DNA of 63,897 nucleotides, filler included, from Rhizaria sp. SCN 62-66 (taxonomy: Eukaryota), in assembly GCA_001724265.1 (NCBI GenBank). It is 3 parts of 3 records of this genome, joined end to end, with 100 filler letters (N's around TTAATTAATTAA, not from the genome) between each part and the next. Parts side by side here need not be neighbours in the genome. Positions count along the whole stretch, not along the records: positions 23,042 to 45,912 come from MEDY01000434.1; positions 46,013 to 63,897 come from MEDY01000479.1; 1 more part is not named here. One strand, 5' to 3'. This document shows, in pieces, positions 1 through 63,897 of this stretch. The notes beneath the pieces were generated by a model. The model was given only the letters and a program-made list of their open reading frames with translations, was not told the origin of the DNA and did not search any database. A program made the translations under genes and the position numbers. The first letter of the stretch is position 1. Each line of letters opens with the position of its first letter.

Positions 1-1
1 C

Positions 2-330
2 GCCGCGGGCGCCGCTGCCGCGGGCGCGCATGGCGGGGGCCAGGTGAAACGGTCCGCAACCGGGGCCGCGCTGGGCGGCGGCGGCGGTGCGGCGGCGGCG
101 GCTGCTGCAGTGCTGGCGGCCGCGGCCACGGCGGGGCACGACGGCGGGGCGGCTGCGGTGGGCAAGGGCAAGGTGGCGAGGTTGGCATATGCCGCGGGCG
201 CGCCTGCGGACGGCGACGGCGACGACGAAGACGACGATGACGCCGACGCCGACGCCGCGGGCGAGGACGGTGACGACGGCGACGGCGGCGACGACGACGA
301 TGATGACGGCACGGGGGGCGCAGGCACCCT

Positions 331-362
<32 letters not shown>

Positions 363-481
363 CTGACGGCACCACCAACGGCTTGCAGGGCGACGGCGGA
401 GCGCATCATTACGGCGACGACGACGGCGGCGTGAATCCCAACAGTTTCGCCTACTACCAGCACCAGCAACAACAACAGCAG

Positions 482-513
<32 letters not shown>

Positions 514-2557
514 GCAGCAGCAGTTCGGCGCCGGCGCCGCCAGCGCCACCGGCCTCAGGCTCGCTTACAACACCTCCGCAGTCCGCCCGGGCTCTGCCTC
601 CGGCTCTGCCGGCGCTGGCGCTGGCGCTGGCTCCGGCGCTGGCGCGGGAGCGAGTCAGCTGCAGTCGCACGGCCACCACCACGGCCACGGTCACGGTCAC
701 CACGGTCATAGCCCGACCCCGTCGTCGTCAGTCTCGCCCTCGCCCCACGGCCACGGCCACGGCCACGGTCACGGCCACGGGGCGGGGAGCCAGCTGCAGC
801 TGCAGACGCAGACGCACACGCAGACCCAGTCGCAGTCGTCGCCGTCGCTGTCGCTGGCTGCGCCGCCCCCGTCCGCTCTATATGCGACCATCTTAAGCCG
901 TCAGCGGTCCGCGCACGCCGCCGCCGCGGCCGCCGCCGCCGCCGCCGCGGCCGGCTCCGGCTCCGGGTCGACCGGCTCTGGCGCCCTGGGCGCCGCTGGC
1001 TCTGCGGTGGGCACCCCATCGGGCCCCGCGGGGGCCGCCATGGCCGCGGCCAGCTCCACCCCCATCTCCCACGGCCACGGGGCCGGCGCCGGCAGCGCGG
1101 GGAGCGACGACCCCAACTCGTCCTTCAGCGGCGTCGGCGGCGGGCTCGTCGCCGCGGCGGCCACGGGCGCGAACCTCGCCAGTCTCGCCACGGCCGCCGG
1201 CGGCGGCGCGGGCGGCGCGGGCGGCGGCGGCGGTGGCGGCCACTTCAAGCCCATCTTCGGTGACCCCGAGATCAACGCCGTGGGCGCGGTCACCGGCGCG
1301 GTCACTGGCGGCGCGGCTGTGGCAGTCGGCACTGGCAGCGGCCCCGCGAGCAGCCGCAGCACGCCCATCACCGCCCACAGTCACCCTGCCGCCGCCGCGG
1401 GGGGCTCCGGCGTCAGCACAGGCTCCGGCTCCGGCTCCGGCTCTGGCTCCGGCTCCGGCTCCGGGCCCAGCGCGGCGTCGGCAGCGTCCGCGGCGTCGGC
1501 CCTCGGCGGCGGCGTCGGCGGCGGCGTCGGGGTCTCATCCAACACGGCCTCGGCGCTGGCGCGGAACCCGCTCTTCCGCGGCCTTAACGCGGCCGCCGCG
1601 GGGGCCGCTAATAGCAACAACCCGGGGGCCACGGGCGCTGCGAACGCCGCGGGCGGCGGCTTGACTTCGAGCACGACGCACCTGGGGTACACGCTGTCGT
1701 CCACCGTGGCCGCGGTGGTGGCGGGCCGGTCGCGTACCGCGTCGCCGCTCGGCACGCCCGCGGGCGCCGGCGGGGTCTCGGTCGCAGGCCTGTTGCCGGG
1801 CGGGGGCGCGCACGGTCACTCGGCCCACGGTCACGCCGCGCACGGTCACTCGGCGCACGGCCACCACCTGCACGCGCACCACCACGGCCACGGCCACGGT
1901 CACTCGGCTCACGGTCACTCGGCCCACGGTCACCACGGCCACCCCAGTATCACCGTTACCGGCGCCAGCGGCCTCTCCGCCAGCGGTCTCACTGGCACCG
2001 GCCTTTCGGGCGCCGGCCTGTCCGGAGCCGGCCTCACTGGAGCCGGTCTCTCTGGCGCCGGACTCAGCGGCTCCGCGGCGCGCGCGCTCGGTCTGTCCTC
2101 TGGCGGCCCCAGCGCCGTGTCGGGGCTCGTCGGCCTCGGCAGCGGCGCCGCGCTCGGCGTCACCAACAGCGCACTGGGCGCCGGCGGCCTCGGCGGCGGC
2201 TCACTGGGCGGCGGACTGCTGCTGTCCGGCGTCGGCGCTCACGGCCACAGCGGGGCGGTCGGCGGCGCGATGAGTGGCGCGATGGGCGGCGGCGTGCGGC
2301 TCACGTCACTGTCCCCACTGGGCGCCTCGGCCATGATGGGCGTCGCGGCGCGCGCCGGGCTCGGGCTCGCAGGCAATGCCAACGCCGTCAGTGCTGCCGG
2401 CGGCGGAGTGCCGCCGGCCGTCGCCGCCGCCGCCGCTGCTGCGGGCGCGGGCGCGGGCACAGGTCCCGCCGTCGGCGGCGGGCTGCTCAGCAGCTTCGCG
2501 CTGGGCGCGGCCGCGGGCAGCAACAGCGCCAATAGTAACGCCAACAACAACGCGTAA
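2..2557 (+). CDS. 3' part of a low-complexity Gly/Ala/His/Gln-rich protein; 5' end lies outside the window
   Basis: The frame is open from base 2 to TAA at 2555-2557, with GC3-rich codons. It contains an acidic tract, polyQ, AHGH repeats and GL(S/T)GA repeats, and is followed by a drop to lower-GC 3' UTR. No recognisable folded domain. Confidence 0.75.
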
Positions 2558-3618
2558 GGGGCGGCGTGCTGTGTGTCGTACACAGGCGCGCAGTCGATGT
2601 TGTCGTTCGCCGCGAATGCGAAGAAAGAAAATTGTGAACCAAACCAATAACCATTATCGAGATGTTGGAGCGACACAGGTACAGCTCAACAGAGGTCCAA
2701 CTTCAATTTCAATCGCACCCGCTTCCACAGCCGCAGTCACGATGTTCAACCACGCTCAGTCACCGTCTCATTTTTGTTGCGACAACTGGGTGGCGAGCTA
2801 CGTGTGCGCGTGTGCGCAGTGCTTTTGCGTTTGCTTTGCTGCTATTTGTAATTTGCTCTGCCTTGCTGCTCTAATGTATCGGTAACAATATAACTAATTA
2901 TATAACCCCATTATTTCCCAATCATTACTACGTAGTCTTAGTCTCGTGGTCTTTCCCCACACACAACACAGTACAGTACAGTCTATCTTATTTTGTTTTC
3001 TTTTCTTGTCAATGTGTTTGTTCATAGCCGCCCCATTGTATCAGCTCTTTCTACATACTACTAACCTCTGTCGTATAGACCTGACCATCCCCAATACCAC
3101 CATTACGCCCACCCACGGCAGTGTTTCACTGTTCCGACTTACACTTACAAAGTAGATCACTTAACGACATAGCGATGCCGCATTCAATACAATTTCATTT
3201 CCGTTTCAAATATTTGCCGAACGCATAATTGTTAATGAATATTGAATATCACACTTACATTTTCAGTTCTATCATATTCAGAGTGTATCTCGCAGCATTA
3301 TAAGAAAACCGAGAAAACCGTTTGTGACGCAGCGGCGGAGGCCAACAGGCAACCAAGCGGCGCGTGGCGTTTGCAAGCGTCGCGAGCAATCTTTAACGCG
3401 GATATGCCACATCAGGAGTCCGTTACTCGAAATGTGGCACCGAAACCCGAGTATAATGATAGTAAATATATATATTATTCATGTAACACTTTTCAAGCCT
3501 TACGATAAAGTACTCTACTGCGCCTTGATATGCCCCTCACCAAAGCAGGGCCAAAACAACCCTCACCTCGTTCCTTTTTATAATCTTCAGACGTAGTTCT
3601 GCGCATTTGCAGCCGATT

Positions 3619-6600
3619 ATGCGCCCGAGCAACCACCATGCCAATGGTGCCGGTGCTCCCGCAGCGGGTTCCGGTGCGTTTTCAGGCGCGGTTGTTGCTT
3701 CCCGGCCGCCACACGTCTCGCTGTCATCGTGCTACTACTCCCTGGCGGCTTTCCACTTTGACCCGCTCACCAAGGCCTCGCACCGCGTCGTGCTCACCTT
3801 CGCGCCCCGCACACGCAGCCTTGTGCTCAGCACCCTTGCCACACCGCGGCTCTCGTTCCCATTCGCCGCGTTCCGCGCGTGCAGCTTCAGCGCGTCCCCC
3901 GACGTCATGCTGTCAGGCTCTGCGACGAGCGCGAGCATCACGGCGCACTCGCTCACGCTCACGCTCGCCGCCGCAACCAACACCGGCGCCAAGGCGACTA
4001 CGCCCACGCAGACGCTGTCGCTTGCTTTTGCCACGGCAGCGGTTGCGTCTCGTGTCGCCACCACCATCAACAAACTCATATCCGTCTTCGCCAGTCCTGA
4101 CTATGCTAATGCTAGCAGTGCGGACGCTGTGACGGCCGCGCTCGGCCGCGCCGCCGTGCCCGCGGCGACGCTGCTCGAGGGCTCTGTGCTGCTGGGCAAC
4201 CAGATTACGGCCACCACGTTCATCACCATCAACAACGTTGCCGCCGACGGCGCCCATGGCGGCGCAATCAGCCGCCGCAGCAGCGAGGTTTCGGGCCAGA
4301 TCGACGACGCAGACGGTGGTAAGCGCGGACTCGGCGGCGGCTGGACCGAGAAGTACCTCATTCTTACCCAGGACCGGCTTTTTGTCTTCACCACAACCCC
4401 GGCAGCGAGCAGCACGAACCAGGGCAACATCCACGGAGGCAGCAGTGTTGTGGTGCCCATCGAAGCCTTTTCGCTGACGTCGATCGTGGGTATGGCCGCG
4501 ACGGCGACCAACACTACGCTGCCCACGCTGCCGCGCTTCGACACCATTACGCAGAGCCACACCGCGGCCGCGGACGGCGACGACGCTGACGCTGACGGCG
4601 GTGCGATCCACGGCCACAGCGGCAGCGGCGGCGCAGGCGCAGGCGGAATGACTGGTGGGCGGACGAAGACGACGACGACTACCATCACGACACCCGGCAA
4701 GGGCGCGGTTACCACCAAGACCACCGTCATCATTCCCGGCTCTAAGGGCAGCAACGGCGCCGGTGACCGTGCGCAGCACGAGCTCAACAGCAACCAAGCC
4801 CCGCAGATGGCCCTGCTGTCGACGGACCTGTCGACGCCGCTGGTGTTCCTGTTCCCGTCGCACGACGCATGCCGCCAGTGGTGCGCCGCGGTCACCGCTG
4901 CCGTTGCCGCGGCCAAGACGGCCCGCGACGCCGCGCGCGCGAAGAAGTCAGGCCGCGAGCGCGAAAAAGCAATCCGCGGGGAGGCCGTGGTGCGCGCCGC
5001 CGCCGACGCCGCCGACGGGAAGACGGTCCCCGGGGGCGTACTTAGCCCGTCTAAGGGGGGCCTCAGGGGCGACATGGGCGTGGGCGCTGGCGCGGCGGGC
5101 GCGGCGGGCGTCGCCGGTACGATCGCCATCACGATCGACAGCTTCGGCCCCGAGCCCGACGCCGATTACGACTCTGCTCACGCCCGCTCGGGCGACTGTG
5201 GCGACGGTGGTGGCGGTGGGTACACGGTGCCGATGCCGCCCGCCGAGTACGACTGGGGCCACTACCCGCCGCCGATCACGCCGCTGCTGGCGCTGAACCG
5301 CGCCGCTAACAGTAACAGCCGCAGCAGCGTCGTCGGCTCGCTCAGCGCCGCCGCGCGCTCTGTCGTGCTTGCGCCCTACCGCGGCAGCTGCGACGCGGCG
5401 CCGTACGTGCCTGCGACGCTCACGCCCTCGCAGCACAACACCGCGCTCTTTACCACCGACGGCAACGGCTCCGTCTCGGGCTCTGGCCCGAACCCCAGCT
5501 CCGTGGGGGCGGGCGTGTTCGCGGCGGGCGCGCTGGCGCTGGCGTCGGGGCTGGCCCACCACGCCGCGCTGCTGCCCAACGGCTCGCTTCACCTCTGGGG
5601 CTCCAACAGCGCCGGGCAGCTGGGTTCAGGCCCCAGCCCGCTCTACGCGCCCGCGCCGCTCGCGCTCACTCCGCTTCACGCGCTCCACGTCGCCATGGTC
5701 GCCTGCGGCGCCAGCCACACAGTCGCGCTCGCCTTTCCCTCTAACCCTAGCCACAGCAACCGCCACGGCCACGGCAACGGCGCGATGGACGGCGGCGCGG
5801 TGTTTGTGTGGGGCAGCAACGCGCGCGGACAGCTCGGCCTGGGGCCCGCGGCGCGCGTGCCGCTGTCGGCGACGCCGCGGCGCCTGGCGCTGCTGCCGCC
5901 GGTGCGCTACATCGCCGCGGGCGGCGACGCCAGCGCCGCTCTCACGGTCTCCGGCCGCGGCTACGCCTGGGGCGCCGACGCCGCCGAATGCGGGCTGTTT
6001 CTGCTTGACCCGGAGCAGAGCCTGCAACTGAGCGTCGGCGCCAACGGCGGCGATGCGAGCAGCGCGAGCCAGACTGCTTCTGCGGCTGGTAACGCTGTGA
6101 GTGTCGCCGTTGTGGGCGAGTATGATGACGGCGACAGTAACGGCGGCGACGCAAAGTCTAGCCGCGTCGTCGCGACACAAGTGCCGCGCGCGGGAACACT
6201 TGCATCTGCGTCGTCGTTGTCCTCTGCGTCACTGCAACAGCAGAAGCCGCCCCAGTGCGACCCGCGGCTGACATTCCCGCGCCACTGCGCGCCGCTGGAC
6301 GGCCCGCTGGTGCAGCTGGCGTTGGACCCGCCCTCGGGCTGCGCGCTCGCGCTATATGCGCCGAACCCCTCGCCCGCGATGCGCTTCTTCCCCTCGCTGC
6401 GCTACGCCGCGCGCTTCCTCGCCCCGGGCGCCAGCGCCGGCGCGAGCGGCGTCTTCCACGCGCTCGTGGAGCGGGCGAGCGCGACCGCGCGCTTGCAGCG
6501 ACTGCAGCAGCGGCAGCAGGCGCAGCAGGACCTCGAGGACGACGAAGACGAGGACGGCGCTGTCCGCGGCTGTGAGAGCGTGAACTTGGATTACGCTGAG

Positions 6601-9600
6601 TCCGGCGGCGGCGACGACGACGACGATGACGACGATGATGACGACTTTGGCGCCTCATCACGCAACTACCTCGGCCGGCCGAAGAGCTCTAAGGGCTACT
6701 TGGACCCTCTGTTCGTGCCCTCCGGCATCGCCTACGACTGTGCGCAGCTGGCCGCGCTGGCGCCCACGGCCATCGCGCTCGTCGGCGCCGTCGCCGCGGT
6801 GACCGACAACGGCGGCGAGCTATACTTTGCCCCCCCGACCCACGCCGCAGCCGCTGCCGCGGCCTCGGGCTCCAGCTCGAGCGCGAACGCGGCCATCGCG
6901 GCCGCAGTCGCAGCGGCAAACCCACCGCCGCCGCTGGCCGCTTCCGCTGTCGCGAGTGTAGGCGTAAGCAGCAATGCCGCGGGCGCGAGCGGCGCGAGCG
7001 CGGACGCCGCTGCGAGCGCGGCCGCTGCGGCGCGGACCGCGGTGCAGCAAAGTGAGACGCGCGCCAATACGCTGGGCATTCTGTCACAGCCGCTGCTCTT
7101 CGGCAACGCCTTCGGGGGTGACGCGGCCGAGAACAAGAGCAAGAGCGCGTTCAACATCAAGTTCACCACTGAGAATAAGGCCGACGGCGCCCCTGTCAGT
7201 CCGTCTCAGGCTGCGCGCAACGCTAACGGCGACTACAACATCGCGGCGACCAAGACCACGGCCGCTGTCGTGCGCAAGCAGAAGCAGGCCGCCGAGTCCG
7301 TCGAGGTGCAGTCGCTACTTTCGTCCGCGCCGCGCATCCCGCCCGTAGCCATTTTTTCGGAACCGCGCCTGGCATCTGTCACGGGCGGCGCGCTTACGGT
7401 TGTTTCGCTCTCCCCCGCGCCCGTCTCCGTCTCTGCCCCCATTTCGACAGCATCCGCATCGAGCGACGCTGCGAGTGCGGCGACTCTGGGCGACTGCGGT
7501 TTCGTCGCCTCGACCGTGAGCGGCGACGTCTGGCATTTCTCCGTCAACAGCAACAGCAGCGCTGGTGCCGGTGCGTTCAAGCCGGCGGCGGTGCACGTGT
7601 CCTTCGCGTCCCCCGTTACCGCGCTCGCGCTCATTTCCCCTGCCCCATACCATAGTAGCGCCAGCACCGCTGCCTCCAGCGGCGCGAGCGCCACGTCGCC
7701 TGCCTGCTTGCTCGCGCTGTCGACAGTGCCTCTGGCGCCGACCGCGCCCCCCGCCGCGCTCACCTCCGCGGGATCCGCCTTCGCCGCCGCCGCCTCCTCC
7801 GCCTCGGGCTCCGCCGCCGCGGGGTCCGCCTTCGCCGCCAAGGCCGGGCCGGGTCGGGCGGCGCCGAGCCGCGGCGCTCCGGCCCGGTCCTCGCCCCAGG
7901 TGCCCTCGGTGCTCAGCAAGTACCTGGACAACCCCGGAAACCTCCCCTTGGCCTCACAGGTGCACAGCGGCTGCACTGGCAGCGGCAATGGCAGCGCGCG
8001 CGCCTCCATCTTTGCTCCAATCGCCCACCATAACGATTCCGACGCGGCGCAGGCCCCGCCGGCGACGGTGAACCTCGGCGGGGCCAGCTCGGGCGCGGCG
8101 GCCCCGCGGCGCCCCGCTCCCTCTGGCGCGGGCGGGGCAGGCGGCGGCGACGCGCTGGCTGGGCTCGCGGGCGGCGCCGTGGCCGACTCCTCGGCCGCGG
8201 TCGCGCTGCAGGCCATGATGCGTAACATGGCCCTTGCCAGCAACGGCGGCGGCGGCGGCGGCAGGGGCGTGGACGTGGGCGCGGCGCTGGCGGCCGCGAG
8301 CGCGGTGCTCAACGCGCACACGGGCGCCACCGACGCCGCTCTGCTCGTCAAGGCGCCCGCCAAGCAGGCGCCGCGCCGGCCGCCCACGGCTGCTCACGCG
8401 GGCGCCGCTAGCAGCTCTAGCGCTGGCAGCGGCTTCGGCGCGGGCGCGAGCGCGAGCGGCAACGTGAGCAGCCACGGCAGCGGAGCCGTCGCGCTCGTCG
8501 GCCTGTCCAGCCACGCCGCCGGCGGGCGCGCCGCCACTGCGGGCGCCGGCCTGGGCGTCAACGTGAGCAGCCCTGGCGGCGCGCATCAGGGAGGTGCAAG
8601 TGCTTCGCACAACGACGTGGGGCTGACGCCCAAGAGCAACGCGCTGCACGGCATGTACAAGGGCGGCTTTGTCCCCGCGCCCAACGCCGTGCGCATCGCC
8701 AACCACACCAACGCCAACTCCACCACCACCGCGCACGCCAACTCTCATGCCCACGCTGGCGAGAGTCGCGGCGGCGGCGGCGGCGGCAAGGCGCGGACAG
8801 CGGCGGCGGGGCGCAGCGTGAGCTTCGCGGCCGGGGTCGGCGCCGACGCGGATGACCGCGATGACGACGGCCACGGCTACGGCGCGTACGACGACGACGC
8901 GGAAGCGCCGCCGCCGCCGCCGCCGCCGCCGCAGCCCTTCACGCCCTCAGCCAACTCGCAGGCGTCGCGCTTCTACGCCTCTCAGTTGTCGCCGCAGTCC
9001 GCGCTGTCGCCGCCGCCGCCGCCACCGCCGCTGTCCACCACGCCGCCCCCGCCGCCGCCGCCGATGTCTGCGCTTTCGCCCTACGCCACTGCTGATGCCG
9101 ACGCGGACGTGTACGCAGAGGCGGCCCTCTCGCCGCCGCCGCCGCCGCCGCCCGCGGAGGTTGACGGCGGGCCCATCGCGGGCGGCTTCAGCTACGGATT
9201 TACCCCGGGCGCCGGCGCGGGGCTTCGCAAGACGGGGCGGCTTAACTTCGAGGCGACCACGAGCGCTGCGAGCCTGCCACCGCCGCCGACACCCACCAAG
9301 GCCGCCGGCGCGGACGCGGGCGGCGCGTTTATCGCGCCCGTTAGCCGCAGCGCCGCCAAGGCTGCGTTGGCAGCTAGTAACGCTAACAGCGACGCCAGCA
9401 GCAGCACGGCTAAATTTGCGCAGAATGCTGCCAACAACAAGGCAGTCGGCGCGCGCGCTATCGGCAACTCTGGCGCCACTGGCCCGATCAGTGCCGGCGC
9501 TGGTGCTGCTGCTGGCGGCGGCGGGAGCGCGGGCATTGCGGCTGCCGTTAGAGCGCGCTTCGGCGGCGGTGGCAGCAATGCCACTGTGACCTCGCATGCT

Positions 9601-10071
9601 GACGGCGACGACGATGATGACTGGAATGCCTTGCCGCCTCCTGCCGCCGCCAAGTCGCCCATCGCCAAGCCCGCCGCCGCCAGCAAGCCTGTTGCTAGCT
9701 CCGGCGGCAACGCGTTCTCGCACTTTTTTGCCGGCGTGCCCCCCGTGTCCGCTCCCGTCACTGCGCCTGCCTCTGCTACGAATAACAACAGCAGCAGCAA
9801 CAACGCTAAGCCGGCGCCTGCGCCAGCCACTCCCGTTGCCGCGCCCGTGTCGTCGTTTAAGGCCCCGTCGCGGCCTCCCACGACAACCAGCGGCGGCTTA
9901 ATTTCCAACACTGGCGGCCTATCTTTCACGCAGAGCAACAAGGCTGCAGTGCTTCCCCCGCGTCCCAGCGTTGCTTCCACCTCTAGCTCCGGCTCGAGTT
10001 CTAGCTCTGCTGCACCTGCGCCTGCCGCTGCCGGCGGCAGTGGTTTCTTCAACCCCCACTACAACAAGAGC

Positions 10072-10108
<37 letters not shown>

Positions 10109-10269
10109 GCAGCGGCGGTGCGAAGGGCGCCGGCGCCGTCGCGCTGTCGCCCGCGGCCTCGGCCTCGGCGGCACACCGTGCACGTGCCGCGGCCGCCGCG
10201 GCCGCGGCGGCGGCGCAGGATGACGATGACGACGACGACCCTGACCTGTGGGAGCTGCCCCCGCCTTAA
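3619..10269 (+). CDS. About 2216-aa protein: PH-like domain, RCC1 repeats, polyproline tracts, WH2-like LRKT motif and acidic-Trp (CA-like) segments
   Basis: Single exon from ATG 3619 to TAA. PH-like motifs WTEKYLILTQDRLFVF and LVFLFPSHDACRQWCAAV. RCC1 motifs LHLWGSNSAGQLG, VACGASHTVAL, VFVWGSNARGQLGLG and IAAGGDASAAL. PolyPro at about 8905-9295. Acidic-Trp motifs DDDDDW and DDDDDDDPDLW. Confidence 0.85.
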
Positions 10270-11334
10270 GTTAGGCTGTGCGGGGATGCGATGGTCACCC
10301 ACACCCCGTTTTATTACTCTAAACAATTATTGTAAGGCTTACGGATCAATACTGCTTGTTTGCAGTCTAGTTCTTTTTTCTTTGTGGCCTCAGTGGCTAG
10401 CGTGACACATATCCGAACATACGGACACTTCAGTGCTATTTCCCAGTTTAAAGTGCCTGAGTATTTGTATATCTGGGCGCTTCGCGTTGTCATAGTTTCT
10501 GAGGCCTTTGTACAGCTTTTTTTAATGTGACGGCAAAAGGAAGTATTCAAGCACACTTTTGGAACTTTGTTGTGTTGGTCTTTGTTATAATCTTTCTCAT
10601 AACCATGTTTTGATTGTTTTCTTTCATTCGGTCTGTTCTAAGCGTTCGTTTCATCGGGATCTGCACTAGTTGCTGTTGTTCACTTTCTAGTCACAGTAAC
10701 AGTCCGTCCATGTATCTCTTCTCTTGTACAAATATTCAAATCGTAACTTCGCAACATCACTATTTTCTATCGTGCAATTTCGATGCATTTCTCGGCAATA
10801 TAGCTTCATTGATTTGTGTATCAACAACCTGTACATTTGTCGTTTGCATCAAGCAGCAAACAAAACGTTAATACATCACGGTCGTAAGCTAACACGCGAC
10901 TTCGCACAAAAGATGCATCCGTAAATTGTTTTGAGAGAAGATTATGTTTATTATTATATAGAGTGATAAAATATAAAACGTCAAAATGTACAAAACAGAC
11001 AGTACTTAACATATTAGAGTCAAATCAATATTCCCTGCCTCTTGTCGCAGCACAGCAATCATTAGAATCACGCAAATCAACAAAAGACGTTGAGTGAGGT
11101 GATTATAAACTCTGCTGTGTACAATGACATGCATATTACTTTTTTTTTTGTTTTTGTTTAGAACTATTTCTCTTTGGTTTTTGTTGGCTTTTTTTTTCCA
11201 TCATAACTTTCTAATGACAGCTTTCTACAATTCAACCACCTTCCTTCCAAGATCACAGCGAATCAAGCACTTATGCCGAGCACGCACTCGAGTAGAATGC
11301 GAAAACTGCAGCCGCCGAGCAGTCTCGTGCGCGC

Positions 11335-13581
11335 TTAAGTAAGACGGCACTCCTCGGAAACCTCGCCGGACCAGTCGCCGGCCAGGTGCACCGGCTCGTG
11401 CTCGGTGACGTTCTCGAGCGTCTGCGGGATGACGCGGCGCTGCAGCATGCGCACGATGAGCGTCAGCTCGCGCAGCTCGTCGCGCAGCCCATTGATGTAG
11501 TTGGTCAACGCGCGGAACTGCGTCTTGACGCCCTGCCAGTTGACGCTGTTGAGGCGGTTCTGCACAGAGCCGCCCACGCGGACCGCGCCGTTCGCCGCGG
11601 CGGCGCCGGAGGCGGCCGCGCCGGGCACGCCGCCCGGGCCACCGGAGGGAACGACGGCGCCCGCTGCGTTAACGGTGCCGTTGCCGGTCTTGTCCGCGCT
11701 AGCGCCCGCGGCGGAGCCGTAGAGCGCGAAGTCCTCGGCGCCGCCGATGTCCTTGCGCTCCATGGCGGCCTTGAGCATCGTGTGGAGCGACATGAACTCG
11801 TCGAACACGATGGTGAGGTCGCCGTCGACATCGACCTTCTGCATCAGCACCTTGAACTCGACGGGCGACAGCTTAATGCCTTCGTCGTTAAGGAAGCGGT
11901 GCATCTGGTCGTACGTGAGCCGGCCGTCGCGGTCCGCGTCAAGGTCCTCGAAGTGACCGCGCATGAACTCGACGTCACGCGCTGCTTCATCAGCGTAGTC
12001 GATCTCGTGCTGGCGGATCAGGATGCGCGCGCGCGTGCTGAAGTCGATCGGGAAAGACTTGCAAAGCAGGAGGAATTCGTCCTTGTCGACGACACCGTTG
12101 CCGTTGAGGTCGAGCTTGCGCATGATCTTGAGGATCTGCGCATCCGTCTGAGGCATGCCCATAAGCTCGAACGCGCGCTTGACTTCATCGAACTCGAGCT
12201 GCTTGTTGTCGTCGGCGTCGACGATGTCGAACACAGCCTCCAGCTCGTCGTTGGACAGCTCGCGCCGCGCGCCGCCCGCGGCGCCGCCGGAGAGGAGGCG
12301 GATGCGGAGCTCCTCGGCCTTGCGGTCGTTGAGCTCGGGGTCGTTGACGATCTCGTCCTCGATAGGCGGCACGTCGCACACGAGCTCGTCGGCCGCGATC
12401 TGAAGCGCGAGCCGCTCGCGGTCGTGGCGCGACAGCAGCGTGCCCTTGATGTTCTGAGACAGCTTCTCGTACTTGTCCTGCACCTGCTCGAAGTCGACCT
12501 CCTTCTCGTACTTGACGAGGCGATAGAAGCGGCTGCGCGGGACGACATAGAGCATCAGCAGATCGATGACTAGGATCGAGAGCAGGATGAGCGCGACAAC
12601 GGACGCGACGTGCACAAAGAGCAGCGGGAACTCGAAGCGGCCGATAGTGCCGACCTGGACGAAGGTAACGCGGATGGCGTTGCGCTCCTGCACGGTGCGC
12701 GTGAGGTCCGAGAGCTTGCGCGGCAGCACCTCGGAGGCCACAAAGCCCTCGCGCGGAATGCGGTACGGCAGGTACTCGTACGTGGGCGCGGCTTGGAGGT
12801 TGGCGACATTGCTGTACTTGATGAAGACGACGAGTGCGATGCCGTCGCCGCGGATCGACACATCGGACGATGTCGAGCACAGATTGCTGTCACAGCGCAC
12901 GTCGATCGAAGTCATCCCGGCCGCCGTGAGAAGCAGCCGCAGGGACACGGCGTCGGCGATGCCCGTGGCGGGGAACTCCTGCAGCACAGCGCCGGCGGCG
13001 TTGCGAAGCGAGCCCACGCCCGAGGTCGAGCGGATCGTGTACTTGCCCTCGTCGCCCGTGCTGTAGTAGATGCGCGAGCCCTGTGCGTAGTGCACGAGCT
13101 CGACCTCGAAGTCCTCCACGCCCGCAACGTATTGGTACGGCGTGAGCCCGCCGGCGTTCACCTCCCAGGGCGTCGTGCACACTTTATCGGTACAGTCCGC
13201 GCTGAGCGTCTCGTCGGCGGAGCGGAAGCGCGTGGTAGCGAAGATGTTGTTGTCGCCAACTGAGTTGAGGCTGGCGTCGAGCGCGTCCATGTGCGCGCAG
13301 TCGAGAGGGAAGGTGAGGGTGGGCAGCGACGACTGCTCGCAGTAGGTCAGCGCGTCGAAGTCGATGTCCAGCGCGGGCGGGCGGACGAGTTTGGAGAAGA
13401 CGGCGCCCGTGGGGACATCCTCGCGCATGTAGTATTTGCCGTCGATGATGACGGCGTAGACGAGGTACACGATGATGGGGCACACGAAGAGCAGCCGCAG
13501 AAAACCGAGGAGCTTGTCGCGGATGATCACCGTCTTCGGCGTCGAGTACGACAGCACGTCGCGGACGGAACAACAGCTCAT
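11335..13581 (-). CDS. P2X-family cation channel (non-metazoan type) with four C-terminal EF-hands, 748 aa
   Basis: N-terminal YSTPK (YxTxK) motif followed by TM1, then a Cys-containing ectodomain. RNAIRVTFVQVGTIGRFEF leads into TM2, followed by FYRLVKYE (YxxxK). EF loops: DADDNKQLEFDE, DLNGNGVVDKDE, DADRDGRLTYDQ, DVDGDLTIVFDE. Ends in TAA. Confidence 0.9.
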   Translation of the reverse strand: MSCCSVRDVLSYSTPKTVIIRDKLLGFLRLLFVCPIIVYLVYAVIIDGKYYMREDVPTGAVFSKLVRPPALDIDFDALTYCEQSSLPTLTFPLDCAHMDALDASLNSVGDNNIFATTRFRSADETLSADCTDKVCTTPWEVNAGGLTPYQYVAGVEDFEVELVHYAQGSRIYYSTGDEGKYTIRSTSGVGSLRNAAGAVLQEFPATGIADAVSLRLLLTAAGMTSIDVRCDSNLCSTSSDVSIRGDGIALVVFIKYSNVANLQAAPTYEYLPYRIPREGFVASEVLPRKLSDLTRTVQERNAIRVTFVQVGTIGRFEFPLLFVHVASVVALILLSILVIDLLMLYVVPRSRFYRLVKYEKEVDFEQVQDKYEKLSQNIKGTLLSRHDRERLALQIAADELVCDVPPIEDEIVNDPELNDRKAEELRIRLLSGGAAGGARRELSNDELEAVFDIVDADDNKQLEFDEVKRAFELMGMPQTDAQILKIMRKLDLNGNGVVDKDEFLLLCKSFPIDFSTRARILIRQHEIDYADEAARDVEFMRGHFEDLDADRDGRLTYDQMHRFLNDEGIKLSPVEFKVLMQKVDVDGDLTIVFDEFMSLHTMLKAAMERKDIGGAEDFALYGSAAGASADKTGNGTVNAAGAVVPSGGPGGVPGAAASGAAAANGAVRVGGSVQNRLNSVNWQGVKTQFRALTNYINGLRDELRELTLIVRMLQRRVIPQTLENVTEHEPVHLAGDWSGEVSEECRLT

Positions 13582-15497
13582 GGTGACGGTACGTTACTGT
13601 GTGACTGCAAGAACTGTGTGTGTAGCTGCGGAGAGCGTGTCGTGTTGCGCGTTATTCAAGTGGCGATGCTTTCTTGTCTGTCAGCTTGTGAAAAAACTAG
13701 ATAGATCACAGAAAGACGGAGAAAGTGGGTTGCGAAGAGTCAAGTTGAGCTAGGTAAGAAACAAGTGCTAGTGCGACCAGACTGAGCCTTGTTGTTGTGT
13801 TGAACTAAAGAGAGAGCGGGCGCAAAGGATGCGATGGCGACTGCTGCTGCGAGCGCTTGCTGCTGCCGGTAGAGCGTCCGTGCTTCGACTCAGACTCTAC
13901 ACGAAGGGCGTAGGTAAAAGTCAGAAGAACGGGGAGAGCGCGCGTGGTGCTGCTTGTCTCTGCTGTGAGGTGGAGCTGCTACGGGAAGCGAGCAGGGGCA
14001 CACAGCAAGAGCAACGCACGGGCGAAAAGGGGATACGAACCCACGCACGCGGCCGGAGTTTGCGCGCGAACGAAAGGGGCTGTGGGGATAGGACCAAGAC
14101 CAAGTGCGACGTGGCACAGGTGTCTGAACTGATGGGGAGGTTTTGGTGGAAAAGATAAAGATGGGGAAGCAGGAGGCGTTGTTAAGGGAAGGGGAGCGTT
14201 TGCAGAGCAGTGCACTGAGGTCAGAAACCACCGCACTGGAGGGCGGGGATCGTAACTGAAGCCAAACAACAAAATACCTAAGCGAAAAACAATTCGAAAC
14301 GCAGATAAATTTAAATATTTTGCGCAACAACGGTTCTCCTGGCTCACAACCGAGGGGGAAACACGAGCCGTCAACCCCCTTTCCTGTCGGTCGCAAATTA
14401 AGCCGCGCTTCGACCGGCCGAGTTCAGTCCACCGGCAAGGCTCGCGCGACCGCCATTCTCTCCAAAAGGGTGTAGGGCTGTTGAACGTCGTCAGATGCGT
14501 GTAGGATTTTGATGTGTGATATGAGGGTACCCATTACATTTGATTTCTAAAATTCATATGTAATGGATTTTGTTTCGTATGTCTAATCTCTTGTGGCGTA
14601 ATCGTTGCTTTGATTCGAGTGAAGTGCCTCGTTCGTCATGATGTTTCTGCGCGCTATCTTCGCAATACTTGCTGGGTTTTTGTATAAGAGTTGAGTATAT
14701 TACGCGATGTCACGGACTATATTGCATGTTTTAGCGCGATTTGATCTGACGTTTGTCTATGATGTGGTATCCGCTATACTGTCTCAGTTTTGAGGTGCAT
14801 TTAAGATCATTGAAAGCGAAAGTCCTAACTTTGATAACGCACTTAAATGACCTAACTAACAAATCACGTTAGATTATGTTTGTTAAGACTCTTTGACCTG
14901 CATTATATCATGGTTTTGTCGAAGTGTCTCTTGATCATATCGTGACTCACGGCTATTGATGGACACGCACTAACCTTCGTCAGCTGTCGCCAGAAGATAT
15001 GCACACTTCGCGACATTTCTAAGGTTTGTCCTTCTTCTATAGCATGAGCTGTTGTACTTAGTGCAGTAGATGACTTGTTTGCGCTCTTTTACATTGTTTT
15101 CATTCTATTGTATATCATTTAATGATGCAATGAGAAGTCCTCCTCTGAGCTTCCACCACCTTGATCATGCTTTAACAATCTGTTCATTGGGTATCTCACA
15201 TGTGCGCAGTTGTTCCGCATATTTCAGCTTCTTCGATCTCCTATGCAAGTTATCATATTGACTAAAATACTGATCTTCCAAACACTGTCCACCCTTGAAT
15301 ATTAGTTTCCAAGGCTCAATCGATGTTTGCCGCGCGCGAGCTTAAATCATAATAATAAGCATCAACAAAGACGAATCCACGATATGTTATATAAAATCTA
15401 CTATTATTTCACCCACCCAAGTTTCAAATAAAATAACGCAGATATAGCGACTCATATCCTTCGCTTAGTGAACAGGACCACATGCACTTGTTCCGGT

Positions 15498-15517
15498 CGG
15501 TCGGTTGCAACCGACCG
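15498..15517. promoter_or_regulatory. Perfect 20-bp palindrome CGGTCGGTTGCAACCGACCG about 150 bp upstream of the Rab ATG; candidate cis-element
   Basis: Self-complementarity is read directly from the sequence. A regulatory role is inferred from position only. Confidence 0.35.
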
Positions 15518-15669
15518 GTTGCTGACTGACGACTTGTGGTGAAGTACCAGCTTCCTTTTGTTCTGTAGATACTGGTTCCTAGCGTCCGTCAGTGTCACTT
15601 TCGCACGACATTCTGAGTACATCAGTGTTTCAGTCCCTTTTCACTTAATTTCTGCCTCTTGTAAGAACA

Positions 15670-16802
15670 ATGGCCGACACTTCTGGTCAGTATGACCACC
15701 TCTTTAAGGTACGTTCCTTGCCTTTCTCGCTCCTTCTCTCGATCCCTCTGTCACGCTTTCTCACCACGCCCCAGTAAAACAAACATTGCATTATTATCAT
15801 CATATAACAAGTTTTAATCTATCCCTGTTACGTTTCGCGTTATATTGCGTAATATCACGTCTCATCGCCCCTCTTTACGCTCGCGACGTCGCTCGTGCTC
15901 TTACGTGCTTCATTCCTCTGCACCACAACACAACGTGTCATATTGACTTGCACTCTTGCGTGTTTGCCGCTGACCGTCCCCGTGTGCTAACAGATTCTCG
16001 TTATTGGCGACGCTGGCACCGGCAAGTCCTGCCTCACGCGCTACTTCCTTCATCGCAAGTGTACGTGCCTATGACGAAGCCACTCATTGTACTCGATTAC
16101 GATCTCACTTAGTGCTTCTATACCCTATCGTTGAGAATAATTTTCAATATGCTCACTTGTTTCTATCTGCACATGCTTTTTCTCGTTTTTTCTTTGTTTT
16201 TTTCTCTCCGTTTTTTCTCGCTTTGCTGGAATCATCGCTTACTCTCGCCTGCTTTGCTCCATTCTCCATGCGCTCGCTGTACAGTCAAGGACAGCGCGCA
16301 GCCGACCGTGGGCGTGGACTTCGGCACCGCGATGCTGACCCTAGCCAAGAAGCAGGTCAAACTGCAGATCTGGGACATGGCGGGCCAGGAGCGTTTCCGC
16401 GCCGTCACGACGCAGTTCTTCCGCGGCGCCGCGGGCGGGCTTCTCGTGTACGACATCGCATCGCGCGAGAGCTTCTCACACATCGTGTCGTGGCTCACCG
16501 AGGCGCGCTCGCGCTCGCGGCCCGAGGCCGTGTTTGCGCTGGTGGGCGCCAAGTCCGACCTGGCGGGCGCGCGCGAAGTCCCCACGCTTGAGGCCGCTGC
16601 GTTCGCGCAAGACAACGACCTACTGTTCATCGAGTGCAGCGCGCGCACTGGCGACAATGTCGACGAGCTTTTCACCAAGCTTACCGCGGGCATCCTCCGC
16701 AAGGCCGCTAACGGGGGCGCCATGGACGAGACCAATAATGGCGCCGGCGACAGCGTCGACCTCTCAAAGCAGGACGAGGCCGCCGCCACCTGCAAGTGCT
16801 AA
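15670..16802 (+). CDS. Rab GTPase of the Rab4/Rab14/Rab2 group (most like Rab4); exons 15670-15708, 15994-16060, 16285-16802; 207 aa
   Basis: The spliced product reads MADTSGQYDHLFK|ILVIGDAGTGKSCLTRYFLHRKF|KDSAQPTVGVDFG...LQIWDMAGQERFRAVT...ECSARTG...CKC. Both introns are GTACGT...CAG. CxC prenylation motif at the C-terminus; TAA stop. Confidence 0.92.
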
Positions 16803-17598
16803 GAGAAGATATTCCAATAGTCCCACGAAGGAGATGTGGGGTGATGTGTGTGTTTTTTCTAGTATGTTCTGCACTGTTCTTTGTATATTTGTACATTTTA
16901 TATCCTATTTTCAAGTCAAGCAGTTAAAACAATCTTCAAGGAATTCGCTGTCTCTGCTGTTGTCGCTGCTGGATGTCACGTAGATGCTGCCTGTACGATG
17001 GCATGTTGTCTGTCTATGTGTGTTTTATAATCTGTGTTGTTGCGAGTCACATGCTGCGCGATGATTGTTCCTTCACTTACATTTTGTGTAAGTATGCATG
17101 CGAGTGCAGTTTGGGCTCGTACGTGTTGGCTTTCTTGTTTCTTTCAAACGAGGGTTCAACGATAACAATTTCATCAGCAGCAAGAGGAGCGCGCAAAGCA
17201 CAACAGCAACGCACGGCACCACAAACACTCACAAACAGCGTGGACAACACCACGGATGCATGTGCACGAGTACGCAAGACCAAGACGATCCAGCGCAAGT
17301 GCGGCAGATATTACTAGTTCATCAGCGGCATCCTTTTTATCCCTATACATAGACAAGATATAGCAACAATTCATTGTATCGTATTCGTCATATCAGGAGT
17401 TAACATATGAATATTATGTATATCTCGTCTGGCACTGTTCTGGCCTGCGTTGCCTCGGAAACGAAAGGCAGAGTTGAGTATGTCACAGTTGATAATATTG
17501 CAGCTTTCGTCGTTTCAGTTCAATCAGCCCGACTCAAAGCCGACGCTCTCGGCTCTGCCCTGTGTTTTGTCACGTTTCTTACTGGGCGATCGTTGCTC

Positions 17599-18641
17599 TC
17601 ATTTAGTGATCTGGTCGAGCTGGCTCTGCACGCGCTCCAGCTCCTTAAACAGCTTCAGCATCGCGTCCTTGTCCAGTTCCAGCCGCACGTGCTGTGTCCC
17701 CGTCTCGGCCACAAGCCCGCCGCGCGCGCCCTCACCCGCGCCGGTCTCGGCGTCCGCGGCGGCGCTGGCGGCGGCGTCGGCAGCGCTGGCGGCGGCGGAC
17801 GGGTCCTGAAGAGTAAGGTCGAGCACTGCACTCAGCACCTTGGTCTTGGTGAGATCGCCGTGCGCCATCGTGAGCTGCATGCGCCAGTCGACGTCGGCCA
17901 GCACCAACGGCGCGCCCAGCACGCGGTCGCGCAGCCGGGCGATGAGCGCGGGGCCCTGCGCGCGCCACACGGCTGCGATGGCGAGCGTGGACGCTTCGCA
18001 GAGCGCGTGCTCGGCGAGATGCGCAGTGAGCTTGTCCGCGGAGAGGTTCGAGAACGCCGATTGGTCAAGGATGTAGGAGATCGAGGTGAGGATGATGTCA
18101 AGGTCGTCAGGAGAAGAAGGGGCGAACACGGTCTGCAGCTGCTCGCGCTCCTGCAAAGGGGGGAGACAAACAAATATCAAAAACAACACATATGGGAGAG
18201 AGAGGGGAAGAGATTCCGGGGGATAAAGAAGGTGAGTGAGAAGAAGAAAATCATCACAGTGGAATATCGATACAAACACGACATAGTTTATCGAGTCAGC
18301 GCACGAAAGAGCAGTAGCGAGTACGAAGCATGATCGCTGTGAAGGGGACGAACCTGGGTGGAGAAGAGGGAGCCGCCGTTTTGGGCCACAAGAGCAGGGT
18401 CACCAAGACGGGAGATAATGGTGGAAGATACCTTCTCAAGCGTGGCAGCGTCGGTCTCATTCAACAGAGCGATCGCAGTCTTGAAGCTGTGAGTAGACCA
18501 CAAGTGGGTGGGGAGCAAGAAGAGGGGAGAAAGGGGTGAGCGTTGCGCGCTACTTCATCGGAGGTGCGTGAGGTATAGTGTGAGTATTTCGTTAAAAAAA
18601 GCGTACCGGTTGGTGGCAACAAAGGCATTCTGCGCGGACAT
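17599..18641 (-). CDS. COMMD10: COMM domain protein 10-like; exons 18641-18607, 18486-18354, 18150-17599; 239 aa
   Basis: The spliced product reads MSAQNAFVATNRFKTAIALLN...ILTSISYILDQSAF...LADVDWRMQLTMAH...LKLFKELERVQSQLDQIT, matching the COMMD10 pattern. Donors GTACGC and GTTCGT; TGA stop. Confidence 0.85.
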
Positions 18642-19239
18642 TGCGGTCTGAGGTACACGGAAAGCGGTGGTAATGATCGATCGATCGAGGGAGAAAGAGA
18701 GCAAGGCGTGAGCAAGAGTAGCGGAGACAAGAGGACAGAGCGCTGTATCTCGCAGACACGCACATTTTAAGCAGTTAAAATAAATGAGAGCAAAGAAGAC
18801 AATCAGGAAAAATAGAGGAAACGAGTACCAGAACGCGATTATGACAGACGACGTCAGATATCTACTCTAACGATTTGAGTTACGTAGCTCCATCACTCAC
18901 CGCAGGCGCCCTGCAGCGATCACCGAGTACAAGTCGTCTAACTTCAAACAAGCATATCTTCATACCCCGTCGTTGTTTAGCGACGCAGGCGGCACAGCGT
19001 ATATTTGTGGACAGTTTTCTATCCTCTTTTATTATAATCATTTCTGATTCTTTTGCTACACCTCTCAGTGCAACCAAGTTGTCGTCCTCTTTATCAGAGG
19101 CGAGAAGTCTCGCCTAACTTGACTGCCACGCTTCTGAGTCTCACAGGGCCATCTTCATCCTCGACATCGACATCATTTTCTAATACCCACATTCTTTCTA
19201 ACCAATTCCCGCACCGTCTTGTCTCTTCACCAGTGAACC

Positions 19240-20539
19240 ATGCTGCGCCGTGTCTGCCGCGGCGTTGCCCGCTGTCCTCCCGTGACAGCCTCGACTGCTG
19301 CCGCCGTCTCTGCCACTCTCAGCAACGCGACATTTGCCTCTATCGCACTCTCTCACTCTGCGGCGACTACTGGCTCTAGTATTTGTGCTGTCAAACGCAG
19401 CGCCACCGGCAAGAAAACCTCCACCAGCTCTGTGAGCCCTCTGCTTTCCGCCCCCGTGCTCCGTTTCTCCACTAATTCAAGCTCTTCCGCTCACACCCCC
19501 ACCGCCTCTGCCAACGACGCGTGGCTGGCCGACCACGCGCGCACGCACGTGCCCACGTCCCCGCTGCAGCGCCTTGCGCTGCTGGGCTCGTCGGCTGTGA
19601 TCAGCCTGCTCAACACGCACCGCGGCGACGCCGTGGCGAACGTCGGCGAGCTGCTCTTCTCGGAGCCGGCGCTCCAGGACCTGCGCGCGCGCATGCTTAA
19701 GACCGAGGAGGGCGCGCAGCTGCTTATGGACAAGCCCCGCGTGCTCGACGCCGCGCGTGCGTACTTCGCCAGCAAGCGCAGCAACGCCACCAGCAGCGAC
19801 ACCAGCAGCAAAACCGACATCATCACTGACAGCAGTTGCGCTGCTGCGAACGACAACGTGAACGGCGTGGAGCTGACCGCTGCGGGCACGGTGGTGCTGA
19901 CGCCCGCGATGGAGCTCGAGTGGCTGCAGCACCTGCACGCGCTGCCCGCCAGCACTTTCGGTCACGCGTACGCAGAGTACATGCTGGACCACAGCTACCT
20001 GCCCTCGGCGCGCGCGCCCGTGCGCTTCGTGGCCTGCCCCGAGCTGGCGTACGTGCTGCAGCGCCACCGCGAGGTGCACGACTATCTGCACGTGCTCACG
20101 GCCACCGCACCCTCGGTGCAGGGCGAGCTGGCGCTCAAGGCGCTTGAGTTCGCGCAGACCGGGCTGCCCTCGGCCGCGGCATCGGTCGCCGCCGCGGGCG
20201 CACTAAGGCTCCCGCTCGCCGAGAAGGGTGAACTCGTCACGCGCGCGCTGCCTTGGGCCAGGCGCGTCAGCGACGGCATCAACGCCAGGTACGATCCGCG
20301 GACGCACGCACGCACACTGTTATTAATTGAGCTCGCTTTTGTAACTCCCAAACGTTATGACCGTATCATGACACTTATGCTGACATCTGTTTCTCTTTGT
20401 TGATATCTGTCTTTTCTTTACTGTCTCTGCGCGCAGGACCGGCGGTGCGGGCGCGCTGGCCGTGCCGTTTGAGACCATGTTTGAGTGGGACCTGGCGCTG
20501 GTGCGCGAGATGACTGGCGTGGCCGAGCCCTACAACTGA
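19240..20539 (+). CDS. COQ4: Ubiquinone biosynthesis protein COQ4, mitochondrial; exons 19240-20288, 20437-20539; 383 aa
   Basis: Arg/Ser-rich presequence, then RGDAVANVGE, LPASTFGHAY, and the HDxxH..E motif in YVLQRHREVHDYLHVL...GELALKALEFAQTGLP. A GTACGA...CAG intron restores a COQ4-like C-terminus (FETMFEWDLALVREMTGV). TGA stop. Confidence 0.92.
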
Positions 20540-21381
20540 GCTCACTACAGACTGGACATACCGTCACCCTGAGTGACTTGGTGGTGAGCCACACAGAGGT
20601 GGGCGTGCGCATACATTCACGGACATGACTGCTCGGAGCGCAGAAGCGACCGCGTGCGGGACGTGCGACGGTGAGTGCATGCGAGCACGATGTGACTTGC
20701 GACTGAGATGTCTTAATTTGGCCATGAAAAATTGTGTGTTTGATGAAGACATTGATATCTATTTCTCTATTTATTTTGTAGATGTGATTGATTTATTACA
20801 GCTATTTAATATTTCCGGTATGCTTATTTAAAATACAGTACGTACAAATATAAGTTGACCAGACGCTTTTGTTCAGTTCAGTGACAGTAGTGGTAAAAAT
20901 CAATCCTTCCACTGCGCGTCACAGTCCTCATGCTTTCGGGCGTGTTCATCGCAGGCGTAATAAATGCTGCTTAAAGAGCGTGTTCACAACGCTTTAGCTT
21001 GAATTGTTTTTCATAACAACGAAGGACATCAGCATTAAACCGTGTGGTGAGTCGACGATCGAACTAACATGGGGAATTCCAAGGAGTATGAGCACCGGCA
21101 CTTCAATTGTACACGACTGGGTCAGTACATGAGACTGTTTTTGTATTCATAGCGTATAGATCAGAGACAGAGAAGAAGCATGCGTATGTACATCTCTCAA
21201 CCAATCCCATCCCATGTTTGGTTGCGCATGTTTAGACCACCAAGCGTAGTCTCGAACCCTCAGCATCTAAACTATGCACAAGTGACCATGCTGGACATAG
21301 AAAAAAGAAGTCAAGTCTGGCCACAGCCTTAGAAGAGATGTGATTTGTGGCGATACAATCAGTTGATTCGCGCTCTCGTGT

Positions 21382-21554
21382 TCAATAGGTAATGTCCGTC
21401 TTCGATGCCGCCGCGCTGCTCCTGTTGGACGCAGCGAACTTGGACGCGCCGGCCTGGCCTTGGGTTTTCCGCCCGCTGTTCACCGCTGCGAACGCAGAGC
21501 CAGTCGCCGAGGCCCACAGGGGAGCACGGGAGCCGCCGTTCGCTGCAGCACTGA

Positions 21555-21621
<67 letters not shown>

Positions 21622-22559
21622 ATTGCTGCCGCCAAAGCGCGCAAAGGGCGTGCCGAGCGCGGCCCGCGCCGCCATTTGCTGCGGTGTCCCGCAATACCCC
21701 GCGCCGTGGCCGCCGCCGCCACTCAGCGCACTGTAGCTGTCGTAGCCGCTTCCGTCCGCGCTGGCGCTAGTCGAGCCGCCGCCGCCGCCACCGCTGAGGT
21801 TTGCCGACGACGAAGACGGGAGAGCGCGGGCCGTGGCGCGGTAGCTGTTGCTGCGGCCGTCGCCGGAGAGGCGTGCGGCGAGCGTCTGCGTGAGGCGCGC
21901 GTGCGTCTCCGACTGCGGCGGCGGTTCGATGCGGCCGGTCGTGGTGTGGTAGTAGTTGTTGTACACGGACGTGATCGTCGGCGCGGGGGCAAGCGGGGCC
22001 GCGCGGTACGTGTTGCGGCGCGCAAAGGAAGAGTTGAAGAGCTCGTTTTCGGCACGGACGCGCTCCTTCCAGCCGTTGCACTCGATGTTGGTGATGATGC
22101 TGCGGTCATTGAGGCTAACAGAGTCGCGCGCGCATAGAGCAAGAGAGAGAAACAAGAAGGAACGAAAAAACACAGGCAACACGTGACAATTACAGGTGAA
22201 CAGAGTTAGTTGCATTGGTAAAGATGTTGACCAATAGGCTGCGAGCGATAAGAGGGAGGAAAGCGCGAGTGCTCGGAGTGACAGAGCGCAGCTTTAGAGC
22301 CTTGCTATATTCGTCAGAGGAAGCGCAAGACGTACTAGTAGGTAGAAGCAAGCATCGGAGCAGCGCGAGGGGTGTAGCCGTAGTAGCTGTTGCTGTTGGC
22401 ATTCGCGTAGGAGTTCGAGCCCGAGGCAGCGGTAGTCGCGGATGCAGTAGCAGTAGAGACAGGAGCAGGGGCCGGGGCGGGAGCGCCAGCGTTGGAGGCG
22501 TTGCCGGCACTGGCAGCGGCGCCCGATGTCGGGGCTTGCTGGAACTGTGCAGAAGACAT
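21382..22559 (-). CDS. Hypothetical protein with a poly-Asn tract; exons 22559-22336, 22114-21382; 318 aa
   Basis: A GTACGT...TAG intron joins two GC3-rich frames in phase (TY-Y|LNDRSIITNIECNGWKERVRAENE). TGA stop. No family recognised. Confidence 0.7.
21556..21621. repeat. (GTT)22 microsatellite encoding poly-Asn on the minus strand
   Basis: Perfect trinucleotide run read directly from the sequence. Confidence 0.95.
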
Positions 22560-22941
22560 CGTTGTGGATAAAAGACACCGTGACCAGATAATGTGGTGGT
22601 GCGCTGGAGACGTCGGCAAGCAAGATGGGAGTGAGGCGGAAGTAACGCTCTACGAAGGAATTAAGAAGGAAAATGTGAAGCAGATAAGCGACTATTTGTG
22701 AAACTATAGATCATTAATGCCGATCACACAGTTGGTACTCTAAATACCAACCAAAAATTTCGAGTGACGATCATTTTATCCCGGTGCATTCATCGCCCTG
22801 AACACCTCTTGACTCCCCTCACTCGCGCCATACTCGATGTCACATCACACGGGGGTCGCGAATTGGGCCGTTTGCCTCTCCCACCCCACATGTTTGTGAT
22901 GTTGAGGCACCCCCCATCCCCAATAAACATCCCTAGATTAC

Positions 22942-23041
22942 NNNNNNNNNNNNNNNNNNNNNNNNNNNNNNNNNNNNNNNNNNNNTTAATTAATTAANNN
23001 NNNNNNNNNNNNNNNNNNNNNNNNNNNNNNNNNNNNNNNNN
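22942..23041. other. Artificial contig spacer (44 N + TTAATTAATTAA + 44 N)
   Basis: Six-frame stop linker flanked by N runs; identical to the spacer at 45913-46012. Confidence 0.97.
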
Positions 23042-23043
23042 CC

Positions 23044-23136
23044 CCCGGCTCCAAGACTCGCCCCTTCGTCGAGTCCAAGGGCCGCAAGTTCGAGCGCGGA
23101 CGTGGTCGTCGCTCTTCCATGGGCTTCAAGGTCTAA
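23044..23136 (+). CDS. RPL18: C-terminal fragment of 60S ribosomal protein eL18, truncated by the contig edge
   Basis: PGSKTRPFVESKGRKFERGRGRRSSMGFKV* matches the conserved eL18 end (TKPYVRSKGRKFERARGRR). TAA stop. Missed by the ORF track. Confidence 0.9.
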   Translation, partial: PGSKTRPFVESKGRKFERGRGRRSSMGFKV

Positions 23137-24636
23137 GCAGTCCAGTACAAAGCGATTATATCAATACACCAACGTTTGTATCAACTCTCCTGCTACTCGT
23201 TTCTCAGCCATCAAATCTCTCGTCACATGCAATAAGATTTGTCACGATGAGCTTCATATACGCTTCAATATAATTGTTTCACAGCTTTTGTGATTTATGA
23301 CAGATACTTTTGTTGTCAACAGTGATTATTTAGATAGATGCGCTGCGTTGCATGATGACGCAACTCAGCAATATCTTTACGTATAGCTCTTCAGTATTAC
23401 ATGCATTTTTGACCTGCAAAGGATATATATTATTTGATGCCACATCTCATAACATACTTCATTATTGCTTTTCCAGCATCTATTTGTGCTTCATAATCCA
23501 TTGTTAAAGCCAGATTTCGCGACCGTTACTGTGATGGATTTTGTGCGAACAGTGCCGTGAGACGAGCGAGAGCGCGACCGTGAGACTGAGACGGAACGGA
23601 CTCGTGTCCAAATCTACTCGTCGGACGGTAGCATCTTTGCATATTTCGCGCGTATTACGGCATCATGTGAGACTGGAGCAATGTATGCGCGCGATTGCGT
23701 AGCGAAGCACGGGGGTTAGTTGTTTTTTACTCTTCATGGCGGTAGTTTGAGCTGATACCATTGCTTTTTTAACGGTTGGTGGGAGACAATGTCCCTTTCT
23801 GCCAACGACTATCACCATCTGCGCTCTGTCACTGCCCTTCATCCCATTGCTTTAACAAACATCACGTACAGGCATTTGCGCTCTTAAACTACATGGCTGT
23901 TTTCTTTTTACGCCAAGAGACGACGTGCTTCCTTGTTTTCTCGATCATATCCTAACTCCCAGCTGGCCTGCCCTACCTTCACTTGCCCCCGTTTCCCTCG
24001 CTTTTCGCTTGCACTGCCATCGTCGCCAACCCCCACCCTCTCTCTTTCCGTCTTCCCACGCAGTCTCCCCTTTAACCAGACCCTGCAGCACTTGTGCTTT
24101 GCCAGTACGTTCCTCGCTTGCCTTTCTCAGACTTACAATGGCGCGCTTTCTGTTCCCTCGACTGACCGCCCTCAGGCTCTCTTTCACGCAGTGCATAGCA
24201 CCGTTTTCTAAACGTCAATCCCGATATGCGGCTTGGTTCCCAATACTCGCGCTTGTGTCATTTTTTCTCACACCCGTCTTTTGCCCCCACGTCCTACTTG
24301 TGCCTCGCCTCTAGCTTTCCCTCTCGTGTCACAACCAGAGCCACCCAGTGTCCAGCTTCTCTTCTCTCGCCCCGTGCTTCGCCGCCTCTGCTCAGAGCCC
24401 CGTCTCTCTGCACCCCCGCCCGCGCCCGCGTCTCTCCACCCCTGCCGCCCTCCCCCCGCGCACCTCCTCAGCGCAGGGCACGAGAGGCTCCCTCCCCCAC
24501 CTTCACGCAACGCCCACCGCAAAGCACGCCGCTTCGTCCTAGTCTTCTAGCCGAGCCTTTGTCGAGCTGAGTTCGCGTGACTGACTGACAAAGCGCAGAG
24601 AACCAGCGTCGCCTCACTTCCCCTCCGTCGCCCGCA

Positions 24637-24852
24637 ATGTCTGCTCCGACCTACACCGCGGCCCCCGTCCCGGCCCCCGGCGCGCTCTCCGGCTCGGCCG
24701 GCTCCGGCTCTGTCTCGGGCTCGATGTCCAGCAGCATGGGCAGCCCTGGCATGCCCCCGCCGCAGCGCACCTCAAACCTCCCTATCTCGCAGCAGCAGCA
24801 TGATCAGCAAGCCACATACCAGCAGCAACAGCAGCAGCACTATTACCACCAC

Positions 24853-24884
<32 letters not shown>

Positions 24885-26291
24885 CTCGGTAGGCAGCGTC
24901 AACGGCGCGGCGATGCCCCAGTCCAACCAGTCCACGGTGCCGCCCGCTCTGGGCTCGCCCGCCGACGCCTCCGTCTCCGGCTACAACACGGCCAACAACA
25001 ACAACAACCATCTGCAGCAGCAGCAGCAGTACTATAGCGGTTTCGCGCCCCCCTCGTCCTCCCCGGCTATCCCCGTCTCTGCCCACGGTCACAGCGGCGG
25101 CCACAGCGGCGGCGGCGGCATCTCCGGCGTGACCCTCAACGCCTCGGCACCGGGCGTGTTCGGCAGCGGCGCGCTGGGCCACTCACACGCGCTGGTGCCG
25201 CCCAGCCCGGTCTTCGACGAGGCCACGCCCGTCGACATGACCCACGAGGAGCACCGCGCCTACCTGGAGGACGCACGCAAGACCGCCGCCGCCGCCGCCG
25301 CGCAGCACTACCAGCAACAGCTCCAGCAGCAGCAGCAGCAGCAGGCGCAGGCGCAGCAGCAGCGCGCTCTGCAACAGCAGCAGCAGCAGCAACAAGGGCA
25401 GTCGCTGCCTCAGCAGCAGCAGCGCATGGGCGGGTTCTCCCCTGTGCCGCTGTCCGGCTTACCGCCTCTGGCCCCCGGGCCCGCCTCGGCCGCCGCCAAC
25501 CAGGCCGCGCACGCCGCCGCCGCCGCTGCCGCCGCCGCTGTGGCCGCCGGGAGCAGCCCCAGCTCCACGAGCAACAACTACAGTAACAACGGCGTCAACG
25601 GTGCCTCAGGTGGCGTCGCGTGTTCCCCGGGCACGGCGTCCCCGTCCTTCACGGGCAACCCGATCGGCGCGGCGCTGGTGCAGTGCGCGTCGCCCTCGCT
25701 GCCCGCCGCCGCGCGGTCCGTGCTCAAGGACGTGCAGGCTCTCGTGGCGGGCTACGCGCTGGGCCCGGTGCTTGGCATCGGCACCTACGGCGAGGTGCGC
25801 GCGGGCATTTCGATCAAGACGGGCGAGCAGGTCGCCGTGAAGCTCGTGGACCTGTCGCGCTTCCGCTCCGAGACGGCGGCGCTGATGCTGCGCGAGATCA
25901 CCATCCTGCAGCGGCTAGACCATAAGCACTGCATCAAGGTCGTTGACGTGTTGCACGACGTCCCCGTCGAGGGCACCTTCTGCTCTAAGTGCGCTTGCAC
26001 GTGCTACAAACCCCCGCTGACGGGCGGCATCACCTCCGCGGGCTCCGCCGCCGCCGCGCAGGCCGCCGCGCAGGCCGCCGCCACGGGCGCCCCAGCCCCC
26101 GCGATCTGCCTCCACTGCAGCCACGAAGTCGCCTCGCACCACGCCACGCCCGTCACGCGGCCGCTGCTGGTGATCATCCAGGAGATCGCGGCGGGCGGTG
26201 AGCTCTTTGCGATGCTGATGCAGTGCGGCGCGCTGCCGGAGCCCGTGGCGCGGGTGTACTTCACGCAGCTGCTGGACGCGATCGAGCACTG

Positions 26292-26325
<34 letters not shown>

Positions 26326-29300
26326 CCAGAGAACCTGGTCTTCGACTCGAACTTCTCGCTTAAGGTCGTCGACTTCGGGCTCGCGGCCTGCGTCGCGGAC
26401 CGCCCCGCGGGATCGATTGAGCGCGAGCTGGCCGTGCTGCACTCGGGCGTCGGGTCCAAGCCCTACTCGGCACCCGAGGTCTCGTACACGCGCGAGATGT
26501 ACAACGCCTCGGGCTACAAGGGCTATCCGGCGGACCTGTGGTCCTGCGCCGTCGTGCTCTTCGTCATGCTCGCGGGCCGCCCGCCCTTCTACAAGCCGCT
26601 GCTCAAGACCTTCAACCCCAACATGGTCAAATGCAAGCACTTTGCGCGCATCCTTAAGGGACAGGTACGCTCGAAACAAAATACCTTAAGTTTTGGTAAG
26701 CTGTTATCTGTTTAATTTATGTGTCTTTGAACATATCTAACTTGTTGTTCCTCTTCTTCTGAATCGCTTTGATCTTTTGCTTGTTCCATCACCACAGGGC
26801 TACGAGGGCGTGACTCCGGTCGCGAAGGATCTGATCGCGAGCATCTTCAAGCTGAACCCCGACGAGCGCCTGACGATCCCGCAGATCCGCGCGCACCCGT
26901 GGCTGTGCGGGCCTGAGGCGCTGGCGCAGCAACAGGCGCTCACGCCCATGGCTCTGCTGCAGTGGATGGAGACCCGCGTGCGCGCGACTTGGGCCTCGAT
27001 GCGACGGCCGGACATGGGCCGCGTGCTGGACCAGGCCCGCCTGCTCGACAGCACTCGCGGGACGCCTGAGGGCGTGTCGCTGTGCCGCGGGCTCGCGCTG
27101 GCGGCGCGCGGCGTCGTCTACACGGCCATCGCCGAGACGGACATGACCGAGCTGTCCCTGGACCAGTCCAACGCCAGCGTCGCCGCCACAACTACCCCCG
27201 GCGCCGCCCCTGCCGCCGCCGCCGCCGCCGCGGGTGCTGCCCCCGCTGTCCTCACCGCGGCCCCCAGCACTGCGACTGCCCAGACCTCGGCTGCGGCCGC
27301 GACGGCGGCGGTCAAGCCGCCCGTGCCGGCCCCGGCCCAGCCCCAGGCCCAGTCCGGCGCCGGCGTGGGCGTCACTGTGCAGGCCCCGGTGCAGCCCGCG
27401 AAGCCTGCCATGTCGTGGCCGGCCATCGCGGCCGACTCGCCCACGGTCACCGGCAGCATCGGTCCCTCGGGCCGTTACCTGCCCATGCTGCCGCCCTCAG
27501 CCATGCCACCCTCCGCCGCCGCCGCCGCGGTCGGTAACCCCGCCGGCATTTCCGCGTTCGTCTCATCCGGGACGGGCCCCAGTGCGGGCCCCAGTGCGGG
27601 CGCGGGCGCGGGCGCGGGCGCGGGCTCCCTGCCGCCGCCCTCGGCTTCGACTGGCGCCGGCGTCGGCGCTTTCGCTCAAGCCCAGGCCCAAGCCCAAGCC
27701 CAGGCGCAGGCGCAGGCTCAGGCCCACGCTGCTTCTCAGCAGCAGCAGGGCTCTCGCTCGCTGTACACTCAGCAGCAACAGCAGGGCCAGCAGCAGCAGC
27801 AGCAGCAGCAGGGCCAGAGCGTCTTCGGCTCCGGCGGCTTCTCGGCTCATAGTAACGCCCCGGGGGCGGGCGCAGTCCGCCCCAGCGTGTTCCTCGGTCC
27901 CCCCGGCGGCGTGCTGATCCCCCCCATGTCGCTCTCTTCCACGCAACCCCGCTCCAACGCCCCTGCCGGCGCTGGCGCGGGCGCGGGCGCGGGCGCAGGC
28001 GCAGGCTCCGGAGGCGTCCCGGCCTCTCCGCTCCAGACCCGCTCCTCGGCCTCTGTCTCCGCCACTGGCGCCGGCTCTGGCTCTGCGGGGCCGCAGCAGT
28101 CGCCCCGCTCCCACCACCAGCAGCAGCAGCAGCAGCAGCAGGGCCAGCAGGCGATGGTCGACACGAGCGTGAGCAACAACAACAGCGCGGTCGGCGTGCT
28201 GCCGCCTCTGAACAACCGCCAGTCGCTGCCGCCGTCCTACTCGTTGTCTTTCTCCATGGCTACCCAGGGCCACCAGCTTGCGCCCGCCCCCGCTCAGGCC
28301 TCCGGCTCCGGCGCCGGCGCGATGGGCATGGGCATGGGCATGGGCGGCATGGGCGGTATGGCGATGGGGTCGAGCACGGCGGCCCCCGCGGCGCCGCTGT
28401 CGATGCCGCCCGCGCCGCTCTCGGCCTCGTCGTCGCCGCGCAACCGTGGCAACAGCGTCACCGGTGGCGGCGCCAGCGGTGAGGGTTCGATCCTCGCGCT
28501 GGGCGCGAAGCTGAGCATGCCGGGCAACATCGACCGCGATCACTCTGTCCCCGACGCGATGCTGGTCTCGGCCGGCGACGGCGACGCGGCGGCGCTGCAC
28601 TCGGCCACGGTGTCCCCGACGGGCGTGCTGCGCTCGCTCGACGCGCGCGCGGGGTCCGGCGCCGCGTCCCGCTCCGCCTCGGGTCATTACCTCCACCAGC
28701 AGCAGCAGCAACAACAATACCAGGGCCAGCAGCAGCAGCAGGGGCAGCAGCAGGGCATGGGCCAGGCGCAGTATGGCCACCAAGGCCGCGCCATGACCAC
28801 CGCGTCGCCCACGGCCACCCCGCGCGGCCTGACCTCCGCCGGCAGCGGCGGGCTCGGCGTGACGTCGCCCAACCCAGGCAACGTCTTCGCGCCTCCGCTG
28901 CCGCTGCCGCTGCCGCTGCCGCTGCCCATGCCCTCCAACTCCGGCTCCGGGTCCGGCGGCTCCATCTCCGTCAACCACAACAACAACAACAACAGCGGCA
29001 GCAACGGCTTGGCGCCGGCCTCGCTGTCGGGCTCGGGCAGTCTCAGCATCGGCAGCGGCAGCGGCAGCGTCAACGGCAGTGCACCGATGCTCATCCCGCC
29101 CCCCCGGACCGCCGCTGGCGGCAGCGCCTTCGCCCAGCAGGCCCAGCAGCAGCACACTCCGCACCACCACGGGCATCCGCAGCAGCACCCGCAGCAGCAG
29201 CGCGCGCTGGCTGCGACACCGCTGCAGACGCCCATGGTCGGCCCCTCGTCACCGGGTTGGGGGCCCCACACCTCGGGCTTCTCGCCCATGCCGTCGCCCG

Positions 29301-29545
29301 CCGTGTTCCCGCGTGCCGCCCACCTCCCGCCGCCAGTCATGGGGCTCAGCAACCAGCTCTTCAGTCTGGGCGGCGTCGGCAGTGTCGGCGCCAACGGCGG
29401 GGTGAGCCCGGGGATGCAGCTGCAGGGGGCGGCCAACGGCCACGGCCACGCGCAGGGACAGGGCCAGCAGATGTCCGGGTTGGGCTTCAGCCTTGGCGCA
29501 GCGCAGTACCAGCAGCAACAGCAACAGCAGCAGCAGTTCTTGCAG

Positions 29546-29577
<32 letters not shown>

Positions 29578-29608
29578 GCAGCAGAGGCAGATGAATGACG
29601 AGCGGTAA
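24637..29608 (+). CDS. Ser/Thr kinase of the CAMK group (SNF1/CIPK-like) with long Gln-rich disordered flanks; exons 24637-26664, 26798-29608; about 1612 aa
   Basis: Motifs LGIGTYGEV, VAVK, GGELF, HRDIKPEN, DFG, YSAPE, DLWSCAVVLFVMLAG and ERLTIPQIRAHPW. Phase-0 GTACGC...CAG intron; TAA stop. Confidence 0.92.
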
Positions 29609-30817
29609 ACGCGTCACTGCGTTAGGACCTGGTTCTTAAACTAAAGCGAAAGCTAACTAGCTTGCTCTGCGCTCGTTCGTCTCATACAGTCAGGACGCCA
29701 AGCACGAAAACTTCTTTTTGCAGTCAACCTAGTCGTTTGCTATCAGTTGGCTGTAGTATAATTGGTTTCGTGTGATGCTGTCTCTCTGCTTTACAATGCT
29801 TCGATTTGCGTTCGCTTTGTTATCATCTCAATTCATTAACGCTTTTTTTTAAAAGCTTCGCCCCAAATTGTCAAAACAACACTTTTGTGATTGGTTGGTT
29901 TGCAGTCTTTGGATCTATAGCTCATATCTTATCACTTTGTAATCTTTGTTCAGTTGTGTTTGTTAGCCTCGTATCTGTCTGTTTTTTTTTGCTGTCATTG
30001 GTATCGTCGTTGTATTTTTCCTTTTAGCAATATCTACTTCGTCGCAACTGTTCCTGTTTTCACTTCTCTGTCTCCTCCTTTGTTGAGTGCCGCACTCCTG
30101 GTCACTGTTTGGCGACCGTGTGCCCCGCTTGTAAGTACGTGGCTGTTGTCGTTACTGTCGCTGTTGCAGAATGCTGTGAGTCTGCCACGCTTGTGCTTAA
30201 CACCAGCCAGCTTTTCTCTTAGTCCCCCTATCTCTCTCTGTTGTTACAACGTTGTCCTTGCCGTTGTATGTTGCTAAGCGTGCTATCGATTGTTTCATAT
30301 ATGTTTTTTTCGTTTTTCGTTTATTATCTTTTCTTAACGTGTCTTGTTATTGTTCGTCTGCTTTTGATGTGTCTTATAGTTATAGCTTCGTTTATCTGTG
30401 TCTATACATGTTAATCGTTTGTAGTCCGCACTGTCTTTTTAACATACACCACCCTTTACATTACGCGTGCATTACGAACAACTAGTCATTCGTCAGGGTA
30501 CATTTGTACATCGAGTAGATATAACAGAACATGTTTATGATCACAGTCTTGCATCATACCAAACAAGGTGTCAGAGACTTCGAGCAGGCCCGAAGTAAGT
30601 AAGGGGTGATATGCGACGACAACGGGGCACATCCGCACGGAGTAGCGAGACAGTTGCTACAGCCAGTCCGTGACGGCGATGAAGCCACGCGTCATTCAGA
30701 GTGAAAAGGACAAGTGATCAGATAAAGTAACATAGAACAACACACTATTACAAATATGATAACTGGCAGCTACCATTCTTAAACTGACTAATTTGCGCAG
30801 GACAGTACAACTGACAC

Positions 30818-33246
30818 TCAGAAGCACTCTGCGCGGATGCCCATGATGTGCGTATCGAGCTCCATCCCGACCTCCTCTGGCAGCGCGTCCTTAAGCACCT
30901 GCTCATGCGCGCGCACAAAGCGCACCAGCGGGGATGCCGCGCGCCGCAGCTCCTTGCAGCGCATGCCAAAGGCGACGTGGCCGCCCAGGTCCGCGGCCCG
31001 CTGCGCCGCCGTGGCCGCGGGTGCGAGCGCGGCCTTGTGCGCGGCGCGCAGGCGGCCGAACTCGACGCGGTACCGCGTCAGCGCGCCGAAGAGCGCGTCG
31101 AGCGCGCCGAAGTAGCTCTCGTCGGGGAACCCGTCGGCGCCCAGGGGAAGCGCCTCACGCGGGGGCAGCGCGCCGCCGGCGGGGTCCACCGCAGCGGCAC
31201 CAGTCACCGGCTGCAAGGGGAAGGAGAGCGCGGGCTGCAGCGCGTCCCGGCGGGACAGCCAAAGGTTCGCCAGGCGGGTGACAGAGGTCACGCGGCGCTG
31301 GGCAGCCTGGACGGCGGCGTCGTCGTTCGCAGCGTTGTTGCCGTTGCTATTGCCGTTGTTGTTGCCGTTGCTGTTGGCGGGGGACATGGTGGCTTTGTGA
31401 AGCTTCAGGGCGATCGACGCGCGGTGCGAAAGCATCTCGTTGCGGGGGCCGTCCTCGCCGCAGGAGACGCGGTCGATGAGCTGCAGGGTCTCGCGCAGCG
31501 TCTCCGCGGCCACGAGACTCCGGGCGCCGGCCTGGAGAAAACAACAAACAAGAGGATATAAAGCAGTAGTATGAGAATACAAAGCCAAGAAAATGACATA
31601 GACAATTGACAATGTAATAAAATCTATAATGCAAAATACCATCGCGATTTGAGCAAACTTAGAGAGATATACATTCAGAAGTCTACTTTTGCGCTCAAGT
31701 GCACACTGCAACGTGCAGCTCGTCTAGTAACAAAAGAGAATATTGTCATGTTTTGTTTTGAGACGGTAGCAGGTACGTACCACGACGCGCGCGAGCTCGA
31801 GCGGCGCGACGCATGTGTAGAGCGAGTGCCATTGGAACATGGACCGGAGCGGCATGCGCAGCCGCGCGGCCTTGAGCGCGTAGGGAATCGCCTCGTCGTT
31901 GAGCGAAAAGAGCCGGCGCAACTGCGCAGCGTGGAACCAAGCGTCGGCGCGGTCGGGGTCCAGCGCGGCGGCGCGCTCGTACCACTCGGCCGCGGGTTCA
32001 TACTTCTTGTACAGCCGCTCGTAGATCTCGCCCAGCTTGAGCAGCGTGAAGAAGTGTTCCTCCATGTTGCCGTCCTTGGTCCCGATGTCGGCGCGCCGCG
32101 TGAAGAAGCCCACGCTCTTCTCCAGCGCGGCCCAGTCAGCAGCCGTGGCCGCCGAGAGCTTCTCGCCGTGATTTGTGGCGTGGAGGAAGATCTCGTAGTG
32201 TGCGTAGCCCAAATAGTAGAGCGTGCGCGTGTCGTCGGGCAGCTCGGCCAGGTCCGCCTGCAGGAAGCCGATATAGCGCTCCGTCTTGCCAGGCGTGCGG
32301 TCCTGGTAGCCGCCAGTCTGCTCGGTCAAGTGCAGGTCCGTGAGCGTCTGGAAGACCTCCTGGTCGCGCAGCGGCGGCGCCTCGAGGATCTGGTGCGTGC
32401 GGCGCGTGACGTGCGCTCCGGGCAGGTTGCGGTAGATCCAGTCCATCTTGCGCTCGTTGGTGCGGCCGTCGGACCAAATGGTGAACATGTGCTTGGAGCA
32501 CCGCGTGTCAAGCTGCATCTTGTCGAACTGGGTGGGGTCGATCGGGGAGAAGTCGGCGTCCGAGATGAGCCCGTGTGTGCACTGGGGGAACTCTTTGACG
32601 CCAACCTGGACCAGCTCCGTCCACGTGGGACCCATGCCGTCGAACTTGACGGTCACCACGCGGCCCGGGATGTGGCCCAGGTGTTTGTGGATGATCTCCA
32701 CGGAGTCGTCGGTGTTGGCATCGTCGACGCCGATGACCCAGCAGTCGATGAGCTTGGCCCACTCGGGCAGCGTGCGCGAGAGGTGCTCGCGCTCGTTCTT
32801 GATCAGCATGTTCAACAGCAGCGTGCCGGGGGCGCTGCGCAGAGAGAAGTGTCGGGGCAAGAAGAGGGACACATGTGAGAAGTTTGCACAAGTGCAGAAT
32901 AAAACAGATATGTTCGGGTGATATACGACACGTGCGTCACTCATTTCTTCAATGAGTGCATGTAGCAAGCATAACATTGCTTTTACTGTTTGCGAACGTA
33001 CCGAGGTCCGGGCAGGTTGGCCGAGGGTGGCTCATAACCGGGAGGGTAGAACTTCGAGAAGTCGATGTTCCTGTTCTTGCTGTGCGCCACCGCGCCGTAG
33101 GGCAGCGCGCTGTCGCCGTCCGTCTCAGAGGCAACAGCAGCGGCAGCGGTGGTCGAGAGAGTGAGTGTGGCGAGGACGGAGAGGAGGAGGACAGCGGTCG
33201 CGAGCGCGAGCCGGGCCCGGGAGAGGCTGCGGCGGGAGCTCATCAT
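30818..33246 (-). CDS. GT-A fold glycosyltransferase (GT2-like) with TPR repeats and an N-terminal signal/anchor; exons 33246-33002, 32834-31781, 31531-30818; 670 aa
   Basis: Hydrophobic leader, then LNMLIKNE..L...VDDANTDDS and a DxD motif (ISDADF). TPR-like segments include RTLYYLGYAHY, LKLGEIYERL and AAALDPDRADAWF. Two in-phase GTACGT...CAG introns; TGA stop. Confidence 0.85.
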
Positions 33247-33768
33247 CACAGCACACGCGCAACAATGTTTTGGTGTGCGGAAACAGGCCTGAAGTGGTCG
33301 CGACAAGTTGGGGAGATAGGTGGACGGACGTGCAGATATTGGGAGTGAGCTGAAGGGGAATTTCAAGAAGAAGCTGCACAAGGGGGCATAAAGCACGTTT
33401 AATCAAATCGTGTAAAGATGCCACAAATAGTGAAGATTTTCTTAGGCGTTAAATACCTGGGGAAAGCTATACTAGTGATACTAGCGGAAGGGATTATGAT
33501 GATTTCATGAAGATAAAGTTGCATCATCAGCGTCTTGTTCTAAACTGCCACGGTCTCTCGATCACGATCAATTGAAACGGCTATGAGAGTAAACCCAAGC
33601 GTTTCATATTGTAACTTCCGTCAGTGCAGATAGAACTCTAATATGATATTTATCATATAATATTTCACACTTTTTTATTTGCACACTTGTTAACACTTTC
33701 TATATAGCCTAAAAACCTTCCTAAGTCATCTGCCAACTTGTCTGGGAGTGAGTGATAGTCTTGCAAGA

Positions 33769-35261
33769 ATGTCAAGTCTTCGCGGCGCCGCCTCGGCCGC
33801 GTCCCGTCTCAAGGACGCATGGGCCGAGGTGCACGCTAAGACCCGCGCGGAGGTCGCGCGCTTGGGCGGCACGCTTGACGCCGCGTCTTGCCGCAACCCC
33901 GTCACAGAGTGGATCGACACACAAGGTTCGTTTACTCCAACCTCTTGATCAATCTATCACTCCAACTCACATATCTCGCCAAACCTACGATAATTCATGG
34001 CGAAACCAAACCACAAGTTTACTGACGTATGTGCCTACGTGTATTTATTGCTCTTTTCCCAACAACTACTCCTCGCGCAGAGATGATGAAGCTGCCCGAG
34101 CCGCCGTCGCACGTCTGCATCGCGTCCCCCGTTGACCCGCTCTGGCTCCGCGCCCTCATCGCCGCCCTGGCCGGCGTGCCGCTGCTCTGTTCGGCACTGC
34201 GCGGTGTGCTTATCCAACACGCCGACCTGGGCGACCGCGGCGCGCAGCTGCTGGCCGAGCAGCTCCCGCGCCTCTCGGCCGTGACCTCGCTCGAACTGGT
34301 CGACTGCATGGTCGGCCCCGCAGGCGCGGCGCACCTGGCCACCCTGATGCTGCCCCACGCCTCGGGCTTCCGCCTCCGCGCGCTGCGCCTTGACCACAAC
34401 CCGCTCGGCGACGCGGGCTGCGCCGCGCTGGCCAAAGGGCTTGCGCGCGCCGCGACCATCACGCGCCTGGGACTTGCGCACTGCGACGTCGGCCCCGCGG
34501 GCGCGCGCGCGCTCGCCGCCGCGCTCACCGTTCCCATCCCCGCCGAGCCCGTCAAGAAGAAGGCCAAGAAGCGCGCCGGCGCCGGCGCCGCGGCCGGCAA
34601 GAAGGCCCCGCTGCGCCCCGGCACTACGAGCGCGGGCGACTCGGCCGCGGCGGCTGCGGCGGCGTCCGCGTCCTCGGCCGCCGCGGCCGCGCTCGCGCTG
34701 CCTAAGCACGAGGCCGAGGCCGCCGCGGCCGCGGCCGCCGAAGCCGCCGCCGCCGCGGCTGCCGCGCGCGCCGCCGCCAAAGCGCTGGAGCGGCCCGCGT
34801 TGGCCCCGCCGATGTTCCTCGACCTCGAAGGCAACCCGCTGGGCCGGGAAGGCGCCGGCGCGGTGCTTTATGCGGCCGGGGACGCCGCCGCGCAGCGCGT
34901 GAGCGGCATCAACGTTTCTGCGACGTCCCTGGCCTCGGGCGGCCAGTCGGAGCAGGACCTGACAGCCGTAGTGGCGTTGATTCACGCGCTGCGACTGTCG
35001 CCCACGCTTAGCGACGTGCGGCTGGGGGGCAACGCCGTGGGCGACGCCGGGCTCAAGCTGCTGTGCGACAACGTGCTCGAACTCACGCACGTTGTCGCCA
35101 TTGACGTGGACGCCAAGGGCGCCCATGGGCCCGCACTCGCGGCGCGGCTCGCGGGATGGGCCGCCAGGAACGCCGCCGCCGCGGCCAAGAAGAAGAAAAA
35201 GGGGAAGAAAGTTGTCTCCAAGGGCGCGGCGGGCGGTGGCAATAGAGTCAGCGCGCGCTGA
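33769..35261 (+). CDS. RNI-like leucine-rich repeat protein with a basic C-terminus; exons 33769-33925, 34081-35261; 445 aa
   Basis: Repeats LRALRLDHNPLGDAGCAALA, LGLAHCDVGPAGARALA, LDLEGNPLGREG and VRLGGNAVGDAG. GTTCGT...CAG intron in phase; KKKKKGKK tail; TGA stop. Confidence 0.85.
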
Positions 35262-35886
35262 GTGAGAGTGCAACTATGCGGCAACTGGAGAGTGTGATAG
35301 CTCAACGAAGCAACTGTAGAGTTTGACTCAAGAGACAGTGAATCGGTCGAGTCCAAGTCAGAGTTCTGAGTTTGACTGACGAAAAACCGTGTTGCAGAGG
35401 CCATCAGTCGTTGTTTAAATATGGCCAAGCTCTATACAATAGATAATGCACTTGATTCTCAATCTTTAAGGCCGTTTGATAATGTCCAGTCAGGCAGCTT
35501 GCCAACAGCCGTAATGAGTTAGCGAGATTGCGATGTTTTGAATTAGGTGTCTTTGTATGACGGAATACATTATTGTTTTGATATACTAAAGATATAATAT
35601 AATACTATAACTAAATTGATACGATCTGCTACAAACTATTGACATACAACTATTCCTGCACGCGCCTAGCACTGAACGAGTCAACCCGTGACCAATCGCA
35701 AAAGAGTTAATTCTCTTGCTCTTGCTATTGAGGCTCCCATGTGAAGTGTTTGGCTTTAAATAATACCCACTCGAATAATGTTGTTGCTTTTGTTGATGTT
35801 TTGCTTTTTAAAAACCCACGACTTCGTTGTTGTGTAAAACAGAGCAACTTATAGATTAACTTTGCGGTTTGCTTTGACGAGTAAGC

Positions 35887-37471
35887 TTACTTGTCCTCGC
35901 CCTCGCCGGCCTCGGCGTCGCTGGTGAGGATGGCGTTGGCGGCCAGCGCAGCCGTGAGCTCCGCACTGAGCTTGGCCTCGAGCGCGGCCTTGGCGGCGAC
36001 GGCCTGCTCGCTCAGCTGGCCCTTGCCGGCTGCGGCGGCGGCAGCGGCCTCGGCGGCGGCATCCTGCTCGGCCTGCGCGCGCGCGGAGCGGGCCTGGAAT
36101 GCGGCGAGCGCGTGCTCAGTGGCCGCGGCCTCCTCCTTGACGGCGCGCGCCTCGGCATCGGCGCGCACCGAGTCGAAGTAGGGGTGCGCGAGCGCCTGTT
36201 TGGCCGTGAGGCGCTGCTGGTGGTCGAGCACAAGCACCTTGGACAGCAGGTCCAGCGCCTCGGGGCCCGCCAGCGCGCGGTTGGCGTCGGTCACGTACTT
36301 GGTCCACTTGCGCGGCGCCACCTCGGGGCCCAGCGCGGCGACCGCGGCCGCGGCGTCGGCGTCGACCTCGGCGCTGTACTTGGTCAGGTACGCCTTGTAC
36401 GCGTCCGTGCCGGCGAGCTTGACGATCTTGGCAAGCTGGTCGGCGTTGTCCTTGCCCTATTGTTGTTGTTGGAGTAAGAACAAAGTATAGCATAAAAGAG
36501 AGTATGATGAGCGTATATCCATATGTTAAGAAAAGAAAGCATGACATATGAACGAGGATGACACACTTGCACTGAATAATAACTTGAGGAGTCATAGCTC
36601 ATGGAGGTATCTGCAAGGTAGCGAATGAACTGCTTCGCTTGGGACGTACCTGCAGGAGGGGGTGGACGCGGAGGACCATCTCGGCCATGACACAGCCGAA
36701 GGACCAGAGGTCGAGCGAGTAGTCGTAGTCCTTCATACCAACGAGGAGCTCGGGACCCTTAAAGTAGCGCGACGCGACGCCGAGGTTGTACTCATGGCCG
36801 GGGTGGTAGAACTCGGCGAGCCCCCAGTCCACGAGCGACAGCACGCGGTTCTTCGGGTCAATCATCACGTTGTGCGGCTTGACGTCGCGGTGCATGACGC
36901 CGTTGCCGTGCGCGAAGTCAAGCGCGCGCAGCAGCTGGTACAGGTAGAAGCGGCAGTCGGTGTCGGTGAGCGTCGGGTACAGCGTCTTGAAGTCGACAGA
37001 GTCGGTGTGGTTCAGCACGAGGCACACCGTCTTGGAGACAGAGTCGCGGACAACGTCGCGCAGCTGCGCCACGTTGGCGCCGCCGCGGATGCGCTCCAGG
37101 ATCTTGATCTCGCGCTGGATCTTGAGCTTCTTGACGGGCTTGAGAACCTTGATGACGACGGCGTCGGATGAGGGCTCATGGACGCCCGCGAAGACCTCGG
37201 AGTACTTGCCGCGGCCAATCTTGCCCGTAACGGCGTAGTCGTCCATGGGCGACCAGAGCGGCTCGAAGCTCTCGTAGTCCCACATGCCGGCGTTGGCGGC
37301 CGTGTTGACGTCGGCGTAGACGCGCGACTGCGACGCGTTCTTGCTCGACGGGCGGGCGAAGAGCGCGCGCGCGGGGGCAGAGAGCACAGAAGCGGGAGAA
37401 GAGCGCAGCAGGGGGAAGGGCATGGGCGCGCCGCGGGCGGCCTGCACCAGCCGGTTGGCCGAGCGAAGCAT
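35887..37471 (-). CDS. Casein kinase II alpha-like catalytic subunit with an N-terminal presequence; exons 37471-36650, 36456-35887; 463 aa
   Basis: Motifs [57 protein letters not shown] and GKDNADQL...[13 protein letters not shown]. Phase-0 GTACGT...TAG intron; TAA stop. Confidence 0.93.
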
Positions 37472-38174
37472 CAGCCGGAACGGGAAAGGGAAAGGGGCCG
37501 AAGGCGAAGTGGTAGGAGTGGAGGCTTACGAGTACGCGGGAGGGTGCTAGCGAGGGCTCCCGGTTAACGTAGACCTAGAAAACAAGTGGGCATGATAGAA
37601 CACGAATGGGTTAAAAATGAGGCAATGGTTTGAAGCGCATCAGTGAGCGTTGCACATCTTGCACACGTTGCAACTGAAACAGGCTGGGTCCTGCGGGAAA
37701 TACCCTAACGGCCGCACTCGATAAGTCATACGCAGATGCATCGACTGCGAATAGCGATTTTCTCAGCATATCCACAAGCTACACGGTATGAACCATATCA
37801 TATTAAATAATCATAATCACACACAACCACCTTGACCTCCAGCAGCCCGCATGAACATGTCGCCACAGCCCACACCGAGCGGCTTTATTTCGGGGTGCGT
37901 AGCCCTTTTTAACGAACCGACCATCTGAACATACAACGCCCGCTCTGAGTCAAGAACAGGTCTGATGACATATCACAGTCGGCCCTGACCTACGAACTTC
38001 GTTCCAGAGAATGCTATAGTTAAATATCAACTAATTAAGTGAGATTTATCACTATATGTCGTTATTATTGACTTTAACGATCAATTAATGGCACTAGATG
38101 CGCTTGAAGCTCAAAACGGGCCGCTCACCACAAATTTTCCTCTTAGCACTCCCATACGCCCGTAGCCGGCTTAG

Positions 38175-39878
38175 ATGGAGGCTGCCGTCCGCGTCTCCGC
38201 TCTTCCTGACGAGGAGCGCTTTGTTGCTTTTAGCGCGCTTGCCGAGCAGTTCATCCTGGCCTCTGACGCGGCGTCGCTGCGCGCCCTCGCTACCCACTTG
38301 CTGACGGTGGAGATCAACAACTCCTTCTCGCGTAACTGCATCCTCAACGAGCTCATCGTCGACATCTGCAGCAAGGTCAAGGACTCGGACGAGAAACTCG
38401 ACGCAAACCTTGACCTGGAAGACGCCGTCGACTTTGCCCGCGCCGTCGCCGCCGCGCTGCACCCCTTAAACGCAGAGTTCCCCGAAGCTTTCTTCGCGGC
38501 GGCCGACTTGCTCTCGGCCGCGCTCCAGGGGCTCGAGCGCTGGCGCGACGCCGCTGACGCTAAGGCCGACTACGCCTTCCCCGTGGACACCTCTGTGCCG
38601 CCCATCGAGCGGCTGGAGTGGGCCCTGGACGCTGCTGGCTTCTACCTCAAGAGCGCCCCCGAGCCCACACTCCCTGCAACTGCAAACGCCAACTCGACCA
38701 CAAACTCATCTCAAGCGAGCTCTGTTTCGCCGGCCGCGCGCTCCGCGTCCACCCGCGCGGCATCCTCCGCGTTCTCGATTCTGGCCCAGCGCGCGACGCC
38801 GCTGCTGAGGACGGTCCACGCCGCGTCCGCTGCCGCCGCCGCCGCCGCCGCCAAAGCGCCAGTCAACACGCCCGCACACATCAAGGCCTCGGCCGCGGCG
38901 GCCGCACTCTCTGCTAAGTCCGTCGCCGCATAGCATCGGCTTGATCTCTACTTTGCGCAGGCTGCCGAGCGGCTGGAGCGCCCCGCCGACGCCGCAGACC
39001 GGTACTTGTCCGTGTTCTCGCGGCTCCAGGGTCCTCAGTCCGCGGCCGTGGGGCTCGGCGCTGCGACTGCCGCGGGCGCGCGCGCCGCGCTGGCTGCGGC
39101 CGCGGTCAACGCGCTCGCCACGCCCGTGGGGCCCCGGCGCGCGCGCGTGCTGGAGGCCGTTGTGCGCGCGCAGGGCTGGGAGAGTTTGCCAGCGTCTACC
39201 TTGCTCCTCCGCACCACCAATACCAGCGCTAGTACCGTCGCAAGCTCTAGCGCCAGCGCGGGCTTTGCGGGTGGGTTCATCACTGAGCGTGAGCTCACCG
39301 TGCTCGAGTTGACCCCCGGGCTGCCGCTGGGGCTCTGCTTCGCGTCTGCTAACAATAACAGCAGCAGCAGCAGCAGCAGTAACAGCAGTAGTTCTAGCGT
39401 CACCAGCGGCGACGACACCGCCGGTCTGCTGCGGCGCGCCTCTCGCGAACACAACGTGTGCGTCGCGGCGCAGCTGTTTACCACCGCGTCGCTCGCGCGC
39501 CTCGCCACCCACCTGCTCGGCCTCGGCGCGAGTGCGGTGAACGCGGGCAGCGGCGCTGCGAACAACGGCGGCGGAGCTAGCAGTGCTGCCGCGACCGCGA
39601 CGGCCGCGTTGATCGCGGACCTGGTCTCCCGCGGCGCCGTCTCCGCGCGCCTGGACGAGGCCGCTGGCTTCGTCCGTTTTCCCGTGCTGCCCCCCGCGGC
39701 CGCGGCGCCCGTCGCCGGCGCAGAAGGGCTCGAGAAGGGTTCTTCCTCCAGCGGCGCTGAGCAAAGCACCGCCATGCATGCTGAGAGGGTCAATGTCGTG
39801 CAGAAGTGGCGCGAGGGGCTCGGCGCGCTGTGCGAAGAGGTTGATGAGGTTCTGGCGCTTGCGCTTACCGCTGTGTGA
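38175..39878 (+). CDS. Divergent PCI-domain protein resembling COP9 signalosome subunit 4; one 567-codon frame with an internal TAG at 38931-38933
   Basis: The track ORFs 38175-38933 and 39006-39878 are in the same frame, separated only by one TAG. CSN4-like motifs: AADRYL, ATPVGPRRARVL, LRRASREHNVCVAAQLF, ALIADLVSRGAVSARLDEAAGFVRF, KWREGLGALCEEVDEV. TGA stop. Confidence 0.75.
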
Positions 39879-40206
39879 AGACGCAATTCGTCGCTCTAAC
39901 GATTTACCGATGATACCTAGAACATGTTGTCAGGGCCTGTTTGTAACATTGTCAAGCCAAACCAATACATTATTGAAATATTATTGAAATATATGTTCTT
40001 TTCACTCATCATGTCCCAGTTACAAGTGTTAATGCTGTGAATAATTGTAAATAAAGTGCTTATTAATGTATTCTGAGCAACTGCACGTGTTGCTTTGCAT
40101 GATTATGAGTGTCATGGCCCTACACTGTGACACCGCATGTGTTAACTGTTGACTAATGTTGTCGTTTCTCTTGTTGCTCGCAGGAACGTGCGTGTGTGAG
40201 TCACAC

Positions 40207-41342
40207 TCACACTGTCACGGGCTGGTCGAACCCCTCATCATCATACGAATGATGCTGCTGCTGCTGACCGTTGCCATTGTGCTGCTGCTGTAGTTGCTGC
40301 CGACTGCGACTGAGGCTTTGGTTGTTGTTGTGGTCGTCAACAAAGCCTTCGTTGTCGTAGCCATCGTTGTCATACGCAACAGCACCGTGGCCGTGATCGT
40401 TCTCATAGCCGTCATCGTCGTAGTTGTCATAACTGCTGTGCTGCTGCTGTTGCTGTTGCTGCTGCGGCTGCTGCTGACTCTGATGTTGCTGCGGCTGCTG
40501 TGTCACCCGCTTCTGAGGCGTCTGCTGCGGAGTGCGCCGCTGCTGCGGCGGCGCCTGCGACTATGGACGGCGCGCACTATCACTCTCACCGTGACTATTG
40601 CTGCCTCCGGCGCTAGCGTTGTTGCCGTTCTCCTGGTCCTGGAGCGCGGCCTGGAGAAACTGGATCTTTTTCTCCAGCGCAGCCTCCCTGTCGCGCAGCA
40701 GCGCCTCCTCCGCCTTGGCCTGCGCCGTCTTGACCGCGACCGCCTTCCGCTCGCGCTCCTTCTGTCGCATCACGCGCAACAGCTCCTGCTCGCGGCGCAT
40801 GACGTCGCCCAGCCCCGCGCCGACCAGCGCGCGGCCCGCGCGGCGCGTCTCGGCCCGCTCCACGCGCGCGCGCTCGTTCTCCTCGGCCGCCACCAGCGCC
40901 TCACGCGCGCGCCGCTGGCTCGCCTCGGTCTGCTCGCGCACGCGCCGCTGCGTCTCGGCTAACGCCTCCGCGCGCGCGCGCTCCGCCTCGGCCGTGCGCG
41001 CCGCCGTCACGTCCGCGCGCCGCTGCGCCACCTCCAGGTCGTGGGCCTCCTTGCGGCGGCGCGTCTCCTCACCGCGGCGCTCGGCGTCGTCGGCCTGGCG
41101 CCGCGCCGTGTCCGCGCGCTGCAACTCGCGCTCGGCGATGCGCTGGCTCGCGAGGTCGTCTTTGGCACGCACCTGCGTGTGCTTGAACAGGGCCAGCTTG
41201 GCCTCGAGCAGCAGGCGTCGCTGCAGGTGCTTCGGCCGGCCCTGAACGGTGTCGCGGCGCAGCCAGACCGAGTTCGGCTCGGGGGGCTGAACCTGGCTCA
41301 GCCGCTGGCTCTGGCTCAGCTGCTGCTGTGACTGAATGTTGT

Positions 41343-41375
<33 letters not shown>

Positions 41376-42542
41376 CCCCGTCAGCGCTGGCGTGGCTGCC
41401 GTCAGTGAACGCGTCGTCGTTGTAGTCACCGTTGTCCGCAGCCTCAGCGCTGTGAGGCTGCGACTGTTGTTGAGACTGATGCTGCGCGGGCTGGCGGCCA
41501 CTGCTGCCGCCGGTGTTGACCGTTGCAGCACGACTGCCACCGCGGCTGCTGCTGCTACCGCTGCCGTGGTTACCCGCCTTGTCGCTGCCGTTGCCGCTGC
41601 CGCTCGAGTCAGCGCCAGCAGTGATCGAAGCAGCCTTATCAAGCGGCGCGCGGTACAAGCGCTCCCAGGGGCCCTGGACCTGCCCTTGATGATTCTGACT
41701 CTGACTCTGGTTCTTGTTGCTAGTGTGTCGGGCGCTCTCACTGCCGTTGCGTCCAGAGCTGTAGCTGCGGCTGTAGCTGTAGCCGTACGCGCTGCTCGTC
41801 ACAGGTGCAGTGCGGCCGCCGCCGGACATCAGCTGCTGTTGTTGCTGCTGCAAGCTCCCCTGCTGCTGCGCCGCCGAGAGTGACTGCGCATGTTGTTGCT
41901 GCGGTTGCTGCGAATGCGGCGCGGGCTGCTGCGGCGGCATGGCGGCGAGCCCCCAGGCCTTGGTCGACGCGTACGGCGACTTGTACCCGGGCTGGTCGGG
42001 GCGCGTTGCGCGATACGGCGCCACGCACGCTGCCGCGGACGTGAAGGCCTTGGAGGCGTCGGAGCGCGGGGGCGCCTCGTGCTGTCTACGCTCTCGCTCG
42101 TGGTAGGCTGCGTACTCGTCATGGTGCAGCTGGCGGCGCGCGCGCACTTCCTCGTCCTCGCTGTCCTCGCCGTCGCCGTAGTAATCGCCGCGGTAGCAGT
42201 CAGCTTCACCGTTCTCGTGCTCGTGCTCGCCGTGGCCGTTGTTGCCGTGCGCGGCGCCAGCGGAAGCAGCGCCAGCAGCAGCGTCAGCATTGGTATTCTC
42301 AACATGCTGGGCCGTGGGCGAGCCCACCGCAGCCACCGAGTGATCCGCCGAGTGTTCGGGGGCCACGGCGGCGACCGACGCGCTCTTGTGCAGTTGCGCA
42401 CGGCTCTGACGCTGGCTCTGCGGCTGGCTGTAGGGCTCGTTAAGGTTGTGCAGTCGCGCCTGGCTCTGGTACTGGCTCGGTGACCGATCCGGATCGTCCC
42501 CGTACATGCTTTCGTTGTAGCTGTCGTCGCGGCTGTCGTAGC

Positions 42543-42583
<41 letters not shown>

Positions 42584-43606
42584 AGATGCTGCTTGTTGTT
42601 ACTGTTGCGGTCGACAGGACGGTCGTCGACGTCGCCGTGCAGGTTGGCGCAGGGGTCGTGGGGCTTTTGACCGCCGGTGTTCCGCCGCTGTTGCTGCTGC
42701 TGCGGGTCGCGGTCTCGGTCGCCGTTGCGGGACTTGGAAGAAGGTAAGCCGCCGGGGGCCGTGCTCGCGAACTGCTGCTCACGCTGCTGTTGTTGCTGTT
42801 GCTGTTGCTGACGAGACTTAAGCTTTTGACCACGCTGCTGTTGCTGCTGTTGTTGCTGCTGGGACTGGCGGTGTGCGGGCGGCAGCGACGACGGCACAGA
42901 GCCGTCGCCCTCATGCCCCTGCCCCTGCTCCTGTCCCTGTGGCTGACCCTGACCGTGCTCCTGACTGTGGCCCTGTTCGTGCTCGTGCTCGTCGCTGTGC
43001 CGCGACGAATGCGACTGCTGCTGAGACTGCGCCTGTGCCTTGTTCCCGCTGGACGACGCCGTGGCATTGCGCAGCACGCGCGCGTACACCTTGTTCACCG
43101 CGGGCAAGTCCTGCCGGAGCCCCTCAGCCTCCTCGAGCTCGCTCTTGTGGATCTCTGCCAGCGCCTGCGACCGCGCCAGCAGCAGCTGTCCCTTGCGCTC
43201 GCCCGCGTCGCGCCGGAGCGCCTCCCTGCGCAAGAACTCATCCTCGCGCGCGCGCCGCTGATCCTCCTCCTGCTCCTCGCGGGCCCGCCGCGCCGCAGCC
43301 TGGCGTCGCTCGCGCTCGCGCCGCTCCTGCTGGCTGCGCTCGGCTGTGAGCGCGCGCGCCTCGGCCACACTCGCGTCCCCGGCGCGCGCGCGGGCCTCGA
43401 CCTCGGCGCGGCGCGCCTCGCGGTCCTCGCTGTGCGCCTGCAGGTTCGCCGCGACGCGCTGCAGCAGCCGCTCGCGCGCGGGCGAGCCGGGGCGCGCGGG
43501 CGAGCAGTGCCCGTCGCCGTAGTGGCCGTCGTCGTCGTAGTCAGAGTACTCGTTGTTGCTGTGGTGGCTGCCGCCGGTGCTGTTAAACGACCGCTGCTGC
43601 TGCTGC

Positions 43607-43643
<37 letters not shown>

Positions 43644-45291
43644 GAGAGTGCCCTCCGTTATGGTAGCCGGTGCTGCGGGCGGAGAGAGCGCCGGAGCGCG
43701 CACGCGACTGCGGGGCACTGCTGAACCCACTCTGAGTCTGAGCCTGACTGTGCCCCTGCCCCTGCTGCCCCTGTTGCGGCTGCTGTTGCTGGTGGTTTTG
43801 CTGCACTTTGCGCATGCGCGCGCGCTCCTTGTCGACCTCTGCCCAGCGGCGGCGCACGAGCAACTCGCGGTCGTCGGCCAGCCGCGCCATGAGCGCGTCG
43901 ACCGTAGCCAGCGCTTCGGCGTGCGAACGCTGCCGCTGTCGGAGCGCCTCCGCGGCCGCGGCGTACTCGTCCTCCTCCTTGGCGAGCTGCTCGCTGTACA
44001 TCGACGCAACGGCCGCAGACTGCGCGGACAGGTCGTCACTGCGGGCCGCCACGGCGGCGTTGTGCGCCGCGATGGCGTCCTTCTCCTCCGCCAGCTTGGC
44101 CAGCTCGGCCGCGGCGACGGGGTGGGTGCTGTCGCCGCCGCAGCCGTTGCCGCTGCCGCCGGAGGGGCGGGACGCGGGGCGCCCGCGCGCGCTGGGTTTA
44201 TCTTTATCGCGACTGGGTTCTGGGTTGTTGCCGTTGGGCTTATTGCTGGTGTCGTCTTCGTAGTGTTCGTTAGCGTATTCGTCGTCGCCGTCAGCGGCGG
44301 CGTCGCCGCGACTGCCGTTGCTGGCCTCTGCGTTGATGCTCGACTGCGTGGCGCCCGCGTCCGCGCTGTTGTGCGCGCGAGTGCCGTTGTTGTTATCGTT
44401 AACAGCAGGCGAAGGGTGAGTGCGCGCCAACTGGGCTTGAACTTGCGACTGAGACTGAGAGCGTTGCTGTTGCCTCGCAGGTTGTTGCTGCTGTTGCTGC
44501 TGTTGCTGCTGCTGTTGCTGCTGTTGGGGTCGGGGCTGTTGTGGCGGCCGCGGCTTCTGCTGTTGCTGCTGCTGCTGCGGCTCTGACTGTTGTTGCTGGT
44601 TGCTGCCAGTCACAGACCGCTGCGCATGTCTCGGAGTCTGTTTGGGCGTCTGCGACGGAGACGCGTGCGGCGGCGGCGACTGAGCCCGCGACTGTGCCTG
44701 CAACCGCGCCTGCAACTGCGAGCCCTGCGGCGGGGGCGACGGGGACCGAGTGCGCGTGCTGCCAGCGGCGGTGGCGGCGGCGACGCGCGACGGCGACGGC
44801 GACCGCTGTTGCTTGTTAGAGCTCCGCGAGGGGGACACGGAGCGGTGGCCAACCTTGGGCGACGGAGACGGAGACCGGGAGCGCGACTGCGGCTCGGGGG
44901 ATCTCGACCCGCGCGCGGGCGCCGCTGGCGCAGCAGCAGCGTTGGACGCTGTAGCAGTGCGCGTGTTACCGGGCGTTCTCGTCGCGGACGCTGCTGCTGC
45001 CTCGCGCTCGCGCAGCAACATCTCGGGGCTCGACGCGCGCGTGGCGTGGCCGCTGGCGCTGTAGTCCATGTCTTCCGCACCGCCAGACTCGACCACGGTC
45101 TCCAGCACGGCGCGGCGCGGGTCGTGCCAGGCCTCGCGGTCGTCGCCCGCGGACGGCGCTCCCTCGGGGCTGCCGCTCTGGCCGGCGCGGTCGTCGGGGG
45201 AGCCGGCGTGGGCCTGGGACGGCGCGGAGGCGTCGGGACCGGCGTCGGGGGACGCGGGGTTACCCGCTGGAACGGAGGCAGAGCCACCCAT
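40207..45291 (-). CDS. About 1694-aa Gln-rich coiled-coil protein with a possible N-myristoylation motif; internal TAG at 40563-40561
   Basis: Starts MGGSAS (MGxxxS) and has three E/R/A-rich helical blocks. The frame continues 117 codons past the TAG with the same Q/H/D/Y composition (SQAPPQQRR...YDDDGYEND) to TGA at 40209-40207. Confidence 0.8.
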
Positions 45292-45749
45292 AAACGTAGA
45301 GAGACGGGCGGCCCAACTGTGGGGGGAAAAGCAAGCGGAGGAGCGAAGGTTTCACGCGTGGGATCGAGAACGCAAGAATCTTCGGAGTAGACAAGAAAAT
45401 AAAAAGTTTTAAGAATTATTGTGAGATGCACGAATACAAAACACCTCGACTTATCCGTAACTCCGTTCAAAACACATATCAACGTCTATTTACGCTCTAA
45501 AAATGAGTAACAAGTCACATGAACACCGTCCGTTTCTCACTGCTCTGCACACTGTGGCTCTGTCTGCTCCGGACCGACTCGCAGGTCAGGCTACGCCTTG
45601 ACGACGTTTATACAGTGCGCGCGGCGTAGTTTGACATTTTAGATGTTATAAAGAGTTGATTCATGTGTTGTATAAGTTAAGACTGATGTGTGGATAGATG
45701 AATGGCTGAAGCTTTGTATTCCCAGAACGACCTACATAATACGGGAAAT

Positions 45750-45912
45750 TTACTCGTCGTCGCCGGCGTTGCTGCGCTTCTTCTTGCCCTTGTCCTTCTG
45801 GGTGGCACGAAGAGTCTTGCGCTTGTTCTTGGTCTCCTTGCGGAGCTTGCGGGTGGTGGCACCAGCAGCCTCAGCAAGCTCCTGACGGACGAGACGGAAC
45901 TTGGGCTCGACG
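45750..45912 (-). CDS. RPS24: C-terminal fragment of 40S ribosomal protein eS24, truncated by the contig edge
   Basis: VEPKFRLVRQELAEAAGATTRKLRKETKNKRKTLRATQK...DDE* matches eS24 EPKxRLxR...RKQRKERKNR. TAA stop. Confidence 0.85.
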
Positions 45913-46012
45913 NNNNNNNNNNNNNNNNNNNNNNNNNNNNNNNNNNNNNNNNNNNNTTAATTAATTAANNNNNNNNNNNNNNNNNNNNNNNNNNNNNNNN
46001 NNNNNNNNNNNN
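45913..46012. other. Artificial contig spacer (44 N + TTAATTAATTAA + 44 N)
   Basis: Same structure as 22942-23041. Confidence 0.97.
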
Positions 46013-46113
46013 GGAAAACGAAGTGTGTATACACAAGAAACGCCACCTTTAAATCGCGACCGGCAAAAGCTGTCGACTGGAATTTTATGCAGAATGTCGA
46101 CGGTAACAGCAGC

Positions 46114-46971
46114 TCAAGCGACGACGCACTCGCAGGCGTTGCGGCTATGCCCCGCGGTCTCGACGGGCTCCTCGCGCAGCACGACGTGCATGACGATGCG
46201 CGGCGCGCCCATCGCGACGGCCCTGCTGACGGGCGGGAGGTCCTTAAGCAGCGTCTGCATGCCGTCGGGGACGCTCGGGTCCACCAGGCGCGCGCCCAGC
46301 AGCAACACCTGCAGACAGCCGGGCCCGCGGCCGTCGAGCGCCACGGGAGGCTCGGCGGCGGCGAAGGGCCAGTCCGCGTGGAGCCGCGCGACGAGGTCGC
46401 CCACGGTCGCCGTCTCGAGAGGGAAGTCGGCCTCGTGCCGCAGGCGTTCGTAGTAGGGGAACAGGAAGTGGCAGTGCAGCAGCGCCGCGGGCGAGGCAGT
46501 CTCGGTCTCGTTCTCGGCAGAAGCAGCAGACGCAGACGCAGACGCGGTCGCATCAGCCGTATCAGATCCAGCAGTGATGTCGGCGGCAGGCGGGGCGGCC
46601 GCGGGGGCGGCGGCGGGGACAAGTGCGGGCGAGCCCTCGGTGCCGAGGGCGGGCGACAAAGCCGCAGAGGTTGCAGGAGCAGCAGCAGCAGCAGCGGCAG
46701 TGGCAGCACTTGCCTTGGCTCCGGAGGAGTTGGCGTCGGAGTAGTCAGCCACGACCGCGATCGCAGCTTTGGCTGTTGCAGCGGCGGCCGCGGCGACTGT
46801 CGCAGGGTCGGCGTCGGTGGAAAAGGCGGCGGAGTACGCGCCCGTGGACTTGGCGCCGGCGTGCGCAGCAGCAGTCGCTGCAGTCGCAGCATTCGCAGCA
46901 TCGGTCGAAGGCGAAATGGAAGTCAAAGGAGACTCTGCCGCGGCGGGCGGGGCGGCTGCGGGTTGAGACAT
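46114..46971 (-). CDS. Membrane-anchored ubiquitin-fold (MUB/UBL3-like) protein with a long Ala-rich N-terminal extension; 285 aa
   Basis: TATVGDLVARLHADWP...LLGARL...VMHVVLR followed by a C-terminal CECVVA (CaaX plus upstream Cys). First ATG is at 46971; TGA stop. Confidence 0.75.
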   Translation of the reverse strand: MSQPAAAPPAAAESPLTSISPSTDAANAATAATAAAHAGAKSTGAYSAAFSTDADPATVAAAAAATAKAAIAVVADYSDANSSGAKASAATAAAAAAAPATSAALSPALGTEGSPALVPAAAPAAAPPAADITAGSDTADATASASASAASAENETETASPAALLHCHFLFPYYERLRHEADFPLETATVGDLVARLHADWPFAAAEPPVALDGRGPGCLQVLLLGARLVDPSVPDGMQTLLKDLPPVSRAVAMGAPRIVMHVVLREEPVETAGHSRNACECVVA

Positions 46972-47295
46972 TGTGGGACGGGACAGCAAAGGCGCGATGC
47001 AAGTGGCTGGGACAAGGGACAATGCGGTGGCTGAGACGTTGGTGCGGCTGCTGTAGCGATGGGACGGGCAGTGACGAAGGCGGAGACGAGGAGCGAATAT
47101 CTGGTGAGCGATGACGACGATGTGGTGGGGTTCAAGAAAGATGATATAAGACGTGCATTTGTCCGTCAGCGCAAGAACCATTTCCGTTAAATACTGTAAT
47201 TACTATTTTGTGTATCATATTAAAATATTTCAAGCTTAAAACCTCTCCTCAACTCTTGTTGGCTGAATTCCTTTACCGCACCACAGAGTCTCTCG

Positions 47296-49068
47296 ATGAG
47301 CGACCCCAAGGACGACCTGCCGCCGCCGCTGGAGGACCTGTCTTCCGTGATCGCGCAGCGCAAACAAGCGCGCGCCGAGGCAGAAACGGTGCCGGTGTTG
47401 CCGCGCGTGCTCGACGCCGACGAGGACACGTTGCACGCCGCGCGCGTCGCCGCCATCCAGGCCGCGATTCAAAAGCCTGCAGCCGTTACGGCCCCTGCCG
47501 CGGCCGCCAAGCCCCCGGCGAATGCGAGTGCGGCTGCGGCGCAGACCCCCGCGGCGACCAGTGCGGCCAAGCCGAAGCCCGCAGCCCCCGCGGCGGCCAC
47601 GGCGGCTGCGGCTGCGGCGCAGGACGACGACGACATGTTTCCTGGTCTGCGCGCCGCCTTCCTTCGGCGGCAACAGGCGCAGAAGAAAGCGAAGGCCGCC
47701 GCCGCCGCCGCTGGCTCTGGGACTGGGACTGCGACGACTACGAGTGCGACAAGCAAGAGTGTTCCTAAGCCTGCTGCCGCCGCTACAAACGCCACCAAAC
47801 CGACGTCTGCGTCTGCCTCTGCCTCTGCAGCGGACGCGGACATCCCCTTCATCCGCGGCGACCCGAAGGCGGCCGCGACAGCCGCGGCGGCGGGCATGCA
47901 GCCGGCGCTGGCGGCGGCCGTGGGCGCCTCGGCGCGCGACGGGTGGCTCACGGGCGGGCTGCTGGGGGCGGTCCGCGGCAGCGAGGCACTCATGCGCGGA
48001 CTCGCCGACCCGCGGCTTGCGGCCGCGGTCGCCGAGATCCAGCGCGACCCCGCGCGCGCGATGGCCAAGTACAAGGACGACAAGGAGGTTACAGACTTCT
48101 TCCAGAGCTGGGTCCAGTTCATGGCTCAGCAGGCCGGCGCGCCAATGACGCCGCAGTCGACGGAGAGTGCCAGTGTCAGTGCTAGTAAGGGCAAGAGCAC
48201 TGGCGCTGCGGCGACTTCAAGCACGAATTCAAGTGCGAGTACCGGCGCGGGTACCGACAGTTCAAGCACGAGTACTACCAAGAGTGCCAGTGTGAAGTTG
48301 GACGTGCTTTCAGCGCGCGCCGAGGCCGCCGCGGTCGACGACGCTGCGGGCTTTACCATCCGCCCCCGCACAGTCACCAAGACTGGCGCCGCGGCCGCGG
48401 CGGCGACGACGACAGGGACTAGCAGCCGCCACGCGAGTGGGAATGGGAAGAGTTCGATCAGCATCGTCGAAGTCGACGACGACGAAGCTGGTCTCGACTC
48501 CATGGGCACGGACAAGAGCAAGGGCCAGGGCCAAGGCAAGGACGCGGAGGGCAGCGGCTCTAGCTCCAAGATCCAGCTGCTTGACGACGACGACGCCGCT
48601 GCCGCTGCCGCCGCAGCCAAGAAGCAACAGCAGCAGAAGCAGCAACAGAAGTCAGTCAAAGGCAGCGCCAGCGCCAGCGCCGACAGCGGCCAAGACGACG
48701 GCGGCCTGTCTGTGGTGCGGACGCGGGCGCGGACGGCGACGCCCGCGGCCGCCGCCGCCGCCGCCGCCGCGGGCGCCGCGGCCGAGGCCGACAGTCTGGA
48801 CTTCAACGGTCGGCGCGTGCCGCGCGCGCAGCTGGCGGCGTGGCTTTCGCATCCGCCGCTGCGCGCCGCGCTGTCGGACCCCGCGACGGGGCGGCTGCTC
48901 GACGCCATCAGGCAGGACGAGACCCGCTTCCCGCTCGCGCTCAAGGACCCGCGCGGGCTGTTGCTCGTGCGCGCGGGCATTCTCGCAGTGCCGGAGCGCT
49001 TCGCGGCCCTCGCCCAGCAAGCCCTTGCCCAGCAGCAGCAGCAGCAGCAGGGCGGTGCCGGTAAGTGA
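47296..49068 (+). CDS. STI1/HOP-DP repeat-containing protein, 590 aa
   Basis: LMRGLADPRLAAAVAEIQRDPARAMAKYKDDKEV and LRAALSDPATGRLLDAIRQD...LKDPR resemble STI1 DP motifs. TGA stop. Confidence 0.7.
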   Translation: MSDPKDDLPPPLEDLSSVIAQRKQARAEAETVPVLPRVLDADEDTLHAARVAAIQAAIQKPAAVTAPAAAAKPPANASAAAAQTPAATSAAKPKPAAPAAATAAAAAAQDDDDMFPGLRAAFLRRQQAQKKAKAAAAAAGSGTGTATTTSATSKSVPKPAAAATNATKPTSASASASAADADIPFIRGDPKAAATAAAAGMQPALAAAVGASARDGWLTGGLLGAVRGSEALMRGLADPRLAAAVAEIQRDPARAMAKYKDDKEVTDFFQSWVQFMAQQAGAPMTPQSTESASVSASKGKSTGAAATSSTNSSASTGAGTDSSSTSTTKSASVKLDVLSARAEAAAVDDAAGFTIRPRTVTKTGAAAAAATTTGTSSRHASGNGKSSISIVEVDDDEAGLDSMGTDKSKGQGQGKDAEGSGSSSKIQLLDDDDAAAAAAAAKKQQQQKQQQKSVKGSASASADSGQDDGGLSVVRTRARTATPAAAAAAAAAGAAAEADSLDFNGRRVPRAQLAAWLSHPPLRAALSDPATGRLLDAIRQDETRFPLALKDPRGLLLVRAGILAVPERFAALAQQALAQQQQQQQGGAGK

Positions 49069-49861
49069 GACTGGCTGCGACTGTGTGCAGACGGCGGACC
49101 GAAGAGTGTGTGTGTGTTTGCGCATTTGTGTGTTGTGTGGTCAGGGTGGATCCTTTTGAGGAGAGATGTGTACGTATATATTTATTGAACTTTTTTATGT
49201 GATCACATCACCGTATCATCACACTCTTTTTTTTAGTCGACGTGGTTACTTGTACCGATACAATAGTTTAATTTTCGTCATCAAAGTTGTCTCGACTATG
49301 AACAAATGAGCAATGAGCACTGTAGTAGTTTTGCTGAAGTGTTGAATCGAACAATGTACAAAATTGAGTGTTTGTGTGTATTAACCCCCAGCTGTGCATA
49401 CGTACACGGCGGAAGCGAATGACTGTTCAAGTGAACAAACAAACGGAAAGAAAACAAAAGAGTGAAAATGGAACAAGAACGAAAACAAGAAGAAAAGGCA
49501 GGAGAAAAGACTCCGGACAGAAATAGCTAGATAGCAAGAGGATGTTTTCAAACAAAACAAAACAAAACAAAAACAGCATGAGTATCCATCACCCTCAAAA
49601 AGCCCAACAATAATAACAAACATCAACCTCGCAGAGATACCAGCACCGTTGTCATAAAAATGCATCGTGGTCAGCTGCCTTGTGGTCAGCAAAACTAAAG
49701 TGCTTCGTACAATCCAATGCAACTGATCTGGTCTGATCTGAGCGTCCTTGTGTTCACGTATCGTTGGACTTAACGGTGGCTTAACTTATATTGACTGGGC
49801 TTAGCAGCTTAGCTTCGCAGCAATAGCGGCTTAACTTTGCGGCCTAACTTTGCGTCTTAAC

Positions 49862-49909
49862 TTAGCGCCTGACGAAGCCGCGGTTGCGCGCGCCGATGCC
49901 CCCGTTGGC

Positions 49910-49941
<32 letters not shown>

Positions 49942-51409
49942 CGCCGGCGCCGGCCGCGCTGCCGGCCGAGCTGCTGGCCCCGGGCGCCTGCCCCACAAGC
50001 CCGATCGGCGTGTTACCGCCGCCCGCCGCGCCCGCCGCGCCCGCCGCGCCGGCCGAGACTGTGCCCGCGGCGCCGGAGCCCGCGGCGGCTGAGCCCGCGG
50101 GCGCGAAGGAGGAGGCTGAGAGGGCGGGCCGCCAGAAGGGCGGGCGGTCAGCGCCGCCCGCGCCCCCCGCGCCCGCACGGTCGGCCTCGGCGGCCGAGCC
50201 GACGCCCGCGCCCGCGGTGGACGCGGAGGCGGAGGCGGAGGGCGCGGCCGCGGGCGGCAGGCGCATGAGCGAGCCCCCGCCCGGGGTCTGATAATGGGTC
50301 GGCGAGTACAGCCCGCCGCCGCCGCCGCTGCCGTCGTCGTCCTGGCCCGGGCCGCCGAGCCCGCCCAGGCCCCCGTAGGCCGGGTGGAAAGGCGCCGCCG
50401 CGCGCGCGGCCGCCGCGCCGCCGGGCGTGGCGCCGCCGGAGAGGCCCTGGCTCTGGAAGCCGCCGCCGCCGTGGTGGTGTTGCTGCGAAGGGTGGTGCGG
50501 GCCGTAGGGGGAGAAGCCGCCGGCGAGGCCGCCGAGGCCGCCGCCGAGGCCGCCGCCCAGCCCTCCGCCGCCGCCGCCGCCGCCGCCGAGGAGCAGGCCG
50601 CCGCCGCCGGCCGCGAGCTGCGCGGCCGCGTGGGCCGAGTGAGACGAAGGCGTGAAGATGGGCGCCGAGGCCGAGACCGTGGTGTTGGGCAGCGCGGAGC
50701 CGCCGGGCGTGGCGGCCACGGCCGAGGCGGCGCCCGCGGGCGCGTGCGTGGGCGAGTCGTCCTCTGGCGGGTTGATTGACCAGATGATGCGCGACGAAGT
50801 CGTCAGCAGCGCTCCGTTGCGCACCTTGACCTCGCCGGGGTTGATGAACATCACCTGGTCGCGCACGTGCGTCAGCAGCTTCTCAACGTCGGGCAGCGCC
50901 GCCGCGGCCGCGGCCGCCGCGAGCGCGGGGTCCATGCGCAGGTCGAACGAGAGAGAGCGGAAGCCGCTGCCGCGCATGATCTCGCCCGGGTACCAGTGGT
51001 CGCGGTAGCGGCGCCGCAGCTCCTCGCGCAGCGCGGCCTCAAACTCGTCCAGGCGCTCCACCTCGGGGTGCTTGTTGCGGATCTGCGTCGCCCACCACTC
51101 GGCGGCGTCTGCAGGCACGAGTACAATGTGCAGGTTTGCATATGCAATTGGTATCGATCAAGCAAGGACAACAGAGAGCGAGGGGAAGACGTGGGTAGAG
51201 GTGAGACGGGGACAGAAACGGGGCGTTCGAGAGATAGAGAGATAAGGATGGCTGCAGCACAGCGAACGAGAGCGTGCGCGCGCGTGCACGGTGGCAGAGG
51301 CGACTAACGACGTTGACGCGAGGTATAAAAATTGATAGTGTAGGAACTGGGAGGACGAGAGAAACGTACATCTAACCTCCGTCTCAAGCGGGGTGTGCTT
51401 TGTGTCCAT
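49862..51409 (-). CDS. BTG/Tob (APRO) family protein with a Gly/Ala-rich tail; exons 51409-51370, 51108-49862; 428 aa
   Basis: Box A-like RYRDHWYPGEIMRGSGFRSL and box B-like MFINPGEVKVR. SASAPIFTP resembles a PAM2 core. GTACGT...CAG intron in phase; TAA stop. Confidence 0.88.
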
Positions 51410-52624
51410 GGTGTGCGGGCCAAGTTGTGTCAGAGAGGGCAGGCACGAGTCGGAAAAGCGTCAAACTGCGCCGCAGCACCCCGGAAGAGGCAAGTTGTTG
51501 TGGGAGGGCGAGGGCAAAACAGCTTCGATGAGATTTGACGTCGAAAACCCAGGGGAAAATCACCGTCACTAGAGGCGAGAGCAATGAAAATAGATTCTAG
51601 AAAGGCGCAAATGCTCAAACCGATCACTCCTGTAATCGCAGTGTTCACACACAAGACACCACGCAACGACGAAGAATGTGTGGACAAGATCGCCCCGAAA
51701 GCCAATCCGAAAAGATTTGATTTTTTGGGAACCGGCTCTGTTCCACAGCCCGCACTACATCACGACCATAAACTGTCCCATATGGACCATTAAGCTTGCC
51801 CAACGCACAATTGAACGTGTTATTGCGTATATCCTGGTGATTTTTATATTTGGTCATTCTTGCATTGCTATTCAACCCAATTTATATCTCACACATGAGC
51901 CTCCCCCGACTCTTCGTTCGTTGCACCACAGCGTCTGCATGACTCTAAGTTGCACGCGCACGCGTACTCTCCGCGGATGTGTCTTGCTACACCTTTGCAC
52001 TTGAAATATTAGCATTGTCTTGATTTTATCAATCACTTTTGAGGCTTTGCTAGGTTTTGAAGAGCGGTGACCGCTCTCAGTCGCACTGCGGCGCCGTCTG
52101 TCAATTAGTAACGCTTTGTTCGCCACTCCGGTCGCAGACTCCGCCAGACGCCGTGACGCCTTCTCTGCAAACAGGCGGCAGTGAAACAATCGCGGCAGAC
52201 CTTGGAAGCACTGATTTCATGCATGCTTGCTCGTTGCTGCTTCTGCACCAGGTTGAGTCTCTCCCTGTGTTAATCGCTAACATTGCACATTGCCTACAAA
52301 GCAACACTGTCACGAGACGCACATCATGCTCAATTGGTCTAAAAAATTGTCTATATTGCGAAAACTAAGCGATTCTATCTTGTTTTTGTGGGCCTCAGCG
52401 CTTCAGTCAGCGCCCGCCTTGGACGGCAGCGACCGTGGAGAACGGGATCGTCACACAGGACGATGGCAGTCTTTTTAAAAGGAACTCTCTGACTTAAAGT
52501 TCATCGTAACTTATCTTAACACTTTTATAAATTGTTACAAAACAACTTAAATTGTACAATTAATTTGTTTTGTGCGCCGTCTGCAGCCACTGGCTTCGCC
52601 CTAAGCCAGTCCAGGTTCCTTGTG

Positions 52625-55600
52625 ATGGAAGAAGCTCGCTCGCCGCTTCGTTCTCTTAACGGCCGCGCGCCTCGCTCCAGTCCCGGCTCAACCAAGTCGC
52701 GTCCGCCTCCTCCCGCTATGTCTCAGCCGCCGCAGTCCTCGGAAAACGACGAGAACCACTCCGAGCGAAACCGCGCGATCCTGCCGCTGTCGCTCTTCTC
52801 GCCCCCGCGCGGCGGCGACCCCGCGCTGTCCCCGCTCTCGGCGCTCTACCCGGCCCTCCCGCCCGGCGCCGCCGCGCCCGCAGACACACCTGGGCCCGCT
52901 GCTGGCTATGTCTCGCAGGCGTCCTGTGCGCTGACAGTTGACGCCTTCGCCGACGCCGCGCACACGGAGTCGCGGCTACTGCCCGTCCTCCCCACGCCCA
53001 CCGCGGCCACGGGCACCGCGGCGTCGGCCGCGTACGGTGCGGCGCCGGGCTCTGCGCCTGGCTCTGCGCGCGCGTTTGCGCCCATTGGTACGCCGCGCCT
53101 GCTCTCGCGGCCATCCCTCTCCAGCTCAAGCCTCAGCGCCTCCGCCAGCTCGAGCGCGGTCCAGTCCGCGGTGCACTCTGCGGTGCACTCGGCCATCCAC
53201 TCGGCGGCACCGTCGGCCCCCGCGTCCCCAGGCATCGGCGCGCTGCTGGCGCCCGCCGCGGCCGCGCTGCACACGCCCTCCGCGGCGGCGCCGTCAGCTG
53301 ACGGCGCGCAGTCCCTGTCGCAGTCCCTGTCACAGTCGCTGCAGCAGGCGATGCTCACACAGCCGCAGCTCCGACTGCAGCCGCAGACGCTGTTTCCGTC
53401 GCAGCAGACGCCGCTAGGGTCGCTGCAGCAGCAGTACGAGCAGCAGTTTTTGCAGCATAAACAGCAACAACAGCAACAACAACAACAGCAGCAGCAGCAG
53501 CAGCAGCAACTTTTGCAGCTGCAGCAGCCGCTGTTGTTTCCTCCGTCGACTTCATCATCACTGCCGACAGCGACAGATGTTGACGTCGGGCTGCTGAGTC
53601 AGCAGCTGGCTGGCGGCTTAACTTTCCACAGCGCAGTATTTCCCTTTCCTTCGCCCTCGACAGCTACAGCAGCAGCAGCAGCAGCAGCAGCATCAGCATC
53701 AGCGTCAGCGTCGGACAACACGAACGCTCACACTGGTGTCGGCGCCGCGTTTTCGTTTCTGCCGCAGCAGTCTCAAACGCCTGCAGCAGCGAATGCGACA
53801 CTCGCGGGCACGCAGGCAGCAGCAGCAGCAGCGTCGCCGATTACGCCGGCGCAACAGCTGCAGCAGCTGCAGCCGCGGCAGCAGAAGCAGTCGCGCTCAC
53901 GCTCGCAGTCTTCGCAGTCTCAGGCTTCGCAAGCGCAGTCCCAAGCCTCTCAGTCGCAGTCCTCGCAGTCGCACCAGTCGCGACGGTCCCGGCACTCGCA
54001 CGAGGCGCAGCCGGAATCGCAACAGCCCCAGAAACAGCAGCCCCGCGAAGAGCGGGAGCGCGGGCAGCAGCCAGGGCAGCAGCAAGCGCAGGCGCAGACG
54101 CAGGGGCAGACGCAGGGGCAGCGACTGCGGCAGCGGCAGCGAGGGACGACGGACACGGGCTCCGACACGGGCGCTGGCGCGGGCGCGGGCGCTGGGACGT
54201 GGCCGGACGCTGGCGCGATGAGCACGAGCAGCCGCAGCAGCCGCAGTAGCCGCAGCAGCAGGAGCAGCAGGAGCGGGGGCGGGGGCGGGAGCGGCAATGG
54301 CAACGGCAGCGGCAGCGGCAAGACTGAGGGCAGCAAGCGCAGCGGCGGCGATCGCCACGCTGCTCACGGTCACACTGCTCACGGTCATCACCCTGCTCAC
54401 GGTCATCACCCTGCTCACGGTCATCACCCTGCTCACGGTCACCACACTGCGCACGATCACACTGCGCACGGTCACTCGAGGCACAGTCCCCGCAGCCAGG
54501 CTAGCCGCCACGCCCACGGTCACGCCCACGGTCACGCCCACGGTCACAGTCAAGCTTCCGACTACAGCCACGGCCACGGCGCTCACTTCGCCGCCGCGCC
54601 CCCGGCCGGGCCGCGCAGTCGCAGCGGCGACTGGCCCCCCGAGTTCGACCTCGTCGACTCGGCGGGGCTCGAGTCCGCGGCGCTGGCCGCGAGCACACAC
54701 GCGCACGGCTCGAGCGCGGGCGCGGAGCTGCACGACACCAGCATGGGCACCGATGGGGGCCTGAGCGCGGGCGCGGGCAGCAGCCTCAACGTCAGCGGTA
54801 GCAGCGTCAACGTTAGCGGCAGCAGCGGCCTCAGCCACGACTCGGCAGCGTACGGCCGCACGCTCGACCACAGCCAACACGTCCGCGGTCACGGTCACGG
54901 CCAAGGCCACGGCCACGGCCAGGGCCAGGACCAGGGGCTCGGTCTGAGCGTCGGCGGCAACTGGCTCTGGGACATGCCGCTGTCGATGCCGTCGCCGTCG
55001 TTGGCGCAGCCCCTGCTGGCCCAGGCGTCACTGCTTTCGCACCCGCAGCAGCTGCCCGGCGCGGCCTCGCTGCTCCCGGTCATTCCGGCCTCTTTGTTCG
55101 ACGAGTCGCCGCGTCTCGCGATGGCACCGGCGACTGCGCCGGTGCCCACGATTGTGCCCGCGGCCGGCGACGTCAGCGGCCGCACCGCGCACCCCCCGTA
55201 TTCGCACTCGCACGGTCACGCGCACGGCCACGCGCACGGCCACGCGCAGCACGCGCACAGCCACGCCCACGCCCACGCCCACAGCCACGCTCAGCGGCCG
55301 CTCGCGCACGCGACCGGCGTCCAGGGGCTCGCGCACGCCGCGGCGTTTGTGCCCGCCAGCCTCCAGAGCCCAGCGCACGGCGGCCAGGGCTACAGCATCC
55401 AGCAGCAGCAGCAGCAGCCATCGCCGTCGTCGTCGGTGGTGCTCATGCGGCCGCCCCGCGCCGCGCGCCCCGGCCTCGACCACGGCCCCAGTCCCAGTCT
55501 GACTCTCGGACCCCGTCTCGGGCCCGGCCAGCAGGGCCCCGCGCCCAGCCCCTTCCCGCCGCTGCCCTCCTCGGGCGCTGGCGCTGCCGCCGGCGCTGGC

Positions 55601-57601
55601 GGTGGAAACGGCGTTGGCAGCGGGAGCTTAGGCGCGTTTTCTTTCTTCGCGCCGAGCCCGAGCCCGGCGAGCGCTACTGGAAACGCGAGCGCGGCTGCGA
55701 GCTCGGCTGCGAGCGCGAGCGGTGCCGCGACGCCGCTGCCCCTCGGCGCGGGCTCCAGCCGGCGCACGAGCCACGCGGCCGACGCGGCCGACGCGCTGCT
55801 GCGCGCGCTGGCGCTGCGCAAGGGGCTCGCGGGCCTGGCGGCCCTCGCGCACACCGCCGCGGACGGCGGCGCAGACGGCGGTGCAGACAGGGACGGGGAC
55901 ATGGACAGGGACAGTCAGAGCGCGAGTGTGAGTGCGAGCGTGCGCGAGGCGGCGCGCGCGGCGGCGCGGGCGGGGTTCCTGTACGTCGTCTCGGTGGTGC
56001 CCGGCTCGGCGGCTGCGCTGGGCGCAGCCAACAACGGGACCGTGGCCGGCCACGGCTACGACAGCGACGACTGTTACGAGGACGACGAGGACGACGGCGA
56101 CGACTACTACGCCGACAGCGACGGCGACGCGCTTGACTATGACGATGATGAGGAGCACAACTACGACATTGATCATGACGGCTTTGGCTACAATGATGAC
56201 GCCAACGACAACGATTACGACGGCGCAAGCTTCGGCGACATCGACACCGGTCCGCAAAGTCAAGGTGGCAGCTACAGCAAGAGCACTAGAGCCGGCGACT
56301 TCGACGGCGACGCCGACAACGCCAACTCGAACATCTCGAACATCTACAACGCTAACTCGCTCTCGCACAATGCGGGAGCAAGTGCGAGCACCAGTGCGAG
56401 CGACGCGGCGACCGTGGCGGAGCTACTGCGGGCCGTTGCGGCCGCGGAGACGACGGTAGCCGCCGCGCCCAGCGCCGCCGCCGCGGCCGCCGCGAGCGCG
56501 GCCGTTGCGGCGGCGTCGGCCGCGCTGGCGGCGCTGCCGCTCTCGCGCCAGGGGCTGCGGCCCGGAGACGTGGTGCTCAAGTTCGGCCGCCTGCGCGCGG
56601 GCGCGGGCCCCGGCGCGTGCGCGCACGGCGGCGACGGCGGCGACTTGTGCGGCTGCGTGCTGCGCTACGGCGGCGACTGGCGCGCTGTCGCAGGCTACGT
56701 CCGCGACCGGCCCGGCGTCGCCTTCGACATCGTGGTACGCGACGACAGCGAGCTGTGCGCAATATATCTTGTATATTGCCTTCGTTGACTTCACATATGT
56801 GAGTATATTTCAATCTTTTTCTTTATTTCGGTGTTGTTGATCCCCAATATGATCTGCTCATATCTTCGTCTCACTCGTCGCACTCGCTTACAACACTGTC
56901 TTGTCCCCACCCCTGTATTGCGCACGTAGCTGCTCCGCTATGCGCGGCCGCCGCCCTCGCTGGCTCAGCTGCTGTCGCAACCGTTAGAGCCGCAGACAGC
57001 CTCGGCCTCGCGCCGCTCGAGCCGTAGTCACGGCCAGCAGCAGCCGCAGCAGCAGCAGCAGTCTCGACAGTCTCGCGGCAGCGGCAGCGGCAGCGGCAGC
57101 GGCAGCGGCGGCGGCAGTGGCAGCGGCGGCGTTGACGCTGCGGCCGCCGGAGCGCGCCCCTTCTCCCGCTCGCGCTCGCGCTCAGGCTCGCGCTCAGGCT
57201 CAGGCTTAGGCTCAGGCTCCGGCGCGCGCGCGCAGCACGAGAGCAGTCACGCACGCAGCAATCATGCTCGCAGCGGCCACGCTCGCAGCGGCGGGGGCGG
57301 CGGCGGAGGCGGCGCGGCGTGGGCGCGGGCGGTGCGCGTGCGCGTGACGCCGCTGCGGTCCGCGTCGACGAGCTACGCGACAGCCGCGGCGGCGCGCGCG
57401 GGCGAGCCCTGCGACCCGAGTCCCGCGGCCGCGGCGCCGGGCGCGAGGCACGCGGGCGCGGCGGGCGCGCTGGGCTGCGTGCTCGCGGACTGGCCGCCCG
57501 CGCGCAAGACCGTCGACCTCATCGTGCAGTCCGTGCCAACCGCCGGGAGCGCGGCGGGCACGACCACCTCCATTTCTCAGCAATAGACGCCCCGGTTCTG
57601 A
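52625..57601 (+). CDS. Large low-complexity protein ending in a fragmented PSMD9/Nas2-type PDZ domain; exons 52625-56734, 56930-57601; internal TAG at 57584-57586
   Basis: PDZ pieces in the expected order: FLYVVSVVPGSAA, GLRPGDVVLKFG, AFDIV|LLR, VRVRVTP, GALGCVL. Phase-0 GTACGC...TAG intron. Ends SQQ(TAG)TPRF then TGA; under the standard code it would end at 57586. Confidence 0.7.
54375..54441 (+). repeat. 18-bp tandem repeat (CTGCTCACGGTCATCACC) x3.7 encoding AHGHHP units
   Basis: Three perfect copies plus a partial copy, read directly. Confidence 0.9.
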
Positions 57602-58159
57602 TGGCATTCTCGAGTGATATTCTCTGATTTTGGTGTGCATAACGAAATAAATTATACATAATAACCCATTGTTTTCTGAACAAACAAGTTTAATTCAATT
57701 TAGCTTTGTTTCAAGCCAGCTTTAAGTGAAATGTGCAAAGCCTTGGTCATTTTCAGGAACTGGCTTGGTTCTGTCAGACGGCGGCTTGACTTCAATCAAG
57801 ATTCGCGGCCGACCCCAACCAACAGACCGACCGGCCTGAGCCTCCCCGTTTCGCGATGAAAAAATCTCTTGAGTGCGCTACAGCGAAGACAGTAGAAACT
57901 CAAAGCACAATACGAACGTTGAGTGGGTGTTCTTAAAGTTGTTTTTATTTTCTTTTGTCTCTGTTGACTCTATTTGGTGACGCTTTGGGGGACTCAAAAG
58001 CTGGCGACGAGGCCGCAGTTTTGGGCTCCGTCATCATCGACCCTCTTTGCGAAGTGTTTGTGCGCTCTTGCCTTGTCTGTTTTTCTTCGCACACTCTCAC
58101 ACTATATTGTCTTGTGTTTCTTCCTTCTTTTCAATTCCTCTTTTCTCTAGACACCGAAT

Positions 58160-60866
58160 ATGTCTAAGGCCAAGGTCCGTGATTTGTTCGACACCCTGTC
58201 GTACGGTCCCTGCCCCGAGTCGGATGCCGCGGTTAAGGCGTGGATTGCTGCTGCTCCTTCGCCTCGTGGCGTTTTCATCGACAACCAGTGGAAGGCTGTT
58301 GAGTCCCGCAAGGTCACCGACTCCATCTCCCCCGCCGACAAGAAGGTTCTGGGCCCTGTTCTCGAGGGTACTGACGCTGACATTGCTGAGGCCGTCGAGT
58401 CCGCCAAGAAAGCTCAGGTTGCCTGGGCTGCTCTCTCGCCCCACGAGCGCGCCAAGCACCTCTACTCCGTTGCTCGTCACTGCCAGAAGCACGCGCGTCT
58501 CCTTGCCGTTGTTGAGGCGCTCGACAACGGCAAGCCGTTCCGCGAGACCAAGAGCTCCGACGTGCCCCTGCTCATCCGCCACTTCTACTACATGGCTGGC
58601 TGGGCCCAGGTCGCCGAGGAGGAGTTCCCCGACTACAAGCCCGTTGGTGTCGTCGGTGCTATCGTTCCTTGGTACGTTCATTGCTCTCTCTCTTGTTTTT
58701 TCTCTTCTCCTTACAACCTCGCTCGCGTAAAGATGATATCCACTCAAAATAACTTAGGAAGTGCCGTATGAGAATATGTGATTTTATTCTAGTGCCGGAA
58801 CTGAACGCAATCAACCTTATGATATATCTCAAAACTCCCACAAATGCAAAGCAGAAACACGATGTCTCACTATCAACTTTCTTCATCTCTTGTGTTAACA
58901 ACAAAACAGGAACTTCCCCCTGATGCTTCTGTCGTGGAAGGTTGCCCCCGCGCTCGCGATGGGCAACACCGTGGTGCTGAAGCCCGCCTCGTACACCCGT
59001 CTCTCTGCGCTGCTGTTCGCCGAGATCTGCGCCGAAGCCGGCCTGCCCGCGGGCGTGTTCAACGTCGTGTGCGGCTCCGGTCGCATCGGCTCCACGCTGG
59101 CGGACCACCCCGACGTCGGCAAGATCGCTTTCACGGGCTCGACCCCCATCGGCCAGTTGCTGCGCCGCCGCACCGCCGGCTCGGGCAAGAAGATCTCGCT
59201 GGAGCTGGGCGGCAAGTCGCCCGTTATCATCTTCGACACTGCGGACCTGGACTCGGCCGTCGAGGGTGTCGTCGACGCCATCTGGTTCAACCAGGGCCAG
59301 GTCTGCTGCGGCGGCTCCCGCGCCCTCGTCCACGAGTCGGTCCACGACCTCTTCCTCGCACGCCTCAAGCGCCGCCTCAACTCGTGGCGCATCGGCCACT
59401 CGCTGGAGAAGGACATCGACATGGGCGCCGTCGTCGACGAGTCGCAGTACAAGACCATCAAGGGCTTCTGTGACGAAGCCGTCCGCGAGGGCTGCGACGT
59501 CTACTTCCCCCCCGTGCCCGTCCCCAAGGAGGGCTTCTTCTGGCCCCCCACGATCATCTCCAACGTCCAGCAGACTTCGATCTGCGTCCAGGAGGAGATC
59601 TTCGGCCCCGTCGTCACGGTTCAGTCCTTCCGCAACATGGAGGAGGCCATCGCGCTCGCCAACAACTCCAAGTTCGGCCTCGGCGGCTCCGTGTGGACCG
59701 AGAACGTCTCTCTCGCGCTTGAGGTTGCCATCAACATCAAGTCCGGCGCTGTGTGGGTCAATTCGCACAACATCTTCGACTCGGCCGCCGGCTTCGGTGG
59801 CTACAAGGAGTCCGGCTTCGGCCGCGACGGTGGCCGCGAGGGTCTCTACGAGTACATCAAGCCCAAGTGGCAGCAGCCCGTCAAGACGGCGCTGACCTTC
59901 CCCACCGAGGCCGCCAAGTTCCCCTCGGCCCCCGTCGCGCTCGTGGCTCCCCCCACCGCGGTCGCCGCCACCGGTGCCGAGCTCACGAAGGGCCCCCTGG
60001 GCTCGCTTGTCATTGATCGCACGGCCAAGATGTACATCGGCGGCAAGCAGAAGCGCCCCGACGGCGAGTACTCGTTCAACGTCATCAACCCCGCCGGTCA
60101 GATCGTCGGCCAGGCGCCCGACGGCAGCCGCAAGGACCTTCGTGACGCCGTCGAGGCTGCTCACGCCGCCGCGCCCGGCTGGGGCAAGCGCGCCGCGCAC
60201 AACCGCGCGCAGATCTGCTATTACCTCGCCGAGAACCTCATGGCCCGTGCGGAGGAGTTCGCCAAGCGCATCGAGCAGCAGACCGGCCGCGCCGCGGCCG
60301 ACTGCGAGCGCGAGGTGGAGCTGTCGATCCAGCGCCTTTTCTACTACGCCGCTTTCGCCGACAAGTATGGCGGCGAGGTCAAGGAGACGACGCTCTACGG
60401 CGTCACCGTCTCCACCAACGAGCCCGTCGGTGTGATCGGCATCGTGTGCCCCAACGAGTACCCCCTGCTCGGCTTCGTGTCGCTTATCGCGCCCGCGTTG
60501 ATCCGCGGCAACGCCGTCGTCGTCGTTCCCTCGCAGACTGCTCCCTTCTCGGCCACGGATCTCTACCAGGTCTTCGACACCTCCGACCTGCCAGGCGGCG
60601 TTGTCAACATCGTCACCGGTGACCACGACTCGCTCACCAAGACCCTCGCCGAGCACTACGACGTCCAGGCGCTGTGGTACCATGGCAACGAGAAAACTTG
60701 CGCGGCCGTCGAGTATGCCGCCTCGGACAACATGAAGCGCACCTGGGTCAACTACGGCGTCGCCTGGGAGTGGGAGAATAACAAGGTCGGCCAGGGCCGC
60801 GAGTTCCTCCGTCACGCTTGCGAGGTCAAGAACATCTGGATCCCCATCGGTGACGGCCAGGCGTAA
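58160..60866 (+). CDS. Aldehyde dehydrogenase family 16-like (full ALDH plus a second Rossmann-like half); exons 58160-58671, 58910-60866; 822 aa
   Basis: IVPW|NFPL spans a GTACGT...CAG intron. Other motifs: FTGST, LELGGK, FNQGQVCCGGSR, EEIFGP, GGYKESGFGRDGG. Then RTAKMYIGGKQKRPDG and a second ALDH-like domain ending VKNIWIPIG. TAA stop. Confidence 0.93.
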
Positions 60867-62289
60867 GTTGCTTTGCCACACCACTTGCTGTTTCTTTTTT
60901 GTGAACGCGCGCTCGCACATGAATGAAATCACACAAAGTCTCTCGTCTTTTTCGGAAGCTTTTTTTGTGAATCCTCAACACTTTTGCATGCGCACAACAT
61001 TCTATCTACATAGCCGCATGCTGAGATGATTTTTTTTCCTGACTGTTGTCCAGTTGCTTTGCAACAATGGCACAGTTAGCAGTACAGTAGTATTAACCAG
61101 TATTAACCATATAGTCCCATTGTCTTCGGTTCTCTTATCTCTTTTTGTAACGACGAAAATAAAGCTTGCTTTTTTCCTACAATACGATAGACCTCGAAAG
61201 ACCATCGAACCCAAATAGAAGACGGCTAAAGCTGTTTTTGTGCAGCTGGCCGTCAGCGACGAGGCGACGGCTATGCCGTCCTTGTTTGACATGTTCAGAT
61301 AATGAGTGTCTCTAGTCGAGGTGCTGCTGCCTCTGACAATAAAACCGATTTGATAAACGATATGTTGATGGGATTATCGATTTTTTCGCATACCCCTGTA
61401 ACTCAAAAGTTGACTCCAAACGTAGCATACGTAATTGTGCAAAATCTCGTGAATATGTTAATATTGAAATATAAAACAGTTAAAGAAATACTAATACATA
61501 TACTATAATTATATATTTATTTTATTTTATATTCAAAATTATATTATATCATCAATAGTAATTCTGTTTTTTCAATATATACTAGCTATTAAAATAAGTT
61601 TTATTCATTTAATAATTGTGAATCTTTAATTCCTTTACTTTTCAGTGATCATTAAACGGTCCGGTTGGAGAAAATATTGTTGTGATATTTTCCTGAAATG
61701 TTGATTAAAAGTGCAAATAATATTAAAATTACAACATAATATTTGTTTATAACTAAAATACAATTTAAAAAGCCATAAAAAACAATCAATTTAAAGTTTT
61801 AATAAAGTTGCTTTATTATTAATAATTTAAATTATAAACAAACTTATTACATTAACTGCACCGTTTATTTTTGTTTTAAACTGTGTAAACGTTATCTTGG
61901 CTCATTAATGAAACATTACTATGCGAGTGCTCTTTGGCATCCGTGCGATAAGTTTCTTGGTGACAATGCACTATTGACGACACTCGCTGTTCTCAACCCT
62001 CAATTAACCTCGTTTCAACAGCCATTGCTGTATTATCACAGACTTATGAAGCGCATGTTGGCTCGGTTTGATAAGTTAGAATGTGTATTGAGGTTGACTT
62101 AGGTGAGAAATAGGTAGTACAAGTGACCTCGTAGCTCTTGCTATCCGAACTGAGTTACTCGGACTTGTTGAGGGGATGATTTGAGTTTATGTAAAAAGGG
62201 AAAAGTTAATATTGTGCCGCACTGACATATGACAGAGAAAGCGAGATGTTGTTGCGATGAAATACAGCGTTGTTCTCTTCTTCTTGTGC

Positions 62290-63897
62290 TTATTCAACAC
62301 GGTGGCGCTTGCGCATGTTGACAGAGCCCACAGCAGCAGTATCAGTCACCGAGTCTCTGGCAGCACCGACGACACTGGCACCGGTACCGGCGCCAGCAGC
62401 TCCAGCGCTGGTGGGGATACTGGTCGCCGTGATAGACGGCGCGGCCGGTGACATGATCGACACGAGGTCGCCGCCGCCGGCCGGGGAAGGCACGTCTTTG
62501 CCGCCCGGAGGCGCGCTGGGAATGAGAGACTTGGTCAAGAAGGCAGCAGCTGAGGCCGAGATGTCAGGCAGCGGCGCGGGCGCAGACGCCACGGGCGTCT
62601 TGTTGCTGCCCAGAATGCTCAGCGCAGTGCCGGCCGTGTGCTGCTGCTGGCCATCAGGCAGCGCGCGCGCACCGGAAAAGGGCGTCGAGGCCGACAGCGT
62701 GGGCATTGCCGTCAGCGGCGGCAGCGCGGTCGCTCTGTGGGCCGCGCCCGCCGCGTCGCTTGCGCCGGCGCCAGCGCGCGCCGCGAAGCCCGCGGCCAGC
62801 GCGAGCGCGGGCGGCAGCGAGGGCAGCACCGCCGGCGACAGCGCCGCCAGGTACGAGCCGGGCGTATTGGGGCCCATCAGCGCCGACAGCGGCGCCGCCA
62901 CGGCCACGTGGGGCACGGGCACGACCGAGGCCTCGCCCGGCGCGTGCGCGTGTGCGTGTGCGGAACCGGCAGCGCCGTGGCCGTGGCTATGACCGTGTCC
63001 GTGGCCGTGCGCGACGCTGCCACCGGCGCTGCTGCCGTGGTGGACCTGGCTGTGGCCGTGGGCGTGGACGTGAGGGCCGTGGTGGCTGTGGTCGCGGCCG
63101 CTGGGCATGACAGAGGCGGGCGGCGGCATCAGCAGCGCCGAGGCGCTGAGGCCCGAGCTGCTGGCGCTGCCCATGCCGCTGCTGCCCATGCCGCTGAGCG
63201 CGCTGCCGCTGAGTGCACTGCCGCTGAGTGCGCTGCTGCCGAGCGTGCTGCCGCCGCCGCCCGAGAGCCGGTGCCCGGGCGCGTGGCTGCTCGACACGAT
63301 GGGCACGAGCGCGGACCCGTTCGCCGCGCCCGCGCCGCCGCCGCCGCCCGCGTGCGCCGCCGCGGCTGCTGCGGCGGGCGAGACGATCTTGCTCACGGCC
63401 ACAAGCGCGGGCGAGGCGGGCAGGCTCAGCGTGCCCACGGCGCCCGACGCCGAGGCCGTCGACACGCGCAGCACTACCGCCGCTGGCTTCCCGGCCGCGC
63501 CAGCGCCCGCGCTGGCGGCAGCCGCGCCCAGCAGAGAGGACCGCGCGCCCGCGCCCGCACCCGAGCTTGCGCTCGTGCCCGCCGCGCCAGCAGCGCCGGC
63601 GCCGGGGCCCGAGCCAGCGCTCGAAACAGAGCCGGGGCCCGAGCCCGCAGCAGAGCCCACGCCCGCACCAGCCGCGGCGCCGACCCCCGCGGCGCCGGCC
63701 GCACCCGCAGTGGCACCGGCGCCTGCGTTCGCGCCCGCGCCCGCAGCCGGCGCCGGCGCGGGCGCGGCGGGAATGCGGCCGATGGCGAGCGCGGAGGGCG
63801 CGGCGGGCGCGTAGGCGAAGCCGTACGAGGGCGACGTGAGCCCCGCGGCCCCGCCGGAGGGCGTCGCGCCGCCGGCCGCGTGTGCCGCCGCCGCTGA
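62290..63897 (-). CDS. 3' part of a low-complexity Ala/Gly/Ser/His-rich protein; 5' end lies beyond the window
   Basis: The frame appears open from the window edge to TAA at 62292-62290. It has a His-rich tract and a basic C-terminus (RKRHRVE, NLS-like). Confidence 0.7.
   Translation of the reverse strand, partial: SAAAAHAAGGATPSGGAAGLTSPSYGFAYAPAAPSALAIGRIPAAPAPAPAAGAGANAGAGATAGAAGAAGVGAAAGAGVGSAAGSGPGSVSSAGSGPGAGAAGAAGTSASSGAGAGARSSLLGAAAASAGAGAAGKPAAVVLRVSTASASGAVGTLSLPASPALVAVSKIVSPAAAAAAAHAGGGGGAGAANGSALVPIVSSSHAPGHRLSGGGGSTLGSSALSGSALSGSALSGMGSSGMGSASSSGLSASALLMPPPASVMPSGRDHSHHGPHVHAHGHSQVHHGSSAGGSVAHGHGHGHSHGHGAAGSAHAHAHAPGEASVVPVPHVAVAAPLSALMGPNTPGSYLAALSPAVLPSLPPALALAAGFAARAGAGASDAAGAAHRATALPPLTAMPTLSASTPFSGARALPDGQQQHTAGTALSILGSNKTPVASAPAPLPDISASAAAFLTKSLIPSAPPGGKDVPSPAGGGDLVSIMSPAAPSITATSIPTSAGAAGAGTGASVVGAARDSVTDTAAVGSVNMRKRHRVE

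Follow-up and report, generated by a model that had tools for sequence, protein, structure and literature searches.

Among ligand-gated channels, P2X receptors form a major class. Where Ca2+ regulates them, the agent identified to date has been a separate protein, calmodulin or VILIP1, that docks on the tail. The stretch of DNA analyzed here (the window, 63,897 nucleotides from Rhizaria sp. SCN 62-66) holds a reading frame that a first-pass annotation described as a P2X channel fused to a calmodulin-like four-EF-hand module and a coiled coil. Is the fusion real, and what could a Ca2+ sensor built into every subunit do for such a channel? The source is an uncultured eukaryote, GC-rich and intron-poor, found in wastewater or bioreactor metagenomes.

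The gene and its P2X core

ORF analysis of the window gives an uninterrupted ATG-to-stop frame of 748 aa at 11335-13581 on the minus strand; in alignment, its N-terminus and last residue line up the same way in orthologues. The parts assigned to it are as follows.

11335..13581, minus strand: complete CDS, 748 aa and stop (stop codon 11335-11337); both ends colinear with orthologues
13516..13581, minus strand: predicted cytosolic N-terminus, aa 1-22, with YSTPK (YxTxK) at aa 12-16; motif search
13441..13515, minus strand: predicted TM1 helix, aa 23-47; AF2 helix with pLDDT >95, aligning to TM1 of human P2X4 (hP2X4)
12631..13440, minus strand: predicted beta-rich ectodomain, aa 48-317; sequence, AF2 model and structure matches
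12547..12630, minus strand: predicted TM2 pore helix, aa 318-345, with D340; AF2 helix H318-345
12262..12546, minus strand: predicted juxtamembrane cytosolic helices, aa 346-440, with YRLVK (YxxxK) at 353-357; AF2 and motif
12049..12261, minus strand: EF-hand pair 1, aa 441-511 (loops 455-466 and 491-502); Pfam, loop check and fold
11977..12048, minus strand: inter-lobe segment, aa 512-535, with conserved FPIDFSTRARILI motif; inside the long helix H514-547
11764..11976, minus strand: EF-hand pair 2, aa 536-606 (loops 548-559 and 584-595); Pfam, loop check and fold
11566..11763, minus strand: Gly/Ala-rich low-complexity linker, aa 607-672; pLDDT <50 for 613-677, dN/dS 0.49
11338..11565, minus strand: conserved C-terminal module, aa 673-748; orthologue alignment, AF2 and dN/dS
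11431-11538, minus strand: predicted heptad helix, aa 682-717, 36 residues; AF2, pLDDT 71-77
11338-11349, minus strand: final CRLT; sequence

A chimeric contig, or two genes mis-called as one read-through, would be the trivial explanation for this arrangement: the window comes from a metagenome assembly, and long spurious ORFs are frequent in GC-rich DNA of this kind. However, 11425-13685 is matched without a single difference by a DNA contig that another study assembled (X3, record 2), and the gene is joint-free in all four comparisons of DNA and RNA contigs with the window. Poly-A metatranscriptome contigs (X5) are colinear at 11287-11499, 11657-11817, 12250-12508, 12570-12810, 12912-13068 and 13327-13825, a gapped cover (X5, X6) of a kind from which transcription is not provable. 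Orthologues in other assemblies have their parts in an identical order along the full protein. An artefact is already contradicted by these observations and is hardly credible; the fusion of P2X and EF-hands is genuine and old, and the single exon proposed at the outset is borne out by the joint-free, colinear DNA and poly-A RNA contigs. An Rfam scan returned no match in the window.

That the N-terminal half is P2X, as first annotated, was upheld by profile and fold comparisons. Pfam places PF00864 on the protein in two stretches at 48.4 bits (cut-off 27). With residues 1-380 as a phmmer query against the PDB, 18 of 18 matches are P2X chains (best human P2X4 9gp7, E 6e-8), and a 144-sequence family profile, aligned through its positions 19-347, finds hP2X4 9bqh (E 2.6e-44). 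The AlphaFold2 model has a mean pLDDT of 79, mostly >90 in the core. Its best 40 listed Foldseek matches in the PDB are all P2X, led by 9bqh (E 4.8e-17), as are all among the 50 rows listed by VIA-align, where human P2X3 5svk is best, aligning over model residues 9-363 with 288 positions matched (Z 17.2, rmsd 5.2 A). Sequence and model together identify the protein as a P2X-fold subunit, with two predicted TM helices around a beta-rich ectodomain; the channel presumably forms as a trimer.

The short motifs agree. YxTxK/R, a TM2 Asp and a YxxxK following TM2 are described as P2X motifs (PMC3853471). Within the YxTxK motif, Tyr is kept in 113/141 relatives, Thr in 112/141 and Lys in 103/141. D340 aligns to the TM2 Asp of hP2X4 (the equivalent of rat P2X2 D349), in a column that holds Asp in 92 of 141 relatives and Glu in 40. 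Packing of the juxtamembrane helices is uncertain because their pLDDT is 43-68.

EF-hands, linker and C-terminal module

EF-hand_7 scores 82.9 bits in two stretches (Pfam). We called a loop canonical if it has D at position 1, D/N/S at 3, D/N/S/G at 5 and E/D at 12. Loop 1 (aa 455-466, DADDNKQLEFDE), loop 2 (aa 491-502, DLNGNGVVDKDE) and loop 4 (aa 584-595, DVDGDLTIVFDE) are canonical; loop 3 (aa 548-559, DADRDGRLTYDQ) has Q at position 12, just as the first-pass annotation had read it. The four loops occupy DNA 11797-12219, inside the range of about 11790-12250 in which two EF-hand pairs had been anticipated. D584 and D586 are invariant in six lineages, as is R517 of the inter-lobe segment. 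By their chemistry, these loops may bind Ca2+.

In structure comparison, both lobes of the cytosolic model (aa 441-511 and 531-610) find EF lobes, including, both at Z 9.3, a calmodulin C-lobe (69 residues, rmsd 2.3 A) and troponin C (77 residues, rmsd 2.1 A). Calmodulin sequence matches reach E about 1e-7 at best and span single lobes each, and the helix between the lobes, H514-547, is 34 residues long in the AF2 model. By these predictions, the module is calmodulin-like but not calmodulin proper.

Beyond the linker, the C-terminal module carries a EPVHLAGDWSGE motif and the heptad helix. The helix peptide originally singled out (aa 689-713, DNA 11443-11517) sits within the longer predicted helix 682-717. 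Counted from W682, 11 of 12 a/d positions are hydrophobic over 42 residues, and the other six registers give 1-7 of 12. The expected terminal heptad helix is thus there, in one clean register, and its pattern favors a coiled coil; the description of the tail as a coiled coil holds that far, but the tail is more than that, being a module that ends with an invariant Cys at -4. We also considered helix 682-717 as a calmodulin-type target (W682, F689, I696, K686, R690); the heptad register favors the coiled coil, and the two are not mutually exclusive.

The Cys at -4 is present in 7/7 module-bearing lineages, whose last four residues are CRLT, CRLT, CRIN, CQLN, CKTT, CRLN and CKLQ. A Cys four from the end in all seven lineages makes a CaaX-like lipid anchor possible, and Cys745 is its putative attachment point; a charged or polar residue at a1 sets the box apart from a canonical CaaX. 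A search with the C-terminal module found it in 3 of 110 candidates, all P2X-EF proteins, and an Atlas fold search with the module returned just generic long-helix look-alikes (TM <=0.51), with no family nameable.

Family, selection and proposed mode of action

The whole architecture occurs in at least seven lineages (P0003, P0004, P0015, P0005, P0007, P0016 and P0116) at about 30% identity; P0010 and P0042 are P2X proteins with EF-hands but a different tail. The family was recovered by exhaustive HMMER search, two word-indexed protein searches having each given just the protein itself and P0004. Of seven loci in a metagenome scan, just two, L001 and L002, encode full-length members of the family. 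In a 135-row tree, the EF-bearing rows fall within one group of eight rows (SH-like support 91), and none of 500 label shuffles was as clustered. Our literature search found no published P2X with fused EF-hands, which agrees with the initial remark that no such channel was known; the protein is not a singleton, though, and with its relatives makes up a small and apparently undescribed channel family.

Viral homologues were sought as well. An IMG/VR scan gave 12 pattern matches, none confirmed; tblastn of phage records gave zero matches; and a BFVD fold search gave the ChoanoV1 P2X (E 7.7e-24) and small EF-hand proteins, nothing else. These blanks are no argument that viral relatives are lacking. 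A "P2X receptor" is annotated in all five Bathycoccus viruses (PMC8528832).

Canonical loops number 3, 3, 1, 1, 2, 1 and 0 across the seven lineages (Q12 loops uncounted). All four loops are retained solely in the window lineage and its closest relative P0004, EF2 is degenerate in 5/7 lineages, and P0116 has zero canonical loops. The proposal of up to 12 sites per trimer therefore suits this lineage and P0004 but not the other five, which have 0-2 canonical loops each; the family may share a scaffold rather than four Ca2+ sites. Selection was estimated against the nearest orthologue gene, L001, a single gene pair with dS about 0.75, near saturation: dN/dS is 0.047 for EF1-2, 0.086 for EF3-4 and 0.066 for the C-terminal module, with 0.28 for TM2, 0.43 for the ectodomain and 0.49 for the linker. 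Constraint is greatest on the EF pairs and the C-terminal module, which are under strong purifying selection. Across lineages the module is also best conserved, at 39-50% identity vs 27-30% for the ectodomain.

For the working of the whole, we tentatively prefer, at a little below an even chance, a P2X-fold subunit whose tethered calmodulin-like sensor gives Ca2+ feedback on the gate. The N-terminus, TM1, ectodomain and TM2 would make up the channel part, and the two EF-hand lobes joined by their long helix would be the cytosolic sensor, followed by a floppy Gly/Ala linker, an amphipathic helix of five heptads and a terminus that Cys745 may tie to the membrane through a lipid. The pore keeps the TM2 Asp that accompanies Ca2+ permeability in other P2X channels. 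Opening would probably be by a nucleotide or related ligand from the extracellular or luminal side. Ca2+ rising at the cytosolic mouth would load the EF loops, of which each subunit in this lineage could fill as many as four. The change could reach the gate by either of two routes, the juxtamembrane helices that follow TM2 or the three C-terminal helices, possibly bundled beneath the pore; the outcome would be built-in feedback, as facilitation or inactivation. Such feedback on gating is plausible, the link from EF-hands to gate being modeled at low confidence (pLDDT 43-68 for 361-440 and <50 for 613-677); ligand, sign of the Ca2+ effect, lipidation and host membrane are our inference. That a separate Ca2+ sensor can act on P2X has precedents in rat P2X7-calmodulin and P2X2-VILIP1 (PMC3360091) and in lysosomal P2X4-calmodulin (PMC4477861, PMC11381013).

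How much of an ATP site is left bears directly on the trigger. K67, K69 and K313 are the phosphate-binding lysines of hP2X4. The K67 equivalent is K64 in two independent alignments; at K69 this protein has V66, adjoined by R67, and at K313 it has E299, adjoined by R300, in a column that is R in 121/141 relatives. No N-x-R or NF was found in residues 1-380 by sequence search, and the NFR of hP2X4 (N293/R295) falls in an insertion that is absent from the protist family in the profile alignment. Of the classical contacts the K67 equivalent alone appears to be present, and the predicted site is partly recognizable. The ectodomain has six Cys (81, 95, 130, 135, 230 and 235), not ten as in animal-type receptors; C81, C95 and C135 are nearly invariant across the protist family.

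These losses leave room for a channel whose ectodomain is no longer a nucleotide receptor and which opens mainly when cytosolic Ca2+ acts on the EF module, as a Ca2+-activated or CICR-type channel. Besides the missing K69, NFR and K313 equivalents, the EF clade has replaced R62, K281 and H301, which are kept in 82, 94 and 96 of 141 relatives (this protein has F62 and V281), and dN/dS of 0.05-0.09 on the cytosolic modules vs 0.43 on the ectodomain is compatible with relaxed ligand binding. On the other hand, K64 still aligns with K67, R300 is kept in 6/8 clade members and R244 and R295 of this protein are invariant there, while 0-2 canonical loops in five lineages are awkward for Ca2+ as the primary gate. 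Moreover, Dictyostelium dP2XB lacks one classical lysine and dP2XE both, and both are nevertheless ATP-gated (PMC2787382); missing lysines are therefore no predictor of lost ATP gating. We consider Ca2+ as the opener unlikely, and give marginally less credence to its fullest form, a small clade, in uncultured protists, of Ca2+-opened CICR channels of the contractile vacuole or endolysosome, with ATP gating lost, a trimeric coiled coil and a lipid-anchored C-terminus. A somewhat better, though still minor, prospect is that the gate is untouched and that the EF module and tail sense exiting Ca2+ and, depending on it, recruit or activate partners, for example the membrane fusion or trafficking machinery of the contractile vacuole or endolysosome, so that calmodulin, organelle-bound in other systems, would here form one protein with the channel. 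Conservation is highest in the C-terminal module, the roughly 65 disordered residues before it suit an interaction module over a gating lever, and the putative anchor at Cys745 would keep it at the membrane. The host lives in fresh or waste water, where protists usually have contractile vacuoles. Ca2+ from mammalian lysosomal P2X4 activates bound calmodulin and promotes fusion (PMC4477861, PMC11381013), and all five Dictyostelium P2X are placed on the contractile vacuole and influence Ca2+ signaling inside the cell (PMC2787382). Against this coupling, the module has no known partner and is confined to P2X-EF proteins, giving no guilt by association. Lastly, the EF module could be a Ca2+-independent pseudo-EF-hand scaffold that, with the coiled coil, stabilizes or localizes the trimer. 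The degenerate EF2 points this way, as does P0116, which retains the inter-lobe motif, helix and Cys without canonical loops; yet the window protein and P0004 each have three fully canonical loops and a fourth that departs from the pattern solely by Q12, purifying selection on loop residues is strong (dN/dS 0.05-0.09), and 6/7 lineages have at least one canonical loop. This we hold to be improbable.

A sensor fused one per subunit would offer a simple system for learning how a cytosolic Ca2+ signal reaches a P2X gate, and likewise what role the cytoplasmic side plays in "primitive" P2X channels. With its ATP site partly dismantled and its cytosolic modules so strongly conserved, the protein prompts one to ask whether the P2X fold now serves a different trigger. 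The Cys that is invariant at -4 suggests that the protein attaches to the membrane at a second site, which is not known for P2X channels.

Place among known channels and sensors

What appears new here is a P2X with a fused four-EF-hand module and coiled-coil tail; the P2X fold and EF-hand sensors in trans were already known. Animal P2X receptors (human P2X4 9bqh, P2X3 5svk and P2X7 9e3m) share the fold and topology of this protein (Z 16-17 across some 290 residues), with YxTxK, the TM2 Asp, YxxxK and the K67 equivalent in common. They differ in their ten ectodomain Cys, NFR, K69 and K313; the Cys-rich head of P2X4 is absent here, hP2X4 having long insertions relative to the family profile. Nor do they have a counterpart of the 390-aa cytosolic tail with its EF-hands and coiled coil, the long tail of P2X7 being a different domain (Pfam P2RX7_C).

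Dictyostelium P2XA-E and Ostreococcus tauri OtP2X are likewise protist P2X with a poorly conserved ectodomain. Some of these "primitive" receptors are ATP-gated without the classical lysines, and their residence is on intracellular membranes, those of the contractile vacuole (PMC2787382, PMC3853471). They are about 380-400 aa long with short tails, whereas this protein has 748 aa; OtP2X, in which Asn replaces the TM2 Asp retained here, has low Ca2+ permeability (PMC3853471). In the P2X7-calmodulin, lysosomal P2X4-calmodulin and P2X2-VILIP1 complexes, a cytosolic EF-hand sensor modulates current or downstream fusion (PMC3360091, PMC4477861). The sensor in those complexes is separate and reversibly bound; here it is fused covalently, one per subunit.

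The best whole-protein sequence match in the PDB is the calmodulin-like domain of a CDPK (2aao, E 6e-9), and CDPKs follow the same logic of a built-in EF sensor beside an effector; the effector, a kinase, is unrelated, and homology is confined to the EF-hand fold. Dictyostelium P2XA has been linked to the EF-hand Rab-GAP CnrF, a connection that we did not use as evidence. Among other channels, plant TPC1 has EF-hands within a two-pore channel, an effector unrelated to P2X, and polycystin-2, a TRP channel and likewise an unrelated effector, has a C-terminal EF-hand and then a coiled coil, in the same order as here. The P2X-EF family widens this catalogue of channels with built-in EF-hands.

A fused reading frame and its neighbourhood

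The P2X-EF gene occupies a single ATG-to-stop frame encoding 748 aa (the query), in high-GC DNA whose two strands both carry long unbroken ORFs.

Features of the window
11335-13581 (-): P2X-EF gene
3619-10269 (+), 19240-20403 (+), 24637-26715 (+), 34029-35261 (+), 36599-37471 (-): ordinary eukaryotic neighbours, namely a 2216-aa RCC1-repeat protein, Coq4, two protein kinases and an LRR protein
40561-45291 (-): 1576-aa ORF outside any Pfam family, with long poly-Q/poly-N runs and helical stretches rich in Arg/Glu
21851-21945 (+): candidate tRNA-Thr (CGT), 95 nt (ARAGORN), with room for an intron

Metagenomes of bioreactors, wastewater and activated sludge, sampled in several studies, contain near-identical DNA. 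A DNA contig of 2261 nt, assembled in a study separate from the probable source, spans 11425-13685 with no differences. Contigs from a poly-A metatranscriptome (X5) lie colinear on six pieces from 11287 to 13825, extending beyond both the start and the stop codon, and no joint within the gene was seen in any of four runs. The P2X-EF fusion is real; that it is an artefact is barely credible, being countered by the zero-difference contig and the joint-free runs. The single exon of the first-pass annotation agrees with the colinear poly-A contigs, which leave gaps, with the spanning DNA contig and with the lack of joints (0 of 4 runs). The contigs fit an intron-less, expressed gene of putative transcription, contigs from RNA libraries (which DNA may contaminate) being no proof of transcription.

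In one run (X4), a second contig over the 3' end of the gene (11333-11539) differs at 18 of 207 bases and lies beside a contig with no differences; the same sludge community appears to include a close relative, whether strain or species. The neighbouring genes all seem intron-less, their orientation alternates, and eight further long window ORFs have no Pfam family. The 1576-aa ORF overlaps a strong AT skew (-0.35 to -0.39 at 40001-44000). Rfam, at gathering thresholds, matched nothing anywhere in the window, the tRNA-Thr candidate included.

Domain architecture of the protein

The query is a P2X family member by profile, motifs and fold, and the P2X core expected in its N-terminal half is borne out by PF00864 (Pfam; 48.4 bits, cut-off 27), by phmmer and by VIA-align. 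Residues 1-380 matched only P2X chains among PDB sequences (18/18 by phmmer), the best being human P2X4 9gp7 (E 6e-8), aligned over TM1 and TM2 with their flanks. When 1.84 billion representatives were searched exhaustively with the same residues (HMMER), 763 proteins came out at E <=1e-3, 311 at <=1e-10 and 14 at <=1e-30. All of the best 150 of these 763, scanned in batches of 37 and 113, match PF00864, P0143 doing so below cut-off (23.1 bits). An alignment of 144 sequences (the query, 140 of the 150 relatives and three cluster members, omitting ten relatives shorter than 330 aa) gave a profile matching full-length human P2X4 9bqh at E 2.6e-44 over profile positions 19-347. The AlphaFold2 model built on it (mean pLDDT 79.2, pTM 0.53, core mostly >90) has helices 23-47 and 318-345 flanking a beta-rich ectodomain. 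Foldseek matches listed from the PDB are P2X throughout (best E 4.8e-17, TM by target 0.50-0.61), as are 50/50 listed VIA-align rows, the best being 5svk (Z 17.2, rmsd 5.2 A, 288 aligned, model residues 9-363); an ESM Atlas model reaches TM 0.82 by target against a 'P2X receptor B' cluster over residues 1-398.

Landmarks described for the family are a YxTxK-type motif, a YxxxK-type motif after TM2 and a TM2 Asp (PMC3853471). The query has YSTPK at 12-16 (Y113/T112/K103 in the columns of 141 relatives), YRLVK at 353-357 (Y136/K120) and D340 (D92 plus E40). A Cys-Cys pair at the extreme N-terminus (aa 3-4, MSCCS, in the 13573-13575 region; aa 4-5, MGKCCS, in the relative P0004) aligns with the CC of human P2X4 MAGCC and could be an acylation site.

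The EF-hand_7 profile matches two stretches (82.9 bits), in keeping with the two EF-hand pairs already annotated, and four loops were located.

EF-hand loops of the query
455-466: loop 1, DADDNKQLEFDE
491-502: loop 2, DLNGNGVVDKDE
548-559: loop 3, DADRDGRLTYDQ
584-595: loop 4, DVDGDLTIVFDE

Ligand positions 1, 3, 5 and 12 are canonical in loops 1, 2 and 4, and loop 3 does end in Q at position 12, as had been read. The best PDB sequence matches are the CDPK calmodulin-like domain 2aao (E 6e-9), troponin C and calmodulins. A second AlphaFold2 model (residues 351-748, 11 sequences; mean pLDDT 64, EF part 73-87), compared with 48,161 PDB representatives, matched in two separate blocks, one per lobe: calmodulin C-lobe (Z 9.3, rmsd 2.3 A over 69 residues) and troponin C (Z 9.3, rmsd 2.1 A over 77 residues). 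Because whole four-EF proteins align only at rmsd 12-15 A, the relative placement of the two lobes is undefined; a 34-residue helix (514-547) bearing a conserved FPIDFSTRARILI motif connects them.

After the EF module comes a Gly/Ala-rich stretch (pLDDT <50 for 613-677) and then a helix at 682-717 (pLDDT 71-77). Counted from W682, its a/d positions are hydrophobic in 11/12 cases (1-7/12 in the remaining registers), which upholds the terminal heptad helix of the first-pass annotation. Downstream lie EPVHLAGDWSGE and the final CRLT. Among 110 candidates from a search with this C-terminal module (aa 673-748), three carry it, all P2X-EF proteins. Cys stands at -4 from the C-terminus in 7/7 module-bearing lineages (CRLT, CRLT, CRIN, CQLN, CKTT, CRLN, CKLQ), and P0026, a related P2X without EF-hands, terminates in CRVS. 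This is the position of the CaaX lipidation signal, with a polar or charged next residue and hence a non-canonical box; a C-terminal lipid anchor is a candidate, if a somewhat doubtful one.

Relatives, selection and the ligand site

EF-hand families exceed Pfam cut-offs in six of the best 150 representatives (of 763), P0004, P0005, P0007, P0010, P0015 and P0016; P0042 falls below (22.3 bits, cut-off 30), and the 113 relatives shorter than 481 aa have none. The whole plan is common down to the last residue in P0004 (66-74% identical to the query) and in P0015, P0005, P0007 and P0016 (~30%). In P0116 (932 aa, Lys/Glu-rich) the loops are degenerate but the inter-lobe motif, helix and terminal Cys persist. 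The built-in EF array on a P2X channel thus stands as an architecture and falls as a singleton, at least seven lineages sharing it. With Q12 loops uncounted, canonical loops number 3 in the query and in P0004, 2 in P0007, 1 each in P0015, P0005 and P0016, and 0 in P0116; EF2 is degenerate in 5/7 lineages. Full-length loci in JGI metagenomes are only L001 and L002, among seven confirmed.

A FastTree phylogeny (135 rows, 326 columns; six rows covering <70% of residues 8-370, P0015 included, and three near-duplicates left out) places the seven EF-labelled rows and P0116 in one 8-row group with SH-like support of 91, which is not strong. The EF label needs at least 2 changes, and 0/500 shuffles were equally clustered; one origin of the fusion is possible. 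P0010 (817 aa) is a second version of the architecture: its P2X core is followed by four fully canonical loops (465, 502, 635, 674), the insert between the lobes is far longer, and the end, unrelated and rich in Pro/Gln/Ser, has neither helix nor Cys. P0047 (555 aa) and P0135 (535 aa), paired with support 100, represent another P2X fusion, the core being followed by ZFYVE26-like TPR (PF25569, 73 bits).

dN/dS (Nei-Gojobori) of the query against L001, the nearest orthologue; one pair, dS ~0.75
Whole gene: 0.27
Ectodomain: 0.43
TM2: 0.28
Juxtamembrane: 0.36
EF pair 1: 0.047
EF pair 2: 0.086
Low-complexity linker: 0.49
C-terminal module: 0.066

In deeper lineages, identity of the C-terminal module (39-50%) and EF pair 1 (34-54%) likewise exceeds that of the ectodomain (27-30%).

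The ATP site is, from its residues, recognisable only in part. In human P2X4, ATP is contacted by K67, K69, K313 and NFR; the positions opposite these residues come from alignments. K67 faces query K64 in two independent alignments, K69 faces V66 (R67 adjoins), K313 faces E299 (R300 adjoins), and NFR falls, in the profile alignment, in a stretch absent from the whole protist family. Query residues 1-380 have no N-x-R or NF, and the query lacks the animal-type set of ten conserved ectodomain cysteines; with these two animal-type features missing, it is at most a putative ATP-gated receptor. Across the wider protist family another set of basic residues is conserved, from which the EF clade (8 members) departs at three columns, keeping R244 in 8/8 members and R300 in 6/8.

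Conserved basic columns (query numbering) in 141 relatives, with EF-clade residues where it departs
62: R in 82; EF clade F, Y, W, W, Q, E, S, T
244: R in 135
281: K in 94; EF clade V, S, K, S, R, S, I, Q
300: R in 121
301: H in 96; EF clade N, N, A, D, V, H, Y, G

Proposed action and known systems

The EF module is cytosolic in whatever membrane the channel resides. Our tentative reading is of a ligand-gated P2X in which a ligand would open the channel, Ca2+ at the cytosolic mouth would fill the tethered EF sensor, and the loaded sensor would feed back on gating, through the juxtamembrane helices or a three-helix bundle beneath the pore. The residues at the conserved basic columns point to a remodelled ligand site in the EF clade, which bears on the unlikely alternative that the channel has lost nucleotide gating and is opened mainly by Ca2+. 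Dictyostelium dP2XB and dP2XE are without one or both classical lysines and yet ATP-gated (PMC2787382), so a remodelled site is not proof of lost ATP gating.

Coupling of the sensor and tail to partners, linking Ca2+ release to them, is doubtful; it has models in lysosomal P2X4 with calmodulin (PMC4477861; PMC11381013) and in Dictyostelium contractile-vacuole P2X proteins (PMC2787382). Canonical Ca2+ loops are unevenly retained across the family. A tail acting as a Ca2+-independent scaffold seems quite improbable. For feedback on a ligand-gated channel, OtP2X offers a comparison: its TM2 Asp is replaced by Asn, which goes with low Ca2+ permeability (PMC3853471), whereas the query pore retains the Asp.

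A 426-aa 'ATP P2X receptor' of a choanoflagellate giant virus (Mimiviridae sp. ChoanoV1, BFVD A0A5B8IF04) has a predicted fold matching the query model at E 7.7e-24 and is too short for the query's 390-aa tail. For Bathycoccus viruses the published record gives just 'P2X receptor' (PMC8528832), and no link from that group to the query's emerged from IMG/VR, phage records or BFVD folds. Full-text searches of the open-access literature turned up no account of a P2X fused to EF-hands. The sole EF-hand mention in the available part of a large P2X review is VILIP1 (PMC3360091), which acts in trans, whereas the sensor of the query is fused. The window's P2X-EF protein is set apart by its complete four-loop calmodulin-like module, its coiled coil and its invariant -4 Cys.

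Follow-up and report, generated by a model that had tools for sequence, protein, structure and literature searches.

In-frame UAG codons in a GC-rich uncultured protist point to a possible UAG-only change of the nuclear genetic code

Two neighbouring genes of an uncultured protist remain open and coding-like beyond an in-frame TAG, and we conclude that this codon is probably translated in the organism, by whatever route; that the change is a general nuclear reassignment, in which UAG is a sense codon and UAA and UGA terminate, is the account towards which we lean. The DNA analysed (the window, 63,897 nucleotides, spacers included) is composed of three contigs of a single GC-rich, intron-bearing eukaryote, joined by artificial spacers at 22942..23041 (N44-TTAATTAATTAA-N44, between contigs 1 and 2) and at 45913-46012, and sequence of this organism recurs in bioreactor and wastewater metagenomes. 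An earlier note on this DNA had proposed the same code from three TAGs, whose positions were right: 38931-38933 on the plus strand, 40563-40561 on the minus strand and 57584-57586 on the plus strand, with a coding-like ORF continuing in frame past each of them to a TGA (39876-39878, 40209-40207 and 57599-57601, respectively). The proposal is partly supported, by homology in the first gene, by the coding signal of the second and by control stops; its stop-codon tally, its third TAG and its argument for Gln lend it nothing.

The first TAG interrupts a single-exon gene on the plus strand (38175..39878; ATG at 38175, TGA at 39876-39878) for COP9 signalosome subunit 4 (CSN4), whose product would measure 567 residues with TAG read as sense. 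It is codon 253 (38931..38933) and separates the N-terminal helical portion from the PCI half; on its 3' side the frame is open for 314 codons, homologous to the C-terminal half of CSN4. Against a query-free profile of 428 columns, the half before the TAG matched columns 9-179 (E 1.7e-29, probability 99.8) and the half after it columns 205-409 (E 9.3e-15, probability 98.4), the two being complementary, collinear parts of one profile, and all nine full-length homologs (9/9; 360-453 aa) span the site and cover both halves. The family profile matched solved CSN4 chains with E values of 4.8e-83 and 1.6e-82, with Rpn5 behind at 1.6e-29, and the Pfam PCI model gave a weak hit on the single sequence (E 0.091). 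Helical repeats and a C-terminal PCI domain in one chain, together with the profile similarity to solved CSN4, identify the interrupted gene as CSN4. For CSN4 to be made as a single polypeptide, like all of its homologs, translation through TAG 38931 would be needed; the 314 codons that follow contain one ATG only, near the 3' end (AMHAERV), and no usable start. The homology on both sides supports the view that TAG is translated, and does not terminate, in this gene. Gene callers have already split it into two "proteins", P0001 and P0002, which implies that annotation under the standard code would be wrong wherever TAG occurs in this organism.

Contigs of X2, from another study, and of X4, X5 and X7 were compared with the window over contig 2, and a metagenome scan returned only two short contigs (L001 and L002), both identical to the window. 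Contig support for TAG 38931 stood up to this check: X2 has 0 differences over 38142-39345 and the JGI contig L001 is identical over 38142-39387, the TAG included in both, and it is not an assembly slip. X2 may derive from the same clone as the window, because all 8 of its listed pieces show 0 differences; the listed pieces of X4 leave 38662-38955, where the TAG lies, uncovered.

The second TAG belongs to a gene on the minus strand (40207..45351 in the ORF listings, TGA at 40209-40207) for a long low-complexity protein with polyQ tracts and a coiled coil. Read from the sequence, it is codon 1597 (40561..40563), preceded by 1596 codons and followed in the same frame by 117 coding-like codons (40210..40560) before the TGA. 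Codon usage scores positive along the entire gene, and in the segment after the TAG the log-odds reach +0.61 per codon (+0.39 without CAG and CAA) versus -0.21 and -1.55 for the two alternative frames, at a GC content of 0.58. In 18 control 3' regions, lying after a TAA or TGA, the best frame never exceeds -0.17, GC ranges from 0.36 to 0.50 and the frame meets a stop after 1-53 codons, and none of the 18 looks like the segment after the TAG. Judging from codon usage, GC content and the open frame, TAG is probably translated in this gene too. A contig of X4 (40535-41292), a strain with two differences elsewhere, carries TAG 40563 unchanged with only 26 letters on one side, and JGI contig L002 is identical over 39449-40575. 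X4 departs from the window within the segment after the TAG by a third-position change that is synonymous (40219) and by an insertion of 3 bases (40252); its listed changes in the post-TAG segments taken together are two synonymous third-position changes and one Leu>Phe, plus one 3-base insertion. A relative, P0253, shares 55% identity over 220 residues of the coiled coil and extends 106 residues past it, versus 25 residues here if TAG stops. The tail encoded after the TAG gave a score of 49 with the tail of P0253, which is not significant (145/2000 and 30/2000 composition-preserving shuffles reach it), and its best BLASTP match in the upstream part of the polyQ protein had an E value of 0.73. 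The polyQ gene and CSN4 are convergent neighbours on one contig, with their TAGs 1.6 kb apart.

The third TAG (57584..57586) is found in the last exon (56930..57601, plus strand) of a gene starting near 52520. This exon follows an AT-rich intron ending ...CACGTAG at 56929 and scores +0.215 per codon in frame, the other five frames being negative. The TAG, a real stop or a sense codon, precedes the TGA at 57599-57601 by four codons and is located exactly at the end of coding-type sequence, in a gene without a homolog for comparison of the C-terminus; directly 3' of 57601 the sequence is AT-rich (GC 0.33 over 80 bases). Because only four codons separate it from the TGA, it fits a plain stop equally well, and the site is uninformative. 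The statement that the TAGs occur on two separate contigs is correct if this one is counted; the two strong sites share a single contig. Further TAGs were rejected as in-frame codons: an intron donor cuts the one at 22337, the one at 31726 is intronic, those at 36459 and 56927 form intron acceptors, and two more, 38163 and 38172, precede the CSN4 ATG.

The behaviour of TAA and TGA was assessed at the ends of other genes. A Rab GTPase (Pfam Ras, E 8.1e-40) has its TAA (16800..16802, plus strand) directly after ...ATCKC, whose CXC end (...CKC) we take to be a prenylation motif. For an ALDH16-type aldehyde dehydrogenase (Pfam Aldedh, E 2.8e-169) with a TAA at 60864..60866 on the plus strand, the alignment places the stop 0-4 residues from the C-terminus in 5/5 homologs checked, and the TGA of CSN4 lies at most 13 alignment columns from the ends of its homologs. 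Further control stops are the TGA of the last COQ4 exon (20537..20539, plus strand; Pfam Coq4, E 1.1e-52) and the TAA of casein kinase 2 alpha (35887..35889, minus strand; second exon 35890-36456). Across the 28 modelled coding segments, 0 in-frame TAA or TGA codons or frameshifts were found. The positions in Rab, ALDH16 and CSN4 support TAA and TGA as real stops at homologous C-termini.

A dual or leaky UAG, which would terminate near 3' ends (for example at 57584) and be read efficiently internally or in particular genes, strikes us as unlikely; it could arise through a suppressor or near-cognate tRNA in place of full reassignment. It would suit the scarcity of TAG in frame, 3 of about 14,633 modelled codons, and the location of TAG 57584 at the coding end with a back-up TGA four codons on, and context-dependent stop codes are known from Condylostoma, Blastocrithidia and Parduczia in the portion of PMC5304391 available to us. 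As in those organisms, an internal TAG would be read here and one placed right at the close of a coding region could terminate; unlike in them, where the excerpted text has the affected codons abundant in coding sequence, TAA and TGA are never in frame here. Against leaky reading, a functional CSN4 obtained through readthrough would demand near-complete suppression, and the 3' contexts of the three TAGs differ (CAT CGG; TCG CAG; ACG CCC), with no common stimulatory context. Known readthrough contexts, UAG-CARYYA and UGA-CUAG, appear to fit none of the three. One further paper, to go by its title, is said to treat codes with context-dependent sense and stop codons.

To a similar degree we doubt the standard code, under which CSN4 would carry a recent nonsense allele and be a young pseudogene or give a truncated protein, the polyQ gene would have lost 117 residues through a recent CAG>TAG change, and the third gene would end in TAG. 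The stop tally does not speak against it. The counts of the earlier note were reproduced: with the three TAGs taken as sense, the 21 gene 3' ends comprise 11 TAA and 10 TGA; the 18 genes without any in-frame TAG end in 11 TAA and 7 TGA, and the first in-frame stop of the remaining three is TAG. The added statement that no gene needs TAG is circular and not independent evidence, and the tally is no argument for reassignment, because the standard code gives TAG 3/21 stops, an ordinary share. CAG, one transition away from TAG, is the commonest codon (712, versus 129 for CAA), and CAG>TAG is therefore the likeliest nonsense mutation in these genes. TAG reaches 3.76 per 1000 in the non-coding frames of these genes and is about 25 times rarer in frame, a stop-codon-like profile that counts against reassignment, as does the fact that the informative TAGs are only two, both on one contig. 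Established reassignments make far greater use of the codon. Open frames in GC-rich DNA are slow to decay, and long ones are abundant here, even antisense; CSN is dispensable in some eukaryotes; and X2, the strongest independent DNA support, is the possible same-clone contig. The standard code would nevertheless require two disabling alleles in 21 genes, both of them TAG, in about 14,600 codons otherwise free of TAA, TGA and frameshifts, which is improbable. It also has to accommodate a TAG 40563 common to X4, a strain that differs elsewhere, post-TAG sequence that is fully coding-like and in which the few differences between strains are for the most part synonymous or leave the frame intact, and a protein tail far shorter than that of the ortholog P0253.

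Removal or change of the TAGs in RNA, by U-to-C editing or an unconventional short intron that would leave an mRNA without the stop, is very improbable: the RNA contigs listed, X7 (37549-37941, 39394-39686) and X5 (38374-38672, 39403-39781), bridge neither TAG and so leave room for it, but nothing in the window indicates an editing system, and the candidate GT..AG spans of 43, 29 and 35 bases (hand-counted) are not multiples of three while both sides share one frame. The introns definable in the window are AT-rich, about 120 to 240 bases long and mostly start with GTACG (donors GTACGT in three, GTACGC in one, GTAACT in one, and either GTACGC or GTGAGT in another). The flanks of the CSN4 gene are AT-rich, the sequence around TAG 38931 is GC-rich, and there is no GTACG donor near it. 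Introns were rejected as the cause of the two strong TAGs, with no such donor nearby and spans that are not multiples of three.

Under a general reassignment, the cytoplasmic ribosome would decode UAG as an amino acid throughout the nuclear code, UAA and UGA would terminate, and UAG would be a very rare sense codon, at about 0.2 per 1000 codons. The reader may be a CUA-anticodon tRNA, for which tRNA-Gln(CUG) is the likeliest source, and eRF1 would have lost or weakened its recognition of UAG and kept that of UAA and UGA. Within the 64-kb window no tRNA(CUA) was detected (ARAGORN; Rfam gave nothing at the gathering score), and Pfam scans of the window ORFs revealed no eRF1 gene. The sole tRNA proposed by ARAGORN, a tRNA-Thr(CGU) of 95 bases, is doubtful, being antisense in the open frame 21382-22293 (minus strand).

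With regard to the amino acid, if UAG is sense, Gln is our tentative choice, a residue other than Gln or Leu is somewhat less probable, and Leu is unlikely. At the position of the TAG, the nine CSN4 homologs (9/9) have L, R, E, S, L, L, W, K and P, with Leu in 3/9 and in the closest one. The alignment to a Gln put forward earlier is found only in the human chain 6r6h_D, in the printed alignment; chain 9is6_D has N, and the column varies across the nine homologs. Because this sole alignable column is variable, no consistent residue stands out at UAG, and the preference for Gln in the earlier note, drawn from one variable column and from sequence context, is not supported on those grounds.

Reassignments of UAG without UAA are few, and the available portions of PMC5304391 and PMC11687900 list a rhizarian, a fornicate, a green alga and some ciliates. 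UAG-to-Gln codes that keep UAA and UGA as stops are described there for the fornicate Iotanema spirale, the ciliate Protocruzia tuzeti and two phyllopharyngean ciliate lineages. As in these taxa, UAG alone is in frame here, UAA and UGA are absent in frame and stand at gene ends, and a tRNA(CUA) would be the predicted reader. Unlike these taxa, which in the excerpts have many UAG codons at conserved Gln positions, the present organism offers two informative codons and a far rarer UAG, and it is GC-rich and intron-bearing. UAG-to-Leu is given, in the same partial sources, for the sainouroid rhizarian exLh and for one phyllopharyngean ciliate lineage (PMC5304391, PMC11687900); for exLh the accessible text counts 384 in-frame UAG in 71 genes, with 56 UAA, 15 UGA and no UAG as stops (PMC5304391). 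By those figures the window resembles exLh in the UAG-only pattern, in UAA leading the stops (here 11 TAA versus 10 TGA) and in the Leu of the closest CSN4 homolog, and departs from it in having 3 TAG in 21 genes and no evidence for placement in Rhizaria. The green alga Scotinosphaera, cited in the available part of PMC11687900 for UAG-to-Ser, shares with the code proposed here UAG as sense and UAA as stop, to the extent described there; unlike in that alga, nothing here favours Ser.

The suggestion that the organism is a relative of the rhizarian example found no support. The sole lead comes from ALDH16, in whose single-gene tree (quick tree search) the only named members of the clade of the window are apusomonads, and from a BTG domain closest to animal clusters; it points weakly toward apusomonads. 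A trypanosomatid origin was rejected because introns are present. Casein kinase 2 alpha, with best named matches in plants (47-64%), Pedinophyceae (63%) and Lagenidium (61%), is too conserved for placement, and a scan of genome contigs with it brought up 67 bacterial kinase loci (25-59% identity) and 0 eukaryotic contigs. Viral contigs scanned with the P2X and ALDH16 queries gave no matches. The P2X/EF-hand protein has mostly chlorophyte clusters as its nearest in the Atlas, the sole pointer toward green algae, and no pointer to a ciliate or fornicate affinity was seen within the window.

Taken at its fullest, the reassignment reading would make this a protist outside ciliates, fornicates, rhizarians and green algae, maybe an apusomonad-like obazoan, with an early UAG-only reassignment in which UAG is nearly gone from coding sequence and reappears mostly beside Gln-rich stretches; we put this forward tentatively, and a literature search found no report of UAG-only reassignment in such a lineage. 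UAG-only codes are relevant to the discrimination between UAG and UAA by eRF1 and to the question of whether genetic codes evolve by codon capture or pass through a stage of ambiguity. If real, the code of this organism would be a further independent UAG-only case, with very low usage, and a useful early-stage example that may show the codon-capture or ambiguous-intermediate step of code evolution as it occurs in nature.

Reading the sequence confirmed the three in-frame TAG codons, at 38931 (+), 40561-40563 (-) and 57584 (+), on which the earlier note had proposed that UAG is a sense codon while UAA and UGA remain stops. Its tally of 11 TAA and 10 TGA ends was likewise reproduced, and it is not evidence for a reassignment. 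Eleven TAA and seven TGA ends among the 21 modelled gene 3' ends are reached without an in-frame TAG, and the remaining three meet TAG first and TGA next; since the resulting standard-code reading of 11 TAA, 7 TGA and 3 TAG is unremarkable, the tally carries no evidential weight, and the informative part is the sequence that follows each TAG. Several other TAGs were rejected as sense codons: TAG 22337 is split by an intron donor (TA/GTACGT), TAG 31726 lies inside an intron, TAGs 36459 and 56927 are both intron acceptors, and TAGs 38163 and 38172 both precede the start of the COP9 signalosome subunit 4 gene (CSN4).

The CSN4 open reading frame (38175-39878 on the plus strand, with TAG at 38931-38933) is bordered by AT-rich sequence on both sides, and its ATG aligns with the first residue of the closest homolog. 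Searched exhaustively against 1.84 billion representatives, the reading frame matched P0002 over residues 1-252 and P0001 over residues 280-567, each half having been called as a gene product of its own; ten relatives at greater distance were also returned, of which nine are full-length (360-453 aa). The nine were aligned, P0009 (142 aa) being left out as a fragment, and all nine span the position of TAG 38931. Compared with solved chains, the alignment profile matched CSN4 with E-values of 4.8e-83 and 1.6e-82 and the paralogous Rpn5 with only 1.6e-29. On a query-free profile built from the nine homologs (428 columns), the half before the TAG occupies columns 9-179 (E 1.7e-29) and the half after it columns 205-409 of 428 (E 9.3e-15). 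Judged by homology, the segments before and after the TAG are collinear, complementary halves of one predicted CSN4 protein. The first ATG of the second half comes only near its 3' end, so this half would not be producible alone. The TAG is real DNA, since the window agrees with both X2, a contig assembled from public runs of a different study (38142-39345, 0 differences, TAG included), and the JGI contig L001 (identical over 38142-39387). As predicted from its sequence, then, an intact CSN4 product depends on translation of TAG 38931, the alternative being a dead gene. Upstream, an ATG at 38088 (+) shares the frame of the CSN4 start, and TAGs 38163 and 38172 are in between; under the standard code, 38088-38174 is a short upstream reading frame ending just before that start. 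If TAG is a sense codon and this ATG is in the mRNA, CSN4 would gain 29 residues absent from every homolog.

The second informative TAG (40563-40561) is codon 1597 of a long, low-complexity coiled-coil gene, here the polyQ gene (40207-45351 on the minus strand): 1596 codons lead to it and 117 further codons to TGA 40209-40207, after which the sequence becomes AT-richer. Coding character was scored as codon-usage log-odds; the training set was 11,113 codons from the window's long open reading frames, contrasted with their other five frames. The 117-codon segment (GC 0.58) scored +0.61 per codon in frame, +0.39 without CAG and CAA, and -0.21 and -1.55 for the two remaining frames; the 314 codons after the CSN4 TAG scored +0.28 per codon. 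As controls we used the 351 bases 3' of 19 TAA or TGA stops, one of which was dropped because it reached a spacer. In contrast to the polyQ segment, the 18 controls gave gene-frame scores of -0.30 to -1.10, their best-of-three frame never exceeded -0.17, their GC was 0.36-0.50, and an in-frame stop was first reached after 1-53 codons. TAG 40563 is unchanged in X4, a contig covering 40535-41292 from a strain that differs slightly (2 differences over 758 bases), with only 26 letters on one side of the TAG, and JGI contig L002 matches exactly over 39449-40575. Of the listed strain differences across the two post-TAG segments (n=3, too few to carry weight), two are synonymous at the third position and one is Leu>Phe, and the sole indel there is a 3-base insertion in X4 at 40252 (-), a repeat-length polymorphism in a CAG-rich stretch that keeps the frame. 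P0253, the single relative found for the protein, shares 55% identity across the coiled coil and continues after it with 106 residues, acidic and aromatic; the window protein has a tail of 25 residues if the TAG terminates and 143 if it is read. Tail-to-tail similarity between the two was not significant, the observed score being reached by 145/2000 and 30/2000 shuffles.

The third TAG differs from these in lying exactly at a gene end. In the last exon, from 56930 (+), the frame of TAG 57584 is coding by codon usage, and after the TAG come ACG CCC CGG TTC TGA, giving way to AT-rich sequence. Either the TAG or the downstream TGA can equally be the terminator, no family or homolog being available to settle this for the gene. 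That TAA and TGA are true stops, as the earlier note had held, is borne out by homology at C-termini: the Rab GTPase carries CKC immediately 5' of its TAA, the aldehyde dehydrogenase ALDH16 ends at TAA 0-4 residues from the C-termini of all five homologs checked, CSN4, which stops at TGA, has its C-terminus no more than 13 alignment columns from those of its homologs, and COQ4 stops at TGA. The modelled codons, about 14,633 in all, contain neither TAA nor TGA in frame.

On balance, we consider it somewhat probable that UAG is a sense codon generally in this organism. The homology in CSN4 and the contrast of the polyQ gene with its 18 controls argue for translation of TAG, as do the presence of the TAGs in a second study and a second strain and the lack of any other type of interruption anywhere in the coding sequence. 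Against a settled reassignment stand the number of informative codons, two and close together, the position of the third TAG, and the extremely low frequency of in-frame TAG, about 25 times below that in non-coding frames. A dual-meaning or leaky UAG, which would have the codon both read and terminating, is unlikely. A standard code with two tolerated nonsense alleles is just as unlikely. Removal of the TAGs at the RNA level is very improbable, with no GTACG intron donor near TAG 38931, GC-rich DNA around it, and a sole GT..AG span there of 43 bases (counted by hand) whose removal would break the frame.

Were UAG a general sense codon, Gln would be weakly suggested as its residue. Three points each count weakly for it: CAG is the commonest codon (712 against 129 CAA) and TAG is one transition away, two of the three TAGs are in Gln-rich context, and Gln is the most frequent outcome among the published UAG-only cases consulted. 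In the sole alignable TAG column, that of CSN4, the nine homologs have L, R, E, S, L, L, W, K and P, and the solved chains, by eye in printed HMMER alignments, have Q in human and N in 9is6_D; Leu is possible as well, since the closest homolog has Leu there. The putative mechanism is a tRNA(CUA) that reads UAG together with an eRF1 without UAG recognition, as the authors of PMC5304391 argue for their own cases. Neither ARAGORN nor Rfam found a tRNA(CUA) in the 64-kb window, and no eRF1 gene was seen within it. A 95-base tRNA-Thr(CGU) called by ARAGORN at 21851-21945 (+), antisense in an open frame (21382-22293 (-)), has no Rfam tRNA at gathering score and so is probably false.

The window comprises contigs at 1-22941, 23042-45912 and 46013-63897 (63,897 bases in all) with artificial N44-TTAATTAATTAA-N44 spacers between them, and the DNA is that of a eukaryote, with GC-rich exons (third-position GC about 0.8) and AT-rich introns and flanks. 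The introns, at 22337 (-), 31781 (-), 36649 (-), 26650 (+), 56735 or 56809 (+) and 20341 (+), measure about 120 to 240 bases, with at most two per gene. Definable donors are GTACGT (three), GTACGC (one) and GTAACT (one), the sixth intron being ambiguous between GTACGC and GTGAGT; the GTACGT/GTACGC donor of most spliceosomal introns in the window is unusual and nearly fixed. Pfam and homology identified an RCC1-repeat protein, a P2X receptor fused to EF-hands, a Rab GTPase, a COMM-domain protein, COQ4, two protein kinases (one casein kinase 2 alpha, CK2alpha), an LRR protein, CSN4, a BTG-domain protein and an ALDH16-type aldehyde dehydrogenase. The closest relatives of CK2alpha (P0014, 74% identity) and CSN4 (P0003, 46%) are both recorded with a 10,544-base contig; the two genes (35887-39878 in the window) may be neighbours in a related organism too, the sole basis being these equal figures. 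The P2X-type ATP receptor and several EF-hand domains share one 752-codon reading frame (11335-13593 (-)), whose nearest Atlas clusters are mostly chlorophyte or labelled Nucleocytoviricota (giant viruses).

Window sequence occurs in public metagenome runs of six studies, sampled from bioreactors, wastewater and activated sludge. The two-domain ALDH16 (58178-60866 (+)) has metagenomic relatives at 91%, 76% and 73% identity, so close relatives of the organism exist in public data. In a quick single-gene tree, ALDH16 and P0133, the 91% relative, fell in a fully supported 19-row clade in which only Thecamonas trahens and Amastigomonas sp., both apusomonads, carry names; animals and bacteria lie in the opposite half of the tree. 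The protist gene at 49862-51157 (-) encodes a domain of the BTG/Tob anti-proliferative type (Pfam E 7e-15), for which the nearest Atlas clusters are animal (nematode, chordate). These sequence affinities are a weak lead towards Obazoa, and the rhizarian placement suggested earlier drew no support from the ALDH16 tree or from the BTG and P2X/EF-hand clusters. A literature search, exclusive of supplementary files, found no report of UAG reassignment in apusomonads, nor, among the papers listed and judged by titles and abstract openings, of a wastewater eukaryotic MAG with a UAG-reassigned code. If real, the reassignment would be a further case beside the UAG-only reassignments already known.

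Follow-up and report, generated by a model that had tools for sequence, protein, structure and literature searches.

An in-frame TAG inside a CSN4 gene of an uncultured, GC-rich eukaryote: a hint of an altered genetic code

When a TAG interrupts a conserved gene that is otherwise intact, is the gene broken, or is the codon translated? The question is raised by a CSN4 homologue in a stretch of 63,897 nucleotides assigned to Rhizaria sp. SCN 62-66, which was analysed as a whole and is called here the window. The organism is an uncultured, GC-rich and intron-poor eukaryote of bioreactor and wastewater metagenomes. In a protein atlas its P2X and EF-hand clusters were commonest in Chlorophyta and giant viruses, which we take as leads only, and Coq4 was uninformative. 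We report below that the TAG is real and lies in the middle of a single CSN4 gene. It hints at an altered genetic code, and its translation as an amino acid, in a functional single-exon gene, is the most likely explanation.

The CSN4 gene and its internal TAG

The features discussed in the text are collected in Table 1. Starting from the ATG at 38175, the frame runs for 252 codons to the TAG and for a further 314 open codons to a TGA at 39876-39878, in agreement with the position and frame given in an earlier note on this DNA; the peptide quoted there, KSVAA-TAG-HRLDLYFAQAAERLERPADAADRYL, is indeed the product of this frame. In DNA so rich in GC, little weight can be put on an open frame by itself, and indeed the opposite strand of the gene holds an ORF of 407 codons. 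The homology of the two halves (see below), on the other hand, is beyond chance. After the 20 terminal stops modelled in the window, the next in-frame stop was found within 1 to 53 codons, versus 314 codons after the CSN4 TAG. There is no ATG for a restart downstream, the first Met being located about 30 residues from the C-terminus. As the TAG falls between the N-terminal helical repeats and the PCI domain, termination there would cost the protein its PCI half, as had been proposed.

Table 1. Positions of the CSN4 gene, the TAG codons and associated features (window coordinates unless residues are given)
Feature	Position	Strand	Details
CSN4 homologue, single-exon	38175..39878	+	567 codons with TAG read through; ends at TGA-A
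In-frame TAG, CSN4 codon 253	38931..38933	+	context GCA TAG CAT, +4 = C
Pre-TAG half, CSN4 N-terminal helical repeats	38175..38930	+	hhalign against profile of relatives
Post-TAG half: last helical repeats, PCI/winged-helix domain, C-terminal helix	38934..39875	+	hhalign against profile
PCI domain core, read-through residues 419-502	39429..39680	+	profile and fold matches
CSN4 insertions with pLDDT <50	residues 165-180, 352-365, 388-415, 454-466, 506-535
g13, convergent neighbour, Q/A/S-rich	40207..45351	-	1596-codon frame, TAG, 117 codons, TGA-G
Second in-frame TAG (g13)	40561..40563	-	context CCA TAG TCG, +4 = T
g17 gene	52520..	+	inferred intron 56735-56929
g17 terminal TAG	57584..57586	+	context CAA TAG ACG, +4 = A

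The earlier note had left room for a sequencing error at position 38931. The locus occurs in the DNA runs X1-X3, and all three bases of the TAG are present in DNA from elsewhere: a contig from a DNA run of another study (X3 record 4) shows no difference to 38142-39345, and a metagenome contig of 1246 bases (L001) is identical, without mismatch, to 38142-39387. The exact 252-residue product of the pre-TAG ORF is also on record, as P0013, on 6 contigs, and P0002 is a variant of it with one alanine less and the same end point. L001, a copy of the same locus, was all that a scan of metagenomes produced when more DNA from this organism or from related ones was sought; prokaryotic genome contigs and viral contigs, scanned likewise, gave no match. 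We conclude that the TAG is a real base triplet and not a sequence error.

The identity of the gene was established by homology, profile and fold. Using the read-through protein as query against 1.8 billion representatives, phmmer detected relatives such as P0003 (E 6.9e-55) and P0004 (E 2.4e-21). Word-indexed protein searches, with the whole read-through protein, with its residues 1-170 or with the last 400 residues encoded by the neighbouring gene g13, came back blank; since the exhaustive search did find CSN4 relatives, low-complexity words probably swamped them. Against the PDB, phmmer with the single protein gave a chance-level match only (E 0.66), so that a profile was needed. The profile built from the window protein and 9 relatives (A1) matched CSN4 at 4.4e-83 and the paralogous proteasome lid subunit RPN5/PSMD12 at 1.9e-29. 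An AlphaFold model of the read-through protein (pTM 0.73) points the same way: in Foldseek, ranks 1-8 were all CSN4 chains, proteasome lid chains appearing from rank 9, and the TM-score, normalised to 4d0p, was 0.81. By profile and by fold, the protein is therefore nearer to CSN4 than to RPN5/PSMD12.

The two halves were then placed separately on a second profile (A3), made of the 9 relatives with the window protein left out. By hhalign the pre-TAG ORF covered columns 9-179 of 427 (E 1.7e-29), which corresponds to N-terminal helical repeats of the PSMD12/CSN4 type, and the post-TAG ORF covered columns 204-408 (E 9.1e-15), which includes the C-terminal PCI winged-helix domain; the second match starts at the second residue after the TAG. 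In BLASTP, the post-TAG ORF alone found P0003 with an E of 6e-21. Of the twelve columns that do not vary between the window protein and the 9 relatives, 9 come after the TAG (A273 to C553). Codon 253 itself is inside a predicted helix spanning residues 233-266, with a mean pLDDT of 93 for residues 251-260. Pfam models gave weaker signals: PF01399 (PCI) scored 13-15 bits on the window protein (E 0.028-0.091), under its 22-bit cut-off, and PF22241 gave no match at E<=1. Among the 10 relatives scanned, PCI was found in 9 at E<=0.01 (above cut-off in 8) and PF22241 in 4 (above cut-off in 2). The claim of a CSN4-like gene with a TAG upstream of its PCI domain is supported by the profile alignment, the PDB profile search and Foldseek, and the pre- and post-TAG ORFs are colinear halves of one CSN4 gene.

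It had also been suggested that the TAG stands at the place of a Gln. This is correct for human CSN4, where the profile alignment puts it at the second Q of the aligned segment (6r6h_D, 4d10_D), but it does not hold as a clue to the amino acid. The solved chain 9is6_D has N in this column, P0003 carries L, P0004 R and P0010 W, and further residues occur in the other relatives. CSN4 being the one informative site for such a comparison and its column being variable (L, R, W, Q, N), the alignment does not point to any one amino acid at UAG.

Introns, terminators and a second TAG

Five introns were measured in the window. They begin with GTACG, are 133-249 nt long with a GC content of 0.35-0.45, and have a YAG acceptor; for one of them, a contig of run X5 in which 36455 is joined to 36649 confirms the splicing. 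For the CSN4 TAG, we counted the GT..AG pairs, up to 450 nt away in both directions, whose removal takes out the TAG and leaves the frame open. There were 137 of them, using 9 donors, none of which begins with GTA, and those listed (<=450 nt) had a GC content of 0.56-0.77. The 39-nt pair at 38922-38960, with donor GTCGCC, had been put forward as the only in-frame rescue noticed: it exists, and its donor is unlike those of the local introns, as had been said, but it is not the sole rescue. It would also remove residues aligned with a conserved R-x-x-x-x-[YF]-A-[RQ] block. As none of the pairs spanning the TAG is an AT-rich intron of 133-249 nt starting with GTACG, there is no credible intron across it. 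The contig pieces listed from RNA or possibly RNA (X5, X9) and from X4 end before the TAG at 38661/38672 and resume at 38956/39394; a joint over 38922-38960 is not among them, which is uninformative given this gap. Elsewhere in the window, a TAG at 31724-31726 (minus strand) between two touching ORFs was rejected as a candidate, the stretch being an AT-rich intron (31532-31780) with a GTACGT donor.

The 20 terminal stops comprise 10 TAA, 9 TGA and 1 TAG, in gene models inferred from codon scores, Pfam and GC, with RNA support for one intron only. At +4, all 19 TAA and TGA stops have a purine, which is G in 15 cases and A in 4, and at 18 of them, the exception being the Coq4 stop, GC over 150 nt drops to 0.33-0.51. 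The internal TAGs of CSN4 and of its neighbour g13 (see below) differ on both counts: a pyrimidine is at +4, and GC hardly changes across them (0.76 to 0.73 for CSN4, 0.64 to 0.63 for g13). Both have an A at -1. They are without any feature of the organism's terminators. The single terminal TAG, that of g17, looks by its context like a working terminator. GC is 0.77 before it and 0.35 after it, and a TGA at 57599-57601, 4 codons further on, is followed by a T, unlike the other 19 stops. Since TAG-A, with the usual decrease in GC, appears to be the end of g17, UAG probably still terminates somewhere.

The second internal TAG is 1.6 kb away from the first, on the same 23-kb piece. The 117 codons that follow it in g13 are open and of normal codon usage, and the coding score over 80 codons was 0.27 on its upstream side and 0.51 on its downstream side, where windows known to be coding average 0.51 (sd 0.22). 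X9 record 29, a contig of a polyA RNA library, spans this TAG unspliced, over 40499-40688. No Pfam family was found in g13, and its C-terminal 400 residues had no relatives in the word-indexed search mentioned above, itself probably swamped by low complexity; homology support is therefore confined to the CSN4 TAG. An acidic/aromatic motif that seemed, by eye, common to the g13 extension and the g13 body was dismissed, the best BLASTP E being 3.3.

Among stops flanked in both directions by 40 or more open codons, the two TAGs and one TGA came top for coding-like flanks. The TGA, at 28540 (minus strand), was set aside as what is probably a shadow frame antisense to a 955-codon ORF (26741..29608). 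A stricter scan, at 20-30 codons, gave no further credible internal stop. With regard to codon usage, CAG is the most frequent Gln codon (699 in 14441 codons), and AT-rich codons are scarce; the rarity of TTA (9) and CTA (14) makes a small number of sense TAGs not absurd in this DNA. Two internal TAGs so close together on one piece speak against translation of UAG in that they could equally mean local decay. In the window no tRNA with anticodon CUA was found; the sole ARAGORN call was a Thr(CGT), for which a Rfam scan of the window, without any match, gave no confirmation.

Weighing the explanations

On these data, the proposition that the organism translates UAG, at least internally, stands in even balance. 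UAA and UGA, with a purine next to them, would then be the terminators, and UAG would be read through, either by reassignment or by a suppressor tRNA that beats release at an internal UAG followed by a pyrimidine; we infer both the decoding by the ribosome and its genome-wide extent. A more specific form of this reading, in which reassignment is early or ambiguous (UAG plus pyrimidine being sense inside genes, UAG plus purine a stop at their end, and sense UAGs just appearing), is put forward tentatively and seems to us rather improbable.

The main competitor keeps the standard code: the CSN4 TAG would be a nonsense mutation, in a null allele or a young pseudogene, and that of g13 a second truncation, in a tolerant low-complexity tail. 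We regard it as doubtful but with a real chance of being right. It accounts well for the apparent terminator of g17, and for the fact that just two internal TAGs, neighbours on one piece, are found in about 14,400 scored codons. CAG being the commonest Gln codon, a C-to-T change to TAG is also the likeliest nonsense mutation; the intact frame after the CSN4 TAG is no proof of selection, since chance can keep a GC-rich frame open, as in the case of the antisense ORF; and the near-identity of the strains seen, which show few differences in 5.7 kb, would fit a young mutation. However, two premature stops, both TAG, are required in about 20 genes. The CSN4 TAG is not private to one haplotype, P0002 ending at the same TAG, and in g13 a contig that carries a variant at 40647 (X9 record 29) retains the TAG at 40561. 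For a pseudogene, CSN4 has neither a frameshift nor a second stop, and the 9 family-invariant residues after the TAG are retained. The strain differences found after the TAGs are few, as judged by reading codon positions: 39479 and 40219 are synonymous, 39492 changes Leu to Phe, which is also seen in relatives, and 40252 is a 3-nt indel.

If near-cognate tRNAs read UAG-C and UAG-U at a low rate under the ordinary code, mostly truncated and a little full-length protein would be made. The contexts of the internal TAGs, as opposed to those of the 19 TAA and TGA terminators, are in favour of such leakage, since, according to the part of PMC4615788 used here, no other context position influences readthrough as strongly as the +4 base, and A at -1/-2 is stimulatory. 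The same source gives a basal UAG readthrough of 1-2% in mammalian cells, a rate at which a core subunit of a stoichiometric complex would be almost absent. Nor is the local RNA fold stabler than that of shuffled sequence around either codon (z 0.85 for CSN4, 0.20 for g13). UAG-CARYYA and UGA-CUAG are strong readthrough motifs, and the contexts found (UAG CAU CGG in CSN4, UAG UCG CAG in g13) contain neither; neither a 3' motif nor a downstream RNA structure thus indicates programmed readthrough, and leaky termination is unlikely. Removal of the TAG by an atypical, short and GC-rich intron, e.g. 38862-38933 (72 nt, GTCAAC..CATAG), is less plausible still. Candidates abound among the 137 pairs, RNA contigs do not cover the CSN4 TAG, and homology would permit the 72-nt one, as the 24 codons removed are mostly an insertion relative to P0003, which with 46% identity is the closest relative. 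Against this, donors and GC of the candidates are at odds with those of the measured introns, the 39-nt candidate deletes conserved residues, the model predicts one continuous, confident helix over the codon, and in g13 the TAG is crossed unspliced in polyA RNA. We give as little credence to editing of the mRNA, for instance A-to-I, by which UAG would become UGG, a process of filamentous ascomycetes in their sexual stage. The CSN4 UAG lies in an 8-nt loop of the predicted minimum-energy fold, and P0010 has a Trp in the aligned column; yet that fold is no better than the shuffles, the g13 UAG is partly paired, nothing puts the organism among ascomycetes, and in X9 record 29, from an RNA library, the codon at 40561-40563 is without an A-to-G change, with the proviso that minority variants are lost in contigs.

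A nonsense allele of CSN4 would be an ordinary finding. Should UAG be translated, it would be an independent origin of a UAG-only reassignment, in a GC-rich, non-ciliate environmental eukaryote; the few sense UAGs, together with a probable residual UAG terminator, could show the first steps of stop-codon reassignment, a natural intermediate that codon-reassignment theories postulate and that is rarely observed. Predicted proteomes of the organism would also be wrong wherever TAG occurs, since gene callers have split CSN4 in public collections (P0013/P0002 and P0001).

Comparison with solved CSN4 proteins and known UAG codes

Human and plant CSN4 (4d0p, 4d10_D, 6r6h_D, 9is6_D) share with the window protein the N-terminal helical repeats, the PCI winged helix and the C-terminal helix, with profile E values from 4.4e-83 to 1.5e-82. 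With the solved chains it has no more than 13-15% of residues in common, and the window protein has 567 residues versus about 400, the extra length consisting of low-complexity Ala/Ser/Asn/Gly-rich insertions with pLDDT below 50. The in-frame TAG at codon 253 sets it further apart.

A search of the literature on variant genetic codes in activated-sludge protists returned nothing relevant. Reassignment of UAG alone, with UAA and UGA still stops, does have precedents; in the portions of the two reports drawn on here, nuclear changes of this kind are first known from 2017 and still come from few lineages (PMC5304391, PMC11687900). UAG is Leu in the rhizarian exLh and Gln in Iotanema spirale (PMC5304391), and Leu or Gln in phyllopharyngean ciliates (PMC11687900). 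The likeness to our case is that the intragenic stop is UAG only, UAA and UGA ending 19 of the 20 genes modelled here. The difference is one of frequency. In the sections of PMC5304391 considered, exLh has 384 UAG in 71 genes and Iotanema uses UAG for about 8% of its Gln codons, whereas the roughly 14,400 codons scored in the window include 2 internal UAGs; moreover, UAG never terminates in exLh by that account, and here one gene, g17, probably ends at UAG. In this last respect the window resembles the ambiguous codes of Condylostoma, Parduczia, karyorelict ciliates and Blastocrithidia (PMC4967479, 10.1101/2022.04.12.488043, PMC12153298), where, as far as the excerpts used go, one codon is sense inside genes and a stop at their end. 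The contexts found here are of that type, internal TAGs having C or T at +4 and the terminal TAG an A, beside an AT-rich 3' flank, a rule of sense versus stop by the +4 base that rests on 3 TAG sites. In those codes, according to the same excerpts, two or all three stops are ambiguous and sense use is frequent, whereas here UAG alone would be ambiguous, and rarely.

The CSN4 gene interrupted by TAG

The earlier note had reported an in-frame TAG with an intact frame behind it, and the ORF map confirms both: the TAG is followed by 314 open codons, up to TGA 39876-39878. Run X3, which belongs to a study other than the likely source, has a contig that shows no difference from the window across 38142-39345, and L001, a separate metagenome contig, is identical to it across 38142-39387. 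The exact 252-residue product preceding the TAG is recorded from 6 contigs; another version of it, one alanine shorter, ends at the same TAG. Given this agreement, an assembly error is excluded as the source of the triplet.

Compared directly with Pfam, the gene gave a weak PCI match (13-15 bits, cut-off 22), and nothing useful was obtained for its product from two word-indexed protein searches and a single-sequence PDB search. An exhaustive search of 1.8 billion representative proteins (E<=0.001) returned 12 proteins, 2 of them being this gene's own halves, which gene callers had separated; the remaining matches are roughly 360-450 residues long each, plus one fragment of 142 residues. The best relative, P0003, was found at E 6.9e-55 with 46% identity. 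When 10 relatives were scanned, PCI was detected at E<=0.01 in 9, the PSMD12/CSN4 N-terminal domain in 4 and the CSN4/RPN5/eIF3a helix-turn-helix in 3. Against solved structures, a profile of this protein and 9 relatives matched CSN4 at 4.4e-83, versus only 1.9e-29 for the paralogue RPN5/PSMD12.

To avoid circularity, a profile of the 9 relatives (A3, 427 columns) was built without this protein. The ORF preceding the TAG matched its columns 9-179 (E 1.7e-29), and the ORF following it columns 204-408 (E 9.1e-15), the match opening at the second residue past the TAG. The ORF map contains no ATG able to restart the PCI half. An AlphaFold model of the read-through protein (mean pLDDT 76, pTM 0.73) places codon 253, that of the TAG, within a long helix (233-266; mean pLDDT 93 over residues 251-260), and its 8 best Foldseek matches are all CSN4 chains. 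Colinearity on A3 and the fold and profile matches lead us to conclude that the two ORFs are colinear halves of one CSN4 gene. The profile alignment thus upholds the earlier note both on the CSN4-like nature of the gene and on the position of the TAG upstream of the PCI half. Compared with other CSN4 proteins, this one is divergent and carries long low-complexity insertions. The column aligned to the TAG is L in P0003, R in P0004, W in P0010 and different again in other relatives, while solved CSN4 chains have Q or N; with such variability, the inserted amino acid cannot be inferred. Public protein collections split the gene (38175-38933 and 39012-39878) into two products, one of 252/251 aa and one of 288 aa, the latter with an internal GTG start. 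This two-protein entry is an artefact that arises in annotation when gene callers treat TAG as a stop.

Window composition, introns and gene ends

The window consists of eukaryotic DNA that derives from metagenomes of bioreactors and wastewater, and 14 of the 16 runs listed, from 9 studies, carry at least part of it. Its coding blocks are GC-rich and the spacers between them AT-rich. It is made up of three contig pieces, not contiguous, which two artificial linkers connect, and genes are cut where the pieces meet (for instance a short ORF with a TAA-G end at 23134-23136). We infer that the pieces come from one organism, since the unusual intron donor GTACG is common to all three. A second haplotype, seen in runs X4, X5 and X9, differs at 39479, 39492, 40219, 40252, 40647 and 40747 by a few substitutions and one 3-nt insertion; by our own codon-position reading, 3 of 5 substitutions are synonymous, while the indel preserves the frame. 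The atlas clusters closest to the P2X/EF-hand gene occur most often in Chlorophyta and giant viruses, which are leads only. The ARAGORN tRNA call is probably false, as Rfam at gathering score detected no tRNA anywhere in the window.

Coordinates of the features discussed
Feature	Position	Strand	Remarks
In-frame TAG, CSN4	38931-38933	+	252 codons after ATG at 38175
Second in-frame TAG	40561-40563	-	gene 40207-45351, convergent neighbour, 1.6 kb from CSN4 TAG
Intron (CK2-alpha)	36457-36649	-	GTACG donor; spliced X5 contig
Intron	31532-31780	-	GTACG donor
Intron	26665-26797	+	GTACG donor
Intron	16061-16284	+	GTACG donor
Intron (g17, inferred)	56735-56929	+	GTACG donor
g17 end	57584-57601	+	gene 52520..; sequence ...CAA TAG ACG CCC CGG TTC TGA T
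P2X receptor domain + EF-hand pairs gene	11335-13593	-	single exon, 752 codons
tRNA-Thr(CGT) call, 95 nt	21851-21945	+	ARAGORN; inside coding region of minus-strand gene
Linker	22942-23041		artificial, 44 N + TTAATTAATTAA + 44 N
Linker	45913-46012		artificial, 44 N + TTAATTAATTAA + 44 N

Introns are few, AT-rich and unusually uniform in their donor: the five delimited all start with GTACG, with lengths of 133-249 nt and a GC content of 0.35-0.45. The CK2-alpha intron was confirmed by a contig of run X5 connecting 36455 to 36649, with 193 nt skipped and GT..AG on the minus strand. Around the CSN4 TAG, the 39-nt candidate, the only in-frame GT-AG rescue noticed earlier, is not the sole one: 137 in-frame GT..AG pairs would keep the frame open. 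They draw on 9 donor sites, none of which starts with GTA; among the pairs listed (<=450 nt) GC is 0.56-0.77, versus 0.35-0.45 for the introns here, so that the earlier remark on the unlikeness of the 39-nt candidate was well founded. That candidate would moreover remove residues aligned with the conserved block ahead of Y-A-R-V. A 72-nt candidate (38862-38933) is compatible with homology, and for this reason an atypical intron taking the TAG out of the mRNA is kept as a minor, very improbable alternative. Among the contig pieces listed for the RNA or possibly-RNA runs, none spans the TAG.

Gene ends were modelled from codon-score segments, Pfam matches and composition. The 20 terminal stops are 10 TAA, 9 TGA and a single TAG, that of the modelled gene g17. 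The +4 base is a purine at 19/19 TAA and TGA stops (15 G, 4 A), meaning that termination in effect uses a four-nucleotide signal, TRA-R. Past 18 of these 19 stops (the exception being that of Coq4) GC over 150 nt drops to 0.33-0.51, and the next in-frame stop lies 1-53 codons beyond the modelled terminal stops.

All stop codons in six frames were also scored by the codon usage of their flanks. Coding-like flanks on both sides were found at three: the CSN4 TAG, a second TAG in the neighbouring gene, and TGA 28540 (-), the last taken to be a shadow frame that runs antisense to a 955-codon ORF. An apparent internal stop at 31724 is an intron instead. The neighbouring gene has a 1596-codon frame, the TAG, then 117 codons to TGA-G, and this extension has a codon score (0.51) equal to the average for known coding windows. 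Neither a Pfam family nor relatives were found for this gene, so the evidence on its TAG is statistical only. Record 29 of X9, a polyA RNA library, crosses the TAG unspliced and carries the strain variant at 40647; this TAG is therefore common to two haplotypes.

Both internal TAGs contrast with the terminators: their +4 base is C (CSN4) or T (second TAG) instead of a purine, no drop in GC occurs (0.76 to 0.73, and 0.64 to 0.63), and the frames stay open far beyond 53 codons. The g17 TAG, with A at +4, a TGA 4 codons later and GC dropping from 0.77 to 0.35, probably behaves like a terminator. Its back-up TGA is followed by T, alone among terminators here.

Translation of UAG and its alternatives

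The best explanation, to which we give even chances, is that UAG is translated. UAG within a gene would be read as sense, and termination would rely on UAA or UGA followed by a purine. The codon may be fully reassigned, g17 then being a relic with a four-residue extension, or it may depend on context, being sense where a pyrimidine stands at +4 or where the 3′ end is distant, and a stop elsewhere; three sites allow no choice between the two. Sense TAG is rare (2 in about 14,400 scored codons), and known UAG-sense lineages use it far more (PMC5304391). This rarity is less odd given that TTA (9) and CTA (14) are also scarce.

The main competing possibility, distinctly less probable, is that the code is standard and one contig carries two nonsense alleles. 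The probable terminator at g17 fits this, as do the short distance between the two sites, the many CAG codons, one transition from TAG, the near-identity of the sampled strains and the fact that GC-rich frames easily remain open. However, about 20 genes would have to include two premature stops, each of them TAG and each common to more than one haplotype, and CSN4 has no frameshift and keeps 9 family-invariant residues past its TAG. Low-level near-cognate readthrough of UAG seems unlikely: the TAG context agrees with the description in PMC4615788, but the 1-2% quoted there would starve a stoichiometric complex. Editing of the CSN4 mRNA is as improbable as an atypical intron, having known precedent in ascomycetes only, and no structural support.

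Resemblance to known codes

A literature search on such a code in activated-sludge protists turned up nothing relevant. Two classes of code resemble the anomaly seen here, a likeness and not an established membership; such codes are marked by numerous internal UAGs, the absence of UAG terminators, a tRNA(CUA) and eRF1 changes. One comprises the rhizarian exLh and Iotanema (PMC5304391) and phyllopharyngean ciliates (PMC11687900), in which UAG alone is reassigned. The other, should the g17 TAG truly terminate, would be the ambiguous stop/sense codes known from certain ciliates and trypanosomatids.

What the first reader, a model, noticed from the sequence alone, without database searches (positions are those of the whole stretch)
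40207..40563. 117 coding-like codons continue after the apparent TAG stop of the Gln-rich protein
The minus strand reads ARRP-TAG-SQAPPQQRRTPQQTPQK...QQQQHSSYDNYDDDGYENDHG...DQPVTV-TGA. Codon style and motifs match the upstream protein (compare YSDYDDDGHY). GC content drops only after the TGA, as at other gene ends. No GT(A/T)CG donor is nearby.
Basis: seen in the sequence. Interest (0 to 1): 0.8.

Follow-up and report, generated by a model that had tools for sequence, protein, structure and literature searches.

The report
Protist reads TAG stop as glutamate
The apparent stop codon is not a stop: this wastewater flagellate seems to use a previously unlisted genetic code in which TAG is read as glutamate while TAA and TGA still end proteins, so standard annotation cuts some of its proteins short.

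Summary
In detail: a 1,576-codon frame, TAG (40561-40563, minus strand), 117 more codons, then TGA. It is not gene-specific readthrough. The window comes from a 35-Mb eukaryotic assembly, probably a rhizarian (cercozoan) flagellate, in which TAG behaves as a rare sense codon. In 833 kb, coding-like sequence continued past 19 of 27 TAGs but only 2 of 63 TAAs and 1 of 46 TGAs. The only eRF1 gene found has an in-frame TAG where 109 of 120 homologues have Glu and none Gln. A kinase hinge TAG sits where 129 of 131 homologues have Glu. The genome holds a tRNA gene with anticodon CUA whose body is Glu-type (47/73 identical to tRNA-Glu(CUC), 31/73 to tRNA-Gln(CUG)). eRF1 carries T32S and G57S, absent from 120 homologues. 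Against Glu: TAG neighbourhoods in low-complexity proteins often look Gln-rich. Best reading: a nuclear code with UAG=Glu and UAA/UGA=stop, making this protein 1,694 aa. In the papers I could read, UAG-only reassignments give Leu, Gln or Ser, and UAG=Glu always comes with a reassigned UAA. Decoding itself (proteomics) is untested, and leftover termination at UAG is not excluded.

The parts
40564..45291 (-). Main body of a single-frame gene, 1,576 codons from the first in-frame ATG (start assumed). Low-complexity Gln/Ser/Asn/His-rich protein with charged, coiled-coil-like blocks; no Pfam family.
40561..40563 (-). In-frame TAG, read as a sense codon (most likely Glu)
   Evidence: amino acid
40210..40560 (-). 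117-codon C-terminal tail (Gln-rich and Asp/Tyr/Asn-rich blocks). Strain variation seen here keeps the frame: one synonymous SNP (40219) and one 3-nt repeat insertion (behind 40252).
40207..40209 (-). TGA, the proposed true stop (total 1,694 aa)
38175..39878 (+). Neighbouring convergent gene, 567 codons, with a second in-frame TAG at 38931-38933 followed by 314 coding codons and TGA. Resemblance to a CSN4/PCI subunit is recalled only; no Pfam or PDB hit.
   Evidence: TAG unchanged in an X2 contig spanning 38142-39345
57584..57601 (+). TAG followed 4 codons later by TGA at a gene end; ambiguous (sense codon near the end, or a true TAG stop with a back-up)

Best explanation
The organism uses a variant nuclear genetic code: UAG is decoded as glutamate, UAA and UGA terminate. 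SHOWN in sequence: TAG sits inside coding regions and almost never at gene ends; a tRNA gene with anticodon CUA and a tRNA-Glu-like body exists (G000:C84, L102); eRF1 has T32S in the GTS motif and G57S next to TASNIKS; conserved TAG columns are Glu. INFERRED: the tRNA arose from a duplicated tRNA-Glu(CUC) by one anticodon change and is charged by glutamyl-tRNA synthetase; a CUA anticodon pairs with UAG but not UAA, so UAA stays a stop; the altered eRF1 reads UAG poorly. The gene in the finding therefore makes one 1,694-aa protein ending at TGA 40207, with Glu at codon 1,577. UAG is rare (about 0.2 per 1,000 codons, about 0.5% of the GAG count), so the change may be young or costly to decode.
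For: Symmetric test over 833 kb: coding continues after 19 of 27 TAG, 2 of 63 TAA, 1 of 46 TGA (some TAG rows are wrong-frame ORFs). In 664 kb the first stop-like codon after a coding run was TAA 48, TGA 47, TAG 3. Of 142 kinase-domain matches, 11 contain TAG; on reading, 5 are in coding sequence (4 in the domain core) and 6 are intron acceptors or intronic, while all TAA/TGA inside matches lie in intron-like text. eRF1 (one gene found; the other family hit looks like pelota) has TAG at human E107: E 109, D 10, V 1, Q 0 of 120 proteins; E in 77 of 79 loci, the other two being this same TAG sequence and a gap. Kinase hinge TAG (L263): E in 129 of 131 aligned homologues, Q in none. Pfam bit sums over 8 sites (added by hand): E 876.6, Q 872.5, K 871.2, D 870.3, S 867.0, Y 860.2, L 858.1, W 856.9. 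tRNA(CUA): ARAGORN and Rfam 58 bits, poly-T terminator, host-style flanking genes; 47/73 identical to Glu(CUC), 38 to Glu(UUC), 31 to Gln(CUG), 25 to Gln(UUG). eRF1 T32 and G57 are invariant in 120 of 120 homologues, including the nearest relative.
Against: A neighbourhood classifier on 23 TAG sites (mostly low-complexity) ranks Gln first (16.5; Glu -1.0), and the E-minus-Q score of -17.5 falls in the range of true Gln samples. Per site it is split 12 E-like to 11 Q-like, best mixture 55% E. A ubiquitin-like domain has TAG where paralogues have Gln (CAG). The nearest eRF1 relative has Val at the TAG column, so that site is relaxed in this lineage. The five closest PDB kinases to L263 show S,S,S,S,Q; SNF2 hits show E,V,V,A,V, and Pfam prefers W/D/S there; CaMK hits show Y or K. 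Only two sites are strongly conserved. T32 also differs in standard-code Trichomonas, Entamoeba and Trypanosoma (PMC5304391 Fig. S2). No proteomics, ribosome profiling or tRNA charging data.
Confidence: 0.85

Rival explanations
1. UAG is still mainly a stop; a weak natural suppressor tRNA-Glu(CUA) competes with eRF1, so the short 1,576-aa form dominates and the tail is a minor extension (ambiguous intermediate leaning to stop).
For: One CUA tRNA gene against 8 Glu(CUC) matches. TAG very rare; none in true coding sequence of about 47,000-49,000 dynein codons. Two TAGs lie 3-4 codons before a TGA at gene ends (window 57584; L097).
Against: TAG interrupts the N domain of the only eRF1 gene found and the cores of kinases. 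TAG is nearly absent from gene ends. Other rare codons are also 2-6 fold depleted in dyneins. One gene carries 9 TAGs (L064).
Confidence: 0.07
2. UAG is read as glutamine (as in Iotanema), or as both Gln and Glu.
For: Context classifier favours Gln; TAG inside poly-Gln runs (L043, L078, L088); ubiquitin-like paralogue column is Gln; Pfam margin of E over Q is only 4.1 bits.
Against: Q in 0 of 120 and 0 of 131 homologues at the two conserved sites; the tRNA body and acceptor stem are Glu-type; acidic contexts such as EDDDYS-TAG-DDEDED. CAG to TAG is a transition, so tolerated Gln-to-Glu changes in disordered runs would give the Gln-like contexts (inference).
Confidence: 0.04
3. Programmed, gene-specific readthrough of this TAG under the standard code.
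For: A local hairpin can be drawn 3' of the TAG.
Against: That fold is no more stable than shuffles (z 0.05). In-frame TAG occurs in many unrelated genes with varied +4 bases, and a cognate tRNA exists.
Confidence: 0.02
4. Assembly error, recent nonsense mutation, or an intron that removes the TAG.
For: Many TAGs in this genome are intron acceptors (L134, L135, L141, L142, L180, L264, L265).
Against: No donor or AT-rich intron upstream of this TAG. The TAG is kept in another strain's contig and the neighbour's TAG in another study. Errors or nonsense mutations would also make TAA and TGA.
Confidence: 0.02

Closest known systems
Rhizarian exLh (Sainouroidea), UAG=Leu (PMC5304391)
   Same: Rhizarian nuclear genome; only UAG reassigned; UAA and UGA end genes.
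   Different: Amino acid is Glu, not Leu (Leu trails by 18.5 bits). UAG is far rarer here (384 in 71 genes there). The tRNA gene is in hand here. eRF1 has T32S/G57S and keeps L69 (exLh has L69A). Kinship to exLh was not established.
Iotanema spirale, UAG=Gln (PMC5304391, PMC9161772)
   Same: UAG-only reassignment with a change at eRF1 T32 of the GTS motif, the residue said to contact the G of UAG; standard-code relatives keep GTS, as the nearest relative does here.
   Different: Fornicate; Gln; T32G rather than T32S; UAG is about 8% of Gln codons there against about 0.5% of Glu codons here.
Oligohymenophorea sp. PL0344, UAA=Lys, UAG=Glu (PMC10553269)
   Same: UAG=Glu through tRNA(CUA) genes most like tRNA-Glu.
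   Different: Ciliate; UAA is also a sense codon and only UGA stops; ten CUA tRNA genes against one found here.
Blastocrithidia and peritrich ciliates, UAR=Glu (PMC12153298, PMC11687900)
   Same: tRNA-Glu(CUA) derived from tRNA-Glu; reassigned codons avoided in some gene classes.
   Different: Both UAA and UAG are Glu. The Blastocrithidia change is tied to falling GC, whereas coding GC3 here is about 0.8.
Phyllopharyngean ciliates (UAG=Leu or Gln), Protocruzia tuzeti (Gln), Scotinosphaera (Ser), as listed in PMC11687900
   Same: UAG sense, UAA stop.
   Different: None gives Glu. TAA and TGA are used about equally here, whereas UAA ends 87-98% of genes in those ciliates.

Membership tests
Nuclear UAG-only stop-to-sense reassignment | In-frame UAG inside conserved coding regions of unrelated genes | tested here: met
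   eRF1, five kinases, SNF2 helicase, ubiquitin-like domain
Nuclear UAG-only stop-to-sense reassignment | UAA and UGA keep ending genes and do not occur in frame | tested here: met
   48 TAA and 47 TGA ends; 3 of 109 continue as coding-like, none shown to be a true gene; TAA/TGA in kinase matches are intronic
Nuclear UAG-only stop-to-sense reassignment | UAG not used as a terminator | tested here: inconclusive
   At most 3 of 98 ends; two cases have TGA 3-4 codons later; about 2.4% of the genome sampled
Nuclear UAG-only stop-to-sense reassignment | Cognate tRNA with CUA anticodon, none with UUA | tested here: met
   One CUA gene. No UUA-anticodon tRNA among 26 pattern matches; exact patterns can miss divergent or intron-bearing genes.
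Nuclear UAG-only stop-to-sense reassignment | Altered eRF1 stop-recognition motifs | tested here: met
   T32S and G57S unique among 120 homologues; NIKS, E55, S70, YxCxxxF kept. Functional effect untested.
UAG=Glu code | Conserved columns at UAG are Glu | tested here: met
   109 of 120 and 129 of 131 at two conserved sites; six variable sites add little
UAG=Glu code | Glu inserted at UAG in the protein; tRNA charged with Glu | not testable with these tools
   Needs proteomics or aminoacylation assays
Peritrich/Blastocrithidia-type UAR=Glu code | UAA also read as Glu | tested here: not met
   TAA ends genes and is not in frame
exLh-type UAG=Leu code | Conserved columns are Leu; tRNA-Leu body | tested here: not met
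   Leu 858.1 against Glu 876.6 bits; short-arm Glu-type tRNA, 32/73 to Leu(CAG)
Programmed stop-codon readthrough | Confined to particular genes with a local signal; codon otherwise a normal stop | tested here: not met
Pyrrolysine decoding | tRNA-Pyl and pyl enzymes | tested here: inconclusive
   ARAGORN's 'Pyl' label only follows the anticodon; the body is Glu-like; pyl genes were not searched
Rhizaria (Cercozoa) | Groups with rhizarians in protein trees | tested here: met
   One dynein tree (941 columns, 52 rows, FastTree): clade with Bigelowiella 0.968, sister to stramenopiles; single gene, one named rhizarian
Rhizaria (Cercozoa) | One- or two-residue insertion at polyubiquitin junctions | tested here: inconclusive
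   Ubiquitins begin with an extra Met-Ser, but no head-to-tail junction was seen
Sainouroidea/Helkesida | 18S rRNA groups with sainouroids | not testable with these tools
   A divergent 18S is present, but no eukaryotic rRNA reference could be searched, and the exLh 18S in the supplement was cut after about 400 letters

The most novel reading that the evidence does not exclude
A code change caught in progress in a GC-rich rhizarian: UAG is decoded by a single young tRNA-Glu(CUA) that still competes with a half-blinded eRF1, and the UAG inside the eRF1 gene itself acts as a feedback switch (more eRF1 truncates its own synthesis), so UAG-bearing genes such as this one give both short and extended proteins.
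Probability: 0.2. Interest if true: 0.92.

Novelty: new variant of a known kind. Interest (0 to 1): 0.8.

Why it matters
Nuclear codes that split UAA from UAG are rare. In the papers read, UAG-only changes give Leu, Gln or Ser, and UAG=Glu always comes with a reassigned UAA. This would be a further code variant and a second, apparently separate change in Rhizaria, with the tRNA gene, the eRF1 changes and a near relative with canonical eRF1 motifs all in view. It arises in GC-rich coding sequence, unlike the AT-pressure route proposed for Blastocrithidia, and at very low UAG use, so it offers a test of codon-capture against ambiguous-intermediate models. In practice, standard gene calling truncates these proteins: database protein P0382 ends exactly at a kinase-hinge TAG.

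Tried and rejected
Dynein paralogue alignment: uninformative; the TAG rows were wrong frames or intron acceptors, and ten dynein genes hold no true in-frame TAG, which fits general rare-codon depletion. TAG rows dropped as acceptors, intronic or 5' UTR: L134, L135, L136, L137, L141, L142, L153, L180, L061, L164, L264, L265, window 31726, and the antisense row L089:5360 (the last two were left out of the 23-site classifier). DEAD family: 1 of 43 matches had a TAG, an acceptor. HSP90 and eRF1 searches gave no named close relative. No close relative's DNA came from the metagenome scan: 1 of 80 loci was an identical copy, the rest at most 71% identical, so the code of relatives is untested. The Gln-rich protein and its neighbour have no Pfam or PDB family. 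RNA runs X5 and X7 are contigs with thin cover and show neither splicing nor expression at the TAG. The kinase homologue set was not matched to L132, L133, L139 and L140, so those columns are scattered. No RNA structure signal after the TAG. The 18S could not be placed; it may belong to a co-binned organism. Earlier scan findings were not available. The ESM Atlas was not consulted, so remote look-alikes of the protein remain open.

Full report
OBSERVATION. On the minus strand an open frame runs from 45351 to ARRP, then TAG (40561-40563), 117 codons and TGA (40207-40209). From the first in-frame ATG (45291, assumed start) this is 1,576 + 1 + 117 = 1,694 codons. A codon model trained on this genome scores the tail +7.1 in frame, -16.2 and -98.8 in the other frames. 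The tail's GC3 is lower than the body's (0.71 against 0.83), and GC declines gradually, with the sharp drop 130-190 nt past the TGA. No GT(A/T)CG donor lies between 41788 and 40231. The locus is single-copy in G000 apart from repeat matches. Of 4 runs laid, a contig of X4 spans the TAG with 2 differences elsewhere (26 letters on the short side); variation in the tail is one synonymous SNP and one 3-nt repeat insertion. The protein has no Pfam family.

THE PATTERN IS GENOME-WIDE. The neighbouring gene has an in-frame TAG at 38931 followed by 314 coding codons, unchanged in an X2 contig. In 664 kb (60 ten-kb loci from six contigs plus the window), 275 coding segments held 138,171 codons with 40 TAG (some are acceptors or edges), and the first stop-like codon after a coding run was TAA 48, TGA 47, TAG 3. 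That model let TAG be read through, so I repeated the test symmetrically on 833 kb with all three treated as stops: coding-like sequence continued after 19 of 27 TAG, 2 of 63 TAA and 1 of 46 TGA (several TAG rows are wrong-frame ORFs, one is intronic). Among 142 kinase-domain matches 11 held a TAG. I read all 11 plus the 3 with only TAA/TGA: 5 TAGs are in coding sequence, 6 are acceptors or intronic, and every TAA/TGA lies in intron-like text. The only eRF1 gene found (G000:C63; the other family hit reads like pelota) has a TAG in its N domain and ends in TAA.

WHICH AMINO ACID. The eRF1 TAG aligns with human E107: of 120 homologues 109 have E, 10 D, 1 V, none Q; of 79 aligned metagenome loci 77 have E, one is this same sequence and one a gap. 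The Val is in the nearest relative (P0127, 84%), so the site is relaxed in this lineage. A second search (PF07714, 152 matches) gave a kinase with TAG at the hinge position (L263). Homologues found with the upstream part alone have E in 129 of 131 aligned (149 given), none Q, and the two closest read LVTELC. The five closest PDB chains show S,S,S,S,Q. Pfam bits summed by hand over 8 sites: E 876.6, Q 872.5, K 871.2, D 870.3, S 867.0, Y 860.2, L 858.1, W 856.9; only eight residues were tried. Against Glu: a neighbourhood classifier on 23 sites ranks Gln first (16.5 against -1.0), within the range of true Gln samples. Per site the split is 12 to 11; TAG has both many acidic neighbours (1.65; GAG 1.88, CAG 0.92) and many Gln neighbours (1.48; CAG 2.08, GAG 0.46). 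A ubiquitin-like domain has TAG where paralogues have CAG. My inference is that TAG arises both from GAG (silent) and from CAG (a transition, tolerated in disordered runs), so context shows mutational origin while conserved columns show decoding.

MACHINERY. A pattern scan found a tRNA gene with anticodon CUA on G000:C84: a full cloverleaf, Rfam 58 bits like its ordinary neighbours, a poly-T terminator and host-style flanking genes. It is 47/73 identical to tRNA-Glu(CUC), 38 to Glu(UUC), 31 to Gln(CUG), 25 to Gln(UUG), and shares the Glu acceptor-stem start and end. A second scan (26 matches) showed 1 CUA, 8 Glu(CUC), 1 Glu(UUC) and no UUA-anticodon tRNA; exact patterns can miss genes. eRF1 has T32S and G57S, where 120 of 120 homologues have T and G; NIKS, E55, L69, S70 and YxCxxxF are kept. 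PMC5304391 (section 9) states that T32 hydrogen-bonds the G of UAG and that Iotanema has T32G; PMC9161772 (passages) reports that its standard-code relatives keep GTS. T32 also varies in some standard-code taxa, and Tetrahymena has S there (supplement Fig. S2); T32A is lethal in yeast (PMC4381064, passages). The effect of T32S is therefore inferred, not shown.

HOW COMPLETE. TAG is rare: 28 in 133,771 interior codons against 5,073 GAG. Ten dynein genes hold none in true coding sequence, but other rare codons are also 2-6 fold depleted there. One gene holds nine (L064). Two TAGs lie 3-4 codons before a TGA at gene ends. Leftover termination at UAG cannot be excluded.

ORGANISM. G000 is 34.9 Mb in 714 contigs; matching runs are bioreactor, wastewater and sludge metagenomes. 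It has axonemal dyneins and GT-AG introns with GTACG donors. In a dynein tree (52 rows chosen from 120 hits, 941 columns) it groups with unnamed sequences and Bigelowiella (0.968), sister to stramenopiles: probably Cercozoa, on one gene. Ubiquitins start Met-Ser-Met, which recalls the rhizarian one-residue insertion (PMC6133090, section 22 and passages), but no tandem junction was seen. A sainouroid identity is a guess.

COMPARISON AND NOVELTY. It works like other stop-to-sense changes through a CUA tRNA. PMC11687900 (first part and passages) lists UAG-only cases as Leu (exLh, three TARA ciliates), Gln (Iotanema, Hartmannula, Trochilia, Protocruzia tuzeti) and Ser (Scotinosphaera); UAG=Glu appears only with UAA reassigned (peritrichs; PL0344, PMC10553269 passages; Blastocrithidia, PMC12153298 passages). 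Five searches listed no UAG=Glu code with UAA and UGA as stops. The library lacks most subscription journals and bioRxiv supplements were closed, so a prior report cannot be ruled out. Of PMC5304391's seven supplements I saw numbers 6 and 7 (exLh 18S cut). The CSN4 resemblance and the S74-like label below are recalled, not from a call.

VERDICT. Observation confirmed; the cause is a genome-wide code change, not special readthrough. UAG as a sense codon about 0.95; the full reading UAG=Glu with UAA/UGA stops 0.85. New variant of a known kind; interest 0.8.

Noticed in passing
L039:1594-1596 (-), G000:C63: The eRF1 gene itself carries the in-frame TAG; if UAG still terminates at times this would be a negative feedback loop.
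   Followed up: partly
L131:1501-5945 (+), G000:C706: Highly divergent, AT-rich 18S rRNA with four Rfam group I intron matches and a reading frame inside the first insertion (possible homing endonuclease, untested); may be co-binned from another protist.
   Followed up: partly
window 11338-13593 (-): P2X-receptor-like domain fused to EF hands in one 752-codon frame.
   Followed up: no
window 58899-60866 (+): Aldehyde dehydrogenase with two Aldedh stretches in one frame.
   Followed up: no
L064:2451-7073 (+), G000:C44: One gene with nine in-frame TAGs, far above the genome rate; no Pfam hit in the part scanned.
   Followed up: partly
L146-L151, L176-L179: Unusually divergent ubiquitins with an extra Met-Ser start, mostly monomeric or fused to a ribosomal-protein-like tail; no head-to-tail polyubiquitin seen.
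   Followed up: partly
L148:1501-2000 (+), G000:C681: Ubiquitin-like domain (with a TAG) fused to a region that recalls a phage tail-fibre chaperone (S74-like; recalled, not tested).
   Followed up: no
833 kb sample: The base after true stops is mostly G (46 of 63 TAA, 24 of 46 TGA); after TAG there is no such bias.
   Followed up: no
P0127, P0244, P0001: A close relative (84-88% protein identity) exists in public metagenomes; its eRF1 keeps GTS and G57, so it may use the standard code.
   Followed up: partly
window 22942-23041 and 45913-46012: N-padded spacers: the window joins separate contigs; the gene studied lies on G000:C434.
   Followed up: yes
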